This document shows positions 1 to 64,000 of a stretch of 64,000 nt of DNA, piece after piece. The position numbers and the translations under genes were made by a program. Location: assembly GCA_035285405.1 (NCBI GenBank), contig JAYKJI010000366.1:5823-69822 (forward strand). Direction: 5' to 3'. The first letter of the stretch is position 1, and each line of letters starts with the position of its first letter. This DNA is from Snowella sp. (lineage in GTDB: Bacteria; Cyanobacteriota; Cyanobacteriia; Cyanobacteriales; Microcystaceae). Under the pieces are notes generated by a model. The model had not been told where the DNA came from. It saw only the letters and a program-made list of their open reading frames with translations, and ran no database searches.

Positions 1-186
1 TCAGAAAAGATGCTACTTGTTGCTGACTCCAATCTGGCAACAAATTGTCTTGAATTGATTAATCGAGCTAATTCTGAAGAATTATCTGCTGCTAGTACAC
101 AATGGGAAGGTTGTGTGAACTTAGCGCATCACTTCTCTGAATACCAGAGAGAATTGAATAGAGAAATATCTTCATGGCGAAATTGA
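1..186 (+). CDS. C-terminal fragment of an upstream gene, function unknown
   Basis: Frame 1 is open from the window edge to TGA at 184-186 (...NREISSWRN*). No motif recognised. The 5' part lies outside the window. Confidence 0.3.
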   Translation, partial: SEKMLLVADSNLATNCLELINRANSEELSAASTQWEGCVNLAHHFSEYQRELNREISSWRN

Positions 187-241
187 TTGCGATGAATTAT
201 TATGGGTTGGTCAATAACTTTAGCCAAAAGCGTGTTATCGA

Positions 242-985
242 ATGTTTTACTATCTTAAATCCTATTTTTCTATTAATCGTCTGATTCCGATAAGCTGGGT
301 GAAAAAAGATAAAAGTTCTTGGTTATCTACGAACTTTATTTATCCCTATTATTTTACATCCGCTAGTAAGCATAGCAAAGATATTGAGTTTATTGCCGCT
401 CAAACAAATAAATTGGGGGAACAATCTCTCTGGAAGGGATACGGGGAAGATGATTTTAGCAAGAAAGCTACTCGTATACCTAATAATGTTAGAACTTCAG
501 GTTCTATTGGTAATCTTTATACCTATATCGTTGTAGCTAAAAAACCAGAAATCATTGTAGAATTCGGCACTGCATTTGGAGTATCTGGAATGTTTTTTCT
601 TGCAGGCATTGAACAAAACCAAAAAGGAACATTATTAACCTTTGAACCAAATCTTGCTTGGTCTAAAATTGCAGAAAAAAATCTATCAAGAATAAGTAAT
701 AGATTTCAATTAATAAATGATTGTTTTGAATCAAGCATTGACCTTGTTCTCGAGAAGAAACAAGTTTTAGACATTGCGTTTATTGATGCCATTCACACAA
801 GAGAATTTGTTATTCCACAGCTAGAGATCTGTTTATCAAGAAGTAAGTCTGGTACTTTAATCATAATGGACGATATAAACTTTTCTCAAAATATGTCGGA
901 ATGCTGGAATGAAGTATCTCATGATAGTCGCTTTTCTTCCAGTCTCTCTTTTGGCAAGAGAGTTGGTGTTTTAGAGGTTAAGTAG
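242..985 (+). CDS. class I SAM-dependent methyltransferase (O-methyltransferase/CmcI-like)
   Basis: 247-aa ORF. Glycine-rich motif I region 'IIVEFGTAFGVSG' and later 'IAFIDAIH...IIMDDI' fit a Rossmann-fold methyltransferase. It lies in a sugar-modification cluster. Confidence 0.65.
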   Translation: MFYYLKSYFSINRLIPISWVKKDKSSWLSTNFIYPYYFTSASKHSKDIEFIAAQTNKLGEQSLWKGYGEDDFSKKATRIPNNVRTSGSIGNLYTYIVVAKKPEIIVEFGTAFGVSGMFFLAGIEQNQKGTLLTFEPNLAWSKIAEKNLSRISNRFQLINDCFESSIDLVLEKKQVLDIAFIDAIHTREFVIPQLEICLSRSKSGTLIIMDDINFSQNMSECWNEVSHDSRFSSSLSFGKRVGVLEVK

Positions 986-1006
986 AAACTTTCAGGAGAT
1001 AAATTT

Positions 1007-2236
1007 ATGAATTCTTTTCCAAGAGTTCTAGTGGTTCAGTATGACGCAAGACATAGATATGCCATCCCTCGTCTAATGCAGAGAATGGGTTTTCTTTCCA
1101 AATTGATTACGGGGCCGCATTCTCAAAGTAGCCTAGGTAAAATTGCGTATCAATTATCCATATTTGGAATGGAAAAATCTCCTAAAATTAAAAGTCTTTT
1201 GAATCGAAAAATTGAAGAAATACCTTTGTCAAAAATACACAGCTTAGATATCTGGTGGCTATGGCAAGAATTTTTTTTAGAGAAATTAAGAGATGATAAT
1301 CCAGTTAAATGGCTCTATGAGTTAGACAAGTTTTGCTTCTCAGAGACTAAATCCTTTAATCTTAAAGAATTTGATATTTGTTACAGCATGAATGCCCAGA
1401 ATTTGTCTTTGCTTAAAAAGGCCAAATATTTTGGTGTAAAAAATGTTATAGATGTTTTTATAAGCCCCCTTGCATTACGTCAAATTTACCAAGAAAAGTC
1501 TAGTTTGGGGATATCTGCTAATTTATCTGAAGTCGCATTCAGTGATTTTGAGTCTTACTATAAGGAAGTCTATAAAAGTGCAGATATTCTTCTTTGTCCA
1601 TCTCAATGGGTAGCAGATGGCGTAATTGCTTTAGATAATCAATTTGAGAGAAAAATTTGTATTTGTCCTTATGGTTCAAGCCTTCAATTCACAGGTGATA
1701 ATCGTAAGTCGATTGAGGGGCGAATATTTTGGGCCGGAGGTGACTGGTTTCGCAAAGGACTTCATCATTTAGCGGCGGCGGCTGATATTTTAAAGCCTAA
1801 ATATCCTCAACTCGATTTTCGTATTGCAGGAATAACAGATGCTAATATTCAAAAAATGCCTATATTTAAGAATTTAAACTTTTTGGGCAAACTTGATGGT
1901 ATTCAAATGAAGGCAGAATTTAGCACGGCTGATATGTTTGTTTTTCCAACCCTAACAGAAGGTATGGCTAGTGTCGTGATAGAGGCGATCACCAGTGGAT
2001 GCCCAGTCATTACAACTAGAGGAGCGGGTGTTGATGCGCTCGAAGATGGGAAGGCGGGATTAATCATTGATTCTGTTTCTCCTGACAGTTTATCAAGATC
2101 CATTGAGTCTTTATTGCTTGATCGGCCTCGTCTTTTACAGATGAGCGCTGAATGCAAAGAATTAGCAAAATTATATACCGAAGATGCTTGGGCTTTAAGA
2201 TTAAAACAGGTTATTAATTTTAGTTGTTGCGGTTGA
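1007..2236 (+). CDS. glycosyltransferase family 4 (GT-B)
   Basis: 409-aa ORF. C-terminal GT4 signature 'FVFPTLTEGMASVVIEAITSGCPVITT'. Confidence 0.8.
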   Translation: MNSFPRVLVVQYDARHRYAIPRLMQRMGFLSKLITGPHSQSSLGKIAYQLSIFGMEKSPKIKSLLNRKIEEIPLSKIHSLDIWWLWQEFFLEKLRDDNPVKWLYELDKFCFSETKSFNLKEFDICYSMNAQNLSLLKKAKYFGVKNVIDVFISPLALRQIYQEKSSLGISANLSEVAFSDFESYYKEVYKSADILLCPSQWVADGVIALDNQFERKICICPYGSSLQFTGDNRKSIEGRIFWAGGDWFRKGLHHLAAAADILKPKYPQLDFRIAGITDANIQKMPIFKNLNFLGKLDGIQMKAEFSTADMFVFPTLTEGMASVVIEAITSGCPVITTRGAGVDALEDGKAGLIIDSVSPDSLSRSIESLLLDRPRLLQMSAECKELAKLYTEDAWALRLKQVINFSCCG

Positions 2237-2433
2237 TGCCTTAATTGTGATAAATTAAATACCAAGAAATCTAATCTAAAGAACAACCTAATTATACTCC
2301 CTTATTGCTTTGAAAGGTTTTAAATTTTGTTAGACGAATACCAACAACATTTTTATCACCAAGTAGACTAAAATTTATGCCTTTTTATCTATAAATATCA
2401 ACGCAGAAGTTAACTTTAATAAAGAAGCAATCA

Positions 2434-3705
2434 ATGGCTGACTTTTATCTGTTTATTTTTATTAGTATCTGCATTGTAATCATTTATTGGTCGATTATTC
2501 GTCTAGAAAGAATTTACCAATTTCCTTTTTTCATGGTGTCGGTTTTTCTCTCATTTGTCTTGCCACAGGCAATTGCGATAATTAAAAACCCTGGAACTTT
2601 TGTTAGCTCCACATCCCTAGACAGAATGTTATTCTACGTTTGTCTCTGCGTTGCTATGTGTTGGATTGGCTATCAATTTCCCCCTAATCATAAATGGTTA
2701 GCAAAGTTAAGAATTCCCGTTGATGAAGATAAACTATTTAAAATGGGTATTGTTTTGTTGATAATTGGTTCTCTTTGTTTGTGGATTATTTCTTATATAG
2801 GAGTACAAAAAACTGATCAAGGTATGTGGACAGGTCCAGCTACCATACTAATATTTTTTGCAGGAGTTCTCAATATTGCTTTGCCACTTTTTCTGCTCCG
2901 TACCCTAAAAAATCCCTCTTTGACAAATATAGCTTTAACTTCCATTATTATATTACCTAAACTGCAAGTAATAATCATATATGGTCGTCGTCAACCTACT
3001 ATTGCTTTTATCGTAACAGTTGGTTTATGTCTGTTTATTGTTAAAAATTATATTCCCCCTCGAATTTTATTATTAACTCTTATTCCTATTGCCGCCTATA
3101 TTATTCCTACTATAGGAAATTTAAGGGGCAAATTCTGGGAATTAGCTATTGCAGGAAACTGGGATGCTATTCAATCGGTTTCTAAACAAGGCTTAGAAGG
3201 AGTAGTCGAAGGCAAAATACTAGAACTACGCAATGCCACTCTGGTTATGGATTATGTCACTCAATTTGATCAATATGCTTATGGCAGACAACTATGGAAT
3301 ACCTTTATCTTTCAGTATGTACCTGCTCAATTACTTGGAACAGAGTTCAAACAATCTCTTCAATTTAACAACAACATTGACTTAATGAGTTTTTATGGTT
3401 ACCAGCCTAATTTTGGCTCTACCATAACAGGTATGGGCGATTCGTTTATCGATTTTGGTTTTTTGGGATGCCTATTTTTTGCCTTAATGGCTTACTTCTT
3501 TAAAACTTTGTGGGTATCCACTGTTCAAGAAAAAAGTATTATTAGCACTTTGCTTTATATCAGTTTGATAGATTCAGCAATGATCGGCATAACTCATGGT
3601 ATAGGTAGATTTGTCAATGAATTTATCTTTAAATGTGGGGTTCTATTCTTGGTCTACTACTTTTGTAAATTTTCTCCAAAAATAAGAAGACCAATGTTAA
3701 TTTAA
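2434..3705 (+). CDS. polytopic membrane protein, Wzy-type polysaccharide polymerase-like
   Basis: 423-aa ORF that is almost entirely hydrophobic helices with one larger loop. Its position among glycosyltransferases suggests the role, so the assignment is mostly contextual. Confidence 0.5.
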   Translation: MADFYLFIFISICIVIIYWSIIRLERIYQFPFFMVSVFLSFVLPQAIAIIKNPGTFVSSTSLDRMLFYVCLCVAMCWIGYQFPPNHKWLAKLRIPVDEDKLFKMGIVLLIIGSLCLWIISYIGVQKTDQGMWTGPATILIFFAGVLNIALPLFLLRTLKNPSLTNIALTSIIILPKLQVIIIYGRRQPTIAFIVTVGLCLFIVKNYIPPRILLLTLIPIAAYIIPTIGNLRGKFWELAIAGNWDAIQSVSKQGLEGVVEGKILELRNATLVMDYVTQFDQYAYGRQLWNTFIFQYVPAQLLGTEFKQSLQFNNNIDLMSFYGYQPNFGSTITGMGDSFIDFGFLGCLFFALMAYFFKTLWVSTVQEKSIISTLLYISLIDSAMIGITHGIGRFVNEFIFKCGVLFLVYYFCKFSPKIRRPMLI

Positions 3706-3777
3706 GCCAATGCCAATGTGATTGTAAAACAAAAAAAGTACTACTCTTAGAATAAAATGCATTTTTAAAATAAAACA

Positions 3778-4428
3778 ATGATTAAATACAAACTTAATAA
3801 TACAGTTTTGGTGGATAGAGTAACTTATCTTCAAGATATATGCCGAAGCAAAAATGTTCTTCACCTTGGGGCAACCGATGCGCCTGAAACTATTGAAGCT
3901 GTTAAAAATAATAGATTATTGCACCTGAAAATTAAAGAAGTCAGCAACTCTTTAGTCGGCTTGGATATTAGTACGGCAATGATTAAATGGTTGTCAAAAA
4001 GTCAACAAATTCATAATATCTTACATGGCAATATAGAAAATTCAGAAGATTATCCTCACGACGATTTTGATGTTATTGTAGCGGGGGAAATTTTTGAACA
4101 TTTGAGTAATCCAGGAAAAGCTCTTGATGCTATAAGAGTTAATGCAAAACCAATTACTAAACTAGTTATTACAGTTCCCAATGCTTATTCCTTAAAAGGC
4201 TTTATTCGAGCATTGGGAAAACACGAGCTTATCCATCCAGATCACACCTTGCATCATTCTCCTTATACATTAAAGTCTTTATTGGAAAGGCATGGTTTTA
4301 TAGTAGAAAGTAGTTTTAGCTATGTTAATGGAGGTCAAGGATTAGCGGCAAGTATTGCTAATTTTCTCTTAAAGTTATTTCCTCAATTAGCTGAAGGAAT
4401 AGGAGTAGTTTGCAGATTAAAAGTATAA
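3778..4428 (+). CDS. class I SAM-dependent methyltransferase
   Basis: 216-aa ORF. 'VLHLGATDAPE' (motif I-like) and 'DVIVAGEIFEHL' (motif II/III) are typical of Methyltransf_11/23-type enzymes. Confidence 0.65.
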   Translation: MIKYKLNNTVLVDRVTYLQDICRSKNVLHLGATDAPETIEAVKNNRLLHLKIKEVSNSLVGLDISTAMIKWLSKSQQIHNILHGNIENSEDYPHDDFDVIVAGEIFEHLSNPGKALDAIRVNAKPITKLVITVPNAYSLKGFIRALGKHELIHPDHTLHHSPYTLKSLLERHGFIVESSFSYVNGGQGLAASIANFLLKLFPQLAEGIGVVCRLKV

Positions 4429-4431
4429 TCC

Positions 4432-5553
4432 ATGAAAATTGTTGCTTTAACCTCTGTTTCTGGGCCATATATTTTTGCCCGCTATTCTGCCGTTGCCTCT
4501 TCATTGTCTGATGACACACTAACTTTAATTGAAATAGGCAATATATCGGTAACTTATCCATGGCAACATCCTGAAAAAAATCCCCCTTATCACAGGATTG
4601 TCTTGTCTGATCAGCCTGAAGAATTACAGCCTAAATTGAAAGTATGCCAAAATATATGGGATGCTTTATCTAAAATCAATCCTGATATTCTCGTAATCGC
4701 AGGATATAGTCGTTCATCCATGCTGTCAGCGTTATTTTGGAGTCTTTGGCATCAAAAACCCGCTATTCTTTTATCTGATTCAAAAGAAGACGATGAACCT
4801 CGCATCTGGTGGAAAGAAGCTATCAAAAGTTGGCTAATTAAAAAATATTCTAGTGCTTTAGTCGCTGGAGATATTCATAAAAGATACTTAATTAAACTAG
4901 GGTTTCCTGAAGATGCTATTTTTGTAGGCTATGACGTAGTTGATAATCAGGTGTTTCATCCCGACACCATTAAACATTTATCTAATCCTCTGGATAAGCC
5001 TTTCTTCTTAGCTATTAATCGTTTTGTTGAGAAAAAGAATCTACCCTTATTAATCTCGGCTTATGCTTCTTATCACCAAAAATTTGGTGATAATGCTTTG
5101 GATTTAGTTTTATGTGGGGATGGAGAACTGCGATCTCCCTTAGAAAATTTAATCAGTCAATATAATTTACAAGATTCTGTTCACTTACCCGGCTTTTTAC
5201 AACAAGATGAACTGTTACCCTATTTTGCCCATGCCAAATGTTTTATCCATGCCAGTACGACTGAGCAGTGGGGTTTAGTCGTGAATGAAGCAATGGCCGC
5301 AGGTTTACCTGTGATTGTCTCTAATCGCTGTGGTTGCTTTGAAGATTTAGTGATAGAAGGAGTTAATGGTTTTGGTTTTAATCCTGAAAATCAACAGGAA
5401 TTAACCAATTTAATGATCAAAATGTCTTCAGGAGAGGTAAATTTAGAGTTAATGGGACAAGCATCATTAAAACATATTCAAAAATATTCCCCTGATTCTT
5501 TTGCTCAGGGATTAAAAGGCGCAATTGAGTTTGCTATAAATAAACAACAATGA
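4432..5553 (+). CDS. glycosyltransferase family 4
   Basis: 373-aa ORF. 'CFIHASTTEQWGLVVNEAMAAGLPVIVSNRCG' is the GT4 E-x7-E region. It starts 3 nt after the previous gene. Confidence 0.8.
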   Translation: MKIVALTSVSGPYIFARYSAVASSLSDDTLTLIEIGNISVTYPWQHPEKNPPYHRIVLSDQPEELQPKLKVCQNIWDALSKINPDILVIAGYSRSSMLSALFWSLWHQKPAILLSDSKEDDEPRIWWKEAIKSWLIKKYSSALVAGDIHKRYLIKLGFPEDAIFVGYDVVDNQVFHPDTIKHLSNPLDKPFFLAINRFVEKKNLPLLISAYASYHQKFGDNALDLVLCGDGELRSPLENLISQYNLQDSVHLPGFLQQDELLPYFAHAKCFIHASTTEQWGLVVNEAMAAGLPVIVSNRCGCFEDLVIEGVNGFGFNPENQQELTNLMIKMSSGEVNLELMGQASLKHIQKYSPDSFAQGLKGAIEFAINKQQ

Positions 5554-5675
5554 TGCTGGTCTATTCAATCACATAAATTTGACAAGATTAAAGTTGAGTG
5601 CCTACTAAGCACAAACTAATCTTAACGAAACCAACTACTAAAAACGAACTTTCTCTGTGATTTAGACTTTTTCAT

Positions 5676-6227
5676 ATGACTTTAACTACTTATTATCAGT
5701 GGACAACTCAACACTATCACCAAGCCATTGAAGAGGGACTCTTTGAAGATGAATCAGTAGAATTACTGCAAGGCGAAATCGTGATTATGTCACCAGAAAG
5801 AGAACCCCATGCCTATTACAATAGCGAAGTAGCTGATTATCTGAGAGACTTACTCGGTAATCAAGCAAAAATTAGAGATGCTAAACCGATTACCCTTCCT
5901 AATAATTCTGAGCCTGAACCTGATATTGCTATTGTTCGGCCTTTAGGAAGAGAATATTTAGAACATCATCCTTTTCCAGAAAATATTTTTTGGCTTATTG
6001 AGTTTTCTCAAGCAACCCTTAGTAAGGATTTAGGAAGAAAAAAGGATATTTATGCTGAAGCTGGAATTATAGAATATTGGGTTGTCGATCTCAAAAATCA
6101 CCAATTAAGAATTTTTCGAGATTTGTTAAACCAGCAATATACTTCAGAATTGACCCTAAAGGCAGGAATAATTACCTCTCTTTCTTTTCCCAAAATCTTA
6201 ATAGAAGTTCAACAAATTATTAACTAA
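5676..6227 (+). CDS. Uma2 family (DUF820) PD-(D/E)xK putative endonuclease
   Basis: 183-aa ORF with 'EPEPDIAIV' and 'WLIEFSQATLSKDLGRKKDIYAEAGIIEYWVVD', the Uma2 core pattern. Confidence 0.8.
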   Translation: MTLTTYYQWTTQHYHQAIEEGLFEDESVELLQGEIVIMSPEREPHAYYNSEVADYLRDLLGNQAKIRDAKPITLPNNSEPEPDIAIVRPLGREYLEHHPFPENIFWLIEFSQATLSKDLGRKKDIYAEAGIIEYWVVDLKNHQLRIFRDLLNQQYTSELTLKAGIITSLSFPKILIEVQQIIN

Positions 6228-6262
6228 TACTTCAAATAATCCAGTAACCAAAATCAAAAACC

Positions 6263-6877
6263 ATGTCCTACAGTGACTTTAGCCTTGGCTCTGTTAAAAA
6301 AGCATTTCAGCTTCAACTCATTGAAAAAATTGATTTATTTAAGGAGACATCAGATTTAAGTCCCAGCCACTTACTAAATGAAACTATAAAGGAGAATCTT
6401 CCTCTAGCCTTAGCGAGTAACACCGAAAAATCACGATCAGAAATGCTCATTACCCCAATTTTAATTGATCTACGAAGGCAATTTACTAATCGTATTGGTA
6501 TTTTTTCAGGTATTAATTTTACAGTTGATCCTGCTCAAGGGTTAAACGGTAACTGTGATTTTTTAATTAGTTACTCGGAGGAATTATTATTGGTAACTGC
6601 ACCAATTATCACCTTAGTGGAAGCAAAAAAAGAGGATTTAAATGGAGGTTTAGGGCAATGTATTGCAGAAATGATTGCAGCTCAGAGATTTAATCAACAA
6701 GAAGGCAATGAAATTACTGAAATTTATGGCGTTGTAACCTCTGGAACGGTTTGGAAATTTCTTAAATTATCCGAGAATCAAGTTTTCCTTGATTTAACAG
6801 AGTATTATTTAGGAGATTTGCCCAAAATATTGGGCATTTTATCCGTAGGAATAGATCGTGCAGAGCATAGGTATTAA
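6263..6877 (+). CDS. hypothetical protein, PD-(D/E)xK nuclease-like (paralog A of three)
   Basis: 204-aa ORF. Motif order is E ('TEKSRSEML') ... D ('NCDFLIS') ... ExK ('LVEAKKEDL') ... Q ('GQCIAEM'). By eye it is ~80% identical at protein level to 8049-8672. The nuclease fold is inferred. Confidence 0.6.
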   Translation: MSYSDFSLGSVKKAFQLQLIEKIDLFKETSDLSPSHLLNETIKENLPLALASNTEKSRSEMLITPILIDLRRQFTNRIGIFSGINFTVDPAQGLNGNCDFLISYSEELLLVTAPIITLVEAKKEDLNGGLGQCIAEMIAAQRFNQQEGNEITEIYGVVTSGTVWKFLKLSENQVFLDLTEYYLGDLPKILGILSVGIDRAEHRY

Positions 6878-6881
6878 TCTG

Positions 6882-8045
6882 ATGAGAATTTTAATGGTTA
6901 TTCCTGCATTAGGAAGTGTGTATGGTGGCCCATCTAAAATCGTTCTTGAATTAGCAGAATCCTTGGGGAAGTTAGATATTGATGTTGATATTGTGGCTAC
7001 TAATGCCAATGGCTCTACCACTGTGGACTTTCCTCTTAATCAGTGGATCACACAAAACCATTATAGAGTACAATATTTTTCTTATTGCGACTTCCTAGAT
7101 TATAAACTTACATGGGCATTGACTCAATGGTTGTTCGTCAACGTCCCTAATTATAGTTTAGTTCATACTCATGCGATTTTTTCATATCCAATTCTAGCTG
7201 CTTATTGGATATGTCAAGTCTATAAAATCCCTTATATTGCTACACCACATGGTATGTTAGAACCTTGGGCTTTAGCCTATAAGAGCTGGAAAAAGGAAGC
7301 TTATTTTTCTTTTCTAGAAAAACCCTCTTTACAAAAAGCCAGTGCTATTCAAATGACAGCATCTAGTGAAGTTAAGCAAATTCACAAACTTAGGCTAAAC
7401 ACTAAACCAATTTTTGTCCCAAATGGGATTCATTGGGAAGATTTTGCCTCCCTTCCTGACCCCAAAATTCTTTATCATCAATTTCCAGAGACTCAAAATA
7501 AGATATTAATTTTATTTCTAGGCCGTATTGATCCCAAAAAAGGATTAGACTTATTAGCCCCGGCTTTTGCCCAGGTACATCAAAACTTTTCTGATACTCA
7601 TCTGATTATTGCTGGTCCTGATAATACAGGCTTTTTACCCAAGGCTGAAAATTATTTCATTGAAGCGGAGTGTCGGGACTCTGTTACTTTTACAGGTATG
7701 CTGACAGGAGAGCTTAAATATGCGGCTTTAGCCGCTGCTCAGATTTATGTAGCTCCTTCGTATTCCGAGGGTTTCAGTATGTCAGTCCTAGAAGGGATGG
7801 CTAGTGGACTTCCTTGTATTATTACTACTGGTTGTAATTTTCCTGAAGCTAAAGCAAACCAAGCTGCCTTAGAGGTTGAAATTAACAGTCAGGCGATCGC
7901 GGATGGTTTACTATGGTGTCTGAATCACCCTGAAGAAGCTAAACAAATGGGAGAAAAAGGCCGCCAGTTTATTTTTGAAAATTATGCTTGGGATAAGATA
8001 GCCCTTGATTTAAAATCAATGTACGAAAATATTTTACTTTCTTAG
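6882..8045 (+). CDS. glycosyltransferase family 4
   Basis: The track ORF starts at 6858, but the ATG at 6882 (MRILMVIPALGSVYGG) lies 4 nt after the upstream stop and matches the usual GT4 N-terminus. 'VAPSYSEGFSMSVLEGMASGLPCIITT' is the signature. Confidence 0.8.
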   Translation: MRILMVIPALGSVYGGPSKIVLELAESLGKLDIDVDIVATNANGSTTVDFPLNQWITQNHYRVQYFSYCDFLDYKLTWALTQWLFVNVPNYSLVHTHAIFSYPILAAYWICQVYKIPYIATPHGMLEPWALAYKSWKKEAYFSFLEKPSLQKASAIQMTASSEVKQIHKLRLNTKPIFVPNGIHWEDFASLPDPKILYHQFPETQNKILILFLGRIDPKKGLDLLAPAFAQVHQNFSDTHLIIAGPDNTGFLPKAENYFIEAECRDSVTFTGMLTGELKYAALAAAQIYVAPSYSEGFSMSVLEGMASGLPCIITTGCNFPEAKANQAALEVEINSQAIADGLLWCLNHPEEAKQMGEKGRQFIFENYAWDKIALDLKSMYENILLS

Positions 8046-8048
8046 ATT

Positions 8049-8672
8049 ATGTCTTACAGTGATTTTAGTCTTAGCTCCGTCAAAAAATTTTTTCAACTTA
8101 ATTTAATTGAAAAAGCTGATTTATTTGCGAATTGCTCAGAATTACAACCTAGCCCGCTCCTCAGCGAGACCCTTAAAGAAAATCTTCCCTTAGCCTTAGC
8201 GAGCAATACAGAAAAATCCCGCTCTGAAATGCTAATTGCACCAATTTTAATTGATTTAAGACGACAATGTTTCAATCGTATTGGCATTTTTTCTGGAGTT
8301 AACTTTTCTGTTAATCCATCTCAAGGATTAAATGGCAATTGTGATTTTTTAATCAGTTATTCCGAGAATTTATTACTAATTACGGCTCCCATCATTACCT
8401 TAGTGGAAGCCAAAAAAGAAGATCTCAATGGCGGTCTAGGGCAATGTATTGCGGAAATGATCGCCGCACAGTATTTTAACCAGCGGGAAGAAAATGAAAT
8501 TAAGGAGACTTATGGTGTGGTTACATCAGGAACTATTTGGAAATTCATGAAATTGATTGATCGTGATGTATGGATTGATTTAACTGAATATTATCTGGAC
8601 AATTTACCCAAAATCTTAGGTATTTTAGCTCAGTCAATACCCAACATTGATTTTGCCCATTCTCCAAGCTAG
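8049..8672 (+). CDS. hypothetical protein, PD-(D/E)xK nuclease-like (paralog B)
   Basis: 207-aa ORF. It carries the same E/D/ExK/Q motif set ('NCDFLISYSENLLLITAPIITLVEAKKEDLNGGLGQCIAEM') and starts 3 nt after the GT4 stop. Confidence 0.6.
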   Translation: MSYSDFSLSSVKKFFQLNLIEKADLFANCSELQPSPLLSETLKENLPLALASNTEKSRSEMLIAPILIDLRRQCFNRIGIFSGVNFSVNPSQGLNGNCDFLISYSENLLLITAPIITLVEAKKEDLNGGLGQCIAEMIAAQYFNQREENEIKETYGVVTSGTIWKFMKLIDRDVWIDLTEYYLDNLPKILGILAQSIPNIDFAHSPS

Positions 8673-8695
8673 ATATCCAGACTAGAAGTCATCCT

Positions 8696-9298
8696 ATGGC
8701 ATACAGTCAGTTCACCTTTAGTAAAGTCAAGGAACAGTTTGATCTCACGATCGCGGAAGGTATCCGCTTTTTTCCTGAGACTATTTCCCCAGTAGCTCCA
8801 AGCCAAAAACTGCTGGCAATTTTGGAAGATCTACCCTGGGTGATCGCTGTTGATACGGAAAAAGCTCGTTCTGAGGTCATTATTAATCCGATATTGTTAG
8901 AGCTAAGACGGATACTTAATCAAAAAATTAGTATTTTTTCAGGAGAAGAATTTAGTGTTGATCCTGGGATGGGACTGACTGGATTTTGTGACTTTTTAGT
9001 GAGTAAATCACCAGAACAATTAGCCATAGAAGCCCCTACGATCATCATTGTAGAAGCTAAAAAAGCAGATTTAAAAGTTGGAATCGGACAATGTATTGCA
9101 GAAATGGTGGCAGCACAAAAATTTAATCAGGCCAGCGATCGCCAAATTTCGGCAGTATATGGTTGCATCAGCAGTGGAACACAGTGGCGATTTCTCAAAC
9201 TAGAAGATTCAGTTGCCACCATTGATTTAACGGATTATCCTTTACTTCCTGTAGATATTATTCTTGGTTTTTTTGTCTGGATGATCAAAGAGGGTTAA
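8696..9298 (+). CDS. hypothetical protein, PD-(D/E)xK nuclease-like (paralog C, more divergent)
   Basis: 200-aa ORF. 'FCDFLVSKSPEQLAIEAPTIIIVEAKKADLKVGIGQCIAEM' has the same architecture. Roughly 45% identity to A/B by eye. Confidence 0.6.
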   Translation: MAYSQFTFSKVKEQFDLTIAEGIRFFPETISPVAPSQKLLAILEDLPWVIAVDTEKARSEVIINPILLELRRILNQKISIFSGEEFSVDPGMGLTGFCDFLVSKSPEQLAIEAPTIIIVEAKKADLKVGIGQCIAEMVAAQKFNQASDRQISAVYGCISSGTQWRFLKLEDSVATIDLTDYPLLPVDIILGFFVWMIKEG

Positions 9299-9338
9299 TT
9301 CCCATAACGGACAAAATCATTTTTCATGGAGACATTTA

Positions 9339-9974
9339 ATGACCTTTCAAAACTACGAATACCAGTGGCAAAGTTCCCAAGCTGTACATTCCCATAGCTT
9401 TTATGCCCCTGTTCTTTTGTCTATGTTCCCCTCTCCCCCTAGTCAATCAGGACACCCACTAAAAGTGCTTGATTTGGGCTGTGGTAACGGTAGCTTAACT
9501 AACTTAATTTGCAATCAAGGCTTTGAGGTAACAGGAATAGAAGAGTCAAAATCTGGAGTCGAAATAGCCACTAAAACCTTTCCTAACTGTCGTTTTCTAC
9601 AACAAAACCTTTACTCTCCTCCCCCCCCCGAACTCTTGAACTATTTTGATATAGTGGTTTCATCGGATGTCATTGAACACCTCTTTTATCCCAGAGAATT
9701 AGCCCGTTTTGCAAAACAATGTCTAAAGCCAACAGGCCAGCTAATTATCACAACACCTTACAATGGTTATTTAAAAGATCTTGTTTTATCTTTACTTAAT
9801 GGTATGGATCGCCATCATACAGTCCTCTGGGATGGTGGACATATTAAGTTTTTCTCGGTAAAAACCCTTTCTCAATTGCTTCAAGAAGAAGGTTTTGCGG
9901 ATTTGCGGTTTAAATTTGCTGGGCGTTTACCCTACCTCTGGAAAGGTATGTTAGTGTCCGCTCGGTTAAAATAA
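9339..9974 (+). CDS. class I SAM-dependent methyltransferase
   Basis: 211-aa ORF. Canonical motif I 'VLDLGCGNGSL' and 'DIVVSSDVIEHL'. It contains a C9 homopolymer at 9620-9628. Confidence 0.75.
   Translation: MTFQNYEYQWQSSQAVHSHSFYAPVLLSMFPSPPSQSGHPLKVLDLGCGNGSLTNLICNQGFEVTGIEESKSGVEIATKTFPNCRFLQQNLYSPPPPELLNYFDIVVSSDVIEHLFYPRELARFAKQCLKPTGQLIITTPYNGYLKDLVLSLLNGMDRHHTVLWDGGHIKFFSVKTLSQLLQEEGFADLRFKFAGRLPYLWKGMLVSARLK
9620..9628 (+). repeat. C9 homopolymer tract inside the methyltransferase CDS (encodes part of the PPPP run)
   Basis: Direct read: t-ccccccccc-g at 9619-9629. Confidence 0.9.
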
Positions 9975-9983
9975 AACTCAACG

Positions 9984-10436
9984 ATGCCCAGTTTCCTTGC
10001 TCTGTTACCCAGAGCCTTGACTACTTTCTTGTATGCCGTTGCTGCTCTACTCAGATTTTATGGAAACACAGACACCGCCCCCTTCCCCCAACTGCCCTTT
10101 ACCCTCCTCGACTACAGTCTCCTGGCCTTTGCGCTGGGGACAGGGTCTCTCATGGTTAATCTCGGCCTTGAGTGGAACGCTGGAAATCGAAGCCGAAACC
10201 GAGAGATTGAAGCAAGAGAACGCGAGATTAAACGCGATGATTTTGCAAACGAGGAAAGAGAAAGGGCAGATCGAGAACGAAACCAAGCAGATCGAGAAAG
10301 AGAACGAGCGGCTCGCCGAGCTAGAATCCAAAATCGATTCACTGTTCTCCAAATACGGTATCACCTCGAACCTAGTGAACAAACCCAAGCAGCCTTAAAA
10401 GACTTTCTTGCTTTCCTCGAAGAGTATGTTGAGTAA
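9984..10436 (+). CDS. hypothetical protein with hydrophobic N-terminus and highly charged R/E-rich helical segment
   Basis: 150-aa ORF and the longest of several overlapping frames. The N-terminal hydrophobic stretches and the structured-looking C-terminus ('ALKDFLAFLEEYVE') favour this frame. Confidence 0.4.
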   Translation: MPSFLALLPRALTTFLYAVAALLRFYGNTDTAPFPQLPFTLLDYSLLAFALGTGSLMVNLGLEWNAGNRSRNREIEAREREIKRDDFANEERERADRERNQADRERERAARRARIQNRFTVLQIRYHLEPSEQTQAALKDFLAFLEEYVE

Positions 10437-10476
10437 AGACCAAAACTTTTGAATCTGTAGATTTTTTTGATTGATT

Positions 10477-11247
10477 ATGAATGTCTTAAGCCTTGCCCCC
10501 CCCCTACCCGTACTTGAAAGCTTAACATTGCCCGGTCAAGATCAACTCCCCTGTGATGATGGTGAACCCATGGAAACCCAACGCCACAAATTACAAATGG
10601 ACTTATTGATTGAAGTCTTGGATTCCTGGTTAGAAGGTAGGGAAGACGGTTATGTGGGCGGTAATATGTTTATTTATTTCAGCCAAGCTCAAATTAAAAA
10701 CCAAGACTTTAAAGGGCCAGATTTTTTCGCAGTGACGGGTGTTTCCAAGAAAGAACGAAAATCCTGGGTTGTCTGGGAAGAAGAAAAAGCACCGGATGTT
10801 ATTATTGAACTTCTTTCGGATAGTACCGCTAATCAGGATAAAACGATTAAAAAGGAGATTTACCAAAATAAAATGCGGGTCAGTGAATATTTTTGGTATG
10901 ACCCTTTTAATTCAGAGGATTTTGCTGGCTTTACCCTCAATAATGGGATTTACCAATCCCTCCCTTTTAATGAGCAGGGCTGGTTGGTGAGTCAATGTTT
11001 GGGATTAACCCTGATTCGTTGGCCAGGACAATATCGAGGGGTGGAAGCGATCTGGCTACGCTGGGCGACCTTGGAGGGCGAGGTTCTATCTACAGGTCAA
11101 GAGTTAGCTCAACAAGCTCAACAACAAGCAGCATTAGCCCAACAACAAGCAGCATTAGCTCAGGAACAAGTAACATTAGCTCAACAACGCTCTGACAAGT
11201 TAGCAGCCAAGTTGAGAGAAATGGGTATTAATCCCGACGAAATTTAG
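10477..11247 (+). CDS. Uma2 family endonuclease with C-terminal heptad-repeat tail
   Basis: 'PDVIIELLSDSTANQDKTIKKEIYQNKMRVSEYFWYDP' is the Uma2 core. The first ATG is at 10477 (the track used TTG at 10471). The C-terminus has (QQQAALA)-type repeats. Confidence 0.8.
   Translation: MNVLSLAPPLPVLESLTLPGQDQLPCDDGEPMETQRHKLQMDLLIEVLDSWLEGREDGYVGGNMFIYFSQAQIKNQDFKGPDFFAVTGVSKKERKSWVVWEEEKAPDVIIELLSDSTANQDKTIKKEIYQNKMRVSEYFWYDPFNSEDFAGFTLNNGIYQSLPFNEQGWLVSQCLGLTLIRWPGQYRGVEAIWLRWATLEGEVLSTGQELAQQAQQQAALAQQQAALAQEQVTLAQQRSDKLAAKLREMGINPDEI
10496..10504 (+). repeat. C9 homopolymer tract in the N-terminal codons of the Uma2 gene
   Basis: Direct read: g-ccccccccc-t at 10495-10505 (codons for APPLP). 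Confidence 0.9.
11119..11181 (+). repeat. 3 x 21-bp in-frame tandem repeat (caacaacaagcagcattagcy)
   Basis: Units at 11119-11139 and 11140-11160 differ at 1 base. The third unit, 11161-11181, is degenerate. Together they encode heptads QQQAALA / QQQAALA / QEQVTLA. Confidence 0.85.
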
Positions 11248-11301
11248 TTTGAATACGCCAATTCAAAGAGATAAAAGCGCGATCGCCCTTTAACAAAAAC
11301 A

Positions 11302-11646
11302 ATGCCCTACCTTACGCCACTATTGGATAAAGCTATAGCGAATCGCCGTCAGCAGAACGAACAACAACGTTTAATCGTGATTGAACAGGTTATTAGGTGG
11401 TTAGAATCTAAGGCTCAAAATTATGGCATTCCACAAGCCTATTTGTTTGGCTCTGTCGTTCGTCCCTATGGTTTTGGTCGTTACTCTGATATTGATCTTG
11501 CTGTAGAGACGATTGACCCCAACTATTTCTTTCAAGCTATGGCTAAATTGTCAGAGCGAGTTGGGCGGGATGTCGATCTCGTTGAACTTTCTAAATGTCC
11601 TTTCGGCGATCGCATCCGTCAACAGGGTCTGTTATGGAAACCCTAA
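11302..11646 (+). CDS. nucleotidyltransferase domain protein (MntA-like antitoxin family)
   Basis: 114-aa ORF. 'YLFGSVVRPYGFGRYSDIDLAV' is the minimal-NTase G-S...D-x-D motif. Confidence 0.7.
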   Translation: MPYLTPLLDKAIANRRQQNEQQRLIVIEQVIRWLESKAQNYGIPQAYLFGSVVRPYGFGRYSDIDLAVETIDPNYFFQAMAKLSERVGRDVDLVELSKCPFGDRIRQQGLLWKP

Positions 11647-11780
11647 ATTTAGCTTTATTAGCAGCAGATCTAGCCGCTCAACGAGTCACGATTGATCGGG
11701 TATTTGCCCTTCTTCTAGATCGTTCTCAAAATCTATCTCCTGATAATCCAGAAAAAGAAGTTTTTTTACAAAAATTGTAA
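11634..11780 (+). pseudogene. possible truncated HepT/HEPN-type partner of the nucleotidyltransferase
   Basis: An ATG overlaps the NTase stop (ATGGAAACCCTAA) and opens a 48-codon ORF, METLNLALLAADLAAQRVTIDRVF... From memory, the usual partner is ~120-140 aa with an RxxxxH motif, and no such motif is present here. Confidence 0.3.
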
Positions 11781-11814
11781 TTAGCAAATAAAGTTCTAAT
11801 TTTAGACGATCAAT

Positions 11815-12603
11815 ATGAATCTCGATAAAATTACCCCCTTAATACTAACTTATAATGAAGCACCAAATATTCAACGAACGTTAGAAAATTTAGCATGGGC
11901 AAAGCAAATTGTTATCATTGACAGCTTTAGTACTGACAAAACTCTAGACATCTTAAAAAAATTTAAGCAAATTATCCTCTTCCAAAAACAATTTGAGTCT
12001 TTTGCCGATCAATGTAACTATGGCCTGTCAAAAATTGTTAGCGAATGGGTATTATCTCTAGATGCAGACTATCTCGTAACAAAGGAGCTAATTCAAGCCA
12101 TTCAGCTTTTACCAGATCAAACATTAGTTAATAGTTTTAGAGTACAATTCAAGTATTGTGTGTTTGGAAAACCATTACAAGGAACTCTTTTACCACCTCG
12201 CAAAGTTCTCTATAGAGGTAAATATGCAAAGTATAGCAATGATGGTCATAGTCATAAGGTGATTGTTGATGGTTTATCTGAGCAACTTTCTGGATATATT
12301 TATCATGACGATCGCAAACCATTAAGTCGCTGGCTTTGGGCCCAAGATCGTTACATGATCCTAGAGACCCAAAAGTTACTAAACACACCTAATGCAGAGC
12401 TAAGTATTGGTGATAAAATTAGAAAATTTAAGATTTTCTCTCCTTTTATTGTATTTTTTTACTGCTTATTTCTAAAAAAAGGTATTTTGGATGGATGGGA
12501 AGGCTGGTACTATGCAATGCAACGTATGTTAGCAGAAACTTTACTCGTTATTCATTTGATAGAAGCTGAAAAGCTTGGTAATAAACCTCAATCGTTAGAG
12601 TAA
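11815..12603 (+). CDS. glycosyltransferase family 2
   Basis: 262-aa ORF. The N-terminus 'ILTYNEAPNIQRTLENL...IIDSFSTDKT' and 'SLDADY' (DxD-like) fit GT2. Confidence 0.75.
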   Translation: MNLDKITPLILTYNEAPNIQRTLENLAWAKQIVIIDSFSTDKTLDILKKFKQIILFQKQFESFADQCNYGLSKIVSEWVLSLDADYLVTKELIQAIQLLPDQTLVNSFRVQFKYCVFGKPLQGTLLPPRKVLYRGKYAKYSNDGHSHKVIVDGLSEQLSGYIYHDDRKPLSRWLWAQDRYMILETQKLLNTPNAELSIGDKIRKFKIFSPFIVFFYCLFLKKGILDGWEGWYYAMQRMLAETLLVIHLIEAEKLGNKPQSLE

Positions 12604-12608
12604 TTCTT

Positions 12609-13616
12609 GTGTCTAATCTAAAACAAAGCCCTTGTATTTTGGTAACTGGTGGAGCTGGTTATATTGGTTCCCATACTGTTTTGGCTCTAAAAGAGAAGGG
12701 TTATTCTGTCATTGTCTTAGATAATTTAATCTATGGACACCAAGACTTAGTAAACAATGTTCTGGCAGTTCCTTTCATACATGGAGATATTAGCGATCGC
12801 GCTTTACTAGACAACCTTTTCTCCACCTATAATATTCATGCTGTTATTCATTTTGCCGCCTATGCCTATGTAGGTGAATCGGTTGAAGATCCTAGCAAAT
12901 ATTATAGAAATAACATGGTAGGTACATTAACGCTTCTCGAAGCCATGTTAGCTGCAAATATCAAAAAATTTGTTTTCTCTTCTACCTGCGCTACCTATGG
13001 AGTTCCAACGGTTTTACCCATCCCGGAAACCCATGCTCAAAACCCCATCAATCCCTATGGGGCAAGTAAGTTAATGGTAGAGAGAATGCTTCAGGATTTT
13101 GATAAAGCCTATGGTTTAAAGTCAGTTATTTTCCGTTACTTTAATGCGGCAGGAGCTGATCCAAATGGTCGCTTAGGAGAAGATCATCAGCCTGAAACTC
13201 ATTTAATTCCCCTCACTTTGCTCACTGCTTTAGGGCAACGCTCAACCATTAATATCTATGGAAACGATTATGTCACTCCTGATGGAACTTGCATTCGAGA
13301 CTATATTCATGTTTATGATTTAGCGATCGCTCATATTCTTGGCTTAGAATACTTACTCAATAATAAAGAAAGTAACATTTTTAACCTCGGTAATGGCAGT
13401 GGTTTTTCTGTTAAGGAAGTAATTGAAACAGCTCGTCAAATTACTCAAAAAACGATTACAGCCATCGAATCACCTCGTCGAGAAGGCGATCCTCCGATTC
13501 TAGTCGGTAGTGGTGAAAAAGCCCGAAAATATTTGGGATGGCAACCACAATATATTGCCTTAAGCGACATTATTTCTCATGCTTGGCAATGGCACCAAAT
13601 TCGGCACTCATTCTAA
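12609..13616 (+). CDS. galE: UDP-glucose 4-epimerase
   Basis: 335-aa ORF with a GTG start. 'VTGGAGYIGSH', 'SSTCATYG' and 'YGASKLMVE' (YxxxK) are all present, and the full-length GalE pattern holds. Confidence 0.9.
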   Translation: MSNLKQSPCILVTGGAGYIGSHTVLALKEKGYSVIVLDNLIYGHQDLVNNVLAVPFIHGDISDRALLDNLFSTYNIHAVIHFAAYAYVGESVEDPSKYYRNNMVGTLTLLEAMLAANIKKFVFSSTCATYGVPTVLPIPETHAQNPINPYGASKLMVERMLQDFDKAYGLKSVIFRYFNAAGADPNGRLGEDHQPETHLIPLTLLTALGQRSTINIYGNDYVTPDGTCIRDYIHVYDLAIAHILGLEYLLNNKESNIFNLGNGSGFSVKEVIETARQITQKTITAIESPRREGDPPILVGSGEKARKYLGWQPQYIALSDIISHAWQWHQIRHSF

Positions 13617-13692
13617 TGGTCTTAAAACTATAGTTTGTTTTAAATTTTCATTGTTTTACCCTATTTTTACAACGATTTTCTAACACTGCAAA

Positions 13693-14235
13693 ATGTACCT
13701 TGATAACTATAGAACAGATGACTATCACCCCGGTGCCCCTACTTTCAAACAAATACTGTGGTTTTTTATTGGCGATTTTTTAGTTCAAACCTCACTAATT
13801 CCTCTAGCTGCGTTTAAGGTTTTTATTTTGCGCTTATTTGGTGCAAAAATCGGTCAAGGGGTAAATATTAAGCCCCAGGTCAAAATCAAATTTCCTTGGC
13901 GTTTAGTTATCAAGGACTATGTTTGGTTAGGAGAAAAATGTTGGATTGATAACCTCGCTCCCGTAACCATTGAAAGTCATGTCTGTATTTCCCAGGGAGT
14001 CTATCTTTGTACTGGAAATCATGATTGGAGCGATCGCAATTTTAAATTAATAACCAAAGAGATTTATATAGAAGAAGGTAGCTGGATTGGAGCCTCTGCC
14101 ATGATCGCTCCTGGTGTCAGAGTCGGAAAAGGAGCAATTCTCACCTTGGGTTCGGTGGCCGTCAATGAATTAGCGCCGATGACCATTTATGCTGGCAATC
14201 CTGCTCATCCCGTAAAAATACGGAATATTTGCTGA
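13693..14235 (+). CDS. WcaF-like polysaccharide O-acetyltransferase (hexapeptide repeat)
   Basis: 180-aa ORF. 'ILRLFGAKIGQGVNIKPQVKI' and the later hexapeptide turns 'GSWIGASAMIAPGVRVGKGAIL' resemble colanic-acid WcaF. Confidence 0.7.
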   Translation: MYLDNYRTDDYHPGAPTFKQILWFFIGDFLVQTSLIPLAAFKVFILRLFGAKIGQGVNIKPQVKIKFPWRLVIKDYVWLGEKCWIDNLAPVTIESHVCISQGVYLCTGNHDWSDRNFKLITKEIYIEEGSWIGASAMIAPGVRVGKGAILTLGSVAVNELAPMTIYAGNPAHPVKIRNIC

Positions 14236-14484
14236 CCATAGTATTTTGGGGCTGTTCAAATAAGAGTTTTATCATGAAATCATTATCCTGCCACCGCTAC
14301 TATCGAATCACTACCATCTTTTAGTTACTAGTTGAGTATAATTACAGATGATGGTGACCAGTACAAAACCCTATGATACTTTAACGAGTGTTTATTTATA
14401 ACTATTTATAACCGATTCTTAAAAATCCCAATAGAGCGATACTGATAAGCTTCTGTGTACTAAAAACTGCACCTTTTTATTAAA

Positions 14485-15777
14485 ATGATACTAACTAATT
14501 TATCTAATCCGCTAAGTTTAAATGGGGAGCAATACTTGGACAGGCAACTGTGTAATTTATCTATTATTACTGAGTTCTTTCCACCTGATTATGCGGCAAC
14601 CGGACAATTAATCGAGGAATTGGCAACCCAGTTAGAGCAGCAAAACATCAAAATTGAGGTTTTTACCGGTCAGCCCAACTACGCATTTTCCATCTCCAGG
14701 GCGGCTGCCTTGGAACAACGCGGTAATATGCGAGTTCAGCGATCGCGCTCTACTCAAGTTTGGTCTAGACGAATTCGCGGTAAAACCCTGAATGGCGTTC
14801 TTTTTACTGTGCGAGCGTTTTTACACATCATTAAAAACATTCGTCACCACGATTTGTTTCTCTTGACCTCTGCTCCCCCCTTTCTCCAAATTGCTGGCTA
14901 TCTTGCCAATCGACTTTGTTTTGGTAAAGTTTCCTATCTTTGTTTAATCTACGATCTCTATCCAGATATTGCTGTTAATCTAGGCGTAGTTGCTGAAGAT
15001 CATTGGATTGTGAAGATTTGGCAATCGATCAATCGTCAAATTTGGAAGCAAGCCAAAGGAATTATTGTACTCAGTACGGGAATGCAAGAAAAAGTAGCAT
15101 CTCTCTGTCCAGAAGTTGTGGATAAAATCTCTGTCATCCCTAGCTGGAGCGATCCTGAGGCAATTATTCCTAGGGAGAAAAAGAATAATTGGTTTGCCCA
15201 AAAGCATGATCTGGTTAATAAATTTACGGTTCTCTATTCAGGAAATATGGGACGGTGCCATGATCTAGATACAATTATGGAGACTGCCAAACAGCTGCAA
15301 TCTGAGCCGATCCAATTTGTTTTTATTGGTGGCGGCCCCAAACTAGATGAGGTTATGGAAACTGTCAATCAATGGCAACTTACCAATTGTCTTTTCTTGC
15401 CCTATCAAGATAAAGAAGTATTACCTTACTCTTTGACGGCCTGCGATCTCTCTTTAGTCAGTGTCGATGTCGGACTAGAAAGTTTAGTGGCTCCGAGTAA
15501 ACTTTATTCTGCGTTGGCAGCAGGGAGACCCGTTGCGGTTATTTGTTCAGAACAGTCCTATTTACGGCCGTTAATTGCGAAGGGAAAATGCGGTATCAGC
15601 GTTAATAATGGAGATAGTCAAGGTCTGACAGACTTTATTCGTTGGCTGGCTGATCATCAGGAATCCGCGTCGGAAATGGGGCAAGCTTCCCGTCACTATT
15701 TGGAGTCCTGTTTTACGCCTAAAATTATTGCGGCAGAATATCTTCAGGTTCTGATAAAATCTCTCGACCGAGACTAA
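14485..15777 (+). CDS. glycosyltransferase family 4 (WcaI/WbuB-like)
   Basis: 430-aa ORF. The N-terminus 'ITEFFPPDYAATGQLIEELATQL' and the C-terminal GT-B half fit this family. Confidence 0.7.
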   Translation: MILTNLSNPLSLNGEQYLDRQLCNLSIITEFFPPDYAATGQLIEELATQLEQQNIKIEVFTGQPNYAFSISRAAALEQRGNMRVQRSRSTQVWSRRIRGKTLNGVLFTVRAFLHIIKNIRHHDLFLLTSAPPFLQIAGYLANRLCFGKVSYLCLIYDLYPDIAVNLGVVAEDHWIVKIWQSINRQIWKQAKGIIVLSTGMQEKVASLCPEVVDKISVIPSWSDPEAIIPREKKNNWFAQKHDLVNKFTVLYSGNMGRCHDLDTIMETAKQLQSEPIQFVFIGGGPKLDEVMETVNQWQLTNCLFLPYQDKEVLPYSLTACDLSLVSVDVGLESLVAPSKLYSALAAGRPVAVICSEQSYLRPLIAKGKCGISVNNGDSQGLTDFIRWLADHQESASEMGQASRHYLESCFTPKIIAAEYLQVLIKSLDRD

Positions 15778-16063
15778 GAACTAACTAAGCTGTTATTACT
15801 TTAAGTGTAAAAAAGATGGGGTAAAAAAACTACCGCCTTTGCCTGGCACCGAATGCTAAAACCCTTATCGGGAAAGAGATCTAAGCCCATAGTGGCCAGA
15901 ACGAAGAAAAGGGGGTCAAATAAACTATTGCAAATTAAACTGATGACAGCTTAGCCCAAGGTGAGTATTTTAAAATAACGACTCTTTTTTTGATGGTTAA
16001 ATTATGGTAGTTTATACCATAATAAGGTTAACAATTAAATTTCTGGTCATCGGGTGACAGCCC

Positions 16064-16780
16064 TTAGAGACAAGGGACTTGGGGACGAGCCAGAACAACC
16101 ATAATGCGGTCTAAATCTAATTCGGACAAATGATCAATGGCCCAGTTAGCCTGTCGCTGCATAAAGTGATAGGGATAGGTATGGGCAACCCCAACAACCG
16201 ACATTCCCGCTTGTTTAGCAGCTTGAATACCCACGGGGGTGTCTTCTATTGCTAAACATTGTGATGGTTCTAACTGTAAGGTTGAGTCTAAGCGATTCAG
16301 TTGCTCAAGGGCGAATAGATAACCATCGGGTTGGGGTTTGCTGGTAGGGATATCATCTCCGGCAACGATGACAGAGAAATAGGTTAGTAGTTCTGCTCTT
16401 TCAAGAATATTGATGACCTCAGAACGAATTGCTCCAGTTACTAAACCGATCGCTAGACGATGAAGTTGAATTTGATCTAGGAGTTTTCTAATCCCTGGAT
16501 AGAGGGGAAGAATATCTAATTTTTCAATTTTGGCTCGATAGAGTTGTGCTTTTTTCTGAATTAATCGAGTCAGATAGTCTTCGGTAATAGTTCGCCCCCG
16601 ATAGCTTAACAATTCTCGTAAACAGACGCGATCGCTTTTTCCTAAGCAAAATTGATAGTATTCTAAGGCAGAAATGGGGCGTAAATTTTCCCCCACAATG
16701 AGGTCGTTAGTAATCTCTCGATGAATCGATTCATCATTAATCACAACCCCATTAAAGTCAAATAATATGGCCTTTAGCAT
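16064..16780 (-). CDS. HAD-superfamily hydrolase (beta-phosphoglucomutase-like subfamily IA)
   Basis: 238-aa ORF. Motif I 'AILFDFNGVVINDE', and later 'LVTGA' and 'CLAIEDTPVGIQAAKQAGM'. Confidence 0.8.
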   Translation of the reverse strand: MLKAILFDFNGVVINDESIHREITNDLIVGENLRPISALEYYQFCLGKSDRVCLRELLSYRGRTITEDYLTRLIQKKAQLYRAKIEKLDILPLYPGIRKLLDQIQLHRLAIGLVTGAIRSEVINILERAELLTYFSVIVAGDDIPTSKPQPDGYLFALEQLNRLDSTLQLEPSQCLAIEDTPVGIQAAKQAGMSVVGVAHTYPYHFMQRQANWAIDHLSELDLDRIMVVLARPQVPCL

Positions 16781-16783
16781 CTT

Positions 16784-17257
16784 TTAACATAACGACAATT
16801 GCGATCGAGAATAGGTTTCTGGCAATAGATTGAGCAGATCAGTTGGCTCATTGAGAAACGTAACACTATCACCGTTGGGAATCAGGGTTTGTCGATAAAA
16901 TTCTTGGGTTTGGTTCTCGGCATCAGCAACCAGAACTTTCGCTTGATGTCCCTGAAGAAGCACTTCACGGCGATCGCGGGTTTCATAGGCATAAATAATC
17001 AGCAAATCGCCAGGTTGACAAAGCAGTGCTGCGCCACCATTGGGGCAAATTTCTCGACTGCCTGGAGTCCCTGGAATAGCGTAGGTCGAAAAACGATGAC
17101 CATTATTGAGATTGATAATATCGACTTCTTCTAGTGGCAAAATACCAACCATTTCCAATAGTTCGGGATCGATAGAAATGCTACCGACATAATTAAGATT
17201 GGCTTCTGTGACTCGCACCCGATGGAGTTTGGCGTGCATTAGTCTAATTGTTCCCAT
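16784..17257 (-). CDS. panD: aspartate 1-decarboxylase
   Basis: '[24 protein letters not shown]' includes the G-S self-cleavage site. There is a C-terminal extension of ~30 aa. Confidence 0.85.
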
Positions 17258-17570
17258 TTGATTGTCCTGTTGACTAACTGGGGGTAACTGAAGGATTGCA
17301 GTGATTGTACAAAGCCAATACTACTTTAGCATTTAAAAAAAAACTGTAAAATATTTTATCAAGTTGGCGTAAATTTCAGTGTTAAGTTTCCCTAATTGCT
17401 CAACATACACCCTAATTTTTAAAATATCTATTTCGTTGATCAAAATCACAAAATATCTATTCAAACCGATAATCAGCCATCGTACAGATCGAAAAACATG
17501 GTGGAACTTAGAGCCTTCCTTGAGTCCTTGATAAATGTTAGAGCGTGAAACTTGACAATAAAATGCAGTC

Positions 17571-17864
17571 CTAATTCTCTGTTGGAGTGGAAGCCAGGCG
17601 ACTACGACGCACCCGTCGAACTGGTAAGTTAGCAATAAGAGCCGTCATCCGTTGATCACTTTCTAAGGACAATTCCATCTCTTCAGAATCAATCTCAACA
17701 TAGCGGCTAACGACTTCTAAAATATCCTGGCGCATCGCCTCTAACATTTCTGGACTGAGACCAGAACGATCATTGGCAATCACGAGTTTAAGCCGTCGCC
17801 TAGCATCCTCTCCACTTTTACTTGCACCACGCCCAAACAAACGTTCAAGCAAATCTAAAATCAT
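17571..17864 (-). CDS. minE: cell division topological specificity factor MinE
   Basis: 97-aa ORF. 'ARRRLKLVIANDRSGLSPEMLEAMRQDILEVVSRYVEID'. It lies downstream of minD. Confidence 0.9.
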   Translation of the reverse strand: MILDLLERLFGRGASKSGEDARRRLKLVIANDRSGLSPEMLEAMRQDILEVVSRYVEIDSEEMELSLESDQRMTALIANLPVRRVRRSRLASTPTEN

Positions 17865-17940
17865 TTTTAACTCCCATTGACTTTACAATTTAGTCGGATA
17901 AATTCTTGATCATTCTTTACTCTGTTGCAGTTGGCCATGC

Positions 17941-18741
17941 TTAGGGGCCGAATAGACGACGACGAATTCGCATCAAGAGATTATCATGGGCTGCCATAAA
18001 ATCTAAGAAAGGAATATCTTGACCCTCCAAACGTCTGGCAATATTCTGAAACGCTAAACCAGGAACCGACAATTTTTCTTCTAAAACTAAAGGCTCTCCT
18101 TTATTAGTAGAAATAATAATCTTTTGATCATCAGGGATAACGCCTAATAGTGGAATGGCTAGGAGTTCTAATATATCCTCGACACTAATCATTTGGTTAA
18201 GTTGAACCATTTCTGGTCGCAGACGGTTAATAACCAGACTAATTCGCTCTATACTTTCGGCTTCTAGTAAACCAATGACGCGATCCGCATCCCGAACCGC
18301 AGACATTTCTGGGGTTGTGACAATAATCGCTTCCTTGGCGGGAGTAACGGCATTACGAAATCCCATCTCAATACCGGCCGGACAGTCAATAATAATGTAA
18401 TCAAATTTCTTGGCGAGTTGATCTACCAATTGCTGCATTTGCTCTGGACTGATAGCATCCTTGGATCGATTTTGGGCAGCCGGTAATAAAACAAGATTGG
18501 GTAGTCGTTTATCTTTAACTAAGGCTTTATCAATAGAGCAGTCCCCAGAAAGGACATCGATCGCCGTATAGACAATCCGTTGTTCTAACCCTAGGAGTAA
18601 ATCTAAGTTACGAAGACCGAAATCCGCATCTACTAAAGCAACTTTTTTCCCTAAACGGGCCAGCGCAGAGCCTAAATTAGCCGTAGTGGTGGTTTTACCC
18701 ACACCGCCTTTTCCTGAAGTTACAACAATAATCCGATTCAT
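17941..18741 (-). CDS. minD: septum site-determining ATPase MinD
   Basis: 266-aa ORF. The deviant Walker A 'VVTSGKGGVGKTTTTANLG' is present and the full-length MinD pattern holds. Confidence 0.95.
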   Translation of the reverse strand: MNRIIVVTSGKGGVGKTTTTANLGSALARLGKKVALVDADFGLRNLDLLLGLEQRIVYTAIDVLSGDCSIDKALVKDKRLPNLVLLPAAQNRSKDAISPEQMQQLVDQLAKKFDYIIIDCPAGIEMGFRNAVTPAKEAIIVTTPEMSAVRDADRVIGLLEAESIERISLVINRLRPEMVQLNQMISVEDILELLAIPLLGVIPDDQKIIISTNKGEPLVLEEKLSVPGLAFQNIARRLEGQDIPFLDFMAAHDNLLMRIRRRLFGP

Positions 18742-18816
18742 AGCTGGGTCGTCTATCTTAGGGTGATGGTTCGCAAAACGTTAACAATAAAATTTAGAGG
18801 AGACTGGCTTTTGATT

Positions 18817-19542
18817 TTACTTGATCTTTTTGAATTTACGGGCAGAAGTTAGCCGAATGCCATCAGGAGTAATATAGGCCACTTCGGGTTCGTTTTGATC
18901 GGCCGCTTCGGTGGAAACCCTGGCAACCAAGTCAGCAATGCGGATCTGGCTGGCAGCCAGCTTAAGAATCATCACGATCGCATTTTGATCGCCCTTAACG
19001 CCAGCATGGACAGTTCCCCGTAAAGTTCCCCAGATGAGGATATCTCCCTCGGCGATAATTTCGCCCCCCGGATTGAGGTCTCCCACCAATAACACATCTC
19101 CTGGATGTTCAATCACAACCCCAGAACGGATCGTATTTTTCAGGACTAGGGGTTTGGCCAAGGCACGAGGATTAGCTTGTAGTAAAGTCGGCGATCGCGA
19201 AATTTGCTCAACAGAATAGCCAATACTGGCAGCAGCGACAGCAGTTTGACGACGGCTGGTTTTTACCCCTTGCAATTCCAAGTTAATCTCTGTCAGTAGG
19301 GCGGCGATCGCCTGTAATTGCCGAACATCTAGTAAACGATCCTGAACCGATAGATAAACTGAACTACCATGAGGCCAACGATCAGCCTGTAATTTTAGAT
19401 AAACCTGAAGAGCTTGTTCTAACTGAGTCCAATCACGACTCAGATCCGGTTGGTTGGAAAACGGCAGGGTTAGCCATAACTGTTCACCCTCTGGTTGAAG
19501 TTGAATGGATAAACTAGATGGAAGAGGAAGATCGGCAGTCAT
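18817..19542 (-). CDS. minC: septum formation inhibitor MinC
   Basis: 241-aa ORF. The C-terminal beta-helix region is 'IRSGVVIEHPGDVLLVGDLNPGGEIIAEGDILIWGTLRGTVHAG'. It is the first gene of the minCDE order. Confidence 0.8.
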   Translation of the reverse strand: MTADLPLPSSLSIQLQPEGEQLWLTLPFSNQPDLSRDWTQLEQALQVYLKLQADRWPHGSSVYLSVQDRLLDVRQLQAIAALLTEINLELQGVKTSRRQTAVAAASIGYSVEQISRSPTLLQANPRALAKPLVLKNTIRSGVVIEHPGDVLLVGDLNPGGEIIAEGDILIWGTLRGTVHAGVKGDQNAIVMILKLAASQIRIADLVARVSTEAADQNEPEVAYITPDGIRLTSARKFKKIK

Positions 19543-19744
19543 CTAAATCACTCAGAAGTTCAGAAAATTTTAAAAATTTAGACTATTACATTATCACCCT
19601 TCTGTATTCTCCCCTCAGGTTTAGGTTTATAACAGTCACCATTATGCTGCGGATGATAACCAGGGGTAATCCCCTTGGCTGAAGTTTTTCGATGTCATCA
19701 AAAATCTGTCCGTATGTTATAAATTTTTATCTCAAAATAAGATC

Positions 19745-19762
19745 TACTGATACTGATACTGA
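19745..19762. repeat. (TACTGA)x3 microsatellite in the minC / membrane-protein divergent intergenic region
   Basis: Direct read: tactga tactga tactga ta. Confidence 0.8.
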
Positions 19763-19829
19763 TATAGTAATATGGCACTATTTCAGATAAATTTTTAGTG
19801 CGGGTAAACTTATTGCGCGCCTGGATTTG

Positions 19830-20405
19830 ATGAATACCCTGCATTGGATACTACTTGTAATGACTTCGGGCACTGCTTTGCTCTGTTATCTCTGCTGCCA
19901 AAGGATGACCCGACTCCCTAGTAATGAGAGAAGTCGCCAATCTCAACTGCTCTGGTGGTCTACTTTTGTTGTCTTAGCCTTATTAAGCCTAGAGATTGTA
20001 TCTAGTCTTTATCCTAGGGAAAAAACCTTCTTATTTGATTTGTTTTTCGGAACTAGTCTTTTATCAGATCCTCAGATTAATATTATTGCTTTGCTCAAGG
20101 AGACAGTCACTGCCCTGGCAACCTTTATATTGCTTGTCGCTCTTTTAATCCAGAAAAAAAGCCGTAAATTACTACCGATGTACCTGGGCTTTTTCTGTTT
20201 ACTAACACAGATTGCTTTAGATGCAATGATTACGCGATCGCTCCATGTTAAGATATCCATTCCCTGGTTACTTAGCATTACGCCATTGCTTTTACAAATG
20301 CTGGGAACAAGTTTTATTGCTTTTAGCACAATTAAACAATACCATTATTTATTAACGAGAAAAGTACGGCATAAACGACGAAGAAGAACAGATAATCCTG
20401 AATAG
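19830..20405 (+). CDS. hypothetical integral membrane protein
   Basis: ~191-aa ORF (ATG at 19830) with several hydrophobic helices and a basic C-terminal tail 'RKVRHKRRRRT'. No family recognised. Confidence 0.4.
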   Translation: MNTLHWILLVMTSGTALLCYLCCQRMTRLPSNERSRQSQLLWWSTFVVLALLSLEIVSSLYPREKTFLFDLFFGTSLLSDPQINIIALLKETVTALATFILLVALLIQKKSRKLLPMYLGFFCLLTQIALDAMITRSLHVKISIPWLLSITPLLLQMLGTSFIAFSTIKQYHYLLTRKVRHKRRRRTDNPE

Positions 20406-20480
20406 AAAAAAAGCAAAATATCACAGAAAATAATTCCAATTCTAGGTTAGTTTTTTTCTTTCAATATCTTCTGGATGGTT

Positions 20481-21794
20481 TTAGGAATTTAAACGACGAT
20501 AAACTATCGCTAAACCCTGAGCATCTCCCACATTACCAGGAAAAAGCACGACTGGTAAATTAGGAAAGCGAGGATGATCAGCACCCGTTTTGACCATTGA
20601 ACAGCCCGGTAATATTTGCCCTAGCAGTCGCGCCGATCGCAGTCCTAAACCTGTACTTAAAACATCGTTAGAAGTAATGCCCCCTTTACTAATCAAAAAC
20701 CCCATATCCTCAGGCAAGTTCTGGACAATATCCATCAGTAAACGGGAAACCGCTACCCCAAAATCGAGACGTTGCTGTACTGTATTGAAGGTCAATTCTT
20801 GACGACTGGTATAAACTACCGGTGTGTTCTGATCCCGATGAATCTCTTGAATTTTTTCTAAGGTTGACTGTAATAATAACTGACGCTTCTCTGGGAAATC
20901 CCGCAAAAAGCTAACATCAATTTCAACGCCCACAACTCCCGCTTCTTTGAGTAAATTTTCTAACTGTTCTGTGGTTTTTTTAACATGAGAACCAACAATG
21001 ATCGCTCCGGCTTGCCGGGTCGGCTTATATTCAGCCATCGCTTCGGCTGCCAACGGTTGAGTTCCTAACTGAGCTAAAGAGGTCAAAATACTCGCGGCAC
21101 TGCGAAATAGAAAGCGTTTTCCCTGAGCGGCTGCGGTTAAAATTGCCTGGGCAAATTGATCTAAATCTGCTTGTTTTTCCCCATCTACTACAACACAAGT
21201 ATTATTGTGCAAATTTTGTAAACGTGCTAGACAGTCTTGCCGAATGTCGGGCAGCAGAAAACGTTCTACCTGGGAAGCTTGAATTGTCCCCTGGGTTTTT
21301 TCTTCCACATAATCAGGTAAGTAACTATGGTGATAGCCAAAAACGGAATCTTGAGCGAATTCTGTCTTATGAACGGGTGTTTCTTGCCCATTGACCATTA
21401 AATAATGCACACTTTCTCTGGTAATTCTGCCCCCTTCAAAAAAAGCCGGAATTAAAAAATGAGCATCAAAGGGGCCTAAGATGGCGGCGATCGCGTCTGT
21501 TTCGAGGGGATAGTGGCCGCGCAAGGTTGAATCTGAGCGACTAACAATGAGAAAATCCTGAATATTTTCCGCCGCTAGAGCCAATTGTAAATTTTGGCAA
21601 ACTTCACGGGTGACTTGGGTGGCTTTTTCTGGGGTTAATGCCCTGGTATTGGTGAGAATGAAAAAAATAGGAGCCTGATCCCTCAATCCTAAACGCAAGG
21701 TGTCCACATCCCACTGCATGAGCAACAAACAGCTATGAACCGTTTGTGAACCAGTCGGATCATCATCCAGGACAATAATTTTAGGAGTCGTCAT
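20481..21794 (-). CDS. four-carbon acid sugar kinase family protein (DUF1537/OtnK-like)
   Basis: 437-aa ORF. The N-terminus 'IIVLDDDPTGSQTVH' and C-terminal 'ISKGGITSNDV' are characteristic of the family. Confidence 0.7.
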   Translation of the reverse strand: MTTPKIIVLDDDPTGSQTVHSCLLLMQWDVDTLRLGLRDQAPIFFILTNTRALTPEKATQVTREVCQNLQLALAAENIQDFLIVSRSDSTLRGHYPLETDAIAAILGPFDAHFLIPAFFEGGRITRESVHYLMVNGQETPVHKTEFAQDSVFGYHHSYLPDYVEEKTQGTIQASQVERFLLPDIRQDCLARLQNLHNNTCVVVDGEKQADLDQFAQAILTAAAQGKRFLFRSAASILTSLAQLGTQPLAAEAMAEYKPTRQAGAIIVGSHVKKTTEQLENLLKEAGVVGVEIDVSFLRDFPEKRQLLLQSTLEKIQEIHRDQNTPVVYTSRQELTFNTVQQRLDFGVAVSRLLMDIVQNLPEDMGFLISKGGITSNDVLSTGLGLRSARLLGQILPGCSMVKTGADHPRFPNLPVVLFPGNVGDAQGLAIVYRRLNS

Positions 21795-21884
21795 CAGATT
21801 AATTCAGAAGGTGGAAAGAGAATAGACAGAATAGGGTTGACTTTTATTATTTCATGCTTTGCCAGCCGATCAAATCTGTCACCG

Positions 21885-22535
21885 TTAAAAGTCTTGGGGG
21901 TCAATACCCATCTCCTGTAACTTTTGGGCTAATCGTAATGCACTTTCCTCGGCTGTTGGGACTAGTTTGCCCCGGGGGGTGAAAAAGCGCAGTTGTCCAT
22001 TCTTAATCCCCAGAAATAATTGCAATTGCTGGCTCCATAAATAACCTTGCTCATTGGCTTCTAGTGACTGATACTGTCCCCCCACAAGCTGAAAACCTTG
22101 AAATTCAAAGCTGTTAGGGTCAAACCAGAAATAGTCAGGAGTCCGAAAAATATCTTGATAAATTTGTTTCTTTAAACCCCGATCCGTCTCAGCAGTACTA
22201 TCAGAGAGAATTTCGATAATCACATGGGGATACTGTCCCCCCTCTTGCCAGACCACCCAACTCGGACGGGGTTTACGCTCTGTTCCCAAGACCACGAAAA
22301 AATCTGGCCCACGAAAAAATTCTGATTTACGTTGTTGAGGACTGTCATAAATCGTTAAGTTCCCCGCCGCAAAAAAATCGGAGCGATCGCGCCACCACCA
22401 TTCTAGGCACTTGAGTAGTAGGATCATTTGCTGAAGATGAAGATAGGTTTCCACTGGTGGTTCATCACTAAGCAAATCTCCAGGCGGAAAAACAATTTTC
22501 TCAGACAGTCTAGGGATTTCTAGCGCAATAGACAT
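21885..22535 (-). CDS. Uma2 family endonuclease
   Basis: 'PHVIIEILSDSTAETDRGLKKQIYQDIFRTPDYFWFDP' is the Uma2 core. The ATG at 22535 is preceded by GGAGA, whereas the track ORF starts at 22574. The C-terminal tail 'LAQKLQEMGIDPQDF' resembles that of the 10477 copy. Confidence 0.8.
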   Translation of the reverse strand: MSIALEIPRLSEKIVFPPGDLLSDEPPVETYLHLQQMILLLKCLEWWWRDRSDFFAAGNLTIYDSPQQRKSEFFRGPDFFVVLGTERKPRPSWVVWQEGGQYPHVIIEILSDSTAETDRGLKKQIYQDIFRTPDYFWFDPNSFEFQGFQLVGGQYQSLEANEQGYLWSQQLQLFLGIKNGQLRFFTPRGKLVPTAEESALRLAQKLQEMGIDPQDF

Positions 22536-22674
22536 AAGGATTATCTCCGCTAGGATGACGGTTATACAAGACAATGTATTGATTCTAACTCACCGAGTTT
22601 GAGGTCTGGAAGATTTAAGCTATAGTCGGGTATCAGTTCTTTTCGGCCCCTATTAATTGCTTAAGGAAAGCTCG

Positions 22675-24834
22675 ATGATGCACCTTGAACCCGTTGTCCT
22701 CGTTTTAATACAGATTCTGGTCGTGATTGGACTTTCTCGCTTAATGGGAACAGCCTGTCGCAAAATTCAGCAACCTTTGGTCATTGGAGAAATCATTGCC
22801 GGCATTTTACTGGGGCCATCGCTACTGGGGTTGGTTTTGCCAGATGTGAAAGCTTGGCTTTTTCCCATTGAAACCTTGCCTTACTTGAATATATTATCCC
22901 AAATTGGCTTAATTTTCTTTATGTTTCTGATTGGGCTAGAACTCAATCCGAAGTATTTAAGCGGTCAATTGAATGTCGCTATTTTGACTTCTCACGTTAG
23001 TATTGTTGTGCCTTTTTCTTTGGGCAGCATTTTAGCCTTATTACTCTATCCATTAGTCTCTAATGCCGATGTTTCATTCACGGCCTTTGCCCTCTTTTTG
23101 GGAGCGGCGATGTCGATTACGGCCTTTCCCGTTTTAGCCCGCATTATTACCGAAAATAATTTACAAGGAACAAAATTAGGAACCCTGGCTTTAACCTGTG
23201 CCGCAGTGGATGATGTCACCGCTTGGTGTATTTTAGCTTTGGCGATCGCGGTGGCTAGAACTGGAACAATTACCGGAGCCTTTCCCACCATCATTTTAGC
23301 CATCCTTTACATTGTTTTTATGGTGACATTGGGGCGTAAATTTTTACAAAGATTACTGGTTCACTATAAGCGAACGGGAAGGTTAAGCCAGTTAACCCTA
23401 GCCGGAATTTATATGGGCATTGTGATTTCTGCCCTGATTACAGAATTGATTGGTATTCACTTTATTTTTGGAGCCTTTCTGTTAGGGGCTATAATGCCCA
23501 AAAATGCGGGATTAGTGAAGGAATTAGCCGAAAAAACGGAAGACTTTGTTTTAATCTTTCTGTTACCCATCTTTTTTGCATTCAGTGGTCTAAGAACCGA
23601 AATCGGATTACTGAATCGTCCTGAATTATGGTTACTCTGTGGAGCCGTTTTAGCAGTTGCTATTTCGGGAAAATATATTGGCACTTATGTCGCCGCCAGG
23701 GTTTCCGGGATTAATAATCGAGATGCCTCAGCCCTGGGATGGTTGATGAATACTCGCGGGTTGACCGAGTTAATTGTGCTGAATATTGGTCTGAGTTTAG
23801 GGGTGATTACGCCGTTGCTTTTTACCATGTTAGTGATTATGGCCCTGGTCACGACTTTTATGACTTCTCCCCTGTTGGAATGGACTTATCCGAAAGATAA
23901 AATTCGTCTTGATATTGTCGAACAGGAAACCCCGGATTTGGAATTTGATTCGGCTCAACCCAATTATCGAATTTTAGTGCCAGTGGCCAATCCCCTTACC
24001 CAAAAAGGATTATTAAAATTAGCAGTCACGATCGCGGGCAAGCAACCCTCCATTGTTCACGCACTGTGTTTAATTGAATTACAGGAAGACTATCAATTTC
24101 AAAGTACGCCCGATGAAGCCAATCGTTTAATTAAAAAAAGACGGGAGGGATTAGAAGAATTAATTGCTACCCTAGAACCCCCAGAAATTCGCCAAAATAT
24201 CTATCCCATTGTCACGGTGGCCAGTGATGTGGCCAAGGAAACCGCCCAAATTGCGATCGCCGACCATGCTGATTTAATTATTGTGGGTTGGCATCGTTCC
24301 GGTTTTATCGATAATCGCTTAGGGGGAAGAGTGGGCAAAATTCTCAATAGCGCACCCGTTGATGTCGCCGTCTTTGTCGATAAGCGCAAGGTAAAATTAG
24401 AATCTCTGTTAGTAGCCTATGCCGATAATATTCACGATGATCTAGGATTTTCTTTGGCACTGCGTATGTTATTTCAGGATCCGAGTTGTCAATTAGAAGT
24501 ACTCAGATTTAACAACGCTAATCAAAATAATGATGAAGAAGCCAGTTACGAATTTCGGAGAATGTTGGAATTATTGCCTGCCATTGTTCGCGATCGCATT
24601 CATATTACCCAAGTTGAAGGCACTGAACCCATTCAAGCCGTCATTGAAGCCTCTAAAAATGCCGATTTAACCATTGCAGGAACAAGTCGCACCTGGGGCA
24701 TTGAAAAACAAACGTTGGGACGCTATACCGACGAATTGGCCCAGGCTTGTCATTCCTCATTACTGATTACCCGCCGCTATTCCCGTGTGATCAGTCATAT
24801 TGCCTCTTTTATCGATGACGTAGCTGTTCGTTAA
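22675..24834 (+). CDS. cation:proton antiporter (CPA2 family) with C-terminal USP-like domains
   Basis: ~719 aa. The N-terminal half has 12-13 hydrophobic helices ('GEIIAGILLGPSLLG'). The C-terminal ~300 aa are soluble with 'DLIIVGWH'-type universal-stress motifs. The first ATG pair is at 22675. Confidence 0.85.
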   Translation: MMHLEPVVLVLIQILVVIGLSRLMGTACRKIQQPLVIGEIIAGILLGPSLLGLVLPDVKAWLFPIETLPYLNILSQIGLIFFMFLIGLELNPKYLSGQLNVAILTSHVSIVVPFSLGSILALLLYPLVSNADVSFTAFALFLGAAMSITAFPVLARIITENNLQGTKLGTLALTCAAVDDVTAWCILALAIAVARTGTITGAFPTIILAILYIVFMVTLGRKFLQRLLVHYKRTGRLSQLTLAGIYMGIVISALITELIGIHFIFGAFLLGAIMPKNAGLVKELAEKTEDFVLIFLLPIFFAFSGLRTEIGLLNRPELWLLCGAVLAVAISGKYIGTYVAARVSGINNRDASALGWLMNTRGLTELIVLNIGLSLGVITPLLFTMLVIMALVTTFMTSPLLEWTYPKDKIRLDIVEQETPDLEFDSAQPNYRILVPVANPLTQKGLLKLAVTIAGKQPSIVHALCLIELQEDYQFQSTPDEANRLIKKRREGLEELIATLEPPEIRQNIYPIVTVASDVAKETAQIAIADHADLIIVGWHRSGFIDNRLGGRVGKILNSAPVDVAVFVDKRKVKLESLLVAYADNIHDDLGFSLALRMLFQDPSCQLEVLRFNNANQNNDEEASYEFRRMLELLPAIVRDRIHITQVEGTEPIQAVIEASKNADLTIAGTSRTWGIEKQTLGRYTDELAQACHSSLLITRRYSRVISHIASFIDDVAVR

Positions 24835-24864
24835 AACTCATTTGACAAGAATAATCCAAAATTA

Positions 24865-25410
24865 ATGAATCACTTTAGCCCCAAATCCCTCGCCTTTTAT
24901 GGGACGATGATCGGCTCTGTTCTCGTCCTGTTTAATATCGTTAGTGCCTACGGCGAAGCCAATCTCAAAGCCCCACCGAAAGTTTCTGGTAATTATCAAC
25001 TAACCAGTTCTGATCTACCAGACTGTCTGATTTCTGAGAATTTGACCCTGGCGATCGAACAGTCTGGCCGTTATATTGCCGGAGAATTAAGTCTTAGCTC
25101 TCAAACCATCGCCACGCCAGAAAAAGTCTCCCCTGTAGTTGAATCATCCTCTGAAAAGCCAGGGACAACTGAAGAAAAACAAGAGACAAAAGAAAACATC
25201 ATCTTAAGTGGTTTAATGTTGTCCCAACCTTTCACCTTATCAGGTAAAACAGCCCTTTTAGGCTCTTGTTCCGTCGCGGCCTCTCCAAAGGAGATTGATC
25301 TCCAACTGCAATTTCAGGACAAAAATCTTTCTGGTCAACTGCACTGGTCTGATCTCGTCATCAATTTCACTGCTCAAAAACTGGAACCCACTAACGGAGT
25401 CACCAAATAA
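24865..25410 (+). CDS. hypothetical protein with N-terminal signal/anchor
   Basis: 181-aa ORF starting 30 nt after the antiporter. It has a hydrophobic N-terminus. No family recognised. Confidence 0.4.
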   Translation: MNHFSPKSLAFYGTMIGSVLVLFNIVSAYGEANLKAPPKVSGNYQLTSSDLPDCLISENLTLAIEQSGRYIAGELSLSSQTIATPEKVSPVVESSSEKPGTTEEKQETKENIILSGLMLSQPFTLSGKTALLGSCSVAASPKEIDLQLQFQDKNLSGQLHWSDLVINFTAQKLEPTNGVTK

Positions 25411-25616
25411 ATAAGGACTTACTTCTTAAGAGAGTGTGCCAATTATCTAAGTGTCACAATTATTCGTTTTTTTTTCCAAAAGCCCAGTTAATATCTACTT
25501 GTGTGTGAGGAGTAAGAGTAATAAGGAAAAGTAAAGAGGGTCGAAACACGGCAAGACTCCTTTAAGCTTTTCCTTTTTTGCTGTCAGTTTTTTAAGTATC
25601 TGTATATTAAAGCTGT

Positions 25617-26138
25617 TTACCAGCCCCAGGTGCCGCTTGCTCCTTTAAAGGGGCCAACAATGTCGGCCGTAATCCAACCACCATAAAAATCTCCTGGCTG
25701 GGCTGTGACTTTCTCACCATCCACAAGACAAGCATCCATACGGCTCGGATAAAAAGCCACATAATCTTTTAACACAGCAAAATAGGCATTGGGTTCAGGA
25801 TAATACCAGGCGGCCTGTTCTACCTTTTTATTGCCCACCTGAAGACAGTAATAGTGAGCCATCCCTTTCCATTCACAATAGGATTGCTGGGACGTGGGGC
25901 TAAGGTACTGTCTAGCAATATCAGCAGGCGGGATGTAATAGACAGGGGGATGACTGGTTTCCAATACTCTTTGTGTCTGTTGGCTATCCACAATCATGAC
26001 CTCGTTAAACCAGATCTGTATGCGTTTAGGGCTGGCTTCTACTTTGGGCGGACGAGGATAGTCCCACACGGATTCTTGGCCAGGGAGCGGTTTAATCGGT
26101 TGAGGAGAAAACATAGGCATTAATAAAGGGAGATACAA
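25617..26138 (-). CDS. DUF427 domain protein
   Basis: 'ESVWDYPRPP', 'LETSHPPVYYIPP' and 'CEWKGMAHYY' are motifs I associate with DUF427. The true start may be an internal Met at ~26114-26120. Confidence 0.6.
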   Translation of the reverse strand: MYLPLLMPMFSPQPIKPLPGQESVWDYPRPPKVEASPKRIQIWFNEVMIVDSQQTQRVLETSHPPVYYIPPADIARQYLSPTSQQSYCEWKGMAHYYCLQVGNKKVEQAAWYYPEPNAYFAVLKDYVAFYPSRMDACLVDGEKVTAQPGDFYGGWITADIVGPFKGASGTWGW

Positions 26139-26233
26139 TTCAGTGAGTCAATCGGGCGAGAAGGGACTAAGGATACCTTAAAATAAAGGCAAAATGAGCA
26201 TAGTGGCTCTAACAGTTGAAGTCAAGATTTAGA

Positions 26234-27277
26234 ATGCAGAAATTCTTTAAACGCATTTGGCGATGGTTCCAGCAAGTTTTAGGTAAATTCTTGGGAGGCT
26301 CCAAGTTGACGGCTGCCTATGGCGGTAACAAATTAGCTACGTCTTCAGAAATCGTTCCTTTAACTGATACGGATTATGAATTTCTTTTTAGTCAGTTATT
26401 GGAAGGCATCGCTCACGGTTGGCACGAGGGGCGGATTTTAAAGTTCTTTGAACAATTGGGCGATCGCGGTAAGACCAAGCTCTGGGTCAATTGGTTAGAT
26501 CGATTTGGTGAAAAGGTTTTAGCCTCTCCCTCTCCTAACTTGATTTTGGCGGCTCGCATGATGCGTTTAGGGGAATTGGCCCAGTCCTTTCCTAAAATTG
26601 AACCCATTGGTCATCAATCCCATTTGATTGCGCGACAACTTTATGCGAGACAGGCTCCTCAAGGAGAGGAAATTTGGGAATATGGCGGCCCCGATATGGA
26701 GATTGCCGGTAATTTTGCCCCAGAACTACCGCCTAATGGCCAACAGGAAACCTATACCCTAGAAGAACTCGCCACCCAATTAGAAACGGATCCTGAATTA
26801 ACCGCCCATTTAGCCAATGAGTTGGGTCTGGATAATCCGAGTCCCCAGAAAATTATGGAAGCTCTGATGGCCCAGTTTAATATTGCCCAGGACGAGTTAG
26901 CCAATCAACCCTTACCAGAGAATGCCGAGGGCTGGTTATCCAGAGGGTTACAACAGGCTAATTTAGGAGATTTAGAGGGGGCGATCGCTAGTTGGGATCA
27001 GGCCGTAACGTTAGATCCGCAATTGGCCCAAGCTTGGCATAATCGTGGTAGTGCTTTAGGGAATTTAGGACGATTGGAAGAAGCCTTAGCCAGTTTCCGT
27101 CAAGCTGTCACCCTTAACCCTCAGGATTATCAGGCTCTATTTAACTTAGGTTCTGTTTTAGAAGTTTTAGGACAAAATGAGGAGGCGATCGCCAGCTATC
27201 AAAAAGTACTGGAAATAGAGCCGACCTTTGAACTAGCGACCACACGCTTAAACCATCTACAATCCTCACTCGGTTAG
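26234..27277 (+). CDS. TPR repeat protein
   Basis: The C-terminal third carries 3-4 TPR units ('AWHNRGSALGNLGRLEEALASFRQAVTLNPQ'). The ATG is at 26234, while the track ORF starts at an alternative codon at 26216. Confidence 0.7.
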   Translation: MQKFFKRIWRWFQQVLGKFLGGSKLTAAYGGNKLATSSEIVPLTDTDYEFLFSQLLEGIAHGWHEGRILKFFEQLGDRGKTKLWVNWLDRFGEKVLASPSPNLILAARMMRLGELAQSFPKIEPIGHQSHLIARQLYARQAPQGEEIWEYGGPDMEIAGNFAPELPPNGQQETYTLEELATQLETDPELTAHLANELGLDNPSPQKIMEALMAQFNIAQDELANQPLPENAEGWLSRGLQQANLGDLEGAIASWDQAVTLDPQLAQAWHNRGSALGNLGRLEEALASFRQAVTLNPQDYQALFNLGSVLEVLGQNEEAIASYQKVLEIEPTFELATTRLNHLQSSLG

Positions 27278-27386
27278 ACAGGCGAAAATCAAGACGACAC
27301 GCCCAAAATGGTAAGGTTATCCTGAAGATCCCGCCCTAAAGGGTTGGTGTTCCCAGCCCTAACCCTTGAATCGAGAATCACCCTGC

Positions 27387-27743
27387 TTAGGGAGTCACGG
27401 CCTCTGCTGCCCCGAAACCATCGCTCTCGCTACAAACTTCATAAAAATCGGTGACGGGAGGCTTGGCAAACAGAGGGTTCATTTGCTCTAAAATTGCTTG
27501 GTGAATTTTAGTTTGGTTGGCCTCCATATCTTCGATATTTTCCCAAATAATGACGGCAATCCCCTCATCGGAATTGGGTTTCCGCAACAAAAAAGATCCC
27601 TGAAAACCCTTCGTATAGGTAGAGACAGCTTTTTCATAAAGTTCTTGGGCTTGTTCAAACCGTCCGAGTTTAAATTCGCCCATGGCCACGTAAGCGTATT
27701 TATGATTATGCTTTAAACAACCGTCAATAAAGTCAGTAGACAT
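27387..27743 (-). CDS. hypothetical small alpha/beta protein (possibly ABM/dimeric alpha-beta barrel-like)
   Basis: 118-aa ORF. The 'GIAVIIWENIEDMEANQ' pattern is reminiscent of ABM domains. Weak support. Confidence 0.35.
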   Translation of the reverse strand: MSTDFIDGCLKHNHKYAYVAMGEFKLGRFEQAQELYEKAVSTYTKGFQGSFLLRKPNSDEGIAVIIWENIEDMEANQTKIHQAILEQMNPLFAKPPVTDFYEVCSESDGFGAAEAVTP

Positions 27744-27855
27744 CTATAAAACTCCTGAACAAGTCCTGAAAGATTAATGAGTGGCCTGATCCATCAAAAA
27801 CACTTGCTTATAATGGATTGGCCCTACAAAAAGTTTAATCTTTCCCGTGAGAGAC

Positions 27856-28842
27856 TTAACTAGCCGCAATATATTCTTCCATATTGGAACGACGACGACG
27901 TAGTTGGGCCAGGGCCTGATGTTCTAATTGACGTACCCGCTCCCGACTAATATTGAGGCGTTGCCCGATTTTAGCCAGGGATAACTCCTTACCATCTTCT
28001 AAACCAAAGCGAAGGGTCAGGACAGCTTGTTGTTGGGGGGTTAATTCCGCAATCATACTATGGAGATCCTGGCGCATTAACTCCTGGGTGATGTATAGAT
28101 CGGGGGAAATACCATCATCTTCCAACAGTTCGGAGAGTTCTGTGTCCTGATTGTCTCCTACCCGCACATCTAGGGAAATCGGTTGACGCGCAATGCTGAG
28201 ATACTCCCGAATTTGTCCAGGCTCAAGCTCTAGCACATCGGCAATTTCGCTGGGAGTGGCACTGCGGCCCAGACGTTGGGCTAATTCCCGTTGGGTTTTT
28301 TTAATTTTATTAAGTTTTTCGGTAATGTGAATGGGTAAACGGATGGTTCGGCCCTGTTGCGCGATCGCCCTGGTAATGGCCTGACGAATCCACCAGTAGG
28401 CATAGGTCGAAAATTTATACCCCTTGGTCGGATCAAATTTTTCTACGCCCCGTTCCAAACCCAGGCTGCCTTCCTGAATGAGATCCAAAAATTCCATATT
28501 GCGCTTTTGATACTTCTTGGCGATCGCTACCACCAGACGTAAATTCGCCTCAATCATTTTTTGTTTGGCCCGATTGCCCTGGATCAGCAAACGATTTAAC
28601 TCCTCTTGACTGAGACTAACGGACTCAAGCCATTCCTCATTACTCGGTTCTCGGCCTAAGGTTTGAGCAAGCATCTCTTTTTGTTCCAGAAGAATCATCA
28701 TCTTCTGCACTTGTTTGCCGTAGATAATCTCTTGTTCATGGGTGAGTAACGGAACCCGACCAATTTCATGCAGATAAGTCCGCACCATATCCGCCGAGTA
28801 AGAAGGTTGTTTTGTCATGGTGTTGAGGTTAGCGGTGGGCAT
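27856..28842 (-). CDS. RNA polymerase sigma-70 factor, group 2
   Basis: 328-aa ORF. Region 2 is 'NLRLVVAIAKKYQKRNMEFLDLIQEGSLGLERGVEKFDPTKGYKFSTYAYWWIRQAI' and region 4 is 'LSLAKIGQRLNISRERVRQLE'. Confidence 0.9.
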   Translation of the reverse strand: MPTANLNTMTKQPSYSADMVRTYLHEIGRVPLLTHEQEIIYGKQVQKMMILLEQKEMLAQTLGREPSNEEWLESVSLSQEELNRLLIQGNRAKQKMIEANLRLVVAIAKKYQKRNMEFLDLIQEGSLGLERGVEKFDPTKGYKFSTYAYWWIRQAITRAIAQQGRTIRLPIHITEKLNKIKKTQRELAQRLGRSATPSEIADVLELEPGQIREYLSIARQPISLDVRVGDNQDTELSELLEDDGISPDLYITQELMRQDLHSMIAELTPQQQAVLTLRFGLEDGKELSLAKIGQRLNISRERVRQLEHQALAQLRRRRSNMEEYIAAS

Positions 28843-29062
28843 TGCGGCATTAACTCCTTAAAAACCAACAGAAGATCTGCTTTGTTGCTATTCCTATCTT
28901 TCCCAGAATGAGATTAAACATCTACAACCCGGATTAAAATAAGAACGAAGTCGGTATGACTTTGATTTATCTCCATCATAGATCATCGGGAGCATGATTA
29001 TAGAGATCAAGTTTTTAGACGTTATCTTTGGGGGTGGGGTTCAAGGGCGATCAGTAGGGAGA

Positions 29063-29632
29063 TCACACCAATTCTCTGCGTCCTTCTAAAGCTCTAGCCA
29101 GAGTCACTTCATCGGCATATTCCAGATCGCCCCCCATCGGTAAACCGAACGCAATACGAGTGACCTTAGTAAAAGGTTTAAGTAATTGGCCAACGTAAAG
29201 AGTGGTTGTTTCTCCTTCCACACTGGGCGCGATCGCTAAAATCACTTCCCCAATGCCCTCTCGACTGACCCGTTTGACCAAGGCTTGGATCGATAATTGT
29301 TCTGGCCCGATACCATCCATGGGCGAAATGACTCCTCCTAAAACATGGTACTTGCCGCTATATTCGCGGGTTTTCTCCAGCGCAATAACATCCCTAGAAT
29401 CTGCCACCACACAAAGCATTTGGCCGTTACGGTTTGGGTTACGGCAAATTTCGCAGACAGATTCGGCGGAGAGATGGAAACAGACCTGACAGAGACCCAC
29501 CTGTTTTTTGGCATCTAGAATTGCCTGGGTCAGCATTTGGATATCTTTTTCAGGACGTTTGAGGAGATGGAGAGCAAGTCTTTGGGCTGACTTGGGGCCA
29601 ACTCCAGGGAGACGTTGAAGTTGTTCAATCAA
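29063..29632 (-). CDS. recR: recombination protein RecR
   Basis: HhH '[17 protein letters not shown]', a C4 zinc finger '[16 protein letters not shown]' and a Toprim region. The track start is TTG. The frame stays open ~9 codons further upstream without an ATG. Confidence 0.9.
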
Positions 29633-29754
29633 ACGAGCAAGGGGAGGGGTATAAATAGTTAAAGCTCCTGATCATGAAGGCTTTAAAAGGGGGAATTTTA
29701 TTGTAGTCCGACTCGCTAGGATTTACGATATGATGGGGGCAGTTTTTTCTCTGG

Positions 29755-30093
29755 TTAGTCCTGATTGACTTCCTCATGCTCCAAACTCCAATCGTGTAGG
29801 GCGTAGATGAGCGGCTCTAAACTTTTACCGAGGTCAGTCAGGGAATATTCAACTTTGGGTGGGATCTCTGCATAGACAACTCGCTGGAGTAGTTGATCTT
29901 GTTCTAGTTCTCGTAATTGTTGAGTCAAGACTTTTTGGGTGATGGGAGAGAGAGACTTTTGCAATTCGCCAAAACGCTTTACGCCAGTAAATAATTGACG
30001 CAAAATTAGTAGTTTCCAACGGCCACCAATCATTTTTAAAACATTTTCCGCCGGACAGGGTAATGCGCTGAGAGGAAGGCGATCGCGTTGCAT
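29755..30093 (-). CDS. HxlR-family winged-helix transcriptional regulator
   Basis: 112-aa ORF. 'CPAENVLKMIGGRWKLLILRQLFTGVKRFGELQKSL'. It is divergent from the pirin gene. Confidence 0.8.
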   Translation of the reverse strand: MQRDRLPLSALPCPAENVLKMIGGRWKLLILRQLFTGVKRFGELQKSLSPITQKVLTQQLRELEQDQLLQRVVYAEIPPKVEYSLTDLGKSLEPLIYALHDWSLEHEEVNQD

Positions 30094-30237
30094 GGTGCTT
30101 GAATACAGTCAGTATCCTTGAGGGAACTTAGCCACTTTTGGGTATCCTCTTCCAACTTTAACAATAATTTTGTTACTTTAAATCTATTCAGAAACAACGA
30201 ACTTCATCTCAATCCTCACCTCAATACGGAGAGAATT

Positions 30238-30936
30238 ATGCTACAGCATCGCAAAAGTCAAGAACGAGGTTATGCTAATCATGGTTGGTTAAAAAGCTAT
30301 CATACCTTTGCCTTTGCGGACTATTATGATCCTAATTTTCTGGGTTTTAGAAGTTTACGGGTCATTAACGAAGATTTTGTCCAGGCTGGAGCAGGTTTTC
30401 CGACCCATGGTCATCGAGATATGGAAATTATTACCTATGTTCTAGAAGGACAATTAGAACATAAGGATGATTTGGGCAATGGTTCGGTGATTCAGCATGG
30501 CAAAATTCAACGCATGACCGCCGGTACAGGGATCAGACATAGTGAATTTAATCCTTCTGCCCAGGAACTAGTGCATCTTCTACAAATTTGGATTTTACCG
30601 AATCAGACGGACTTAACCCCTAGTTATGAGGAAAAGGAAATTGATCTTAGTCCTTCCATCGGTTGTTTTCAGGCGATCGCTACTAGTGATGGTCGAGATC
30701 AAACCATTACGGTGCATCAGGATATGAGTTTATCAACCGCTCAACTAAAAGCAGGAACCAATCTGCAACACCCCTTTGATCCCCAGCGTTATGGTTGGTT
30801 ACAAGTGGCGAAGGGAAATCTGTTGTTAAATGGTTTAAGTCTAGAAACAGGGGACGGAGTTGCTATTAGCCAAGAATCGTTACTAGATCTGACGGCTGAC
30901 ACTGATAGTGAACTATTATTATTTGATCTGGCATAA
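30238..30936 (+). CDS. pirin family protein
   Basis: 'GFPTHGHRDMEIITYVLEGQLEHKD' is the cupin metal site. The ATG at 30238 (MLQHRKSQERG) fits the family N-terminus. The track ORF starts at 30118. Confidence 0.85.
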   Translation: MLQHRKSQERGYANHGWLKSYHTFAFADYYDPNFLGFRSLRVINEDFVQAGAGFPTHGHRDMEIITYVLEGQLEHKDDLGNGSVIQHGKIQRMTAGTGIRHSEFNPSAQELVHLLQIWILPNQTDLTPSYEEKEIDLSPSIGCFQAIATSDGRDQTITVHQDMSLSTAQLKAGTNLQHPFDPQRYGWLQVAKGNLLLNGLSLETGDGVAISQESLLDLTADTDSELLLFDLA

Positions 30937-30960
30937 TTGACTTTGCTATCAATGGAGCAT

Positions 30961-30984
30961 AGGTGAGCAAGACTCACCTTTTTT
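30961..30984 (+). terminator. rho-independent terminator downstream of the pirin gene
   Basis: The 7-bp stem aggtgag (30961-30967) pairs with ctcacct (30973-30979). The loop is caaga and the stem runs into a T6 tract. Confidence 0.6.
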
Positions 30985-31073
30985 GAAGTGTTGTCTGAAA
31001 CTTCTGAGACTTCCATTTATCTCGGTATGACTTATCTGATGTTACGACAATTGGCCTAAACGCACTCTCTTAA

Positions 31074-32288
31074 TTAGAGCTTAAGCTCAATTTCCCGTTT
31101 ACTAAAAGGTAAATCCTGATTAATTGCCTCAATTTCAGCCTGTTCAAGTTGATTAATTTCGTCAATATAGTATTGTAAAATCTGGGTCATCTTGGGATGA
31201 TAGAAACGATGCAAACTATAATTAGGAGTAGCAGGAAAACCTCGCCGCCGTTTATGTTGCCCGCCCGCCCCAGGATCAAAAAGAGTTATCCCTTGTTGAA
31301 TGGCCCAATCAATAGGTTGATAATAACAAGCTTCAAAATGAAGACAGTCGTACTCCTGTAAGCTGCCCCAATAACGACCATAAAGATTTTCTCCCTTGCG
31401 TAAACAGAAAGAAAGGCCAACAGGATGTTCATTTTCAACCTGATCAAAGGCATCATTGTAGGCGGCAATCAGAACAACGCGATCGCGGTATTTAGGATAA
31501 AGTTGTTCAAAAAATCTCCTTGTTAAATATTTACTACCCCAATAAAACTTGTCACAAGTACTACTATAAAACCGATAAATCAGGGGATAAAGATGATGAG
31601 GCACTTCTTCCCCAGCAAATACCTTAATATTTAATCCGGCTTTAACGACAGATTTTCGCTCTCGTTTAATATTACGGCGTTGATTTGCATTAAAAATAGA
31701 CAAATAATCTTCAAATTGCTCAAAACCTTGATTTTTCCAAATATAGCTATGGTGTAACCAATGGGAAAAACCTAAATGAGCCATCACTTTTCGCCATTCA
31801 GGATCAACAAAGAGAAAGTTACAACCCGATAAACCCTGGCGATCGCAGAAATGATCAATGGCGGATACCATCTGCTGCGTAATTTCCCACTCATCCTCAT
31901 CAGGTGCGATCAGAAAACGATAACCCTCGGCGGGGGTAAAGGGAGCCATTCCCAATAACTTAGGATAGTAACGAATGCCTAAACGATGACCCAGATCAGC
32001 CCACTGATGATCAAAAACAAATTCACCGTAGCTGTGACCCTTAACATAAAGAGCCGCCGCACCGACCAATTCTTTATTTTTCCAAATGGTTAAATGAGAA
32101 GGTTGCCAACCCGTTTTGGCCGTAGCACTACCGGAGGTTTCTAGGTTATTTAACCATTCCCATTCTAAAAAAGGCGTTTTGAGGGGTAATGCTAAAGCAT
32201 CCCAAGCGGATTGGGGAATATCTGCAATTCTTTGATGCCAAGTAACCGAGTAGGGGGAAGAATGGGATTTGAACTGGGATTTGAACAT
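31074..32288 (-). CDS. GNAT/FemAB-like acyltransferase (COG3146, DUF482-type)
   Basis: ~404 aa from the ATG at 32288. 'GEFVFDHQWA', 'PFTPAEGYRFL' and 'YGRYWG' are blocks I associate with this family. Confidence 0.55.
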   Translation of the reverse strand: MFKSQFKSHSSPYSVTWHQRIADIPQSAWDALALPLKTPFLEWEWLNNLETSGSATAKTGWQPSHLTIWKNKELVGAAALYVKGHSYGEFVFDHQWADLGHRLGIRYYPKLLGMAPFTPAEGYRFLIAPDEDEWEITQQMVSAIDHFCDRQGLSGCNFLFVDPEWRKVMAHLGFSHWLHHSYIWKNQGFEQFEDYLSIFNANQRRNIKRERKSVVKAGLNIKVFAGEEVPHHLYPLIYRFYSSTCDKFYWGSKYLTRRFFEQLYPKYRDRVVLIAAYNDAFDQVENEHPVGLSFCLRKGENLYGRYWGSLQEYDCLHFEACYYQPIDWAIQQGITLFDPGAGGQHKRRRGFPATPNYSLHRFYHPKMTQILQYYIDEINQLEQAEIEAINQDLPFSKREIELKL

Positions 32289-32634
32289 GGCAAGGGTAAG
32301 CAAAATTCGGTTTTTTATAGCGTACCGTAACACGTTTTAATGACAAGTGTCGTGAAGAAAACGGTCTTGCTCAAGCGTTTTAACCCCTAAAAGTGGCAAA
32401 GATTTCGCATGGGATCATCATAAACTGTCCGCCCTGATCGCTAAGAGCATTACTATGAGGGGTTTAGAGTCCGGAGAAAAATTGATCATTGTCAGTCAAG
32501 GGAGTAAACTGCTTACCCAGTCATCACCAAAATTTGTAACAAAGTCAAGAACCATTCGATATCATTGAGGGGAGATTGTCGCCAATATCTCTATTGATGT
32601 TCAGATTAATTGTACTGTAACTTGGAAGAAAGCC

Positions 32635-32928
32635 GTGTCCACAGAAGTCCTAGAAAAGCGTTCCACCATCTCTGAAACCATCCGTAAACCGGCCCCTCGC
32701 TATAAGGTTCTCCTGCATAATGACGACTTTAATTCGATGGAATATGTCGTTCAAACCCTAATACAAACAGTTGCAGGACTCACTCAACCCCAGGCCGTCG
32801 ATATTATGATGGAAGCCCATACTAACGGTCTGGCCCTGGTGATTACTTGTGCCTTAGAACATGCTGAATTTTATTGTGAAACTCTCAACCATCATGGATT
32901 GATTAGCACCATTGAGCCAGATGAATAG
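32635..32928 (+). CDS. clpS: ATP-dependent Clp protease adaptor ClpS
   Basis: 97-aa ORF with a GTG start. 'YKVLLHNDDFNSMEYVVQTL...QAVDIMMEAHTNGLALV'. Confidence 0.85.
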   Translation: MSTEVLEKRSTISETIRKPAPRYKVLLHNDDFNSMEYVVQTLIQTVAGLTQPQAVDIMMEAHTNGLALVITCALEHAEFYCETLNHHGLISTIEPDE

Positions 32929-32994
32929 ATGAATAATAAGTAAACAAACAGCGATCGCCCGATAGGTTCCTGATTATTAGCGCAAAATATTGAA

Positions 32995-33435
32995 CTAAGA
33001 TAGTGCAAATAAATCTAGCGGAAAATAACCATAGGTTCCAGCCAAAGTCTGATCTTCAGATTGACAGGCAATTAAAACACCGCGATAGGTTCCTTCATAG
33101 CGATCGCTGTAGTGACTCATTTTTTGGGTATTAAATTTTAAATAAATCGGTTCATGCTCTTTTGATTCAGAAAAGATAGAGGAATCTAACTGACCCGTGT
33201 AACCTAAAGCAGCAAGATACTGATTTAAAGTCGTAATGGCCACCTCCAGACGATCAGCACAAATGCCGAGATTTTCGTATTCCGATGCTTGACAAACCTG
33301 AATGATGGCTTGTTGTAATGCCTCTTTTTCAGTCGTTGAAGCGGGAACTTTGACCGTTAAACAACTATAGCTTTTCAATAGAGCTAGATCTTGGGATAGG
33401 GAATTCACGACCGTGGAAGGGGTTAAGTCTGGCAT
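32995..33435 (-). CDS. conserved cyanobacterial hypothetical protein (DUF1824-like)
   Basis: 146-aa ORF. The family assignment is from memory of similar cyanobacterial proteins and is unverified. Confidence 0.4.
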   Translation of the reverse strand: MPDLTPSTVVNSLSQDLALLKSYSCLTVKVPASTTEKEALQQAIIQVCQASEYENLGICADRLEVAITTLNQYLAALGYTGQLDSSIFSESKEHEPIYLKFNTQKMSHYSDRYEGTYRGVLIACQSEDQTLAGTYGYFPLDLFALS

Positions 33436-33699
33436 AATGACGAATAGCAGTTAACAAAGAAAAAAATTATCCTACAAAACTCTCATCCAGCCTATCAGAG
33501 AATGAGTTATTCTAGTTCTGCATAAGTTGAGAGCTAACAGAGAATAGAGGTTTGAGCCTTTTAAAACGATCTAAACATTTTTTTCATAGACTTTTGAGGA
33601 GCAGCAAAAACACCAGTTAATTCAGAATTAGTCATTTGTAGTAATTCACGATTCATATCCTATTGATAGATAAAATTTTTGCTCTCAAAATTCTACGTG

Positions 33700-34866
33700 C
33701 TAGGTCAAACGTTGCCAGGTCAATGAAGTATTATCCTTTTCCCATTGCCATCGCAGTAAATGAGCCGGTTCACGTATAGCGAGATTGGCTAAATTTAGGG
33801 CTTGTCGCGGAGCGTTAGTGGCCAAGGCGATCGCGGTTTCTGGAGAGCAAAGTTGCCATTGAACAAGATTTTTTGTGCCAACCAGTAACGGTAAGGTGGT
33901 TCCCGATAAAGTGCCATCGAGTAATTTTGCAGTACCTCCTTGAACTTCGATTTGGCGATCATCCCAGGAATAAAGACCAGACGGTAAGCCCAAAGGAGCT
34001 AAGGCATCACTAACCAAAAAAACTCCCTGTTCATAGTTACTAGCCCGCAGTAAAATATCGATCATGCTTGGTGCAACGTGTTGGCCATCCGCAATCAGGC
34101 CACAATAGACTTGGGGATGACAAATCGCAGCCGCCAGTAATCCTGGTTGGCGATGATGAAGGGATGGCATCGCATTAAAGGCATGAGTCACCATTCTGGC
34201 CCCTAACTTAAAAGCTTGGTTTGCTTGGGCTTCCGTTGCCTGGGAATGGCCTAAACTAACCGTAATACCAAGGTCAGTAAGGTAGGGAATGAGGGAATTT
34301 GTCGGATCTAATTCGGGGGCAAGGGTGATAATTTTAATCAGATCCCCATCTTCTCCTAATACCCTTTTTAGGTTTTCTAGGGTCAGGGGCAGTAAAAATT
34401 GGGCGGAATGGGCCCCTCGTTTTTGATAATTTAAAAAAGGGCCTTCCAAATGAACTCCTAGAATTTTAGCCACTTTCTCTGTGGGATTATACTGCTCTAA
34501 ATAATGCCGAATGACAGACAGCGATCGCCGAATTTTAGCGATAGAGGTGGTGACAATGGTTGGTGTAAAGGCATCCACACCTTGATGCCAAAGTAATTCA
34601 CCAATTTGCTGTAAAAGTAGGAAATGAGAGTCTTCTAGCTCAGAAAAAGCCAACCCTAAAGCGCCATTAATTTGAAGATCTACTCCACCTTGAGAAATCC
34701 AATCACCTTGAACATCTATTACCTGTTCTGATGTGGAACAGAAAGGCTGAGAATTTTGGGGCATAATTCTATTAATACATCCCTGGGAATCGATTATGAT
34801 TTGTTGTAAACCAGGGTAATTTTTTAAACGAGCATTGGTAATAACCACAGATTGAAGCATCGGCAA
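33700..34866 (-). CDS. nagA: N-acetylglucosamine-6-phosphate deacetylase
   Basis: 388-aa ORF. The amidohydrolase pattern is present: 'GGVDLQING', 'LGVHLEGPFLN', 'ITLAPE', 'VSLGHS', 'THAFNAM'. Confidence 0.8.
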   Translation of the reverse strand: MPMLQSVVITNARLKNYPGLQQIIIDSQGCINRIMPQNSQPFCSTSEQVIDVQGDWISQGGVDLQINGALGLAFSELEDSHFLLLQQIGELLWHQGVDAFTPTIVTTSIAKIRRSLSVIRHYLEQYNPTEKVAKILGVHLEGPFLNYQKRGAHSAQFLLPLTLENLKRVLGEDGDLIKIITLAPELDPTNSLIPYLTDLGITVSLGHSQATEAQANQAFKLGARMVTHAFNAMPSLHHRQPGLLAAAICHPQVYCGLIADGQHVAPSMIDILLRASNYEQGVFLVSDALAPLGLPSGLYSWDDRQIEVQGGTAKLLDGTLSGTTLPLLVGTKNLVQWQLCSPETAIALATNAPRQALNLANLAIREPAHLLRWQWEKDNTSLTWQRLT

Positions 34867-34976
34867 ATTCCCAAAATATCAAAATAAACAAAATTAATCA
34901 GGGGATACGAGGGGGAAAAGCAGGGATAATGAGTGAAATATCGTTATGGCTGTTAACTTAGGTTTCCTAAATTGTG

Positions 34977-36167
34977 ATGAACAAGCGATCGCTGCTGACT
35001 CGTATGGATGCTGTTCAATCTCCCGTCATTCCTCTTGTCGGAAAGTTGATTGCTGAAAATCCTGGCACCATTTCTCTCGGACAGGGTATTGCTTTCTATC
35101 CCCCACCGCCCCAGATTTTAACGGCGATCGCTACTAGTTTTGAGGATGTTACTAACCATCAGTATAAATCGGTGCAAGGGCTTCCCACCTTACAAACCGC
35201 GATCGCTGCCAAGTTAGCCCAGGATAATCAGATCACCATTGAGGCAGGCCAGAATGCGATCATGGTAACGGCGGGGGCCAATATGGGTTTTCTGAATGCC
35301 ATTTTAGCCATTACCTCACCAGGCGATGAAATCATTCTCAATACGCCCTACTACTTCAATCATGAAATGGCCATTCGTATGGTGGGTTGTCAACCGATCT
35401 GTGTACCAACTGATCACCATTATCAACTCCAGGTGGGGGCGATCACCGCCGCCATTACCCCTAGAACCCGTGCGATCGTCACTGTTTCTCCCAATAACCC
35501 CACTGGTGCGGTATATTCTGCCCAAGCCCTTCAGGAAATTAATCAACTTTGTCAGGGGCAAGGTCTCTATCACATCAGCGATGAAGCCTACGAATACTTT
35601 ATCTACAACGGTGTTCAGCACTTTTCTCCTGCTTCTTTACCCCACAGCGCAGCCCATACCATTTCCCTATTCAGTTTGTCTAAGGCCTATGGCATGGCTG
35701 GCTGGCGAATGGGCTATATGGTTATCCCTCAGTCTTTACTGTTGGCAGTTCAGAAAATCCAGGATACTAACTTGATCTGCCCTCCCGTCGTTTGTCAATA
35801 TGCGGTGATCGCGGCTCTAGCGGTGGGTTCTACCTATTGCCAACAGTTTCTACCCGAAATTACCCATAATCGGCACAGACTGCTCACTGCCCTAGGGAAA
35901 ATTTCAGATCTTTGTGATTTGGTGATAACCGAGGGAGCTTTTTATAGTTTTATCAAAGTTCATCTCCCCTACCCCGATCTAGAAATCGTGCAAAGACTCA
36001 TTCGAGAGCATCAGGTAGCCGTTTTACCCGGTTCAACCTTTGGCATGAAAGAAGGTTGCTATCTTCGTATTGCCTATGGAGCTTCACATCAAGAAAACAT
36101 CACAATAGGAACAGAAAGATTAATACAAGGGTTACGGAGCTTGGGTCAGGCAAAAAAAAGCAACTGA
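34977..36167 (+). CDS. pyridoxal-phosphate-dependent aminotransferase (class I/II)
   Basis: 'SPNNPTG' and the PLP-lysine block 'SLSKAYGMAGWRMGY' are present. The ATG is at 34977. Confidence 0.8.
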   Translation: MNKRSLLTRMDAVQSPVIPLVGKLIAENPGTISLGQGIAFYPPPPQILTAIATSFEDVTNHQYKSVQGLPTLQTAIAAKLAQDNQITIEAGQNAIMVTAGANMGFLNAILAITSPGDEIILNTPYYFNHEMAIRMVGCQPICVPTDHHYQLQVGAITAAITPRTRAIVTVSPNNPTGAVYSAQALQEINQLCQGQGLYHISDEAYEYFIYNGVQHFSPASLPHSAAHTISLFSLSKAYGMAGWRMGYMVIPQSLLLAVQKIQDTNLICPPVVCQYAVIAALAVGSTYCQQFLPEITHNRHRLLTALGKISDLCDLVITEGAFYSFIKVHLPYPDLEIVQRLIREHQVAVLPGSTFGMKEGCYLRIAYGASHQENITIGTERLIQGLRSLGQAKKSN

Positions 36168-36251
36168 TCGCTGCCAGCCTAAATTTGAGATCCGCAATTG
36201 TGATAACCTAATCTCAATTTTGGCAAAACTCACCCCGCCTCACCGATTTTT

Positions 36252-37385
36252 ATGCGAATTGCTCTCTTTACAGAAACTTTCTTACCGAAAATCGATGGTA
36301 TTGTCACCCGTCTTAAGCATACTGTTGAACACCTCCAAAGGCAGGGTAATCAAGTTCTAGTCTTCTGTCCTGAAGGGGGCTTAAAAGAATACCAAGGGGC
36401 TAAAATTCATGGGGTGAAGGGAATGCCCTTGCCGCTCTACCCGGAACTCAAATTAGCCATTCCCCGCCCTCATCTGAGAACCGTCATTGAAAAATTTCAG
36501 CCGGATCTGATCCATGTGGTGAATCCCGCCATTTTGGGCGTTGGTGGTATTTATTATGCTAAAACCCTGAATATTCCTCTGGTTGCTTCTTACCATACTC
36601 ATTTACCCCAATATTTGCAGCATTATGGTTTAGGAGCCTTGGAAGGGTTACTGTGGGAACTGTTGAAACTGGGTCATAACCAAGCCAGTCTGAACCTTTG
36701 TACCTCAACCGCCATGGTGGAAGAACTACGCAATCATGGTATTGAACGGGTTGATCTCTGGCAACGGGGAGTAGATACAGAATTATTTCAACCTCATCTC
36801 GTTTCTCGACAAATGCGATCGCGCCTTTCCCAGGGCCATCCTGACTCGCCTTTACTACTCTATGTGGGTCGGGTTTCTGCCGAAAAACAAATCGATGAAA
36901 TTAAACCTGTTCTAGAAGCCATTCCCCATGCTCGCCTGGCCATTGTTGGAGACGGCCCCCACCGTGAAACTCTAATGAGTCATTTTGCTGGCACCCCCAC
37001 CTATTTTGCTGGCTATATGCAGGGACTAGAATTAGCGGCGGCCTTTGCAACGGCGGATGCCTTTATTTTTCCCTCTCGTACCGAAACCCTTGGATTAGTC
37101 TTACTCGAAGCGATGGCAGCCGGTTGTCCAGTGGTTGCAGCGGCCTCTGGTGGAATTCCCGATATTGTTACGGATGGTGTCAATGGTTATCTTTTTGATC
37201 CTCAAGACAGCCAGGGTGCAGTAAAAGCAACCCAACGGTTATTAGATGCCAAGGAAGAACGGGACAGATTACGTCAAAATGCTCGACTGGAGGCTGAACG
37301 CTGGGGTTGGGCGGCTGCAACTCAACAGTTACAGCAATATTATCGTCAGGTCTTAGGAGTGCAATCTTTTCCCCAAGCGGCCTAG
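36252..37385 (+). CDS. sqdX: sulfoquinovosyl diacylglycerol synthase-type glycosyltransferase (SqdX-like, GT4)
   Basis: 377 aa. The N-terminus 'MRIALFTETFLPKIDGIVTRL' and 'FIFPSRTETLGLVLLEAMAAGCPVVAA' match my recollection of SqdX. Confidence 0.75.
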   Translation: MRIALFTETFLPKIDGIVTRLKHTVEHLQRQGNQVLVFCPEGGLKEYQGAKIHGVKGMPLPLYPELKLAIPRPHLRTVIEKFQPDLIHVVNPAILGVGGIYYAKTLNIPLVASYHTHLPQYLQHYGLGALEGLLWELLKLGHNQASLNLCTSTAMVEELRNHGIERVDLWQRGVDTELFQPHLVSRQMRSRLSQGHPDSPLLLYVGRVSAEKQIDEIKPVLEAIPHARLAIVGDGPHRETLMSHFAGTPTYFAGYMQGLELAAAFATADAFIFPSRTETLGLVLLEAMAAGCPVVAAASGGIPDIVTDGVNGYLFDPQDSQGAVKATQRLLDAKEERDRLRQNARLEAERWGWAAATQQLQQYYRQVLGVQSFPQAA

Positions 37386-37591
37386 ACAGCCCCACCGTAA
37401 AGTCGTTCTAAGGCAATCGGAATGGCCACTAGGGTAAGTTTCAAGGCCCAAGGAGCCAAACAAAGGGTTAAAAATAGGGCAAAGGCGGCTGTCACAGCAA
37501 AACAAGGACGGACGACATCTTCCTGCACGTTAAGAAAAATAAAGATCGAGATGGAGGCGATCGCCAATGAAACCAAAGAGAGAACAAGCAT
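37382..37591 (-). CDS. small two-helix membrane protein (hypothetical)
   Basis: 69-aa hydrophobic ORF convergent with sqdX. The two stop codons share the palindrome CTAG at 37382-37385. Confidence 0.3.
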   Translation of the reverse strand: MLVLSLVSLAIASISIFIFLNVQEDVVRPCFAVTAAFALFLTLCLAPWALKLTLVAIPIALERLYGGAV

Positions 37592-37834
37592 AGAACTAAT
37601 CCTTGCCGTATCAGCAATAACTTATAAAAAAGGCAGAAGGCTTTATTTGAAGACTTTCTAAGACCAGCGATTAGGCTGTGAAAAGGAAGATTAAATCTGG
37701 ATTCTCCAACACATTTAATAATATCCCTATTTTGATCACCCTTAAGGGTTTCTTAATCTTTCAGGTTAAGGTTTAGTGATATTACGGTTTCGCTAGAATA
37801 GGATAAGTGAATTTACGCCAGAATCCCAAAATTT

Positions 37835-38551
37835 ATGATCCTTTCGACAAAAACGGTTCAATCTCTCTTTTTAGCAACAACCTTGGGCTTCTTGACCCTG
37901 ATTCCTCCTGCTCAGGCTGAGGATAAAGTCATCCGAACCTTAACTGTGACGGGGGAAGGGGTTGAAAATATTGCCACTAGTTTAGCCCAGGTGGAATTAG
38001 GGGTAGAAGTCACGGCTCCAACAGCAACCGAGGTACAGCAGGATGTGGCTAAACGGACTAATGCGGTGGTGGATTTACTGCGATCGCGGTCAGTGGAAAA
38101 GCTACAAACAACGGGTATTCAATTGCAACCCAACTATGAATATGCCAACAATCAACGCAAGTTAAATGGCTATACCGGAACCAATACCGTCAGCTTTCGC
38201 CTACCCACAGAAGCAGTGGGGGGTTTATTGGATCAATCAGTGAAGGTTGGTGCCACTCGTATTAATGGGGTGAGTTTTATGGCCACCGAGGAAGCGATCG
38301 CCGCCGCCCAAAAAATCGCGCTCAAAAGAGCAACAGAAGATGCCCAATCCCAAGCTAATGCCGTTTTTCAAGCTCTCAAGCTAACCCCCAAAGACGTGAT
38401 ATCTGTCCAGATTAATGGCGCGAATGTTCCGGTTCCCCAACGTTTTCAGACAGACTATATGGTACAAGCAGCGGCCGCTCCGGCTCCAACTCCGGTCATT
38501 GGTGGTGATCAATCGGTGCGGGGTTCCGTCACCTTACAAATTGCCTACTAA
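37835..38551 (+). CDS. SIMPL (DUF541) domain protein, secreted
   Basis: 238-aa ORF with a signal peptide. 'IRTLTVTGEGVENIATSLAQVELGVE' and the C-terminal 'VRGSVTLQIAY' pattern are typical. Confidence 0.7.
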   Translation: MILSTKTVQSLFLATTLGFLTLIPPAQAEDKVIRTLTVTGEGVENIATSLAQVELGVEVTAPTATEVQQDVAKRTNAVVDLLRSRSVEKLQTTGIQLQPNYEYANNQRKLNGYTGTNTVSFRLPTEAVGGLLDQSVKVGATRINGVSFMATEEAIAAAQKIALKRATEDAQSQANAVFQALKLTPKDVISVQINGANVPVPQRFQTDYMVQAAAAPAPTPVIGGDQSVRGSVTLQIAY

Positions 38552-38620
38552 GGTTTAACCGCTTTCTGAATTTCGTCTGACTTGAATCTTGACCAAACTT
38601 GAATTTTGACCCCGTTTTCG

Positions 38621-39595
38621 ATGAATAACCCCAATTCTCGTTTTTCTCTCTCCTCCGCTAAACGTTTCCGTCAGTGGCAATGGTGGGCAGTTCCTGGCTT
38701 TTTATTTTTGCTAGGTTTTGGGCTTTGGCAATATCAATCCCATCCCGAATGGCTAAGACAAATCAATCAGTCCCAGGCACCTGCCTCCATCCCTAATCCC
38801 CTAGGTGAAGACGAGTTCAAAAAAGGTGTACCTCTACCGCCGATAGATCCCAGCGTGACAAAAGTTCCGCCGTCAAAATCATCCCTATCGCCCTTACTCA
38901 TACCGACTAACAACCCCAATAAAGATCTTTTGGGAAATATCCCTGGTTTACCTAAACTCACTAATCAAAGCAATGATGCTAAAAAGACAGACAATAATTC
39001 TACTCAGTCTCCCTTAATGACCAACCGAGATCCCCAAGCATCGTTATTTCCTGCATTACTCAAAAATCCTCAGCCCTCTGCCAGTAATACTCGTCCCACA
39101 ATTCCTTCGGCCCTTCAAAAAACAGAATTATCCAGTGGAGAAGCTAACCCTCTACAAAAATCCGTGGATGAATTTGCTCCTGTTCCCAGAAATTATAATC
39201 CTTCCCCAATAGAAACCCCGGCTCGAAGTCTGCCACTGACCAATCCGCCCCTTACTACTGTCGATAACAATCGTTATTTTGGTACCAATCCTTCTAGTCA
39301 GCTTCCTAGTTCTACTAGTTCAGTCGGGGGAAATAATGCCTATCCTAGCGGGCAAAATTACAGTCTTCCCAACACCAATAACGGGTCAGCAGGAAGTTAT
39401 GCTAATCCTAATCCTAATCTTCCTCAGAACTATGGCGGAGTAAATCCGAATAACAGCTACAATCCGAGTGCTCCCATTAATAACGCCAGTCAACCCTATA
39501 GCACTATGCCCAATTCTTCCCAGAATTTTAATAATAGTCAACCGACCTATGGTTTACAGCCTCCTAAGATTCCAACCTCTACCTCTGGCTATTAA
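38621..39595 (+). CDS. membrane-anchored low-complexity P/N/S/Q-rich protein
   Basis: One hydrophobic helix ('WWAVPGFLFLLGFGLW') is followed by ~270 aa of proline/asparagine/serine-rich sequence. The ATG is at 38621. Confidence 0.45.
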   Translation: MNNPNSRFSLSSAKRFRQWQWWAVPGFLFLLGFGLWQYQSHPEWLRQINQSQAPASIPNPLGEDEFKKGVPLPPIDPSVTKVPPSKSSLSPLLIPTNNPNKDLLGNIPGLPKLTNQSNDAKKTDNNSTQSPLMTNRDPQASLFPALLKNPQPSASNTRPTIPSALQKTELSSGEANPLQKSVDEFAPVPRNYNPSPIETPARSLPLTNPPLTTVDNNRYFGTNPSSQLPSSTSSVGGNNAYPSGQNYSLPNTNNGSAGSYANPNPNLPQNYGGVNPNNSYNPSAPINNASQPYSTMPNSSQNFNNSQPTYGLQPPKIPTSTSGY

Positions 39596-39655
39596 CAAAG
39601 ATTGCTCAAAAGCTCAAAAGCAAGTTTTTTGTATCAATTTATAGGACTTTTTCCC

Positions 39656-40969
39656 CTAAAATACAAACACTAATTTAATTTGCCAATCGGAAGTTGTGGA
39701 CTTTTTGGGTGGCGTAATTTGGATTTGCCGAATAAATTCTCGAAAGTAAAAACGCCGTTCTATTTCTGATAGATCTAGCCAGAACTGTGGTATGGCTACT
39801 GCCTTAATAATTTTCTTGAGTTCTTCAGGCGGTAATTGATCTAATTGTTTTCGTAGTTGAGCAATTTCGGTTTTAAATTTGTAGATTTGCAGTTCTATTA
39901 TTTGTGGATCTAAGATACCTTGATTTTCTAAAGTGGGTAATTTCTGTATTGTTTCTTCCTTTTGCTGAATGGCTTGGCGGATGCCTTGTTTCACTTGATC
40001 CAGGTTAGGTAGATTTAACTGGGCGACGGTGGCTGGTAAATCTTGGCAAATTTGGCTAATAATTTTAAAGAGAATTTGCTCATAGTCAATTGCACTACAT
40101 TTTGGTTGACTCTGACAGTTGGCAGCCCGAAGATAAAGATAGGTTTTTGCCGGATTCTTTGTTTTTGGGGACTTCACTTGACTAACGGTAAAAAAGGATT
40201 GACAGACTTGGCAAAAAACTAAACCGGCTAGGGAACGGGGCGCACTGGCTGTTCTCGTAGCAAAGTCGCTACCTCGTCGCAATAGACGATCAATTTGGGC
40301 GGCTTCTTCTCTGGATAGGATAGCGGGATGATTGCCGACAACGACATCTTGATTGTGATAGCCTAAATTGCCTCGATAGACAGGATTTTTTAACCAATTA
40401 TGTCCTGTGGAAACAGCAATTTTTTTGCCATAACGTTTATTTAAATAACGAATGGCTTCTCGTAAGGAAGCGTACAGTAAATAATGCTCAAAAAAATCTT
40501 TAATGATGGGGGCAGTGGTACGATCTAAGATATAGCGACCCTGTTCTCGACGATAGCCATAGGGAGCTTTCCCTGGTGGTGGTAAGCCTTGAATACGATT
40601 GCGGGCATGACCCTGTTTTTGGCGTTGACGTTGCTGTTGTTGCTGAATATTTTCTAGCAGTTGGAGCCATTGCTGACGAGATGGGGGAGAGGTGGTGCTG
40701 TAATCTTGTTCGATCGCGATAATTTCAATTCCCAAGGCTTCTAAAGTCGTTAAGCGATCGCCGATTTGTGTTAAATTAGCCCCCAACTCTTCTAAACGAC
40801 GAACCAGTAGATAATTCGGTGGAGATAATTGGCAATCCTGTAATAAGTTTTCTAGTTGTTGATAATTGCCCAAGTCCACATAAACCTGATCTACTTCTAC
40901 TCCCCACATACAGCGATCAGGAGGAGATTCGAGCCAGGGATCACTATAAAGATAGGCAATAATTCGCAT
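39656..40969 (-). CDS. large serine-recombinase-like protein (resolvase N-domain apparently degenerate, recombinase domain and zinc ribbon present)
   Basis: The ATG at 40969 gives MRIIAYLYSDP. The recombinase-domain block is 'APYGYRREQGRYILDRTTAPIIKDFFEHYL...WLKNPVYRGNLGY'. The Cys cluster is 'CQVCQ...CQSQPKC', followed by a C-terminal coiled coil. Confidence 0.65.
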   Translation of the reverse strand: MRIIAYLYSDPWLESPPDRCMWGVEVDQVYVDLGNYQQLENLLQDCQLSPPNYLLVRRLEELGANLTQIGDRLTTLEALGIEIIAIEQDYSTTSPPSRQQWLQLLENIQQQQQRQRQKQGHARNRIQGLPPPGKAPYGYRREQGRYILDRTTAPIIKDFFEHYLLYASLREAIRYLNKRYGKKIAVSTGHNWLKNPVYRGNLGYHNQDVVVGNHPAILSREEAAQIDRLLRRGSDFATRTASAPRSLAGLVFCQVCQSFFTVSQVKSPKTKNPAKTYLYLRAANCQSQPKCSAIDYEQILFKIISQICQDLPATVAQLNLPNLDQVKQGIRQAIQQKEETIQKLPTLENQGILDPQIIELQIYKFKTEIAQLRKQLDQLPPEELKKIIKAVAIPQFWLDLSEIERRFYFREFIRQIQITPPKKSTTSDWQIKLVFVF

Positions 40970-41032
40970 CGTAATAGACCCAATCGGGACTGAGAAACGA
41001 GTCCGCGACACTTCCTTCAAAAGACAGTTATT

Positions 41033-41926
41033 TTAGTACATATAGCCAGAGGCCACAATCATAGAGCCGATTCCCAAATCACTGAAAACTTCCAATAGCA
41101 AGGCATGGGGCAACCGACCATCGATGATATGGGTAGCTCGTACTCCTTGGGCTAGGGAGCGTACACAACAATTAACCTTGGGGATCATACCGCCAGCCAC
41201 CACACCTTCTTGAATTAAATCTCGGGCCTGTTGAATATCTAATTTGGTAATCAGGGTTGAAGGATCTTTGTAATCTCTGAGAATGCCGCGAGTATCGGTC
41301 AGTAGGATCAACTTTTCGGCCCCTAGAGCCGCTGCCACTTCACCAGCAAAGGTATCGGCATTAATATTATAGGCCTGTCCCGATTCATCCGCCGCCACAC
41401 TGGAAATCACTGGAATATAGCCACTTTTCCCTAGGGATTCGACTAAACGCGCATTAACAGAACTGACTTCTCCCACAAAACCAATATCTTTGTTGGAGAT
41501 TTGTCGAGCCGTGACCAGATTGCCATCTTTACCACAAAGACCGACAGCCTGACCGCCCGCTTGATTGATCAAAGAAACTAATTCCTTGTTAACACGACCG
41601 ACTAGAACCATTTCCACCACATCCATCGTGGGCCCGTCTGTCACCCGTAACCCGTCCTTGAACTTGGCTTCGATGCCTAATTTATCTAACCAGGTATTAA
41701 TTTCGGGGCCACCACCATGCACCACGACGGGACGCACACCGACGGAAGCCATAAAGACAATATCTCGAATCACTTTATCTTTGAGAGAGCTATCCTTCAT
41801 GGCTGCCCCCCCGTATTTAATCACAACTGTCCGTCCGGCAAAGTGTTGAATGTAGGGTAGAGCTTCACTGAGAATCCGAACTCTAGTTGCTGCTTCTTCG
41901 CCGATGTAGTCGCTGGTATTGCTCAT
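41033..41926 (-). CDS. argB: acetylglutamate kinase
   Basis: 297-aa ORF. '[10 protein letters not shown]', '[10 protein letters not shown]' and '[15 protein letters not shown]' are present. Confidence 0.95.
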
Positions 41927-42014
41927 AGTGAATTTGAATTGGTAAAAATTTTATAACTGAGTGTTTAGTTTAAAAGAGGATGAGGCCCTGAAAACTGTTC
42001 ATCGCAGACAGTTC

Positions 42015-43565
42015 TTAGAATTGATCCCCCTGTTGACGGGAATTTCTGGCTATTGATCGAGGACTTGCTACTTGGGATCTTTCACTAGGTACTGGAAAAG
42101 CGTTGGGTGCCGTTAGAGCGGTAGAACTGTCTTCCTGATTAAGAGCAAGGGGCGTTTTAAGGGGTGATGCCGAAGGCACATTTTGTGACCGCGCTGACAT
42201 TACAGCCGTTGGCATTTTTAGAGTCGGTGGGGTGCTAACCGTGGCAGGAGCAGACGGATTAGCAAAACGGGGATTTTGCCATAATACTAATCGTTGTTGA
42301 ACGTCGATCTGATACTGTAATTGCAGGGAGGTATTTTTGAGCATCTGATCCGCATAGAGTTGTTGCTGAAGGGCTTCTGTGGAAGAAACCAAATTCCCTA
42401 AACCATCCACTAATTTTCGTAGGTTATTCCGAAAGGTGGGATCGCCTGTCACCTGTTCCACATCGGAGGTGATTTTTTGGGTATTTTCAAAGGTCACTCT
42501 CGCTGAGTCCAAGGTTTTTTGAATGGTTAATAAAATCGTCGGATCATTGAATTGCTTAGAAATTTCCTGCAAGTTTTTACTGGTTTCTGCGGCATTACTT
42601 AAGACAATTTCTAAATTTTTAGCCAACTTATCGGTATCAATCGCATTTAGGCCTCGATTCACACTCACTAAACCATTGTCAAGAAGTTGTACCGATCCTT
42701 GTAGGCGACGGCTAAGATTTTGAATTTCCTGGCTTGTCCCTTGAATGCTGGTTAGGGTCTGGGTAACATGGCTACGGTTTTCGAGCACTAGCAGGTTTAG
42801 GTTTTGCATGAGTTGGGCCGAATCTCGAATCGTTTTGCTAATACTGGACTGATTCAGGCTGACAATCTGATTCAAATTTTGGGTTAATTGATTCGCACTA
42901 TGGGCTGCTCCGGCGATCGCCTTAGTCGTATTAGAAACACCACTGATTTGATAACGAGCCGTTTTTGACAACAGTGCAATTTCATCACTCATACGAGCAA
43001 TTCGGTTAGCTGCCAAGGCCGCATTACGGGCCGTAGAATTAAGATTACCAACAAATTCGGGATTACTATAAACCTTACTCAGTTGGGTTAAGCTGGTCAT
43101 CAATTGAGCACCGGCTTCTCCTTGAAAGCGTTCATTATGGCAAAAAATTTGCTGTAACTTGAGACAATCTTGACTGGTTGGATTGAGGGCCAATTCTTTC
43201 TCTGTTAACTTCCGTTGGGGCATAATATCAATCGAGGCTTCCCCAATTAAGCCATAACGACTTACTTGAATCAGGGAGTCCCTGGGAATTTTGAGTTGGG
43301 TAGAAGCAATATCCAGAGCGGCTTCGATGCCATTACTACTGGGTAACAGGGCCGCAATTTTGCCGATCGCCACCCCGCGAAAGCGTACCGGCGCACCAAC
43401 CTGTAGTCCACTAGCATCATCAAAATCGACAAAAATACGGTAACTAGGCGTTCCAAAGCCTCCTCCTCGTAGCCAAATCGCCACTCCACCTAGCACGATT
43501 AACCCCAATAGGGCAAAAAGACCAACGGATCCTTCTCGAAGGGTGCGGGGACGGAGCATAGTCAT
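42015..43565 (-). CDS. MlaD/MCE-domain protein (TGD2-like ABC transporter substrate-binding component) with long helical C-terminal extension
   Basis: An N-terminal anchor is followed by the MCE block 'FDDASGLQVGAPVRFRGVAIGKI'. It lies immediately downstream of the ABC ATPase. Confidence 0.75.
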   Translation of the reverse strand: MTMLRPRTLREGSVGLFALLGLIVLGGVAIWLRGGGFGTPSYRIFVDFDDASGLQVGAPVRFRGVAIGKIAALLPSSNGIEAALDIASTQLKIPRDSLIQVSRYGLIGEASIDIMPQRKLTEKELALNPTSQDCLKLQQIFCHNERFQGEAGAQLMTSLTQLSKVYSNPEFVGNLNSTARNAALAANRIARMSDEIALLSKTARYQISGVSNTTKAIAGAAHSANQLTQNLNQIVSLNQSSISKTIRDSAQLMQNLNLLVLENRSHVTQTLTSIQGTSQEIQNLSRRLQGSVQLLDNGLVSVNRGLNAIDTDKLAKNLEIVLSNAAETSKNLQEISKQFNDPTILLTIQKTLDSARVTFENTQKITSDVEQVTGDPTFRNNLRKLVDGLGNLVSSTEALQQQLYADQMLKNTSLQLQYQIDVQQRLVLWQNPRFANPSAPATVSTPPTLKMPTAVMSARSQNVPSASPLKTPLALNQEDSSTALTAPNAFPVPSERSQVASPRSIARNSRQQGDQF

Positions 43566-43648
43566 TCCTCTGGCGGGCTAAACAGGCTTGCAATCACAAT
43601 GAAGCGAAAGAAGGAAGGGATGTTTCAGAAAGATTTTGTCCGGTTGAA

Positions 43649-44431
43649 CTAGTCGATTACCCGAATGGGCCCATCTACCCTAGCACTAAAAAATTGTCGG
43701 ATCAGAGGGTTATCTGTGCTGTCAATTTCCGTAACTGGCCCCTGCCACTGTACTTTGCCTTCATAGAGTAGCACAACGCGATCGGCTGTTCTGCGAATTG
43801 TACTTTCCTGATGACTAACCATAATATAGGTTTCACAACCCCCAACAGAAGATTGTAAATAGCGCACTAAATCTTCCACTACGGTAGAGGCGATCGGATC
43901 CAGTCCGGCAGTCGGTTCATCGTAGAGAATAATTTCAGGATTGTCTTCGGGATTATCGGGATTGGACATAATTGCCCTAGCAAAACTCACTCGTTTTCGC
44001 ATTCCGCCTGATAGTTGCGATGGATAGCGATCGCCGATATCCTGAAGTCCCACCATTGCCAATTTTTCTTCGACCAGTTTACGGATCATACTGCGTGATA
44101 ATTGGGAATGTTCATAGAGTAAAAAGCCGACATTTTCCTCCACTGTTAGAGAATCAAAAAGAGCCGACTGTTGAAAGACCAAAGCGATCCGCATGGGATT
44201 ATCCCCATCTTCTACCAAACCAGTCCGTACCTTGCCTTTAACAAGCACATCTCCCTCATCTGCTGGTAGCAAACCGGCCAGAATTCTTAAAATAGTCGAT
44301 TTTCCCGTACCGGAAGGGCCAATGATCACCAATGCCTCACCTCGATAAATCGTCAGATCGATTCCATCTAAAATGACTTGATTCCCAAAGGTTTTACGGA
44401 CTCCTTTTAACTGGATTAAGGGTTCAGTCAT
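43649..44431 (-). CDS. ABC transporter ATP-binding protein (MlaF/TGD3-like)
   Basis: Walker A 'GPSGTGKST', signature 'LSGGMRKR' and Walker B 'ILYDEP' are present. Confidence 0.9.
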   Translation of the reverse strand: MTEPLIQLKGVRKTFGNQVILDGIDLTIYRGEALVIIGPSGTGKSTILRILAGLLPADEGDVLVKGKVRTGLVEDGDNPMRIALVFQQSALFDSLTVEENVGFLLYEHSQLSRSMIRKLVEEKLAMVGLQDIGDRYPSQLSGGMRKRVSFARAIMSNPDNPEDNPEIILYDEPTAGLDPIASTVVEDLVRYLQSSVGGCETYIMVSHQESTIRRTADRVVLLYEGKVQWQGPVTEIDSTDNPLIRQFFSARVDGPIRVID

Positions 44432-44689
44432 CGGAAAATAATAAAAATCAACTTTTTTGATTATAATCCCCCTCTAACTCGAAACTCCTAGTTTTGAGAA
44501 TTGCCCCCTAAATTTCCCCAATGCTAGGGGACTTTGAACCGCAAAAGATAACGATCTCCCCCAAACTTGGGGGCTGGGGGGCGAAAAACTCCAGTTCCAA
44601 AAATAGACGGGGTTTAATCCCTAAGTCTATTTCTCAACCGTAACCCAGGCAGACTGCCCGACAACAGTTCCAAATTCCTAAATTCCCAA

Positions 44690-45415
44690 ATGGCAAACCA
44701 CTTTTTTTATCCCTATCCTCCCCTTATTTTGGGGAAATTACAGAAACGCTATAAACGCTTTTTTGCTGACATTGAATTAGAAACAGGAGAAATGATCACC
44801 GCCCATTGTCCCAATACTGGCCCGATGACTGGCGTTTGTCAAATTGGAAATCTAGTCTACGTTTCCCAAAGTAATAATCCTAAACGGAAATTGGCTTATA
44901 CCTGGGAAATGATCCAAATTCAAGATACCTGGGTAGGTGTTAATACTAATCTGCCCAATCAGGTGATTAAACAGGCATTAACCCAGAAAATTTTTCCTGA
45001 ATTAGCTGGCCTATACGACACTGTAAAATCAGAAGTTCCCTACGGCCAAGATCGAAAAAGTCGCATTGATTTTCTCTTAAGTCAATCCGGTCAGCCAGAT
45101 ATTTACCTGGAGGTGAAAAATACCACGCTTGCTCAAAATCAGTTAGCTCTCTTTCCTGATACTGTCACCACCAGGGGACAAAAACATCTAGAAGAATTAA
45201 CGGCTCTTCTTCCCTCAACGCGATCGGTGATGTTGTACTTTATTAATCGAGGCGATTGTTCAGAATTTTCTCCAGGCGACGCATTTGATCCTAATTACGG
45301 CCAGTTATTACGACAAGGAATTAGCCAGGGACTGATAGTTTTACCCTGTCGTTTTGGAGTCAGTCCTCAAGGCATGCGTTATTTAGGACTGGCTCAATTA
45401 AACATGGACAACTGA
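44690..45415 (+). CDS. sfsA: DNA/RNA nuclease SfsA
   Basis: 241-aa ORF. 'KRYKRFFADIELETGEMITAHCPNTGPM' and 'IDFLL...YLEVKNTT' (PD-(D/E)xK) are present. Confidence 0.85.
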   Translation: MANHFFYPYPPLILGKLQKRYKRFFADIELETGEMITAHCPNTGPMTGVCQIGNLVYVSQSNNPKRKLAYTWEMIQIQDTWVGVNTNLPNQVIKQALTQKIFPELAGLYDTVKSEVPYGQDRKSRIDFLLSQSGQPDIYLEVKNTTLAQNQLALFPDTVTTRGQKHLEELTALLPSTRSVMLYFINRGDCSEFSPGDAFDPNYGQLLRQGISQGLIVLPCRFGVSPQGMRYLGLAQLNMDN

Positions 45416-45482
45416 ACCCGTAAAAATTCCTCCGAATCAGGAAGATTGACAACCATCAGAAGCACAAATCATCACAATCAGA

Positions 45483-47831
45483 TTATGGCTGAACCTGAAC
45501 CGGAAAACCTTGTTGGCGCAGATAATCAGCCGTTGCTTTACTAGGCGTATAGTTATAGCCAAACTGCGATTCTGTGTTGTCATGAATAATCTGGGGAGTT
45601 AACATCACAACCACTTCAGAGCGATTAGTTGTATCAGTTTGGCTACGGAATAAAGCCCCAATAACAGGGAGATCTCCTAAAATGGGGACTTTACTGGCAA
45701 CAGACTGATCCTGCTCAGAGATAATTCCCGACAAAATTAACGTTTGACCATCACGCAAACGTAATAAACCTGACGTTAATTCTCGTTTATTAATGAGAGT
45801 TAAAGTATTATTTGCCCCAGTGCCGCTTTCAAACTGTTGCTGTGCTCCTGGTGAGGCAACAATCGGCTTAACAGATAGAGAAATAAAGCCATTATCATCA
45901 ATTCTATCTATACTTACTTGTAAAGTGAGCCCCACGTCAGAAAGAACAGGAGTTGTCGTTCTTACTCCGCTAAGAGGATCAACCTGAGTATTAACACTAC
46001 TAACGACAGATTGAGTTAATTTGACGCTTGCCTCTTGACCTTCCTGAATAACTAGAGTAGGGTCGGTTAAAATTTTGGCATTGCCACTTTGAATCTGAGT
46101 AAAAATCTGGGCTTGGAACTGTCTAGGATATTGGAAAAAGGTGGGAAGTCCGTAGGTTGCCGAAGCACTAGTAATTGTTTGCACTCCATTGGATATTACA
46201 GATTGGGCTGGGGTAAAGTCGGTTAGACCTGTTACCAGTGGGTTTGTTGAAACACCAGCGACAGAAGGAAAAATTACACTATCGATGGTAGCACCTGTTG
46301 TAATACCTTGTATCGTGGTTGGATTATTGGTATCTAAAAACACATTCGCGGTATTAAGTGGATTGGTTACAATCGGGGGATTACTAATGAGTCCTGTTGC
46401 GCTATTCAGCACATTTCGAGAAACAGGTGCTGTACTGCCAAAACGCATTACTGCCGCTCCATTATCCTGTACAAAATAGCTATCCCCTGAGCCAAAGGAA
46501 AAACTACTGTTGTAGTCCTGAATATTGGTTAAATTGATATCAACGATTTTGACGTTGACCGCAACTTGACGACGGCGAGCATCTAGCTGAGTTAAAAGGG
46601 TTGTTGCAATTTCAACTAATCGAGGTTCTCCTGTTAAGGTTATGGAATTTAGACGAGAATCAGACGCAACAAACAAACCCTTAAGAGGGGTAACGCCCAA
46701 CGGCTTGACTGCTTCATTTACCTGTAAAGGCTGAATTTGAGGGGCCGTGCGAGTTATGTAGGAACGGCCTGTATCTGGATCTCTTACCGGCCTTTCATCT
46801 CCAGGGATCAAAACATTAGATTGCGCTCCTTGTATAGCAAGAAATGCTGTTGCATTCTCAGCCGAGACCTGATTTAGTCGAATTGTTCTGGTTATAATAT
46901 TACGTGCTTCATCAGGTAATCTTCTCGCTACATATATCATGTTACCCTGACGTGAAGATTTTAGTCCTGTAGCAATTAAAACTGAATTAAAAACGTCTTG
47001 GACAGTTTCGTTTTCTATATCTAATGAAATAGTAGGGAAGTTAGATCCTCCACCTTGAGAAGTTGCTTCTGCCGATCCAGTACTACTTAATCCTAAATTA
47101 TCGGGTATAATGATATTAATACCTATATAACGTGCTAAAACCTTAAGAACTTCATCTGCTGGAGCCCTACGCAAGACTAAACGAGGAATCATGGCTTTGC
47201 CTGCTGGGCCTAAGTCCACAGGCTCAAATCTGGTATTAATATTGGAAATCGACATATCCCCCACGGGAGGGGCGACAGCACGGGGTAAGACGGGAGCAAC
47301 CGGAACTGTCGGATTGAGAATATCTGGATTAGCTGTACCATTTGATCTAATGATAATCTCTGGATTAGGAACCATGACACCATTAGGCGATGAGGGAGCC
47401 GAAGGGAGAACGGGAATATCTGAAGGTAAATTGGGAAGCTGGGTAACCTCTTGGACGTTACCTAGACGTTCAGACTGTTTCTTTATACCAGACGGGTTGC
47501 TGATCCCGATGCTCTGCTTCTGCTCCATGTTGTGAGAATCAATATTATCGACTAGATGACCTACGGGAATTTTTCCTTGAATCAGATCGGGTATTCCGTT
47601 GACTAAACTCTGATTATTTTCATCAAGTTTTAATGCCCTGGCCAATAGCTGATGCGAATTAGAAGACTCAGAACGCATTGGGTCGTCTTGCTTTGTCTGA
47701 AGCGTAGACAAAGTTATGGATGATGAGGAAGATGTGTCTTGGGCAGAAACGTCGGAGGCGTAGGTCGGTTGGACTGCCATTAATATACAGGCCGTAACTT
47801 CAGCAACTAAGCAAAAACGTAAATAATTCAC
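45483..47831 (-). CDS. pilQ: type IV pilus secretin PilQ
   Basis: 782-aa ORF. The C-terminal secretin domain is 'VPILGDLPVIGALFRSQTDTTNRSEVVVMLTPQII'. It is the last gene of pilMNOQ. Confidence 0.85.
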   Translation of the reverse strand: MNYLRFCLVAEVTACILMAVQPTYASDVSAQDTSSSSSITLSTLQTKQDDPMRSESSNSHQLLARALKLDENNQSLVNGIPDLIQGKIPVGHLVDNIDSHNMEQKQSIGISNPSGIKKQSERLGNVQEVTQLPNLPSDIPVLPSAPSSPNGVMVPNPEIIIRSNGTANPDILNPTVPVAPVLPRAVAPPVGDMSISNINTRFEPVDLGPAGKAMIPRLVLRRAPADEVLKVLARYIGINIIIPDNLGLSSTGSAEATSQGGGSNFPTISLDIENETVQDVFNSVLIATGLKSSRQGNMIYVARRLPDEARNIITRTIRLNQVSAENATAFLAIQGAQSNVLIPGDERPVRDPDTGRSYITRTAPQIQPLQVNEAVKPLGVTPLKGLFVASDSRLNSITLTGEPRLVEIATTLLTQLDARRRQVAVNVKIVDINLTNIQDYNSSFSFGSGDSYFVQDNGAAVMRFGSTAPVSRNVLNSATGLISNPPIVTNPLNTANVFLDTNNPTTIQGITTGATIDSVIFPSVAGVSTNPLVTGLTDFTPAQSVISNGVQTITSASATYGLPTFFQYPRQFQAQIFTQIQSGNAKILTDPTLVIQEGQEASVKLTQSVVSSVNTQVDPLSGVRTTTPVLSDVGLTLQVSIDRIDDNGFISLSVKPIVASPGAQQQFESGTGANNTLTLINKRELTSGLLRLRDGQTLILSGIISEQDQSVASKVPILGDLPVIGALFRSQTDTTNRSEVVVMLTPQIIHDNTESQFGYNYTPSKATADYLRQQGFPVQVQP

Positions 47832-47903
47832 AATACACTCCTCATCACACGTTCAAAACCAATTATTCAATATTTATGGAGAATCCGTAAGGTTATTTAA
47901 GAT

Positions 47904-48704
47904 TTATTTTTTTTCTGGTGCAGGGGAAGCATCAGGGGCCGGAGAGGCACCAGGGGCCGGAGGTGGTGGAGCTAAGGCTGCAATTTCTTCCGGGGTTAGC
48001 GGTAATAGAACTTCTAACGTCATACTCGTGCTTAAGGTGTCATTCGGTTCTGCTTTAACCTGCACCCGATTATCTTTTTTGATCACTGTAATGGGAAAAT
48101 CCGGTTTAACGAGATCTGTTTTAAGATCTTTCATGACAATTAACGGCTGTAATCGCTCTAAATCTCGGATCAAATTGTGAGTATTGCCAAAGGAACCTTT
48201 CAACGTGACGAGAAAGGTTTGGCGTTTCAGTTTATTGTTGACCGTGGGACCTAAGGAGCTATCTCCAACAATAATGGGATCGCCCTGGGGAGAGAAAGTC
48301 AAAAGATTGACCTTACGAGCTTGAAAAAGTTGACTTAAATCCAATAGCAGCGTTTGTAAGTCATTACTATTAGCAAACAATCCTAGCACTTGAGTTTTAC
48401 GATCCTCTGCTTGTTTTAGCTTTAATTCTGCCTGGGCTAGACGAGTCTCTAACTGACTAGCTTTTTGAGTATCGACTTCCTGTTGTTTGGCTGCTTGATC
48501 TGTTACTAACTTTTGATATTCATCCCAAGCTGGCAAGAAAAAGCTAAATAGAATGTAGAAGGCACCAACGATACCCAACACTCCTAAGGAAATACCAGTT
48601 ACCCTTGGCGTAAAGGTAATCCCAAAGGCAGTCGGATAATTCTCATTACCCTCAAATTCAGAATCGAGAATAGTTGTTGTCGTATAGTCTTCGGTGAAGG
48701 TCAT
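47904..48704 (-). CDS. pilO: type IV pilus assembly protein PilO-like
   Basis: 266-aa bitopic protein with a coiled coil, positioned between pilN and pilQ. It has a Pro/Ala-rich C-terminal tail. Confidence 0.6.
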   Translation of the reverse strand: MTFTEDYTTTTILDSEFEGNENYPTAFGITFTPRVTGISLGVLGIVGAFYILFSFFLPAWDEYQKLVTDQAAKQQEVDTQKASQLETRLAQAELKLKQAEDRKTQVLGLFANSNDLQTLLLDLSQLFQARKVNLLTFSPQGDPIIVGDSSLGPTVNNKLKRQTFLVTLKGSFGNTHNLIRDLERLQPLIVMKDLKTDLVKPDFPITVIKKDNRVQVKAEPNDTLSTSMTLEVLLPLTPEEIAALAPPPPAPGASPAPDASPAPEKK

Positions 48705-48736
48705 AATAGTCTTCGTTTCTCTTCAAAGGAACCGCG

Positions 48737-49612
48737 TTAGGGTTTAGCTGGGGAATTAGCCGGTGTAGGCGTGGGAGATTTTAAGATAGGCGAAGCAGAG
48801 GGATTCGGGTTAGCCCCTGGTGCTGGTGTAACGTTTGGAGGTGTCGGCGGTGAAGGAGATTGTAAAATACCTTTTTGCTCTAGGGTTTTAAAGCGGGTAA
48901 TCAACCCGATCGCCCCTTTCCGAATCAGTTCTGGCATTAATTCTTTATCGGGAGTATCACTTAACTCCGTTTGGATGGAATATTTTACCCCTCTAGGAAC
49001 CTGAATCAAAGAAGTTCCTTGGTCTTTTGTGGGATCATCTGTTTCAGAAGTTACTCCGTCCCCTGAAATGGGTAGAGCCGAGGCGGTGGCGGTTATTAAT
49101 TTTGTTTTATCTGCCTTGAGAAATTGAGAGTTTTGCAGCATCAACATAAAGTCGTTGAGAGCCGCATAGTTAGCCGCAAAACCACTGATGTTTAACTGTT
49201 TCCCTGTTTGTTGAATACTTCCCAATTGAACCCCTGCGGGAGTTTGATCGGTCAAATCTTGTAAAATAGCAGACCAGGGCTTAATTTGATCAAATACACC
49301 CGCTAATCCGGCAATATCGTCCTCAATGGTTTTGGTTTTTCCCTCTATTTCCAGAATTTTTTGATTCTGAGCTTTCAAACGGCTTAATTCCGCTTCTAGA
49401 GCTTGAATGTTTTGCTGGGTTTGATCCTTCTGCCAATACACCAATAAAATGGCTAAACCTGCCAGCAAAGGCAAGAGAGCCATAACACCGGCTCCGATGT
49501 AAATTGGTAACTGTTTTTCGAGTGAGGAACCCGCATCTTTTTGAGTCGTTAATACGCCTTTGTTAGAGTCAAGATTGCGATCTTTAAGAAAATTAACATC
49601 TAAACTATACAT
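48737..49612 (-). CDS. pilN: type IV pilus assembly protein PilN-like
   Basis: The N-terminus 'MYSLDVNFLKDR', a single TM helix and a coiled coil fit PilN. It follows pilM. Confidence 0.65.
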   Translation of the reverse strand: MYSLDVNFLKDRNLDSNKGVLTTQKDAGSSLEKQLPIYIGAGVMALLPLLAGLAILLVYWQKDQTQQNIQALEAELSRLKAQNQKILEIEGKTKTIEDDIAGLAGVFDQIKPWSAILQDLTDQTPAGVQLGSIQQTGKQLNISGFAANYAALNDFMLMLQNSQFLKADKTKLITATASALPISGDGVTSETDDPTKDQGTSLIQVPRGVKYSIQTELSDTPDKELMPELIRKGAIGLITRFKTLEQKGILQSPSPPTPPNVTPAPGANPNPSASPILKSPTPTPANSPAKP

Positions 49613-49658
49613 AGATCCTTACTGGGCAATAGTGGGGCAACAGAGACAATTCCAGGCA

Positions 49659-50771
49659 TTAGGCTTCCCTTAACCCTAAACCCAGCACGGTAGCTAGACT
49701 CGGACGTTCCACCGGTGGAATTTCCTGAGCACTATCAATATTTAAAGAGGTAAAGGGATCAATGTGCATACTGGGAATGCTCAAACGTTGGGTTAGATAC
49801 TCGTCTAGTTGTACCAGTCCACCACCGGGCCCGGCTAACAGCAATTGCACAACCTCTAAATCCTCAGCCTGATTGAGATAAAAATTAATAGACCGTCTTA
49901 GCTCATCTGTTAATTCTCCCATCACCCGCATTAAGGCTGTCATGCCAGGATTAACCGCAGTGCCCTGGGTACTTAGGGTATCAAATTGAGTGACGGGAAT
50001 GGTCATTCCTTGCAGAATTTCAGGGTTGCGAGAGGGGGGCAGATTCATTGCCCTGGACAAGGCATTTTGCATCTGGTAGGTACCAATGGGAACGGTACGC
50101 GAAAATTGGGGAACCCCATCTACAATAATGGCAATTTCTGTATTGTCAAACTCAATATCGACTAGAACAGCAGCTTCCTTTGAGCCAAATCGACGCAGTT
50201 CATCGCGAATGGTGCGAATAAGAGCAAAACTATTAATTTCTAAAATATCCACTTCTAGACCCGCTTGTTGAAAAGTATCTAAATAGGAGTCTGTTACTTC
50301 TCGTCGGGTGGCGACTAACAAAACTTGAACTTTTTCAATACCATCATCATCTTCAAAAAAACCGAGTTTTTGGTAATCTAGATCCACTTCTTCACGGGGA
50401 TAGGGTAAATACAGAGCCGCTTCGTGATTGAGTACCATATCTCGTAGTTCTTGCTCATCTAGTTCGGCTGGCACTGGGATGATCCGAATAATGGCTTCTC
50501 GCATGGGGACGGCGGTGGCGATCTTTTTAGCGGTTATTTTATTCTCCTTGAACATCTCCTGAATAATCTCTGCGAGGGTAGGGGAGTCAATAATTTTGCC
50601 TTCCTCAAAAATGCCTTCCGGTAGAGAAGTAAAACAGTACTTGTTGAGTTTGTAATTTTGACCTTGTTTTGCTAGTTGAATTAAATTCAGTCGTTCAGGC
50701 GTAATTTCTAGCCCTACCCCTTGAGACCCTCTGCCGAATGAACTCAATACAGTTTTAAGACGACTGAACAT
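49659..50771 (-). CDS. pilM: type IV pilus assembly ATPase-fold protein PilM
   Basis: 370-aa actin-like fold. 'GLEITPERLNLIQL' and 'LLAGPGGGL' are present. It is the first gene of the cluster. Confidence 0.85.
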   Translation of the reverse strand: MFSRLKTVLSSFGRGSQGVGLEITPERLNLIQLAKQGQNYKLNKYCFTSLPEGIFEEGKIIDSPTLAEIIQEMFKENKITAKKIATAVPMREAIIRIIPVPAELDEQELRDMVLNHEAALYLPYPREEVDLDYQKLGFFEDDDGIEKVQVLLVATRREVTDSYLDTFQQAGLEVDILEINSFALIRTIRDELRRFGSKEAAVLVDIEFDNTEIAIIVDGVPQFSRTVPIGTYQMQNALSRAMNLPPSRNPEILQGMTIPVTQFDTLSTQGTAVNPGMTALMRVMGELTDELRRSINFYLNQAEDLEVVQLLLAGPGGGLVQLDEYLTQRLSIPSMHIDPFTSLNIDSAQEIPPVERPSLATVLGLGLREA

Positions 50772-51058
50772 ATTTCCTCATACCAACGAAAACTAGTGAC
50801 AATAGCAAGAATCAAGGCGAGAAGGCATTCTAAACCTATCCTATCTAATCCCGGTATTCTGTCAAGCAAAGATTACAAATTTTGAACTTTTGGTAACTTT
50901 TGATTTTTTTTGATTCTTTTAAGCTTGTGATCTGAAAAACCGTCCTATCCTTAAAACTAGTAAACGATTAACCATTGATTGCGATCGCGCTATCTCTTTG
51001 CTTGGCGATCGCCGTATAAAGCCGCCTAAAACTGAATCGGAATGAGGTTAAAGTCGTG

Positions 51059-51748
51059 ATGACGAACTGTGAATACTATTATCAGGTATTGGGATTAGAA
51101 GTGGGAGCTTCTTTGGAAGAGGTTAACCAGGCCTATCGTGATCTGGCGTTTATCTGGCATCCCGATCGCCTACCGATGGATAATCCTCGTTTACAGGAAA
51201 AAGCCGCCATTAAACTGAAGGAAATTAACCAAGCGCGCGATCAATTACGACTGCTTAACTGTTCTACCCTGCCTCCAACCCCAAAGGTCTCGACTACCCC
51301 GAACAGCGATCGTCGCCCACCTCAAACCGTCACCCATCGAGGACCCACCCATCCCCCACGGGAATCCCATAAACGTCCCTACTATCGAGATTTGACTGGG
51401 GCAGATCTGCGGGGGGCCAATCTCAAAGAAAAGGATCTGTCTGGGCGAAAACTGATTCAAGCCGATCTCAGCCATGCTGACCTCAGTGATGCCTTTCTTC
51501 ATCAAATCAACCTAGAACATGCCAACCTGTTTCAGGCCAATTTATTTAGAGCCAATTTACTAGAAGCGAATCTCCGCTTTGCTAACTTACAGGAAGCCAA
51601 CTTGATTGGGGCTGATCTCAGTGGCGCAGATTTAAGTCAGGCCAATCTTCGGGGCGCGAAAATTCTCGTTGGCAAACGGATGATGGTCAAGCTAACGGGT
51701 GTAATTTTGACAGGAGCAATCTTGCCCGATGGCACAATTCATCATTGA
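51059..51748 (+). CDS. DnaJ (J-domain) protein with C-terminal pentapeptide repeats
   Basis: The J domain is 'YYQVLGLEVGASLEEVNQAYRDLAFIWHPDR'. It is followed by A(D/N)LxX repeats ('ADLSHADLSDAFLHQINLEHANLFQANLFRANL'). Confidence 0.8.
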   Translation: MTNCEYYYQVLGLEVGASLEEVNQAYRDLAFIWHPDRLPMDNPRLQEKAAIKLKEINQARDQLRLLNCSTLPPTPKVSTTPNSDRRPPQTVTHRGPTHPPRESHKRPYYRDLTGADLRGANLKEKDLSGRKLIQADLSHADLSDAFLHQINLEHANLFQANLFRANLLEANLRFANLQEANLIGADLSGADLSQANLRGAKILVGKRMMVKLTGVILTGAILPDGTIHH

Positions 51749-51761
51749 AGAAATCCACCAA

Positions 51762-52346
51762 TTATGTCAATTCTGATTCAAAAGAAACTTTGTCATAAAT
51801 ATCTGCCAAGCTGATTTCAAAGGGGATAGTACTTAATTTTAGAAGGGTATCTTCCCCCTCTAACTCTGAAAAAATCCATTGATGGGACTCAATTTTATAA
51901 TACTGTTCAATATGTATGGAATATTGATCAATTAATAAGTATTCTTGAAACCCCATAATAGTACGATAAAACTTAAATTTTTCACCTTGATCATAGCTCT
52001 GGGTTGATTTCGATAAAACCTCAACAATGACCAAAGGATTGGTTATTGTATCTTTTCTGCCGGTCTGTAACTCTATTTGACCTTGTACCACCATGATATC
52101 AGGATAAGTGTAAATCCGTCGTTGTGGTATCCAAAGTCGCTGATCGGTGACAAAAACCCAATAAGGTTGACGTTTAAGGGCAAAATTTAAGGCCGCAGAA
52201 ATGTTGCCAATGATTAGATTGTGATTGAGCATTCCTACGGTCATGGGAATAATTTCTCCATTAATATACTCGTTGCGTTCCTGGGACTGAATCTCAAGTT
52301 CCAAGTATTTTTCGGGCGTGTAATAGTCGTATTCTTTGGCTTGCAT
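51762..52346 (-). CDS. Uma2 family endonuclease
   Basis: 'YPDIMVV' and 'LVIVEVLSKSTQSYDQGEKFKFYRTIMGFQEYLLIDQ' are present. Confidence 0.8.
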   Translation of the reverse strand: MQAKEYDYYTPEKYLELEIQSQERNEYINGEIIPMTVGMLNHNLIIGNISAALNFALKRQPYWVFVTDQRLWIPQRRIYTYPDIMVVQGQIELQTGRKDTITNPLVIVEVLSKSTQSYDQGEKFKFYRTIMGFQEYLLIDQYSIHIEQYYKIESHQWIFSELEGEDTLLKLSTIPFEISLADIYDKVSFESELT

Positions 52347-52374
52347 TGTTATTTTGAGTCAAAGTGTTGATTAA

Positions 52375-53760
52375 TTACAAAGTCGGTTCAGGAGGAAAGT
52401 TATCCTGCGGTAAATTGGGCTGGGAATTGGGGCTTAAAGGGGAGGGTTGGTTAGGAGAATTGGCCGGAGTCGAGGGAACTGGAATAAACTTTTGCGATAA
52501 ACTTCGAGGTGCGGGAGTCGCAAAAAGAGATTGAAAAACAGCTTGACGTTGATTAGCCGGTTCGGGAGCCACATCCCAGAGAGTGGTGTAATAAAAGAAA
52601 GCTACACCCAAACCATTTGCCTCTGCTGCTTTGACTTTTTCTGTTACTAAAGGCATGGCAATTTGTTTTCGTTTCAATCCTGTTAAAATACCCACTGCTG
52701 TCGGTACCTTAGTTTTGGCTTCTTGCATTTCAGGACGTTGAATTGGTTCGATAAAACTGGCTAGATTTGTTCGATAAACTTGTACAATCAATTCATCTAC
52801 TAATCCCTTCCGAATCCAAGCCAACCAATCTTGCAAATAAGTATTATAGGATAAACCATAGATAGCAGGTGAAAGGGAAAATAAAATATTCGGTTTAGCG
52901 GTTTTAATAGCTTTATTTAACTGTGCCACAAAGGCAGTAATTTTATTAGCTCGCCAACGCATCCAATTAGCATCTTTCGGATTAGAAGGGGGAGCTTTTT
53001 TGGTTTCCTGTTGATAGAGAGCAATGGTATAGGGATCATAGCCAAATTCGTAGGGAAGAGCTAAATGATCATCAAATTGGATGCCATCAATGTCATATTG
53101 AGTGACAACTTCTAGCACCAAATCAGTGATGAATTTCTGTACTTGGGGATGGAATGGGTTGAGCCAGACCACTTCTCCGGCTGCCCCAATCGAGGTTTTG
53201 CTACCATCTTGACGTTGTGTTACCCATTGGGGATGATTACTGACTAGTTCAGACATGGGAGGAGCCATAAAACCGAATTCAAACCAAGGCAGAACTAAGA
53301 GTCCTTGTTGATGGGCACGAGTAATTAAATCCGCTAAAACATCCTGACCTTGATAACCTCTGGGATCAAAGGGTTGAATACCTTCCCGTTGGCCAATGGG
53401 GCTATTGTAGAGAACGTAACCCGAATTCCAGACCACTGGATAGAGCGTATTAAAATTGAGTTTTGCTAGGAGATTAACCGATTCCTGGGTTTTATTTTGA
53501 TCCATGAAATGGGTTGTATCGTTGTTGGTAATCCAAACGCCTCGGATTTCTGGATAGGTGGCTGGAGCCGTTGTGGGAGTTGTGGTGGGAACCCCGATTG
53601 GAGCCGTCGTGGGAGGCGGTATGATCAAGATTTCTTGAGACCAAAGCGGCGATCGCTGTCCCCAGAGACTAACCAGTAAACAGGTCAGACAAAAGAGAAG
53701 CACCATTGGCTTTCTCATGTATTGGAGTAGGGCTTGGAGTAAAGGCATTATTGGGAGCAT
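52375..53760 (-). CDS. glycoside-hydrolase-like protein (GHL10/DUF187 family), secreted
   Basis: 'IRGVWITNNDT', 'LLVLPWFEFGF' and 'IDGIQFDDH' are present. A Pro-rich C-terminal tail follows. The start is ambiguous among several N-terminal Mets. Confidence 0.6.
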   Translation of the reverse strand: MLPIMPLLQALLQYMRKPMVLLFCLTCLLVSLWGQRSPLWSQEILIIPPPTTAPIGVPTTTPTTAPATYPEIRGVWITNNDTTHFMDQNKTQESVNLLAKLNFNTLYPVVWNSGYVLYNSPIGQREGIQPFDPRGYQGQDVLADLITRAHQQGLLVLPWFEFGFMAPPMSELVSNHPQWVTQRQDGSKTSIGAAGEVVWLNPFHPQVQKFITDLVLEVVTQYDIDGIQFDDHLALPYEFGYDPYTIALYQQETKKAPPSNPKDANWMRWRANKITAFVAQLNKAIKTAKPNILFSLSPAIYGLSYNTYLQDWLAWIRKGLVDELIVQVYRTNLASFIEPIQRPEMQEAKTKVPTAVGILTGLKRKQIAMPLVTEKVKAAEANGLGVAFFYYTTLWDVAPEPANQRQAVFQSLFATPAPRSLSQKFIPVPSTPANSPNQPSPLSPNSQPNLPQDNFPPEPTL

Positions 53761-53905
53761 ATGGTACAGAGATTATAGCAAATCCTTGAATTTCCATAGC
53801 TTTGACTCTTTTAGAAGTTACGCATTGACAAAAGCCTCTGCTTGCAGGGTAGTACAGCTTGGTGGTCTAGATTACATTTTTGTCTAAGTTTCAGCGATGT
53901 TTTCC

Positions 53906-54147
53906 GTCATTAGACCTGTTCCAATACATTTTGCTGTATGGCCCAAAGCAAGGTTAACTATCGCTTGAAAGTCTTCAAAATTTTGGTAAGGCATTATCGA
54001 AATCGTTATCGTCGTTAGGGACTGCACTGCAATGTGCTGGCTGCCATCTACCACTACGAGCTAAAGCTGATGGCGGCTGCATAGATAACGCTGTTTTGCC
54101 AAACCCTTGTCATAGCATGAATTCTCATTTGCAAGAGGTCTAATGAC
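53906..54147. mobile_element. MITE-like non-coding element bounded by terminal inverted repeats
   Basis: gtcattagacct (53906-53917) is the exact reverse complement of aggtctaatgac (54136-54147). The inverted repeat extends imperfectly inward (15/17). There is no ORF inside. It lies in the largest intergenic gap of the window. Confidence 0.4.
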
Positions 54148-54448
54148 AAAAACTGAGAATTCTGACAACAAAAGACGAAGTTATATGAAGAACCTTAAAG
54201 AAAAAGCTTGTAACGGTTACAATGGTCAGGGCTTGTTGACATAAAAGACTGAATGTTCCCCTTTGTATCTAATTTCAAGACCATTCAGAAAATCCCAAGT
54301 TAACATTTGTTGATAGAAAAAATAAATTATTCTTGTTATTAATAAAAATTCTTGGACTATAATAGTGCCAGAAGAGAAAAAACTTCGGAAGTGGTAATTG
54401 CCGCCCTGCTTCCCCTCCCTAGCTGGAGACCTTAGCGGCTTAAATAAT

Positions 54449-54718
54449 ATGGATACCAAATTCTTTGAAGAGTATCAAGCCCAACTGTTAGATTGGCAGA
54501 AAAAGTTTTTTAGTACTTGGATGGAAGGCTTTCCCAAGGGAGTAACCGAAATCAAGTTAACAGATACCTTTGAAACCAGTGTAAAACTACAGGAAGAGAT
54601 GGTTAAAAGCTATCTTGAAGCCCAGGAAAAATCGGCAACCATGATGTTGGAAGCCCAAAAACAATTCTGGGATAACTATTTTGAAACCATTCGTAAACAA
54701 CCTGTCACCGTCAACTAG
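54449..54718 (+). CDS. small helical protein, possibly phasin-like (unverified)
   Basis: The ATG at 54449 gives an 89-aa protein, MDTKFFEEYQAQLLDWQKKFF...QKQFWDNYFETIRKQ. Its amphipathic-helix character resembles a cyanobacterial phasin from memory only. Confidence 0.45.
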   Translation: MDTKFFEEYQAQLLDWQKKFFSTWMEGFPKGVTEIKLTDTFETSVKLQEEMVKSYLEAQEKSATMMLEAQKQFWDNYFETIRKQPVTVN

Positions 54719-54784
54719 ATTGATTCCCTTCCTTTTTCCCTCCCATCTTTGGGGTTTGCCTGATTCCTCAAGAGTTCTTCCCTG

Positions 54785-55798
54785 TTAGAGACTACTCTTG
54801 GGGCTTTTTGTCTGAACATAACCCGCTTCTCTAAACCAATTGACCGCATCCTGAAGAGCCATTTTAATTGGGGATTGAGGCAGGCCCAGTTGTTCAACGG
54901 CCTTCGTTGCATCATAGTACATTGTCTGGGCTGACATCCGCACACCATCCAGGGGAACAGAAGGGTTTTTACCTAGGGGAGCTAGGATTTGCTCGTCAAT
55001 CCAGGCCACGGTTAGGGGTAACCAAAGGGGAACCGTTTGTTGAGGGGCTGGTATGCCGGTAATTTCAGCCAATTGTTCCAAAATCATTTTTAAACTGAGG
55101 TTTTGATGACCCAGAATATAGCGATCGCCGCTTTTCCCCTTTTGCCAGGCTAAGAGATGACCTTGGGCCACATCCCGTACATCAATTAAATTCAGACCCG
55201 TATCCACATAGGCGGGCATTTGACGACGTAGAAAGCGCAGAATAATTTCTCCGGTTGGGGTCGGTTTAATATCCCAGGGGCCAATGGGAGTACTAGGATT
55301 AACGATAATGATCGGTTGGCCCTGTTGAGCCGCTTGTACAGCCTCCTGTTCAGCCCAATATTTAGATTGTTTGTAGGCTCCAATCAGATTTTTGACCGGA
55401 CTTTGATAGCTTTCATCGGTGAGTTGACCATCCTGGCGAACGCCGATCGCGGCCACGGAACTGGTATAAACAGTGCGCTCAATGCCAGCTTTCCGGGCAG
55501 CGGCCAGAATATTACGGGTGCCGAGGACATTACTCTGGTAAAGCTGATCTCGATCTTTTTGCCAAAGGGAATAGTGGGCCGCTACATGAAAAAGACCATC
55601 ACAACCTCGCATTTTTGGGGCTAAATCAGGATCATTCAAATCACCAGCTACCCGTTCAATGGCCAGATTTTTCAGATTATCCGCCGGATTCTGAGGACGA
55701 ATGAGGGCCCGAACTTGATGACCCTCTGCTAATAATAGACGAATGAGATTGGCTCCCACAAAACCTGTGCCGCCGGTCACAAAAAAGCGTTGTCCCAT
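54785..55798 (-). CDS. NAD-dependent epimerase/dehydratase (dihydroflavonol-4-reductase / HpnA-like extended SDR)
   Basis: The ATG at 55798 gives 'MGQRFFVTGGTGFVGANL'. 'YKQSKYWAE' is the YxxxK motif. Confidence 0.8.
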   Translation of the reverse strand: MGQRFFVTGGTGFVGANLIRLLLAEGHQVRALIRPQNPADNLKNLAIERVAGDLNDPDLAPKMRGCDGLFHVAAHYSLWQKDRDQLYQSNVLGTRNILAAARKAGIERTVYTSSVAAIGVRQDGQLTDESYQSPVKNLIGAYKQSKYWAEQEAVQAAQQGQPIIIVNPSTPIGPWDIKPTPTGEIILRFLRRQMPAYVDTGLNLIDVRDVAQGHLLAWQKGKSGDRYILGHQNLSLKMILEQLAEITGIPAPQQTVPLWLPLTVAWIDEQILAPLGKNPSVPLDGVRMSAQTMYYDATKAVEQLGLPQSPIKMALQDAVNWFREAGYVQTKSPKSSL

Positions 55799-55906
55799 AA
55801 TTAAATTCTTTCTTAATGTGTTCTGAATATCGTAGGTTTTATTATCAATCTGCGATCGCTTTAACAAATTTTACTCTTTCTTTTGTTAACCGAATCAGAT
55901 AGAGCG

Positions 55907-55960
55907 GCGATCGCCTAATGTTGGGCGAGGGAATACCAATGGTTAAATTTCAGGCGAAAG
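55907..55960. repeat. dispersed ~54-nt intergenic repeat, copy B
   Basis: Identical at 41/54 positions (ungapped hand alignment) to 57142-57195. It begins with HIP1-containing GCGATCGCC and has the conserved core GAGGGAA...GGTTA.ATTT. Confidence 0.5.
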
Positions 55961-56032
55961 ACCATCATTATCGAATTCTATTACTCTGCATACCAGCAAT
56001 TCCAAATTCAAAATTTGATAGCTCTGAAAGCC

Positions 56033-56332
56033 TTACACCAAGAGGACTTTACAATTCTTGATAATTTGCTTGATCGCTGAAACGACGCAAAATCGTTCTG
56101 AATTTATTTTTGCTGCTCTGCATACTTTTCCATTGCAAGTTTTACAAGTTCCTTGCAGAATCAAACTATTTCCCTCTTTTGTCGCCGATATGATAGAGAG
56201 ATAAACAGCCTGACAACAATGGCTACACCACACATTTCCTAAAATCTTATGCTGTGCTGAGATGGGGATTTGACTCCAAATGTTTGACGCTGCAGTTGTA
56301 AATTTAGGGTTAGATAAGTTTTGGGTGGTCAT
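56033..56332 (-). CDS. hypothetical Cys-rich (zinc-ribbon-like) protein
   Basis: 99-aa ORF with 'CSHCC' and 'CKTCNGKVC' pairs. No family recognised and coding status is uncertain. Confidence 0.3.
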   Translation of the reverse strand: MTTQNLSNPKFTTAASNIWSQIPISAQHKILGNVWCSHCCQAVYLSIISATKEGNSLILQGTCKTCNGKVCRAAKINSERFCVVSAIKQIIKNCKVLLV

Positions 56333-56539
56333 TGGTAGAAGTTAAAAAGTAAGGAATCACAATTTTAAAGTAATGCTAATCGTGATCTTGTATTGTTTTC
56401 TAAGCTAGATTTTTGTTCTTCACCCCAAATACGGTTAAGTGAGGGAGTCTTTACTGATTAGCGAAAAAGATGATCCTATAGATTTTGTTCTAATTCTTGT
56501 TCAGATTGAGTCATGATTTAACTTAATCTGATTGCAAAA

Positions 56540-57115
56540 TTATTCTAATGTCAGTACAAGACCCCGATAGACTTGCTCAATCGCAAAGCTAAGATTAATA
56601 CTTTTGAGTTCGATGGTATCTCCTGCTTGATAGTTAATGATAATCCATTCATTGTTATCTTTTCGATGATATAAGTCTATTTCGATGCTGGTTGAACTGA
56701 CTAATAAATAATCTTGTAAGTTGGGATTATTGCGATACATTCTAAATTTGCCACCGCGATCGTAGGCTTCAGTGCTGGGGGATAGAACTTCGACAATTAA
56801 GCAGGGATAGGTAATATATTGGGTTGTAGTTTTATCGCGATCGTCACAGGTGACGCTAACATCGGGGTAGGTATAGTTATTGGTTCCAGCAATATTAACT
56901 CTTAGGTCTGAGTTACCTGTTTCGCAGCCACTTGTTTCTAGATGATTAGAAAATAAGGTAATAAATCTGACAGAGATTAAGCTATGGTTTTTACTGCCAC
57001 CGCTCATCGCATAAACTTCACCATTAATATATTCGTGTTTTTCTAGTTGTTGTTCTTCCCAGCCAAAATATTCTGCTGGGGTAAGTTGGGGAAAGTTTTC
57101 TTTGGCTGCGGTCAT
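56540..57115 (-). CDS. Uma2 family endonuclease
   Basis: 'YPDVSVTCD' and 'CLIVEVLSPSTEAYDRGGKFRMYRNNPNLQDYLLV' are present. The likely start is the ATG at 57115 (MTAAKENF). Confidence 0.8.
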   Translation of the reverse strand: MTAAKENFPQLTPAEYFGWEEQQLEKHEYINGEVYAMSGGSKNHSLISVRFITLFSNHLETSGCETGNSDLRVNIAGTNNYTYPDVSVTCDDRDKTTTQYITYPCLIVEVLSPSTEAYDRGGKFRMYRNNPNLQDYLLVSSTSIEIDLYHRKDNNEWIIINYQAGDTIELKSINLSFAIEQVYRGLVLTLE

Positions 57116-57141
57116 TGTTAATTTACTCCGTAACATTTATA

Positions 57142-57195
57142 GCGATCGCCCGATGTGGCGTGAGGGAACATCAACGGTTAGATTTATGGCTAAGG
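57142..57195. repeat. dispersed ~54-nt intergenic repeat, copy A
   Basis: See copy B. This copy lies between the hsdR stop and the Uma2 start. Confidence 0.5.
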
Positions 57196-57276
57196 AATGT
57201 CACGAAAAACTGCTGATGTGGTGACTGAGTTTTTGGGAATTTTTACTAGGGTTTAAGTAGGCGATCGCCGACTAAA

Positions 57277-60200
57277 TTAAGCAGCGTTATCTTGCTTCAG
57301 GCGTTGATAAACATTCTTCATCATAAGTTCTTTAACTAAATTCCCAAATGATTGGTCTTCCAGAATTTTTTCAAAAATCTCTTGGTTTTGCTCCATTCGT
57401 TCAATCAGTTTTTCCAGAAATGTTTCCTCAAAGGCAAATTTAAAGGTGTCAAGCTTGTTGGCTTTAGCCTGAGTTTGTAACTTTTCATCTTCTATCAACT
57501 CTGCCTCTATTTGCTCAAAAAATAGGCGATCTGCTTCTTCAAAGTCTGTGCCGAAACGCTCATTGAGTTTTTCGATAATGATGGATAAGGGGGCTTTTTC
57601 CTCTTTGGGCCGTTTAATACCTGCTTCAGTGACCGTTTCAAGTTCTCCGATTTCGCCTTTAACTAAATCAATTGACCCTTCTTTGATTTTTTCCAGGCGA
57701 TAATATTCAAGGGCAATTTCATCTACTAGCCGTACAGTATCCCCAAGGCTCCGTTTTGGTAATTTAGTTAAAAGTAACTTGGCATAGGCAAAGAATTTTT
57801 CAAGTTCTGCATCGCGGAAGGGCATAATCTGAGCCAAAAATGAATACAGGTTTGTCCATGTCCGCAGGCTCTTTTTGAATTCGTCCTGTTTATCTTCTGT
57901 TTCAAGGGCTTTATAACGCTCACAAGCGGGTTCCAATATTGCATAAAGTTGACTTTGAGCTTTCACTGTCATTTTAGTTTTAGGGTCAAAATAAATCTTG
58001 GCAAAAGTGTTAATTTCTGAGGTGAGATAAATCTGATATTGATCTAGTTTTCCCTTGAGGTCGTAGAGATGGTTGGGATTAGGTTCTTCTTTTAGAGTCG
58101 TTAATTCGTAATAGGGTTGGAAAGATTCAAGGATTGTTTCACGACTGTTCACAAAATCAAGAATGAATGTGTCTTCTTTACCTGGTGCTGTACGATTTAA
58201 GCGAGATAGGGTTTGGACGGCTTTAACCCCTGCTAAAGGTTTGTCCACATACATGGTGTGGAGGAGGGGTTGATCAAAGCCTGTTTGATATTTATCGGCA
58301 ACGATTAGGATTTTGTATTCGTCTTGTTCAAAAATTTTGGGGAGTTCTTTAATGCCAAAGCCTGTAAGTTGAGGTTCGCTCACACCATCTGGGTATTTTT
58401 CATCAGGAAATTCGGAGTCTTTTACTTTGCCAGAAAATGCTACTAAAATTTTGATTTCTTTGCTATAACCTTTTTCTTTAATGTAGTAGTTAAATTCCTC
58501 GAAGTAGCGTTTGGCATGGAGGCGGGATGAGGTGACGACCATTGCTTTTGCTCTGCCCCCAATTTTATGGGCGACACAGGTACGGAAATGCTCGATGATA
58601 ATTGCAGTTTTTTGGGCAAGATTATGAGGATGGAGGGATACAAATCTGGCGATCGCCTTAGCGGTCTTTTTTTTGTTTAATTCGGGGTCATCTTCTATGG
58701 CTTTGGATAGTTTTAAATAAAGTTCGTAGGTGGTGTAATTCTGTAAAACATCGAGAATAAAGCCTTCTTCAATGGCTTGGCGCATGGAGTAGAGATGGAA
58801 AGGTTCAGGTTGACCTTGACGGTTTTTCTGTCCGAAAATGGCAAGAGTTTTGGGTTTGGGAGTAGCGGTAAACGCGGAAAAGGAAATATTGGCTTGTTTC
58901 CCTCTCGTTTTAGCGGATCGGTCGGCATATTCGTCGATCAAATCTTCTGCTGTATAGTCTTCTGCTTGGTCTTCTGTCGCAGCTTCTTCGAGGGTTTGAG
59001 CCGTTAGGACTTCTTTAAGTTTTTTTGAGGATTCTCCTCCTTGAGAACTGTGGGCTTCGTCAATAATGACGGCATAGCGACGGTCTGGAAGGGTTCCAAT
59101 TTTATCGACTACATAGGGAAATTTTTGTAAGGTGGTAATAATAATGTTGGTACTGTTAGTGATTGCTTCTGCTAGTTGGTTAGCATCTTTGTCAATTTTT
59201 TGGACGACTCCCGCTTTATGTTCAAACTGATAGATGGTGTCTTGGAGTTGGCTATCAAGAACCAAACGATCGGTAATGACAATGACGCTGTTAAAAATTC
59301 GTTCATCTTGACTGTTATGCAGTCCAGATAGGCGATAGGCAAGCCAGGCGATTGAATTACTTTTCCCTGAACCTGCGGAATGTTGAATTAAATAATTATG
59401 CCCTGCACCATTATCCCTGGCATGGTGAGTTAGTTTCCGAACGGCATCAAGTTGATGGAACCGAGGAAAAATGAGGTTTTCTTTTTTGTGGGTGCGTCCT
59501 TCAAATTCGTATTCTTCAATTTGGAGATGAACAAATCGCCCCAGGATTTCCAGCCAACTATCTTTGACTAAAATTTTTTGCCAGAGATATTCGGTTCGGT
59601 AGCCGTCAGGATTGGGAGGATTGCCTTGGCCGTTTTGATAACCTTGTTTGAAGGGAAGCCAATAGGTTTTATCTCCATTAATACGGGTGGTCATATAGAC
59701 TTCTTCGTCATCAACCGCAAAATGAACCAATGCCCGTTTTTTGAAGGTAAATAATAATTCTTGATGGTCGCGGGTGGTGTTGTATTGTTTCTGAGCGTTT
59801 TTGGTGTTTTGTCCTGTGAATTGATTTTTGAGTTCGAGAGTGGCAACGGGTAAACCATTGAGAGATAAAACTAAGTCAACAGATTGTTTAGTTTTACTAC
59901 TGAAATAAACTTGGCGGGTAACGGTGAGGCGATTTTGTTGGTAGAGCTTGATAGTATCTGGGTTTAGTCCTGATTCGGGTTTAAAATAGGCAAGTTTGAA
60001 CTTTACGCCATAGTCGGTAATGCCATTGCGAATGACATCAAGGGAACCGCGCAAATCCATTTCTTTGTAGAGACGTTGAATAAATTTACTTTCAACTTCT
60101 GCACCATGAATTTTAGCCAGTTTCTCCCATTGCTTCGGCTGGCTTTTTTGTATGAATTCCAATACTCCAGCCTTGAACATACCCAGTTCGGCACTGTAGT

Positions 60201-60297
60201 CACTAGCATCACCTTCGGTATAGTCACCAAACTCAAGTAAGTTTTCAATAATGGCGGTTTCAAACGTTTTTTCTGATGTAATAGAATTCATAGTCAT
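57277..60297 (-). CDS. hsdR: type I restriction enzyme R subunit
   Basis: 1006 aa. The N-terminal nuclease motif is 'VDLVLSLNGLPVATLELKNQ'. Helicase motif I is 'HSAGSGKSNS' and motif II is 'VIIDEAHSSQ'. Motif VI 'QTLSRLNR' is present. Confidence 0.95.
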   Translation of the reverse strand: MTMNSITSEKTFETAIIENLLEFGDYTEGDASDYSAELGMFKAGVLEFIQKSQPKQWEKLAKIHGAEVESKFIQRLYKEMDLRGSLDVIRNGITDYGVKFKLAYFKPESGLNPDTIKLYQQNRLTVTRQVYFSSKTKQSVDLVLSLNGLPVATLELKNQFTGQNTKNAQKQYNTTRDHQELLFTFKKRALVHFAVDDEEVYMTTRINGDKTYWLPFKQGYQNGQGNPPNPDGYRTEYLWQKILVKDSWLEILGRFVHLQIEEYEFEGRTHKKENLIFPRFHQLDAVRKLTHHARDNGAGHNYLIQHSAGSGKSNSIAWLAYRLSGLHNSQDERIFNSVIVITDRLVLDSQLQDTIYQFEHKAGVVQKIDKDANQLAEAITNSTNIIITTLQKFPYVVDKIGTLPDRRYAVIIDEAHSSQGGESSKKLKEVLTAQTLEEAATEDQAEDYTAEDLIDEYADRSAKTRGKQANISFSAFTATPKPKTLAIFGQKNRQGQPEPFHLYSMRQAIEEGFILDVLQNYTTYELYLKLSKAIEDDPELNKKKTAKAIARFVSLHPHNLAQKTAIIIEHFRTCVAHKIGGRAKAMVVTSSRLHAKRYFEEFNYYIKEKGYSKEIKILVAFSGKVKDSEFPDEKYPDGVSEPQLTGFGIKELPKIFEQDEYKILIVADKYQTGFDQPLLHTMYVDKPLAGVKAVQTLSRLNRTAPGKEDTFILDFVNSRETILESFQPYYELTTLKEEPNPNHLYDLKGKLDQYQIYLTSEINTFAKIYFDPKTKMTVKAQSQLYAILEPACERYKALETEDKQDEFKKSLRTWTNLYSFLAQIMPFRDAELEKFFAYAKLLLTKLPKRSLGDTVRLVDEIALEYYRLEKIKEGSIDLVKGEIGELETVTEAGIKRPKEEKAPLSIIIEKLNERFGTDFEEADRLFFEQIEAELIEDEKLQTQAKANKLDTFKFAFEETFLEKLIERMEQNQEIFEKILEDQSFGNLVKELMMKNVYQRLKQDNAA

Positions 60298-60315
60298 TCT
60301 GCCTCGTCGAGACTT

Positions 60316-61695
60316 TTAGTTTGTTGTTTGATCTAGTTGAGGAACTTTAATTTTGCCTGTAACGGCTTCGCTAATCAGGGCGGTGCGATATTCTTTTTGG
60401 AGTTCGATAATACGTTTGGTTTTGGCAATTTTGGCATCAATGTGAGCCGTTTCTTTTTCGATATATTCGCTAATCGCCTTTTGTTCTTCAAGGGGAGGAA
60501 ATGGAATAGAAATCTCTCTAATACTATCAATTTGTAAGTATGCCTGGTTTGCTATCCAAAGAGCCATAGCATCGAACTTACAGCGAATATATTTACTTTT
60601 AAAACAGTAGTTTAAGTATTCTTTTTTGCAAAAAGATAGTGGTCTAATACAAACAATATTTTGATTTAAATAAGCGCGATTGAAATTATGGCTAATGATA
60701 CCAACTTGACCAACGGCTGAATTGACTACATCTGGTTTACTTCCAACAGTAGAAACCACAATATCTCCCGATGCAAGTCTAACTTTTTCAAATTCTTCTT
60801 GCTGATTATCAATTGCGATATAACTTGATCCGCTTTGGATACTACCATTTTTAATATCACTAGCTTTTACGATAGGAATGCCCGACTCGTTAAATTCACT
60901 AGATTTGAATCCTAAACCTTTAAAATATGTTGTTACATTTCTTATTTTCTGAATGTCCCAATGTTCAGGAATATCGCCAAGCCAATTGATCGCCGTCGGT
61001 TTTAATTTTACATCGGGGTTAATGCCTTTGGTGACAGCTTCATTGATAATCGCGGTTTTCTCTTCTTCGTACAGTTCGATCAGTCTTTCCTTTTGGGCGA
61101 TCAGTTGGTCAATCTCTGCGGTTTTGCGATCAAGGTAGGCGGCGATCGCCCTTTGTTCTTCAGGAGGAGAAAATGAAATTTTAATGTTAAGAAATTCTTC
61201 TTGCCCTAAATTTTTCATACTTGAGCTTGTACCTGTAGCTAATATTGATAACAATTCTCTAAACGATGAGCTTTTTAGAACAAAACTTAACCATTTTGTA
61301 TGAATATCTAAATTCTCAAAAAAGACTGTTTGCCAAAGTCGATCAGGCAAAAATAGATAATCGTAATCTTTTTCTACATAGCCACTTGCACCAACTAACT
61401 CTGGAGTATTCATTCGACTAATAATAATTGCACCCTTTTTAGGATTTACTTTTGCTCTATCAAGCTCCAAAGATAGTATTTCTTTATTTTCTTGAGGTTC
61501 AAAAACATATTTATAAACACAACTTGTTTTTAAGATTCCATAGCTCCCTTTAGATACAGGAATATCAATGGAATTAACACTTACTCCTGATTCCAAAGAC
61601 TTAATCAGATACTTTAATTTTTTGATTTTCCAATGCTCAGGAATCTCACCAAGCCAAGCAATGCCACTATCCTTATACTTTTCATACCGTTCCAT
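60316..61695 (-). CDS. hsdS: type I restriction-modification specificity subunit
   Basis: 459 aa with two target-recognition halves, each opening with 'WLG(E/D)IPEHW'. The central and C-terminal conserved helices are 'EEQRAIAAYLDRKTAEID' and 'EEQKAISEYIEKETAHID'. Confidence 0.9.
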   Translation of the reverse strand: MERYEKYKDSGIAWLGEIPEHWKIKKLKYLIKSLESGVSVNSIDIPVSKGSYGILKTSCVYKYVFEPQENKEILSLELDRAKVNPKKGAIIISRMNTPELVGASGYVEKDYDYLFLPDRLWQTVFFENLDIHTKWLSFVLKSSSFRELLSILATGTSSSMKNLGQEEFLNIKISFSPPEEQRAIAAYLDRKTAEIDQLIAQKERLIELYEEEKTAIINEAVTKGINPDVKLKPTAINWLGDIPEHWDIQKIRNVTTYFKGLGFKSSEFNESGIPIVKASDIKNGSIQSGSSYIAIDNQQEEFEKVRLASGDIVVSTVGSKPDVVNSAVGQVGIISHNFNRAYLNQNIVCIRPLSFCKKEYLNYCFKSKYIRCKFDAMALWIANQAYLQIDSIREISIPFPPLEEQKAISEYIEKETAHIDAKIAKTKRIIELQKEYRTALISEAVTGKIKVPQLDQTTN

Positions 61696-61697
61696 AA

Positions 61698-62039
61698 CTA
61701 AGCCACTCCATAACCTGAAAATTGACGCATAAACGGAGAATGTAACCCCAAAACAATATCCTCTTTCTTGACCCCTAAAGCCATCAACCTTTCCCCCAAA
61801 TCAAGATCCGTAAAATTCCGTTGAATCCAAACCTTCTCATCCCTAATATCAATATGAATATAAGGCGAATAAACATACTCCTTTCCCTTCCAGCCCACAT
61901 CTAAATAAAGATAATGATCCCCCTCCTTATCTAAGATTAATTCAGAAAAAAGATTTTCTTCCTTCTGAGATTGACTATAACCATAAATTTCCTGTAAAAC
62001 AGAAACCACCGCATGACGTAATAACGCTAACTTATCCAT
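61698..62039 (-). CDS. xisI: XisI family protein (copy 2)
   Basis: 113 aa. 'MDKLALLRH...DKEGDHYLYLDVGW...HIDIRDEKVWIQRN...EDIVLGLHSP' matches the XisI pattern. It overlaps the xisH stop by 13 nt. Confidence 0.85.
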   Translation of the reverse strand: MDKLALLRHAVVSVLQEIYGYSQSQKEENLFSELILDKEGDHYLYLDVGWKGKEYVYSPYIHIDIRDEKVWIQRNFTDLDLGERLMALGVKKEDIVLGLHSPFMRQFSGYGVA

Positions 62040-62440
62040 TGTCTGATAACCCCCAATTCTGGATCATAAATAATTAATTTTATATTTTGTTGTTGGATAA
62101 CAGCCTGAGCAAATTCAGATTGCAAAAAAGTATCATAAATCACATCAGGAACCGCTAAGAACAAATCCCGATCAGGCTCCAACTCATCCAACATAACCCT
62201 ATAATTCACAAACTGCCCCACCGCTACATGAAAAGCGAACATGGGAGAAATATCAGAAAAAGTTTTAATTTCAACCGCAATTTTTTTCTCCTGTTTAATG
62301 GCAGTTAATAATTTTTCAGCACCTAAATCAATATAGGTCGTCGCCTTTCCCCATTTCAAGAAAAACGGATCATCCGTCACGATCCACCCCTCCTGTTCCA
62401 AAGCTTTCCTCACCACATCATGAAAAATGTCCTTTGCCAT
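62027..62440 (-). CDS. xisH: XisH family protein (endonuclease-like fold)
   Basis: 137 aa. 'MAKDIFHDVVRKALEQEGWIVTDDP...YIDLGAEKLL...KIAVEIKTF' has the XisH N-terminus with a D...ExK arrangement. Confidence 0.85.
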   Translation of the reverse strand: MAKDIFHDVVRKALEQEGWIVTDDPFFLKWGKATTYIDLGAEKLLTAIKQEKKIAVEIKTFSDISPMFAFHVAVGQFVNYRVMLDELEPDRDLFLAVPDVIYDTFLQSEFAQAVIQQQNIKLIIYDPELGVIRQWIS

Positions 62441-62444
62441 AATT

Positions 62445-62780
62445 TTAAGCTACTCCATAATCAGTATAAGGACGTTTATGGGGAGCCTGTAACCCTAAAA
62501 CAATATCCAGTCGTTCAACCCCCATCGTCACCAAATCCTCAGCAGGATTAAGATCCGTTGCATTTTGCTGAAGCCAGATCTTGCCATCCTTAATATCAAA
62601 ATGAATAATCGTAAAATAAATCCGTTGAGAACCATTCCAACCCACATAGACCCAAAGATAATGATCTCGTTCCTGATCAAAAATCAATTGAGATTCTCGA
62701 TCCTTTTTCTTCCGCTCATCCGTATCATAACGAGTCAACAAATCCCGAATCAATTGACAATAAAAAGTTAGTTTATCCAT
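62445..62780 (-). CDS. xisI: XisI family protein (copy 1)
   Basis: 111 aa. 'MDKLTFYCQLI...DQERDHYLWVYVGW...HFDIKDGKIWLQQN...LDIVLGLQAPHKRPYTDYGVA'. Confidence 0.85.
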   Translation of the reverse strand: MDKLTFYCQLIRDLLTRYDTDERKKKDRESQLIFDQERDHYLWVYVGWNGSQRIYFTIIHFDIKDGKIWLQQNATDLNPAEDLVTMGVERLDIVLGLQAPHKRPYTDYGVA

Positions 62781-62784
62781 TGCA

Positions 62785-64000
62785 CTAAATCCCCTTCTCT
62801 AACTCAAGACTACTCTGCTCCAATGCCAAAATGTCCGCCCGAATTTCCGCCAAACTCCGTAACGGTTTGAACTCATAAAAATACTTCGTGAAATTAATCT
62901 CATAACCCGTCTTCGTCTTACTCTCATCAATCCAAGCATCGGGTACATGGGGCAAAACCTCCCGCTCAAAATACTCGGCGATCGTTTGTTGTACTAACTG
63001 CTTATCCCCATCTTCTCGCAAAAACGGAATATTTTCATAATCCCGTAGATCAGCATCTGGCTTAGGCTTACCCTTACTTTTGATCACCTTGCCGTTCTCA
63101 TCCCGTAACGGCTGTTCCACCGTCACCCGCCAATAGCCAAAAAATTCATTCGGGACAATCTTTACAAACTCCCCCTCCACAAAATCCCCGTAAAGCTTGG
63201 TAATAAAACCAATCCCCTTCGTTTCCCCATTTTCAGGAATCTGTTTACGCTTATTTCCTAAAGAACGGCTCATCTTTTCCCAAAAGCGATTAAAGTCCCG
63301 CTTACCTGCTGTCATCAACTCCTCATCCTTAGTCCCCGTCGCATTGATTAACTGCACCTTGCCTCGCCGTTCTGGACTTTTATCATTACTGAGAATCCAA
63401 ATATAAGTCGAAATACCCGTGTTATAAAAAAGTTGATCAGGCAAAGCAATAATTGCCTCCAACCAATCCTTTTCAATAATCCACTGACGAATATTACTTT
63501 CGCCGCCCCCCGCCTGACCCGTAAACAATGGAGAACCATTAAAGACAATACCGATACGACTCCCACCGTCCTCCTCTGGCTTCATCTTTGAGATCATGTG
63601 CTGAAGGAAAAGCAACGACCCGTCATTAATACGAGGCAATCCAGCCCCAAACCGACCCGCATAACCGAAGTCTTCCGCTTCCTTCTTAATCGTTTTCTCT
63701 GCCTTTTTCCAATCCACCCCAAACGGCGGATTTGAGAGCAGATAATCAAACGTCTCATCCCGTAACCCGTCCACCGTAAAGGTATTGCCAAACTTGATAT
63801 TGCTGGGGTTCTGACCCTTGATTAACATATCCGACTTACAAATGGCGTAGGATTCGGGGTTAATTTCCTGCCCAAAAACTTCCAACTTGGCATCAGGGTT
63901 AAAATCCATCAAATGTTGATCCGCAATAGACAGCATTCCCCCCGTTCCACAAGCTGGATCATAGAGTGTTTTGATAATGCCTTTTTGGGTCAAAGCTTGG
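62785..64000 (-). CDS. hsdM: type I restriction-modification N6-adenine DNA methyltransferase subunit (5' end outside window)
   Basis: Motif I 'YDPACGTGGML' and motif IV 'LSNPPFG' are present. The frame remains open to the window edge, so the Met at 63993 is internal. Confidence 0.95.
   Translation of the reverse strand, partial: QALTQKGIIKTLYDPACGTGGMLSIADQHLMDFNPDAKLEVFGQEINPESYAICKSDMLIKGQNPSNIKFGNTFTVDGLRDETFDYLLSNPPFGVDWKKAEKTIKKEAEDFGYAGRFGAGLPRINDGSLLFLQHMISKMKPEEDGGSRIGIVFNGSPLFTGQAGGGESNIRQWIIEKDWLEAIIALPDQLFYNTGISTYIWILSNDKSPERRGKVQLINATGTKDEELMTAGKRDFNRFWEKMSRSLGNKRKQIPENGETKGIGFITKLYGDFVEGEFVKIVPNEFFGYWRVTVEQPLRDENGKVIKSKGKPKPDADLRDYENIPFLREDGDKQLVQQTIAEYFEREVLPHVPDAWIDESKTKTGYEINFTKYFYEFKPLRSLAEIRADILALEQSSLELEKGI

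Follow-up and report, generated by a model that had tools for sequence, protein, structure and literature searches.

We propose that three paralogous genes of Snowella sp., A, B and C, encode predicted accessory solo nucleases that are Uma2-like and ride as passengers in a hypervariable glycan island, and we give this reading a probability of about 0.55. The genes lie within a 64,000-nt stretch of DNA, which was analysed as a whole and is called the window throughout.

The layout of the locus is given in Table 1. The three ORFs are real paralogs at the positions and with the gaps that the sequence-only reading of this DNA had assigned to them: 4 nt separate the stop codon of A from the ATG of the GT4 gene, 3 nt the GT4 stop from B, and 23 nt B from C. 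When the paralogs were compared by tblastn, the E-values (1e-54 to 1e-104) were far beyond chance, and a fourth copy was not found in the window. The methyltransferase adjoining C was assigned by Pfam to the Methyltransf_23/11 type and not to a DNA methyltransferase family. The hsdR/S/M genes of the window are located at 57277-63993, 48 kb from A, B and C. No CRISPR-like array was detected in the window and no cas gene near the three genes, the neighbours being Uma2, GT4 and methyltransferase genes. A scan of the locus for promoters and terminators gave a signal no higher than that of shuffled controls.

Table 1. Genes and variable segment at the A/B/C locus (positions counted from the first nucleotide of the window).
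Feature	Position	Strand	Basis
Uma2-family putative endonuclease, directly 5' of A, 35-nt gap	5676..6227	+	Pfam PF05685, E 1.1e-31
Paralog A, 204 aa, predicted stand-alone HsdR-N-like PD-(D/E)xK nuclease, A/B subfamily	6263..6877	+	ORF, PADLOC, AF2 model
GT4 glycosyltransferase between A and B; gene body part of swapped cassette	6882..8045	+	Pfam Glycos_transf_1 and Glyco_transf_4
Strain-variable cassette (GT4 body, B and C)	7012..9338	+	blastn block map against sister strains
Paralog B, 207 aa, A/B subfamily	8049..8672	+	ORF, PADLOC
Paralog C, 200 aa, second subfamily	8696..9298	+	ORF, PADLOC
SAM methyltransferase, Methyltransf_23 type, 3' of C; right-hand conserved flank	9339..9974	+	Pfam match
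Second Uma2-family gene of the locus, kept in sister loci	10471..11247	+	Pfam PF05685, E 4.3e-22

A and B were found to be 77% identical in global and 80% in local alignment, in keeping with the earlier estimate of about 80%. For C the paralogy was confirmed, with identities (50-51% to A, 49.5% to B) a little higher than the 45% that had been judged by eye. The A/B differences had been described as synonymous-looking; since pS was 0.71 and pN 0.16, giving a dN/dS of about 0.08, they do fall mostly at synonymous sites. The dS between these two paralogs is saturated, and their DNA similarity starts at the ATG and stops within the ORF. Between sister strains, dN/dS was 0.05 for A, 0.11 for B and 0.08 for C (C compared with the L095 locus), against 0.14 for the methyltransferase, 0.20 for GT4 and 0.26 for Uma2 when the same strains were paired. 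Purifying selection on A, B and C is strong, tighter than that on the adjacent sugar genes, which agrees with the selected function suggested before.

The AF2 model (pLDDT 94, pTM 0.92) has an alpha-beta-beta-beta-alpha-beta core made up of H55-73, E79-85, E97-103, E114-120, H127-146 and E153-159. Foldseek matched it to the type IIG nuclease domains of BpuSI, DrdV and BsaXI, to 3ijm and Bse634I, and to mitoribosomal chains, which we take to be mL37/mL65. The proteins mL65 and mL37 have been termed 'repurposed endonucleases' in a review (PMC8998825). Every named viral match was a PD-(D/E)xK nuclease. Conservation was scored over 150 diverse relatives (151 at some positions), taken as representatives of clusters at 50% identity. 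E55 is kept in 144/150 (96%) of them, D99 in 148/150 (99%), E120 in 144/151 (95%) and K122 in 137/151 (91%). E55 lies on helix 1, D99 on strand 2 and E120-x-K122 on strand 3, the canonical positions, and they fit the modelled elements. The four motifs pointed out earlier are all present, as is the spacing of 21 residues from D99 to E120; the glutamate of 'GQCIAEM' (E136), however, is kept in just 73/151 relatives, and the conserved residues of this motif are instead Q132 (138/151) and C133 (149/151). The family also has two near-invariant cysteines and a conserved N-terminal extension of about 50 residues before the nuclease core. From the model and these residues, we are confident that A, B and C carry a PD-(D/E)xK nuclease fold with an intact and strongly conserved E...D...ExK plus Q site, as the sequence-only reading had proposed.

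That reading had recognised no named family. Pfam and NCBIfam indeed hold no model that matches the three proteins, but each of them matches the PADLOC profile PDLC01472, 'PD_DExK' (E 5.4e-52 for A, 4e-49 for B and 8.6e-50 for C). The matches cover nearly the whole of its 146 positions, whereas the conserved N-terminal ~50 residues of the family are omitted from the profile, which comes from CRISPR-Cas profile sets. By sequence, A, B and C are thus placed in two subfamilies of the catalogued CRISPR-accessory 'PD-DExK' family, as new members of a kind already known. They differ from CRISPR accessory genes of that name in their setting, with the window free of arrays and cas genes absent from their vicinity, and most members elsewhere are likewise not beside cas genes.

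The resemblance to the HsdR N-terminal nuclease claimed earlier was borne out only by way of an intermediate. The Pfam HSDR_N models (PF04313/PF13588) matched neither A, B and C nor any of 56 family members, even at E<=10, whereas the HsdR of the window itself scores 56 bits. When the family profile was aligned by hhalign with an HSDR_N-positive Planktothrix protein (L090:4778-5395, 31 bits against a cut-off of 25.1), the probability was 92% and E was 5.8e-7 over 93 columns, covering the D, ExK and Q motifs; directly against the HsdR of the window the alignment was not significant (E 0.66). With HsdR and type IIG nuclease domains the family has in common the fold and the motif order (D on strand 2, ExK on strand 3, Q on the next helix), and some databases label its members 'HsdR N-terminal domain-containing'. 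Unlike HsdR, A, B and C are free-standing proteins of about 200 aa, with neither a helicase motor nor HsdM/HsdS partners, and the extra N-terminal element and the Cys pair set their family apart from HSDR_N. Membership in a type I restriction-modification system was rejected, as fusion to an SF2 motor is absent and hsdR/S/M are distant.

Homology searches gave more than 7,900 matches for C and 1,914 for A, and clustering at 50% identity divides the family into 2,870 groups, of which 480 score E<1e-30. Among the best 80 genome loci, 78 were cyanobacterial and two came from gammaproteobacterial MAGs; several of these genomes had 2-3 family loci. Members were also found on 24 plasmid records, all cyanobacterial, and none in phages or IMG/VR. 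The mapping of neighbourhoods gave 67 distinct neighbour pairs among 83 loci, and in 57/83 loci a co-directional neighbour lay within 150 nt. The family is large, multi-copy, almost restricted to cyanobacteria and without a fixed partner gene. A toxin-antitoxin module was accordingly rejected, there being no conserved small partner. A type II restriction-modification pair was also rejected: the adjacency of the methyltransferase to C, noted earlier, is real, but C-type genes elsewhere have no methyltransferase beside them, and no such neighbour recurs across genomes.

Adjoining genes included permeases, Uma2 genes, aminotransferases and others; most encode transporters or metabolic or housekeeping functions, and the host operons include ABC transporter and dehydrogenase operons. 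GT4 accounts for 2/150 immediate neighbours. Matches to defence-type profiles among the 150 neighbours were to Cmr3 (2), Csx1 (1) and also BrxH, DpdJ and a type II REase. Two divergent copies lie within a type III CRISPR effector operon of Allocoleopsis pMIC7113.03, between csx7 and a RAMP gene, and a trio of HsdR_N, Uma2 and a family gene was found inside a helicase/DUF1156/DUF499 operon of defence type. Because recognised defence genes are a minority of the immediate neighbours, the family is not clearly a resident of defence islands. Some positions are stable: orthologous sites are kept inside genera, Microcoleus and Nostoc among them, and in all Cylindrospermopsis assemblies examined the C-type gene has a fixed housekeeping neighbourhood. 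C-type proteins are exactly 200 aa long and about 70% identical across many genera of Nostocales and Oscillatoriales. A-type and B-type homologs were found in GT4/epimerase loci of Prochlorothrix, Synechocystis LKSZ1, Pseudanabaena and the sister strains, and these glycan loci also contain Uma2, DUF29, TnpB and MNT/HepT genes, as flexible islands commonly do.

The sole enriched neighbour was Uma2 (DUF820, PF05685), at 6.5% of adjacent genes (10/153 vs 7/415, OR 4.1, p 0.005). Uma2 proteins are similar to A, B and C in size and belong to the same superfamily, and both families are greatly expanded in cyanobacteria, have no regular partner, occur as paralog cassettes and occupy the same islands; at the present locus, Uma2 genes flank the A/B/C region. 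On the other hand, the Uma2 model does not match A, B or C, whose family lies on the HsdR-N-like branch of the superfamily, and the neighbouring Uma2 gene is less constrained than they are. Uma2 has been described as a likely solo toxin forming paralog cassettes in cyanobacteria (PMC2701414), and an island-stabilising, toxin-like role has been proposed for it (Makarova et al. 2009).

The family gene of Prochlorothrix has a GC content of 0.36, whereas values in the initial 5 kb of the locus examined are 0.59-0.69. B is 89% identical (local) to a protein of a Pseudanabaena MAG, and C shares 82% identity with one of Cylindrospermopsis, while the host's housekeeping aminotransferase is just 61-67% identical to its nearest named relatives. 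These patterns of composition and similarity indicate horizontal spread among cyanobacteria. The host is of a poorly sampled, non-heterocystous lineage, with Microcystaceae and Snowella as its nearest named relatives.

Comparison with sister strains revealed that the same sugar locus elsewhere has A only, B and C only, or B with a truncated C. Orthologs of A are 96-98% identical. B is absent from loci L091-L094, which carry a different GT4 allele and an epimerase at the cassette position, and present in L095-L097; A is absent from L095, B and C are absent from L091, and C of L097 is truncated at nt ~348. The flanks are themselves divergent alleles with duplicated fragments. As this presence or absence between close strains and the truncated C show, the genes are dispensable. 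The bracketing of a glycosyltransferase noted at first does not reflect a functional unit: some strains have A without B and C or the reverse, and neighbours across genomes are mostly non-sugar genes.

In the blastn block map, identity was 87% up to 7012, followed by a partial match of about 70% over the GT4 body; 8046-9337 had no ortholog, and identity returned at 94% from 9338, 1 nt before the methyltransferase ATG. The GT4 gene is 94% identical at the nucleotide level to the L095 allele and, past nt 7012, about 70% identical to that of L091. Eight identity breakpoints were mapped. Seven of them (6882, 7012, 7976, 8002/8022, 9338 twice, and 9478) are no more than about 140 nt from the border of a family gene, and the exchanged blocks are flanked by copied fragments of adjoining genes. 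Repeats at the locus did not go beyond the paralogous coding similarity, and terminal inverted repeats, a target-site duplication, an attC-like site and a recombinase of its own were not found. An autonomous mobile element (IS, transposon or integron cassette) was rejected for want of these hallmarks and for the neighbour-gene fragments in the blocks. Of the 'gene-sized mobile units' once suggested, the presence/absence polymorphism is seen, but the genes move within recombined blocks.

Because the family is lodged in many unrelated operons, we regard A, B and C as passengers in a fast-changing region, outside the sugar pathway; they would take no part in sugar chemistry. The sequences and the model suggest active, probably dimeric, metal-dependent DNA endonucleases, and the gaps of 3-35 nt suggest co-transcription with whichever operon hosts them. 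They may persist through nucleic-acid conflict, either by restriction-like discrimination of foreign DNA or by toxin-like stabilisation of the island. Exchange of the hypervariable surface-polysaccharide segment among strains would be the work of host recombination, with neighbouring genes as its anchors. Counting against a conflict nuclease is the 70-80% sequence conservation across orders, which is more than arms-race or addiction genes usually show and would equally fit a conserved cellular role; moreover, a nuclease that acts alone, lacking methylase and antitoxin alike, must somehow spare the host's own DNA.

Alternatively, the proteins could be homing-like or recombination-promoting selfish nucleases, cutting alleles that lack the gene, or nearby DNA generally, so that repair copies the gene with its flanks. 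The family and Uma2 would then themselves be the source of the breakpoints at gene boundaries and the driver of cassette exchange, in glycan operons as in others. Free-standing homing endonuclease genes exist, such as seg/mob of phage T4, and the Rpn proteins of E. coli are recombination-promoting PD-(D/E)xK nucleases; like A, B and C, these are small nuclease genes wedged amid conserved genes, strain-variable and with mosaic flanks. We consider this explanation unlikely. Polymorphism at intergenic sites amid conserved genes, tight junctions in many insertion contexts, signs of horizontal transfer and blocks that include neighbour-gene fragments, as in co-conversion, are consistent with it, and a cyanobacterial PD-(D/E)xK homing enzyme, I-Ssp6803I, is a precedent (PMC3424549). 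The nearness of the breakpoints to family genes also fits, but is weak evidence, because a 3-kb stretch with three family genes puts nearly any breakpoint near one. In place of clean conversion tracts, the scars show flank fragments in duplicate and a truncated C, and they resemble homology-facilitated illegitimate recombination and not clean homing; positions are stable within Microcoleus and Nostoc; long-term purifying selection and saturated paralog dS are atypical of homing genes, which decay after fixation; a protein of ~200 aa lacks an evident domain for recognising long targets; and, unlike seg/mob, the family is absent from phages. A bolder version, to which we give rather little credence, makes the family and Uma2 an unrecognised class of operon-intercalating, free-standing nucleases of bacterial chromosomes. 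Breaks made by them at or close to gene borders would be the engine of mosaic gene-boundary variation in cyanobacterial surface-glycan loci and in other operons, type III CRISPR effector operons included, and the nucleases would spread through the inter-strain cassette exchange they cause. The two near-invariant cysteines, which adjoin the active site, would be a redox switch coupling cutting to physiological state.

Dedicated anti-phage effectors, that is, type IV-like nucleases for modified phage DNA or accessories of type III CRISPR-Cas, with paralogs of different specificities, are as unlikely as selfish nucleases. The origin of the profile, the copies in the CRISPR effector and helicase/DUF1156/DUF499 operons, the few neighbours of defence type, the restriction-enzyme domains as nearest solved folds and the type I system of the window speak for such a role; yet transporters and genes of metabolism or housekeeping make up most of the neighbours, array and cas genes are absent as stated, A, B and C have no modification-reading domain, conservation exceeds that of typical arms-race genes, and, since the family lodges in non-defence operons in the same way, its CRISPR linkage looks like a side effect of this habit. 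Were the proteins instead DNA-maintenance nucleases, for example in structure-specific repair or resolution for the polyploid cyanobacterial chromosome, their scattered locations would be meaningless, no partner or immunity gene would be necessary, and very strong purifying selection, the uniformity of the C-type proteins and their fixed Cylindrospermopsis neighbourhood would be accounted for. We find this improbable in view of the differences in presence between close strains, the truncated C of L097, the signs of horizontal transfer, the plasmid copies, the 67 contexts in 83 loci, and a range that, in the best 80 loci, reaches outside cyanobacteria only in two gammaproteobacterial MAGs. A place in the polysaccharide pathway, for instance as phosphodiesterases with sugar-phosphate polymers or lipid-linked intermediates as substrates, is highly improbable: the homologs in GT4/epimerase loci and the 3-4 nt junctions with GT4 would suit it, but GT4 is a rare neighbour, the family also lodges in CRISPR, transporter and dehydrogenase operons, the glycan loci share the flexible-island genes named above, and L095 has the same GT4 allele without A while L091 has A without B and C.

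On present evidence, A, B and C are ordinary family members and no new mechanism is shown by the window. Should they be active as solo nucleases, their family ranks among the largest uncharacterised gene families that cyanobacteria have, with thousands of proteins and several copies per genome; at present its only label is the name of a CRISPR-accessory profile. The label is probably a side effect of the family's general tendency to settle inside operons, and that reading affects how lists of 'CRISPR-linked' or 'defence-linked' genes are interpreted. Hypervariable surface-sugar islands are thought to set the susceptibility of bloom-forming cyanobacteria to phages and grazers. The four allelic versions of one glycan locus are well suited to testing if such nucleases serve to stabilise these islands, to defend them or to reshuffle them.

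The three ORFs of about 200 aa picked out by the sequence-only reading within the surface-polysaccharide locus, A, B, and C, proved to be real, as the ORF coordinates agree with the junctions read directly from the sequence. The GT4 glycosyltransferase gene starts 4 nt after the stop codon of A, B starts 3 nt after the GT4 stop codon, and spacers of 23 nt and 40 nt separate B from C and C from the methyltransferase gene, respectively. When the 64-kb window was searched by tblastn, no family copy was found besides these three.

Features of the window and, where a locus is named, of homologous loci elsewhere
Feature	Position	Strand	Remarks
A	6263-6877	+	204 aa; ORF listing
C98-D99 of A	6554-6559		same positions in B, C
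Q132-C133 of A	6656-6661		same positions in B, C
GT4 glycosyltransferase	ATG at 6882		between A and B; Pfam
B	8049-8672	+	207 aa; ORF listing
C	8696-9298	+	200 aa; ORF listing
SAM methyltransferase	after C		Methyltransf_23 type; Pfam
TTTxCCCAAAATxTT	6185-6199, 6817-6831, 8603-8617		15 nt; encodes F/LPKIL
Charged-repeat ORF	9984-10436		150 aa
Tandem repeat	11115-11188		21 nt, 3.5 copies; in 3′ part of second Uma2 gene
Nucleotidyltransferase	11302-11646		Polbeta/MNT type; Pfam
Apparently broken TA pair	11302-11780
Aminotransferase	34974-36167
Large serine recombinase	39656-41020	-	Resolvase and Recombinase domains
Type I restriction-modification system	57277-63993	-	complete
hsdR	within 57277-63993	-	1006 aa; HSDR_N, SWI2/SNF2, ResIII
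hsdS	within 57277-63993	-	Methylase_S
hsdM	within 57277-63993	-	N6_Mtase; runs to window end
A-type homolog, L001 (Prochlorothrix hollandica)	8001-8615
A-type homolog, L007 (Synechocystis sp. LKSZ1)	8001-8615
Two family copies, L089 (Allocoleopsis plasmid)	9001-10269		between csx7 and a RAMP gene
Defence-type operon, L090 (Planktothrix plasmid)	800-6603

Identity between A and B is 77% in global and 80% in local alignment; C is about 50% identical to each of them, slightly above the ~45% estimated earlier. The dN/dS comparison of A and B that had been proposed along with that estimate was carried out by the Nei-Gojobori method. It gave a pS of 0.71 (saturated), a pN of 0.16, and a dN/dS of about 0.08; for A or B against C, dN/dS was about 0.17. 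The nucleotide similarity between A and B (75%) starts at the ATG and stops within the ORF, and no similarity was found in their flanks. Saturated synonymous sites together with dissimilar flanks rule out a recent tandem duplication and mark A and B, on sequence grounds, as old paralogs with no common element ends. The motif TTTxCCCAAAATxTT is found towards the 3′ end of the Uma2 gene upstream (PF05685, a putative solo endonuclease) and at the equivalent 3′ position in A and B; it may reflect chance or a common C-terminal helix motif.

No family was assigned to A, B, or C in Pfam, NCBIfam, or PHROGs. Fifty-six family members scanned singly against Pfam at E<=10 returned noise only, as did a sequence search of PDB chains. 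The sequence-only reading had recognised no named family either; this has to be revised, since A, B, and C all match, over residues ~54-200, the PADLOC profile PDLC01472 'PD_DExK' (E 5e-52 to 4e-49), an entry classed as an accessory associated with CRISPR-Cas. Hence, A, B, and C join a family that is already profiled and catalogued, though uncharacterised.

For A, AlphaFold2 with an alignment of 56 sequences gave a model with a pLDDT of 94 and a pTM of 0.92. It contains a helix (55-73), three strands (79-85, 97-103, and 114-120), a second helix (127-146), and a further strand (153-159). As modelled, this is a restriction-endonuclease core that follows a conserved N-terminal element of about 50 residues, and the PD-(D/E)xK fold proposed from motifs is thus borne out by a confident prediction. 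When the model was compared with the PDB by Foldseek, the matches included the mitoribosomal chains '5' and 's', which we take to be mL37 and mL65. The mL37/mL65 pair has been termed a pseudo-dimer of 'repurposed endonucleases' (review, PMC8998825). Three type IIG enzymes, BpuSI, DrdV, and BsaXI, were also matched through their nuclease domains. TM-scores were modest (BpuSI, ~0.47 over ~155 alignment columns). Matches in the viral fold library were weak, and all the named ones were PD-(D/E)xK nucleases. Judged from the model, the fold class is clear and a close structural relative is absent.

Residue conservation was counted over representatives of 50%-identity clusters (150-151 per position). 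The proposed motif residues E55 (144/150), D99 (148/150), E120 (144/151), and K122 (137/151) are conserved, and Q132 is kept in 138/151. The one exception is the glutamate of 'GQCIAEM', E136, which is kept in only 73/151 and is therefore probably not catalytic. Two cysteines, C98 (136/150) and C133 (149/151), are near-invariant and each directly adjoins an active-site residue; a redox switch, a disulfide bond, and metal binding are possible roles for them. The suggested likeness to the window's own HsdR N-terminus was not significant in a direct comparison with the family profile (E 0.66; the aligned columns were CDFLIS / VDLVLS only). It stood through an intermediate: the family profile matched a 206-aa protein of Planktothrix, itself scored above the Pfam HSDR_N cut-off (31 bits against 25.1), with a probability of 92% (E 5.8e-7) over a stretch containing the D, ExK, and Q motifs. 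By their sequences, A, B, and C are shown to be stand-alone HsdR-N-like PD-(D/E)xK proteins with the active-site signature intact, and they would be active metal-dependent DNA endonucleases.

The family is large. Searches with C found more than 7,900 proteins and searches with A 1,914 (90% clustering), and HMMER against 1.84 billion cluster representatives gave 2870 clusters at E<=1e-3, of which 480 reached E<=1e-30; almost all of these clusters have a length of about 200 aa. Two subfamilies are represented. One includes A and B and shows 78-79% identity to Synechocystis sp. LKSZ1 and Prochlorothrix hollandica proteins; the other includes C, with about 70% identity across Nostocales and Oscillatoriales and 82% to Cylindrospermopsis. 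Among the best 80 loci in one-genome-per-species contigs, 78 are cyanobacterial, and several genomes carry 2-3 family loci each. The two others come from a Methylococcaceae MAG and a Candidatus Parabeggiatoa MAG; their homologs, full-length and 54-57% identical to A, suggest cross-phylum transfer, or possibly a binning error. Plasmid records with the family number 24, all cyanobacterial. No member was found in 50,697 phage records or in IMG/VR, and a phage origin was rejected on this basis and on the weakness of the viral fold matches.

The polysaccharide locus of the window recurs, in several versions, on metagenomic contigs of close relatives. The window reads Uma2-[A]-GT4-[B]-[C]-methyltransferase; contigs L091-L094 read Uma2-[A]-GT4-epimerase-methyltransferase; L095 and L096, in which A is absent, read Uma2-GT4-[B]-[C]-other methyltransferase; and L097 reads GT4-[B]-[C truncated]-epimerase-methyltransferase (frameshifted). 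Window and L091 are 87% identical up to 7012, a stretch that takes in Uma2, A, and ~130 nt at the start of GT4; they match partially at ~70% in the GT4 body and are 94% identical again from 9338, one base before the methyltransferase ATG. In the block map, L091 has nothing orthologous to window positions 8046-9337. Against L095, 94% identity begins at the GT4 ATG, the Uma2 gene upstream being only 76% identical. The L095 block consists of the last 24 nt of GT4, B, C, and the first 140 nt of the methyltransferase gene, and sits downstream of a second, partial methyltransferase copy. The L097 block comprises the last 70 nt of GT4, B, and nt 1-348 of C; after it come another remnant of the GT4 3′ end and the epimerase gene, in that order.

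Recombination anchored in the neighbouring genes has left its scars in the duplicated fragments and in the truncated C, with no sign of self-mobility; from their sequences, these scars probably stem from homology-facilitated illegitimate recombination. Terminal inverted repeats, attC-like sites, and target duplications were absent, Rfam gave no match, and the window holds no tRNA or CRISPR array. Transposon, integron, or RNA-element boundaries were consequently rejected, and the earlier suggestion of gene-sized mobile units holds only in part: the genes do differ in presence between strains, and they move within larger recombined blocks. Independent promoters or terminators were likewise rejected, their counts being no higher than in shuffled controls. 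With gaps of 3-35 nt, the three genes would be co-transcribed with the host operon.

Since dS between the sister strains (0.23-0.40) is unsaturated, dN/dS is directly comparable between genes. The values for A (0.05), B (0.11), and C (0.08) were below those for the methyltransferase (0.14), GT4 (0.20), and Uma2 (0.26) genes, making A, B, and C the most constrained in the segment. Between B and a Pseudanabaena MAG protein, identity is 89%. For this pair and for C against Cylindrospermopsis, pS was ~0.61, below the ~0.72-0.75 among paralogs. In comparison, the window aminotransferase is 92% identical to one metagenome protein and shares only 61-67% identity with the closest named relatives (Microcystaceae, Snowella, Crocosphaera, Synechocystis). 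The organism is accordingly no heterocystous cyanobacterium, and a placement in Nostocales, to which the best named match of C had pointed, was dropped. The GC content of family genes is 35-42% whatever the host: the Prochlorothrix gene has 0.36 against 0.59-0.69 in the first 5 kb of its locus, upstream of the sugar genes, and A-type homologs lie 20-30 points below that stretch and below the last 3 kb of the Synechocystis locus. Cross-genus identity above that of the aminotransferase, with host-independent GC, indicates that the family spreads horizontally among cyanobacteria, under strong constraint. The window's lineage is poorly sampled among cyanobacteria, and the first ~8 kb of the window have 34-36% GC against 41% overall.

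The neighbourhoods of homologs, mapped across cyanobacteria as had been proposed, comprised 67 different neighbour pairs among 83 non-redundant loci. At least one co-directional neighbour lies within 150 nt in 57/83, and 21 of 76 two-neighbour loci are embedded on both sides. Among 150 immediate neighbours assigned by Pfam, 29 were ABC-transporter permeases (mostly from orthologous Microcoleus and Nostoc loci with the family gene between two permease genes), 13 Uma2, 6 class-V aminotransferases, and only 2 GT4. GT4 is thus no conserved associate, and a GT4-nuclease module was rejected on this rarity and because the GT4 proteins beside A/B-type genes in Prochlorothrix and Pseudanabaena are 30-34% identical to that of the window. 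C-type genes lie in a different place in every genome examined: in Tolypothrix they adjoin tpiA and a GTPase gene, in Scytonema they follow a YoeB toxin gene, in Phormidium they have a WD40 gene on one side and a xanthine-dehydrogenase-type operon on the other, and in Cylindrospermopsis they adjoin methyltransferase and DUF29 genes. A nuclease-methyltransferase pair, as seen in the window and Cylindrospermopsis, was rejected, the three other contexts having no methyltransferase; hence, the window methyltransferase is not the partner of C. A second family copy within 6 kb occurred in 5/80 genome loci, so clustering recurs and the triple is unusual.

Uma2 was adjacent more often than expected from distant genes (10/153 adjacent genes vs 7/415 genes at least 3 positions off; odds ratio 4.1, Fisher p 0.005, in a test that ignores relatedness among loci). 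Uma2 has been described as a likely solo toxin, abundant in cyanobacteria, seldom paired with an antitoxin, and arranged in cassettes of paralogs (Makarova et al. 2009, PMC2701414), and the present family shares this habit of solo, paralog-clustering genes. The helicase/DUF1156/DUF499 operon of Planktothrix agardhii plasmid p4 is broken up first by two PIN-domain genes and then, between DUF1156 and DUF499, by a row of three small nuclease genes, which encode an HsdR_N protein, Uma2, and a family member; the last two of these genes overlap by 11 nt. The Prochlorothrix and Synechocystis glycan loci with A-type homologs also hold at least three Uma2 genes, a DUF29 gene, and TnpB or IS elements; this content, together with the GC offset, indicates flexible islands of recent acquisition. 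A type III CRISPR effector operon on plasmid pMIC7113.03 of Allocoleopsis franciscana PCC 7113 contains, between csx7 and a RAMP gene, a tandem pair of divergent family genes with 25-28% identity to A, in which E replaces the strand-2 D ('PEY') and ExK and QCLAEM are retained. An apparent triple in that operon was dismissed, as only two of the three 206-aa genes belong to the family and the third is unrelated. On both plasmids, family genes are intercalated in the way they are in the window.

The family is shown to be strongly selected, multi-copy, without a partner gene, and lodged in unrelated operons; it co-clusters with Uma2 and is polymorphic between strains. We favour, with a probability of about 0.55, a solo nuclease passenger that is restriction-like or addiction-like. 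How host DNA is spared then needs explaining, and the very high conservation, which suits a selfish gene, suits a cellular role equally. A cellular DNA-maintenance nuclease would fit that conservation, and the gene content varies between sister strains; we consider this role improbable. A glycan-pathway enzyme, to which the sugar-operon setting of A, B, and C might point, is very improbable beside the variety of operons occupied elsewhere, and the three proteins would have no part in sugar chemistry.

A homing-like or recombination-promoting drive would suit the rearranged versions of the locus, and the duplicated neighbour fragments tell against clean homing; we regard it as unlikely, and shuffling of cassettes driven by the nucleases themselves as slightly more doubtful. 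No better placed than homing is a dedicated anti-phage or CRISPR accessory effector, in line with the PADLOC listing and the Allocoleopsis operon; true defence components make up a handful of neighbours only, and the CRISPR linkage of the family looks incidental. As solo nuclease passengers, A, B, and C would persist as accessory nucleic-acid-conflict genes.

Other genes of the window were also recorded. In sister strains, a gene for a 153-aa HepT-like toxin comes next after the nucleotidyltransferase gene; compared with L091, the window lacks ~315 nt at 11757, and the HepT partner appears, from the sequence, to be truncated or deleted, leaving the TA pair broken. The charged-repeat ORF combines a hydrophobic N-terminal half with a highly charged repeat (…REREIKRDDFANEERERADRERNQADRERERAARRA…), has no Pfam match, and is conserved in sister strains, where it is flanked by the methyltransferase gene and the second Uma2 gene. 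The tandem repeat encodes the C-terminal QQQAALAQ repeats of that Uma2. The serine recombinase, mid-window, may mark an integrated element.

The genomic habit of the family is not new, having been given for the sister family Uma2 in 2009. Added here are a four-allele natural series of one glycan locus, a conserved Cys pair beside the active site, and the tying of the CRISPR-accessory label 'PD-DExK' to a cyanobacterial family that is HsdR-N-like and intercalates in operons.

Follow-up and report, generated by a model that had tools for sequence, protein, structure and literature searches.

The xisH-xisI genes embedded in a type I restriction-modification (R-M) operon of the window, that is, of the whole 64-kb stretch of Snowella DNA that was analysed, may represent a self-contained toxin-antidote-like module carried as cargo by a mosaic operon, a reading to which we assign a probability of somewhat less than one half (about 0.45). 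Comparison across genomes suggests that xisHI is a nuclease-plus-antidote module and not, at this locus, a DNA-excision factor. Judged from the alignment with a close relative, the window cassette amounts to one complete two-gene xisH-xisI module and half of a second.

All six genes of the operon lie on the minus strand, and the order hsdM, xisI, xisH, xisI, hsdS, hsdR proposed in the sequence-only reading was borne out, with spacings of 4, 4, -13, 2 and 18 nt. The gene of the methyltransferase subunit, hsdM (62785 to beyond 64000; Pfam N6_Mtase, 1.6e-45; PADLOC MTase_I, 1.4e-170), is cut by the window end, and only its 3' 404 codons are present. It is followed by xisI-a, which codes for an orphan XisI of 111 aa (62445-62780; Pfam XisI, 4.8e-41; PDB 2nlv match, 2.3e-45), by xisH, which codes for a 137-aa protein of the PD-(D/E)XK nuclease fold (62027-62440; Pfam XisH, 8.7e-50), and by xisI-b, which codes for the cognate XisI of 113 aa (61698-62039; Pfam XisI, 1.4e-34). 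Downstream are hsdS, with two target-recognition domains (60316-61695; Pfam Methylase_S, 3.9e-24; PADLOC Specificity_I, 4.7e-114), and hsdR, coding for 1006 aa (57277-60297; Pfam HSDR_N, SWI2_SNF2, ResIII and T1R_D3-like; PADLOC REase_I, 6.4e-44). The Pfam scores of all assigned families were well beyond the cut-offs, and PADLOC labelled hsdM, hsdS and hsdR as type I methyltransferase, specificity subunit and restriction endonuclease, respectively. The junctions read TAG-TGCA-ATG between hsdM and xisI-a and TAA-AATT-ATG between xisI-a and xisH (4 nt each), ATGGATAAGTTAG between xisH and xisI-b, where the xisI-b start lies within the last 13 nt of xisH, and TAG-TT-ATG (2 nt) between xisI-b and hsdS; with 18 nt between hsdS and hsdR, this second slot is empty in the window operon. 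The same I-H-I order was found in a separately assembled contig (L001, Logan).

A transcript shared with the hsd genes had been called almost certain, and the junctions of 2-4 nt agree with it. The cassette is probably co-transcribed with hsdM-hsdS, and transcribed only in that message, since there is no room for a promoter or terminator of its own. Promoter-like and terminator-like sites did not exceed the shuffled expectation (22 vs. 19.3 and 7 vs. 7.3, respectively), and none fell in the gene junctions.

The origin of the cassette emerged from the comparison with a relative (L170-L172) that shares 96% nucleotide identity with the window and whose operon reads hsdM-xisH1-xisI1-xisH2-xisI2-hsdS-MNT-HEPN-hsdR, the hsdS|hsdR slot being occupied by a bona fide MNT-HEPN pair. 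In the blastn alignment of the window with L170, the 96% identity stops at L170 position 8848 and restarts at 9245, and a stretch of 10 nt is shared. The last codons of xisH1 (..LVQWIN*) remain in the window at 62768-62789, overlapping the xisI-a start, and this remnant supplies the current stop codon of hsdM; blastn and the direct reading of the junctions place the whole scar at 62768-62796 on the minus strand, with the microhomology junction at about 62786-62796. The window HsdM is 97.5% identical to that of L170 (604 aa), and its C-terminus (..EKGI*) is shorter than the family consensus (..EKxVLx*), which the L170 C-terminus fits. The products of xisI-a and xisI-b are 94.6% and 98% identical to XisI1 and XisI2 of L170, respectively. 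The alignment shows that the ancestral operon had two different xisH-xisI pairs in tandem, and that in the window a microhomology deletion of about 397 nt removed the first xisH and left its xisI intact. Since the first xisH was deleted, the upstream xisI-a is an orphan, the former partner of xisH1. Two divergent XisI do flank XisH, as had been noted, with 42% identity between them; the three genes are not a unit designed as such, xisI-a being the leftover of a second pair. The HsdS proteins of the two operons share only 44% identity, the framework segments being conserved, a sign that the recognition domains were swapped.

The motif quoted for XisH in the sequence-only reading is present as D38 (in IDLGAE) and E57-x-K59 (in AVEIK), and these three residues, intact in the window protein, are invariant in an alignment of 27 homologues. 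Window XisH matched the solved XisH structures 2okf and 2inb; its AF2 model (pLDDT 87) superposes on them with a TM of 0.90, and the hits that come after the XisH structures are restriction-endonuclease-fold proteins. By their C-terminal motif, the two XisI proteins are assigned to different sub-families, the xisI-a product falling in the '..HPPYKRPYTGYGVA-type' sub-family. In the structural search, XisI had no neighbour outside its own family, the xisI-b fold matching XisI structures only, and the structural comparison gave no recognisable DNA-binding (HTH/RHH) fold. Mean column identity was 60-64% in the alignments of both XisH and XisI, and the invariant polar residues of XisI are H62, D64, K69, Q73, N75, T77 and R105. 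Purifying selection was equally strong on xisH and xisI, and a dN/dS of 0.12 indicates that it persists on xisI-a after the loss of xisH1.

The distribution of the pair was surveyed in 80 XisH loci, a sample biased towards relatives of the window XisH. xisH and xisI form a fixed pair across the 80 genomes, and the 13-nt overlap recurs in 72 of 77 pairs. The 145 immediate neighbours of xisHI fall into 191 Pfam families and are mostly housekeeping genes. Many copies occur per genome or plasmid; the pair was found on 40 plasmids, whereas no deposited phage and just 2 of 2.9 million viral contigs had it. Decay of the pair was lopsided. Overall, xisH was lost or broken with xisI surviving in about 14 cases, and the reverse was seen in about 3: a stop codon in xisH accompanied an intact xisI in 5 modules of the 80 genome loci (reverse in 1), plasmids carried xisI only in 7 cases and xisH only in 0, L173 holds an orphan xisI, and the window adds a further asymmetric case. 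Orphan xisI genes of plasmids were found among VapBC, PIN and Phd genes. Because of this asymmetry the toxin-antidote reading gains support; counter-examples to the asymmetry are L013a, L089 and possibly L060, and some of the stop codons may be errors of MAG assembly.

According to the toxin-antidote reading, XisH would be a minimal PD-(D/E)XK nuclease and XisI a stoichiometric, translationally coupled partner that holds it harmless, the pair acting as an addiction or abortive-infection module. Such a module would persist because the loss of xisI would be worse than that of xisH; it would spread via chromosomes and plasmids without depending on a recombinase and might accumulate in variable cargo slots, for instance in hsd operons, beside Abi, GmrSD, Fic and MNT-HEPN genes. 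In an hsd operon it could stabilise the locus or be a back-up effector, working without needing the R-M enzyme. XisH toxicity, its neutralisation by XisI and any defence role are inferred. Several observations weigh against this reading: XisI has neither an HTH/RHH fold nor a structural neighbour outside its family, both proteins are unusually conserved for a TA pair, and a gene order with the nuclease first is less common in type II TA systems. Moreover, neither XisH nor XisI has a PADLOC model or is listed in the guilt-by-embedding study, and the only genetic data on the family, as reported in papers citing Ramaswamy (1997), concern fdxN excision.

The invariant polar residues of XisI could also mark an enzyme or targeting subunit and not a plain inhibitor. 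XisH and XisI would then form an obligate two-subunit nuclease, non-toxic alone, in which XisI activates, targets or senses; it might be a small stand-alone nuclease of restriction-like or Abi-like defence, or one that is structure-specific or serves DNA repair. The strong conservation of XisI, the strict translational coupling, the equal selection on both genes and the lack of an antitoxin-type DNA-binding fold all agree with this, as does the positive joint action of XisH and XisI in Anabaena summarised in later papers (PMC4853749, PMC4874684). We nevertheless consider it rather unlikely, as it leaves unexplained why xisI survives alone far more often than xisH, why xisI-a is still under purifying selection and why orphan xisI lies among plasmid TA genes. 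An older role, in which XisH and XisI would serve an XisF-like large serine recombinase encoded elsewhere in the genome as accessory or recombination-directionality factors, is the only function of the family shown experimentally, as summarised in the same papers (Ramaswamy 1997; Hwang 2014), and in one locus (L042, Aliinostoc) a 520-aa serine recombinase is encoded 54 nt upstream of xisH, as in the classical layout. The window shares with the fdxN-element system XisF-XisH-XisI of Anabaena/Nostoc PCC 7120 the two families (PF08814, PF08869) and the overlapping xisH-then-xisI order; unlike that system, its pair is embedded in an hsd operon, originally as two tandem pairs of different sub-types. 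As the sequence-only reading had stated, no recombinase or interrupted gene is present at the locus. A gamma-delta-resolvase probe, which does pick up the single XisF-like ORF among the 80 related loci, detected no serine recombinase anywhere in the 64 kb of the window, nor in the 10 kb around 79 of these modules. The genus Snowella is placed in Synechococcales and, to our knowledge, forms no heterocysts. A dedicated excision factor also fits poorly with tandem modules that differ in sub-type and with the many copies that one genome or plasmid can carry, and this role appears very improbable here.

It had further been suggested that the pair is an R-M-coupled effector or TA-like module; the TA-like part is favoured by the lopsided decay, whereas specific coupling lacks support, given that the nearest relatives of XisH were found outside R-M loci. 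In a coupled arrangement like that of PrrC in EcoprrI, an established precedent (PMC12707154), XisH-XisI would be tied to HsdMS(R), by physical contact or by function, and set free once the restriction enzyme is inhibited by a phage. Tight, promoter-less embedding does occur in three unrelated type I families, namely in the window and L170 (gap of 3-4 nt), in L002/L004, where xisH overlaps by 8 nt an hsdM whose product is only 40% identical to the window HsdM, and in L032, where xisHI follows hsdS after 33 nt; stand-alone modules have instead upstream gaps of roughly 130-200 nt, and on two conjugative-type plasmids an orphan xisI overlaps a small N6_Mtase-like gene by 4 nt. However, only 3 of the 80 XisH loci touch hsd genes, even in a sample biased to relatives of the window XisH, and none of 80 sister operons with a 75-84% identical HsdM contains xisHI. 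Housekeeping genes surround the XisH homologues of highest identity (76, 69 and 66%), which lie between cobW and a histidine kinase or between pyruvate kinase and squalene-hopene cyclase; in this last, non-defence operon the embedding is tight as well. PrrC-type guardians are almost exclusively embedded (bioRxiv 10.1101/2024.01.29.577857), unlike the mostly stand-alone xisHI, and such coupling seems improbable.

Of 64 operons whose HsdM is closely related, 40 have cargo genes on the same strand in the interval from hsdM to hsdS, comprising RhuM (15 cases), Abi_2, GmrSD, Fic, YhcG nuclease, AAA_13, DUF4411+M78 and PD-(D/E)XK nucleases. The hsdM|hsdS interval is a cargo slot of this HsdM family, mostly for defence or toxin genes, and the hsdS|hsdR slot of sister operons holds SIR2, HerA or RloB+AAA_21. 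AAA_13, which we take to be the Pfam family to which PrrC belongs, and RloB+AAA_21 recall PrrC in EcoprrI and RloA/RloB/RloC in Campylobacter hsd loci, where an extra nuclease-type gene likewise lies, apparently co-transcribed, among hsd genes; the XisH fold is unrelated to the ABC-ATPase+HEPN architecture of PrrC.

Small overlapping two-gene TA modules are known from such slots, as DarTG2 between hsdS and hsdR in EPEC (PMC12255303) and a PIN-type TA adjoining hsdM/hsdS (PMC5499597), and in L170 xisHI and an MNT-HEPN pair of the MntA-HepT type fill both slots of one operon. Toxin and antitoxin activities are demonstrated for DarTG and MntA-HepT, while those of xisHI are putative, and XisI differs in that neither an antitoxin fold nor an enzymatic neutralising activity is known for it. 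That a gene lies inside a type I R-M locus is accepted as predicting a function in defence (Payne et al. 2024, bioRxiv 10.1101/2024.01.29.577857), and xisHI resembles the candidates of that study (PADLOC PDC) in being a cassette of uncharacterised genes within an RM type I system; it differs from them in being rarely embedded and absent from the published candidates and the PADLOC v2 models. A Uma2 gene neighbouring the window operon is already a guilt-by-embedding candidate (PADLOC PDC-S03).

The list of open reading frames of the window and the reading of each junction match exactly the arrangement described in the sequence-only reading, which is six packed genes, all on the minus strand. 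These are hsdM (62785 to beyond 64000, cut by the window end; Pfam N6_Mtase and PADLOC), xisI-a (62445-62780), xisH (62027-62440), xisI-b (61698-62039), hsdS (60316-61695; Pfam Methylase_S and PADLOC) and hsdR (57277-60297, 1006 aa; Pfam HSDR_N/SWI2_SNF2/ResIII and PADLOC). On the coding strand, the hsdM/xisI-a junction reads TAG-tgca-ATG and the xisI-a/xisH junction TAA-aatt-ATG; xisH and xisI-b overlap by 13 nt (ATGGATAAGTTAG), xisI-b/hsdS reads TAG-tt-ATG, and an 18-nt gap separates hsdS from hsdR. According to Pfam and PADLOC, the hsd genes form one apparently intact type I R-M cluster (HsdM, HsdS and HsdR), in which HsdR has nuclease, motor and D3-like domains and the full-length homologue of HsdM (97.5% identical) is 604 aa long. 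An independently assembled 4.7-kb contig, found by exact protein match, carries the same gene order. Promoter and terminator scans of the window gave counts equal to the shuffled expectation, with no obvious isolation of the cassette. Considering also the 2-4-nt junctions, the cassette and hsdS probably rely on the hsdM promoter, so that the earlier proposal of a transcript shared with the hsd genes holds as far as isolating signals are concerned, the co-transcription itself being read from gene spacing.

A near-identical operon, L170-L172 (four contigs from at least three samples), was reached through a protein 98% identical to XisI-b; its order is hsdM-xisH1-xisI1-xisH2-xisI2-hsdS-MNT-HEPN-hsdR, and Pfam confirmed MNT and HEPN of L170 as NTP_transf_2 and HepT-like. 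Between the window and L170, hsdM is 96% identical at the nucleotide and 97.5% at the amino acid level, and the amino acid identities of XisH to XisH2, XisI-b to XisI2 and XisI-a to XisI1 are 98.5, 98.2 and 94.6%, respectively. The DNA alignment stops at position 8848 of L170 and restarts at 9245, with a 10-nt stretch common to both pieces, which means that the window is without about 397 nt, almost all of xisH1. The break falls in a microhomology, which reads AAGGGGGTTTT on the hsdM side and AAGGAGGTTTA on the xisH1 side. The last xisH1 codons (..LVQWIN*) persist in the window, where they overlap the start of xisI-a, and the stop codon of the window hsdM derives from this remnant. The polarity of the event is given by the C-terminus of HsdM, which ends in ..ELEKxVLx* in the family; L170 (..EKGVLN*) conforms and the window (..EKGI*) is truncated, which clearly points to a loss from the window and not to a gain in L170.

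The xisI-xisH-xisI order is therefore the product of a deletion and not a designed unit: with xisH1 lost, the two XisI proteins that flank XisH are partners of two different modules. The earlier picture of two paralogs flanking XisH is thereby refined, xisI-a being the orphan of the deleted xisH1 and xisI-b the cognate partner of xisH. The space between hsdM and hsdS thus contains a complete xisH-xisI module together with the xisI that a second module left behind. The dN/dS values (0.12 for xisI-a, 0.12 for xisH, 0.08 for xisI-b and 0.07 for hsdM) indicate that purifying selection continues to act on the orphan xisI-a. HsdS is only 44% identical to that of L170 at the amino acid level, with conserved framework segments, which indicates that the target-recognition domains were swapped; the 5' end of hsdR is only 82% identical at the nucleotide level, against 96% for hsdM, and the hsdS|hsdR space is 18 nt in the window and contains MNT-HEPN in L170. 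By these measures, the type I R-M operon of the window is a mosaic.

With a Pfam cut-off of 25 bits for both families, XisH matched PF08814 over its full length (168.8 bits, 8.7e-50), and both XisI-a (140 bits, 4.8e-41) and XisI-b (119 bits, 1.4e-34) matched PF08869. Solved XisH structures 2okf (phmmer, 6.1e-38) and 2inb were matched by XisH, and the solved structure 2nlv by XisI-a. The D...ExK motif of XisH, already noticed from the sequence, consists of D38, E57 and K59, none of which varies among 27 diverse homologues. An AlphaFold2 (AF2) model of XisH (pLDDT 87) superposes on 2okf/2inb with a TM of 0.90 and, outside its own family, is similar only to proteins with the restriction-endonuclease fold (PaqCI, the N.BspD6I nickase, R2 endonuclease domains, Cdn1 and McrC). 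XisH is thus predicted to have a PD-(D/E)XK fold with the D...ExK residues in place. The XisI model superposes on the XisI structures 2nlv, 3d7q, 2nvm and 2nwv with a TM of about 0.9, and a fold search of the PDB gave no match beyond the XisI family, hence no functional lead. The idea of XisI as a highly acidic, DNA-mimicking inhibitor was discarded, since its pI of about 5.1-5.5 is only mildly acidic. No PADLOC model matches XisH or XisI. Several XisH homologues carry wrong source names ('fatty-acid oxidation protein subunit alpha', 'glucose-6-phosphate 1-dehydrogenase'), evidently annotation errors propagated in public records.

That type I hsd loci host additional effectors, as the sequence-only reading had noted, was borne out by sister operons, that is, 80 metagenomic loci whose HsdM is 75-84% identical to that of the window, with hsdS also visible in 64. 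In 24 of these 64, hsdM runs directly into hsdS, the two overlapping by 4 or 1 nt; the other 40 have 98-2564 bp between the two genes, almost always filled by same-strand ORFs. The cargo of this slot comprises RhuM (15), Abi_2 (4), GmrSD (4), Fic (4), the DUF1016/YhcG PD-(D/E)XK nuclease (4), HATPase_c_3 (4), AAA_13 (3), AAA_21 (3), DUF4062, DUF4411 with Peptidase_M78, and Bro-N. The hsdS|hsdR slot is occupied in 34 of 41 operons, by SIR2_2, HerA, RloB with AAA_21, GmrSD, DUF4145 and Schlafen/AlbA_2 among others. In the window and in L170, the cassette is therefore nested on the same strand between genes of a known defence system, at a place where the sister operons carry other defence genes, mainly Abi_2, GmrSD, Fic, RhuM and nucleases. 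No xisHI was found in any of the 80 sister operons. These slots agree with published cases: prrC inside EcoprrI (PMC12707154), DarTG2 in the space from hsdS to hsdR, called a potential recombination hot spot (PMC12255303), PIN-type toxins transcriptionally coupled to hsdM/hsdS (PMC5499597), and the "guilt-by-embedding" approach applied to RM type I (bioRxiv 10.1101/2024.01.29.577857). XisH and XisI are absent from the text and the 11 supplementary files of the last study, and searches by family names and Pfam accessions found no literature linking the XisH/XisI family to toxin-antitoxin (TA) systems or defence.

XisH-encoding stretches numbered at least 596 in a scan of one genome per species; the 80 most similar to the window XisH, hence not a random sample, were taken with 10-kb flanks. 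Among them, xisI lies 3' of xisH in essentially every locus where the contig permits, and 72 of 77 pairs share an overlap of exactly 13 nt. Where modules stand alone, roughly 130-200 nt of AT-rich intergenic sequence precede them. Neither a conserved motif nor a terminal repeat flanks the 77 modules (about 0.1 bit per position), with no att-like signal and no operator-like motif upstream, and the repeats around the window cassette reflect only the likeness of its two xisI genes. Some genomes or loci hold several modules, as in the tandem xisH-xisI-xisH-xisI of L007 (794-2322) and L170 (8860-10342), or in the convergent pair of L013 (10001-11742), which stands beside a DpdF-like helicase and has one stop codon in each module. 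XisH is also encoded on 40 cyanobacterial plasmids. A phage origin of xisHI was rejected, because 50,697 phage records gave no XisH match and 2.9 million viral contigs gave 2. Small, co-oriented, translationally coupled, multi-copy and also present on plasmids, the two genes have the layout of a type II-like TA module.

The surroundings of the modules are varied. The 145 immediate neighbours in the best 80 loci belong to 191 Pfam families, mostly housekeeping, with response regulators, ABC transporters and glycosyltransferases as typical examples; Uma2 is the commonest (6 of 145), and N6_Mtase and Methylase_S occur 2 times each. Some modules adjoin defence genes, such as DISARM DrmA (L037) and the helicase of L013 (both by PADLOC), but these are a minority. 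Type I R-M context was seen in 3 of the 80 loci: L002 and L004 (hsdM-xisH-xisI-hsdS..hsdR) and L032 (hsdM-hsdS-xisH), whose HsdM is only about 40% identical to that of the window. The closest relative on a long contig, a 76% identical XisH from Roseofilum (L082/L083:10001-10752), is squeezed, with no promoter of its own, between pyruvate kinase (10-nt gap) and squalene-hopene cyclase (26-nt gap); a 69% homologue has cobW on one side and a histidine kinase on the other, and a 66% homologue adjoins DUF5648 and Uma2 genes. With closer XisH relatives outside R-M loci and distant HsdM proteins in L002/L004, a conserved R-M-embedded lineage of xisHI was rejected. A nearby slot of the two Roseofilum loci holds VapBC in one strain and DUF433 with a small ORF in the other.

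The strongest new clue to mechanism is the decay of the modules, in which it is mostly the nuclease gene that is lost. Of the 80 XisH-centred loci, 73 have intact modules. Five modules (L013b, L030, L035, L054 and L056) have a stop codon in xisH and an intact xisI, and the reverse was seen only in L013a; in L060 xisH is truncated and xisI absent. Since the sample was chosen for good XisH matches, its bias runs opposite to this trend. Among plasmids, 7 records have xisI and no xisH, and every intact xisH is accompanied by an annotated xisI. L173 is a solitary xisI, and the window itself has lost xisH1 and kept xisI-a; L089, with xisH intact and xisI split, is a counter-example. In total, the nuclease gene was lost or broken with xisI kept in about 14 cases as compared to about 3 of the reverse, small counts from samples of mixed origin. 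Such an asymmetry, in which xisI can stand alone and xisH mostly does not, is what would be expected of an antidote and a toxin, with XisH doing harm where XisI is missing. Neighbours of the plasmid orphan xisI genes include VapBC, CopG/PIN and Phd/VapC genes and DNA methyltransferase genes. Two of these orphans, on conjugative-type Nostocales plasmids (CP150887.1, L174:6363-7330; NC_019772.1, L175:4363-5330), overlap the last 4 nt of a 213-aa gene that weakly matches N6_Mtase/Eco57I-methylase. The gene block around them, with a DEAD/DEAH helicase among its members, is conserved between both plasmids. XisH may thus not be the only partner of XisI.

Dozens of orphan xisH-xisI pairs per genome are present in cyanobacteria and Beggiatoaceae, a puzzle since the 1990s. 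To our knowledge, the sole established function of the pair requires a recombinase, and most pairs are without one. Unlike the recombinase-associated fdxN-type XisF-XisH-XisI system, the window pair has no XisF-type large serine recombinase in the 64 kb covered by a gamma-delta-resolvase probe, and it lies between intact hsdM and hsdS with no interrupted gene, as had been noted from the sequence; this is not a gene-interrupting element in a heterocyst-forming host, the source being a metagenome-assembled genome (MAG) of Snowella, which is assigned to Synechococcales. The same probe found a recombinase within 10 kb in only one of the 80 related loci, which shows that it works: in L042 (8384-10737; Aliinostoc sp. 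HNIBRCY26 chromosome, Nostocales) a 520-aa recombinase ORF precedes xisH-xisI by 54 nt, in what is presumably the classical xisF-xisH-xisI layout of an fdxN-type element. A classical excision-factor role acting in trans thus appears very improbable for the window pair. A guardian of the PrrC type, tied to the R-M enzyme, would be expected almost exclusively within type I R-M loci; prrC as a precedent and the tight embedding are in its favour, but with 3 of 80 XisH loci so embedded, the closest homologues elsewhere and none in the sister operons, we consider it unlikely. Of the earlier suggestion of an R-M-coupled effector or TA-like module, it is the TA-like half that gains support from the decay pattern, and the coupling that is not supported.

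Our preferred reading, to which we give a probability of roughly 0.45, is that xisH-xisI is a self-contained nuclease-antidote-like module and a further kind of cargo in hsd slots; every functional step of it is one that we infer. It seems less probable that the pair is a two-subunit nuclease that is not toxic and in which XisI regulates or targets the enzyme. Three features point away from a classical antitoxin: the fold of XisI is unique in the PDB, without a DNA-binding domain such as an autoregulating antitoxin would have, XisI is conserved as strongly as XisH, with many invariant polar residues, and the nuclease gene comes first in the pair. The lopsided decay would be unexpected if the two proteins were equal subunits of a benign complex. 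The weight that remains goes to a functionless passenger, or to something else that we did not consider. As a wider and more tentative extension of the nuclease-antidote reading, XisH-XisI might be a widespread, unrecognised family of TA/abortive-infection type in cyanobacteria and other filamentous bacteria, with fdxN excision as a secondary co-option of one copy and, in hsd operons, a role as second-line effector or locus-stabilising module. What is new here is the presence of xisH-xisI in a defence-cargo slot of a type I R-M operon, its sharing of one operon with an MNT-HEPN pair in L170, and a natural decay that strikes the nuclease gene and spares xisI; together they turn the puzzle of the orphan pairs into a testable hypothesis of nuclease toxin and antidote, and a testable function for so many pairs is the main interest of the locus. 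If true, a PD-(D/E)XK-based family would be added to the TA/defence repertoire and the widespread annotation "element excision factor" corrected; if it fails, the cassette would be one more passenger in a recombination hot spot.

Two other gene types recur around these operons. In most sister operons (L094-L169), an hsdS|hsdR gap of about 1 kb is taken up by an ORF of about 325-345 aa on the same strand, mostly without a Pfam match (only 23 families were matched among 53 cargo proteins). This ORF may represent an accessory gene, conserved but uncharacterised, that belongs to this R-M family. The window also contains three Uma2-family (PF05685) genes, all on the minus strand (56540-57136, 51762-52346 and 21885-22574), one of which follows hsdR after 140 nt; in PADLOC, Uma2 is matched by the candidate PDC-S03, and two copies occupy the hsdS|hsdR slot of the other xisHI-containing R-M operon, L002 (12218-13407).
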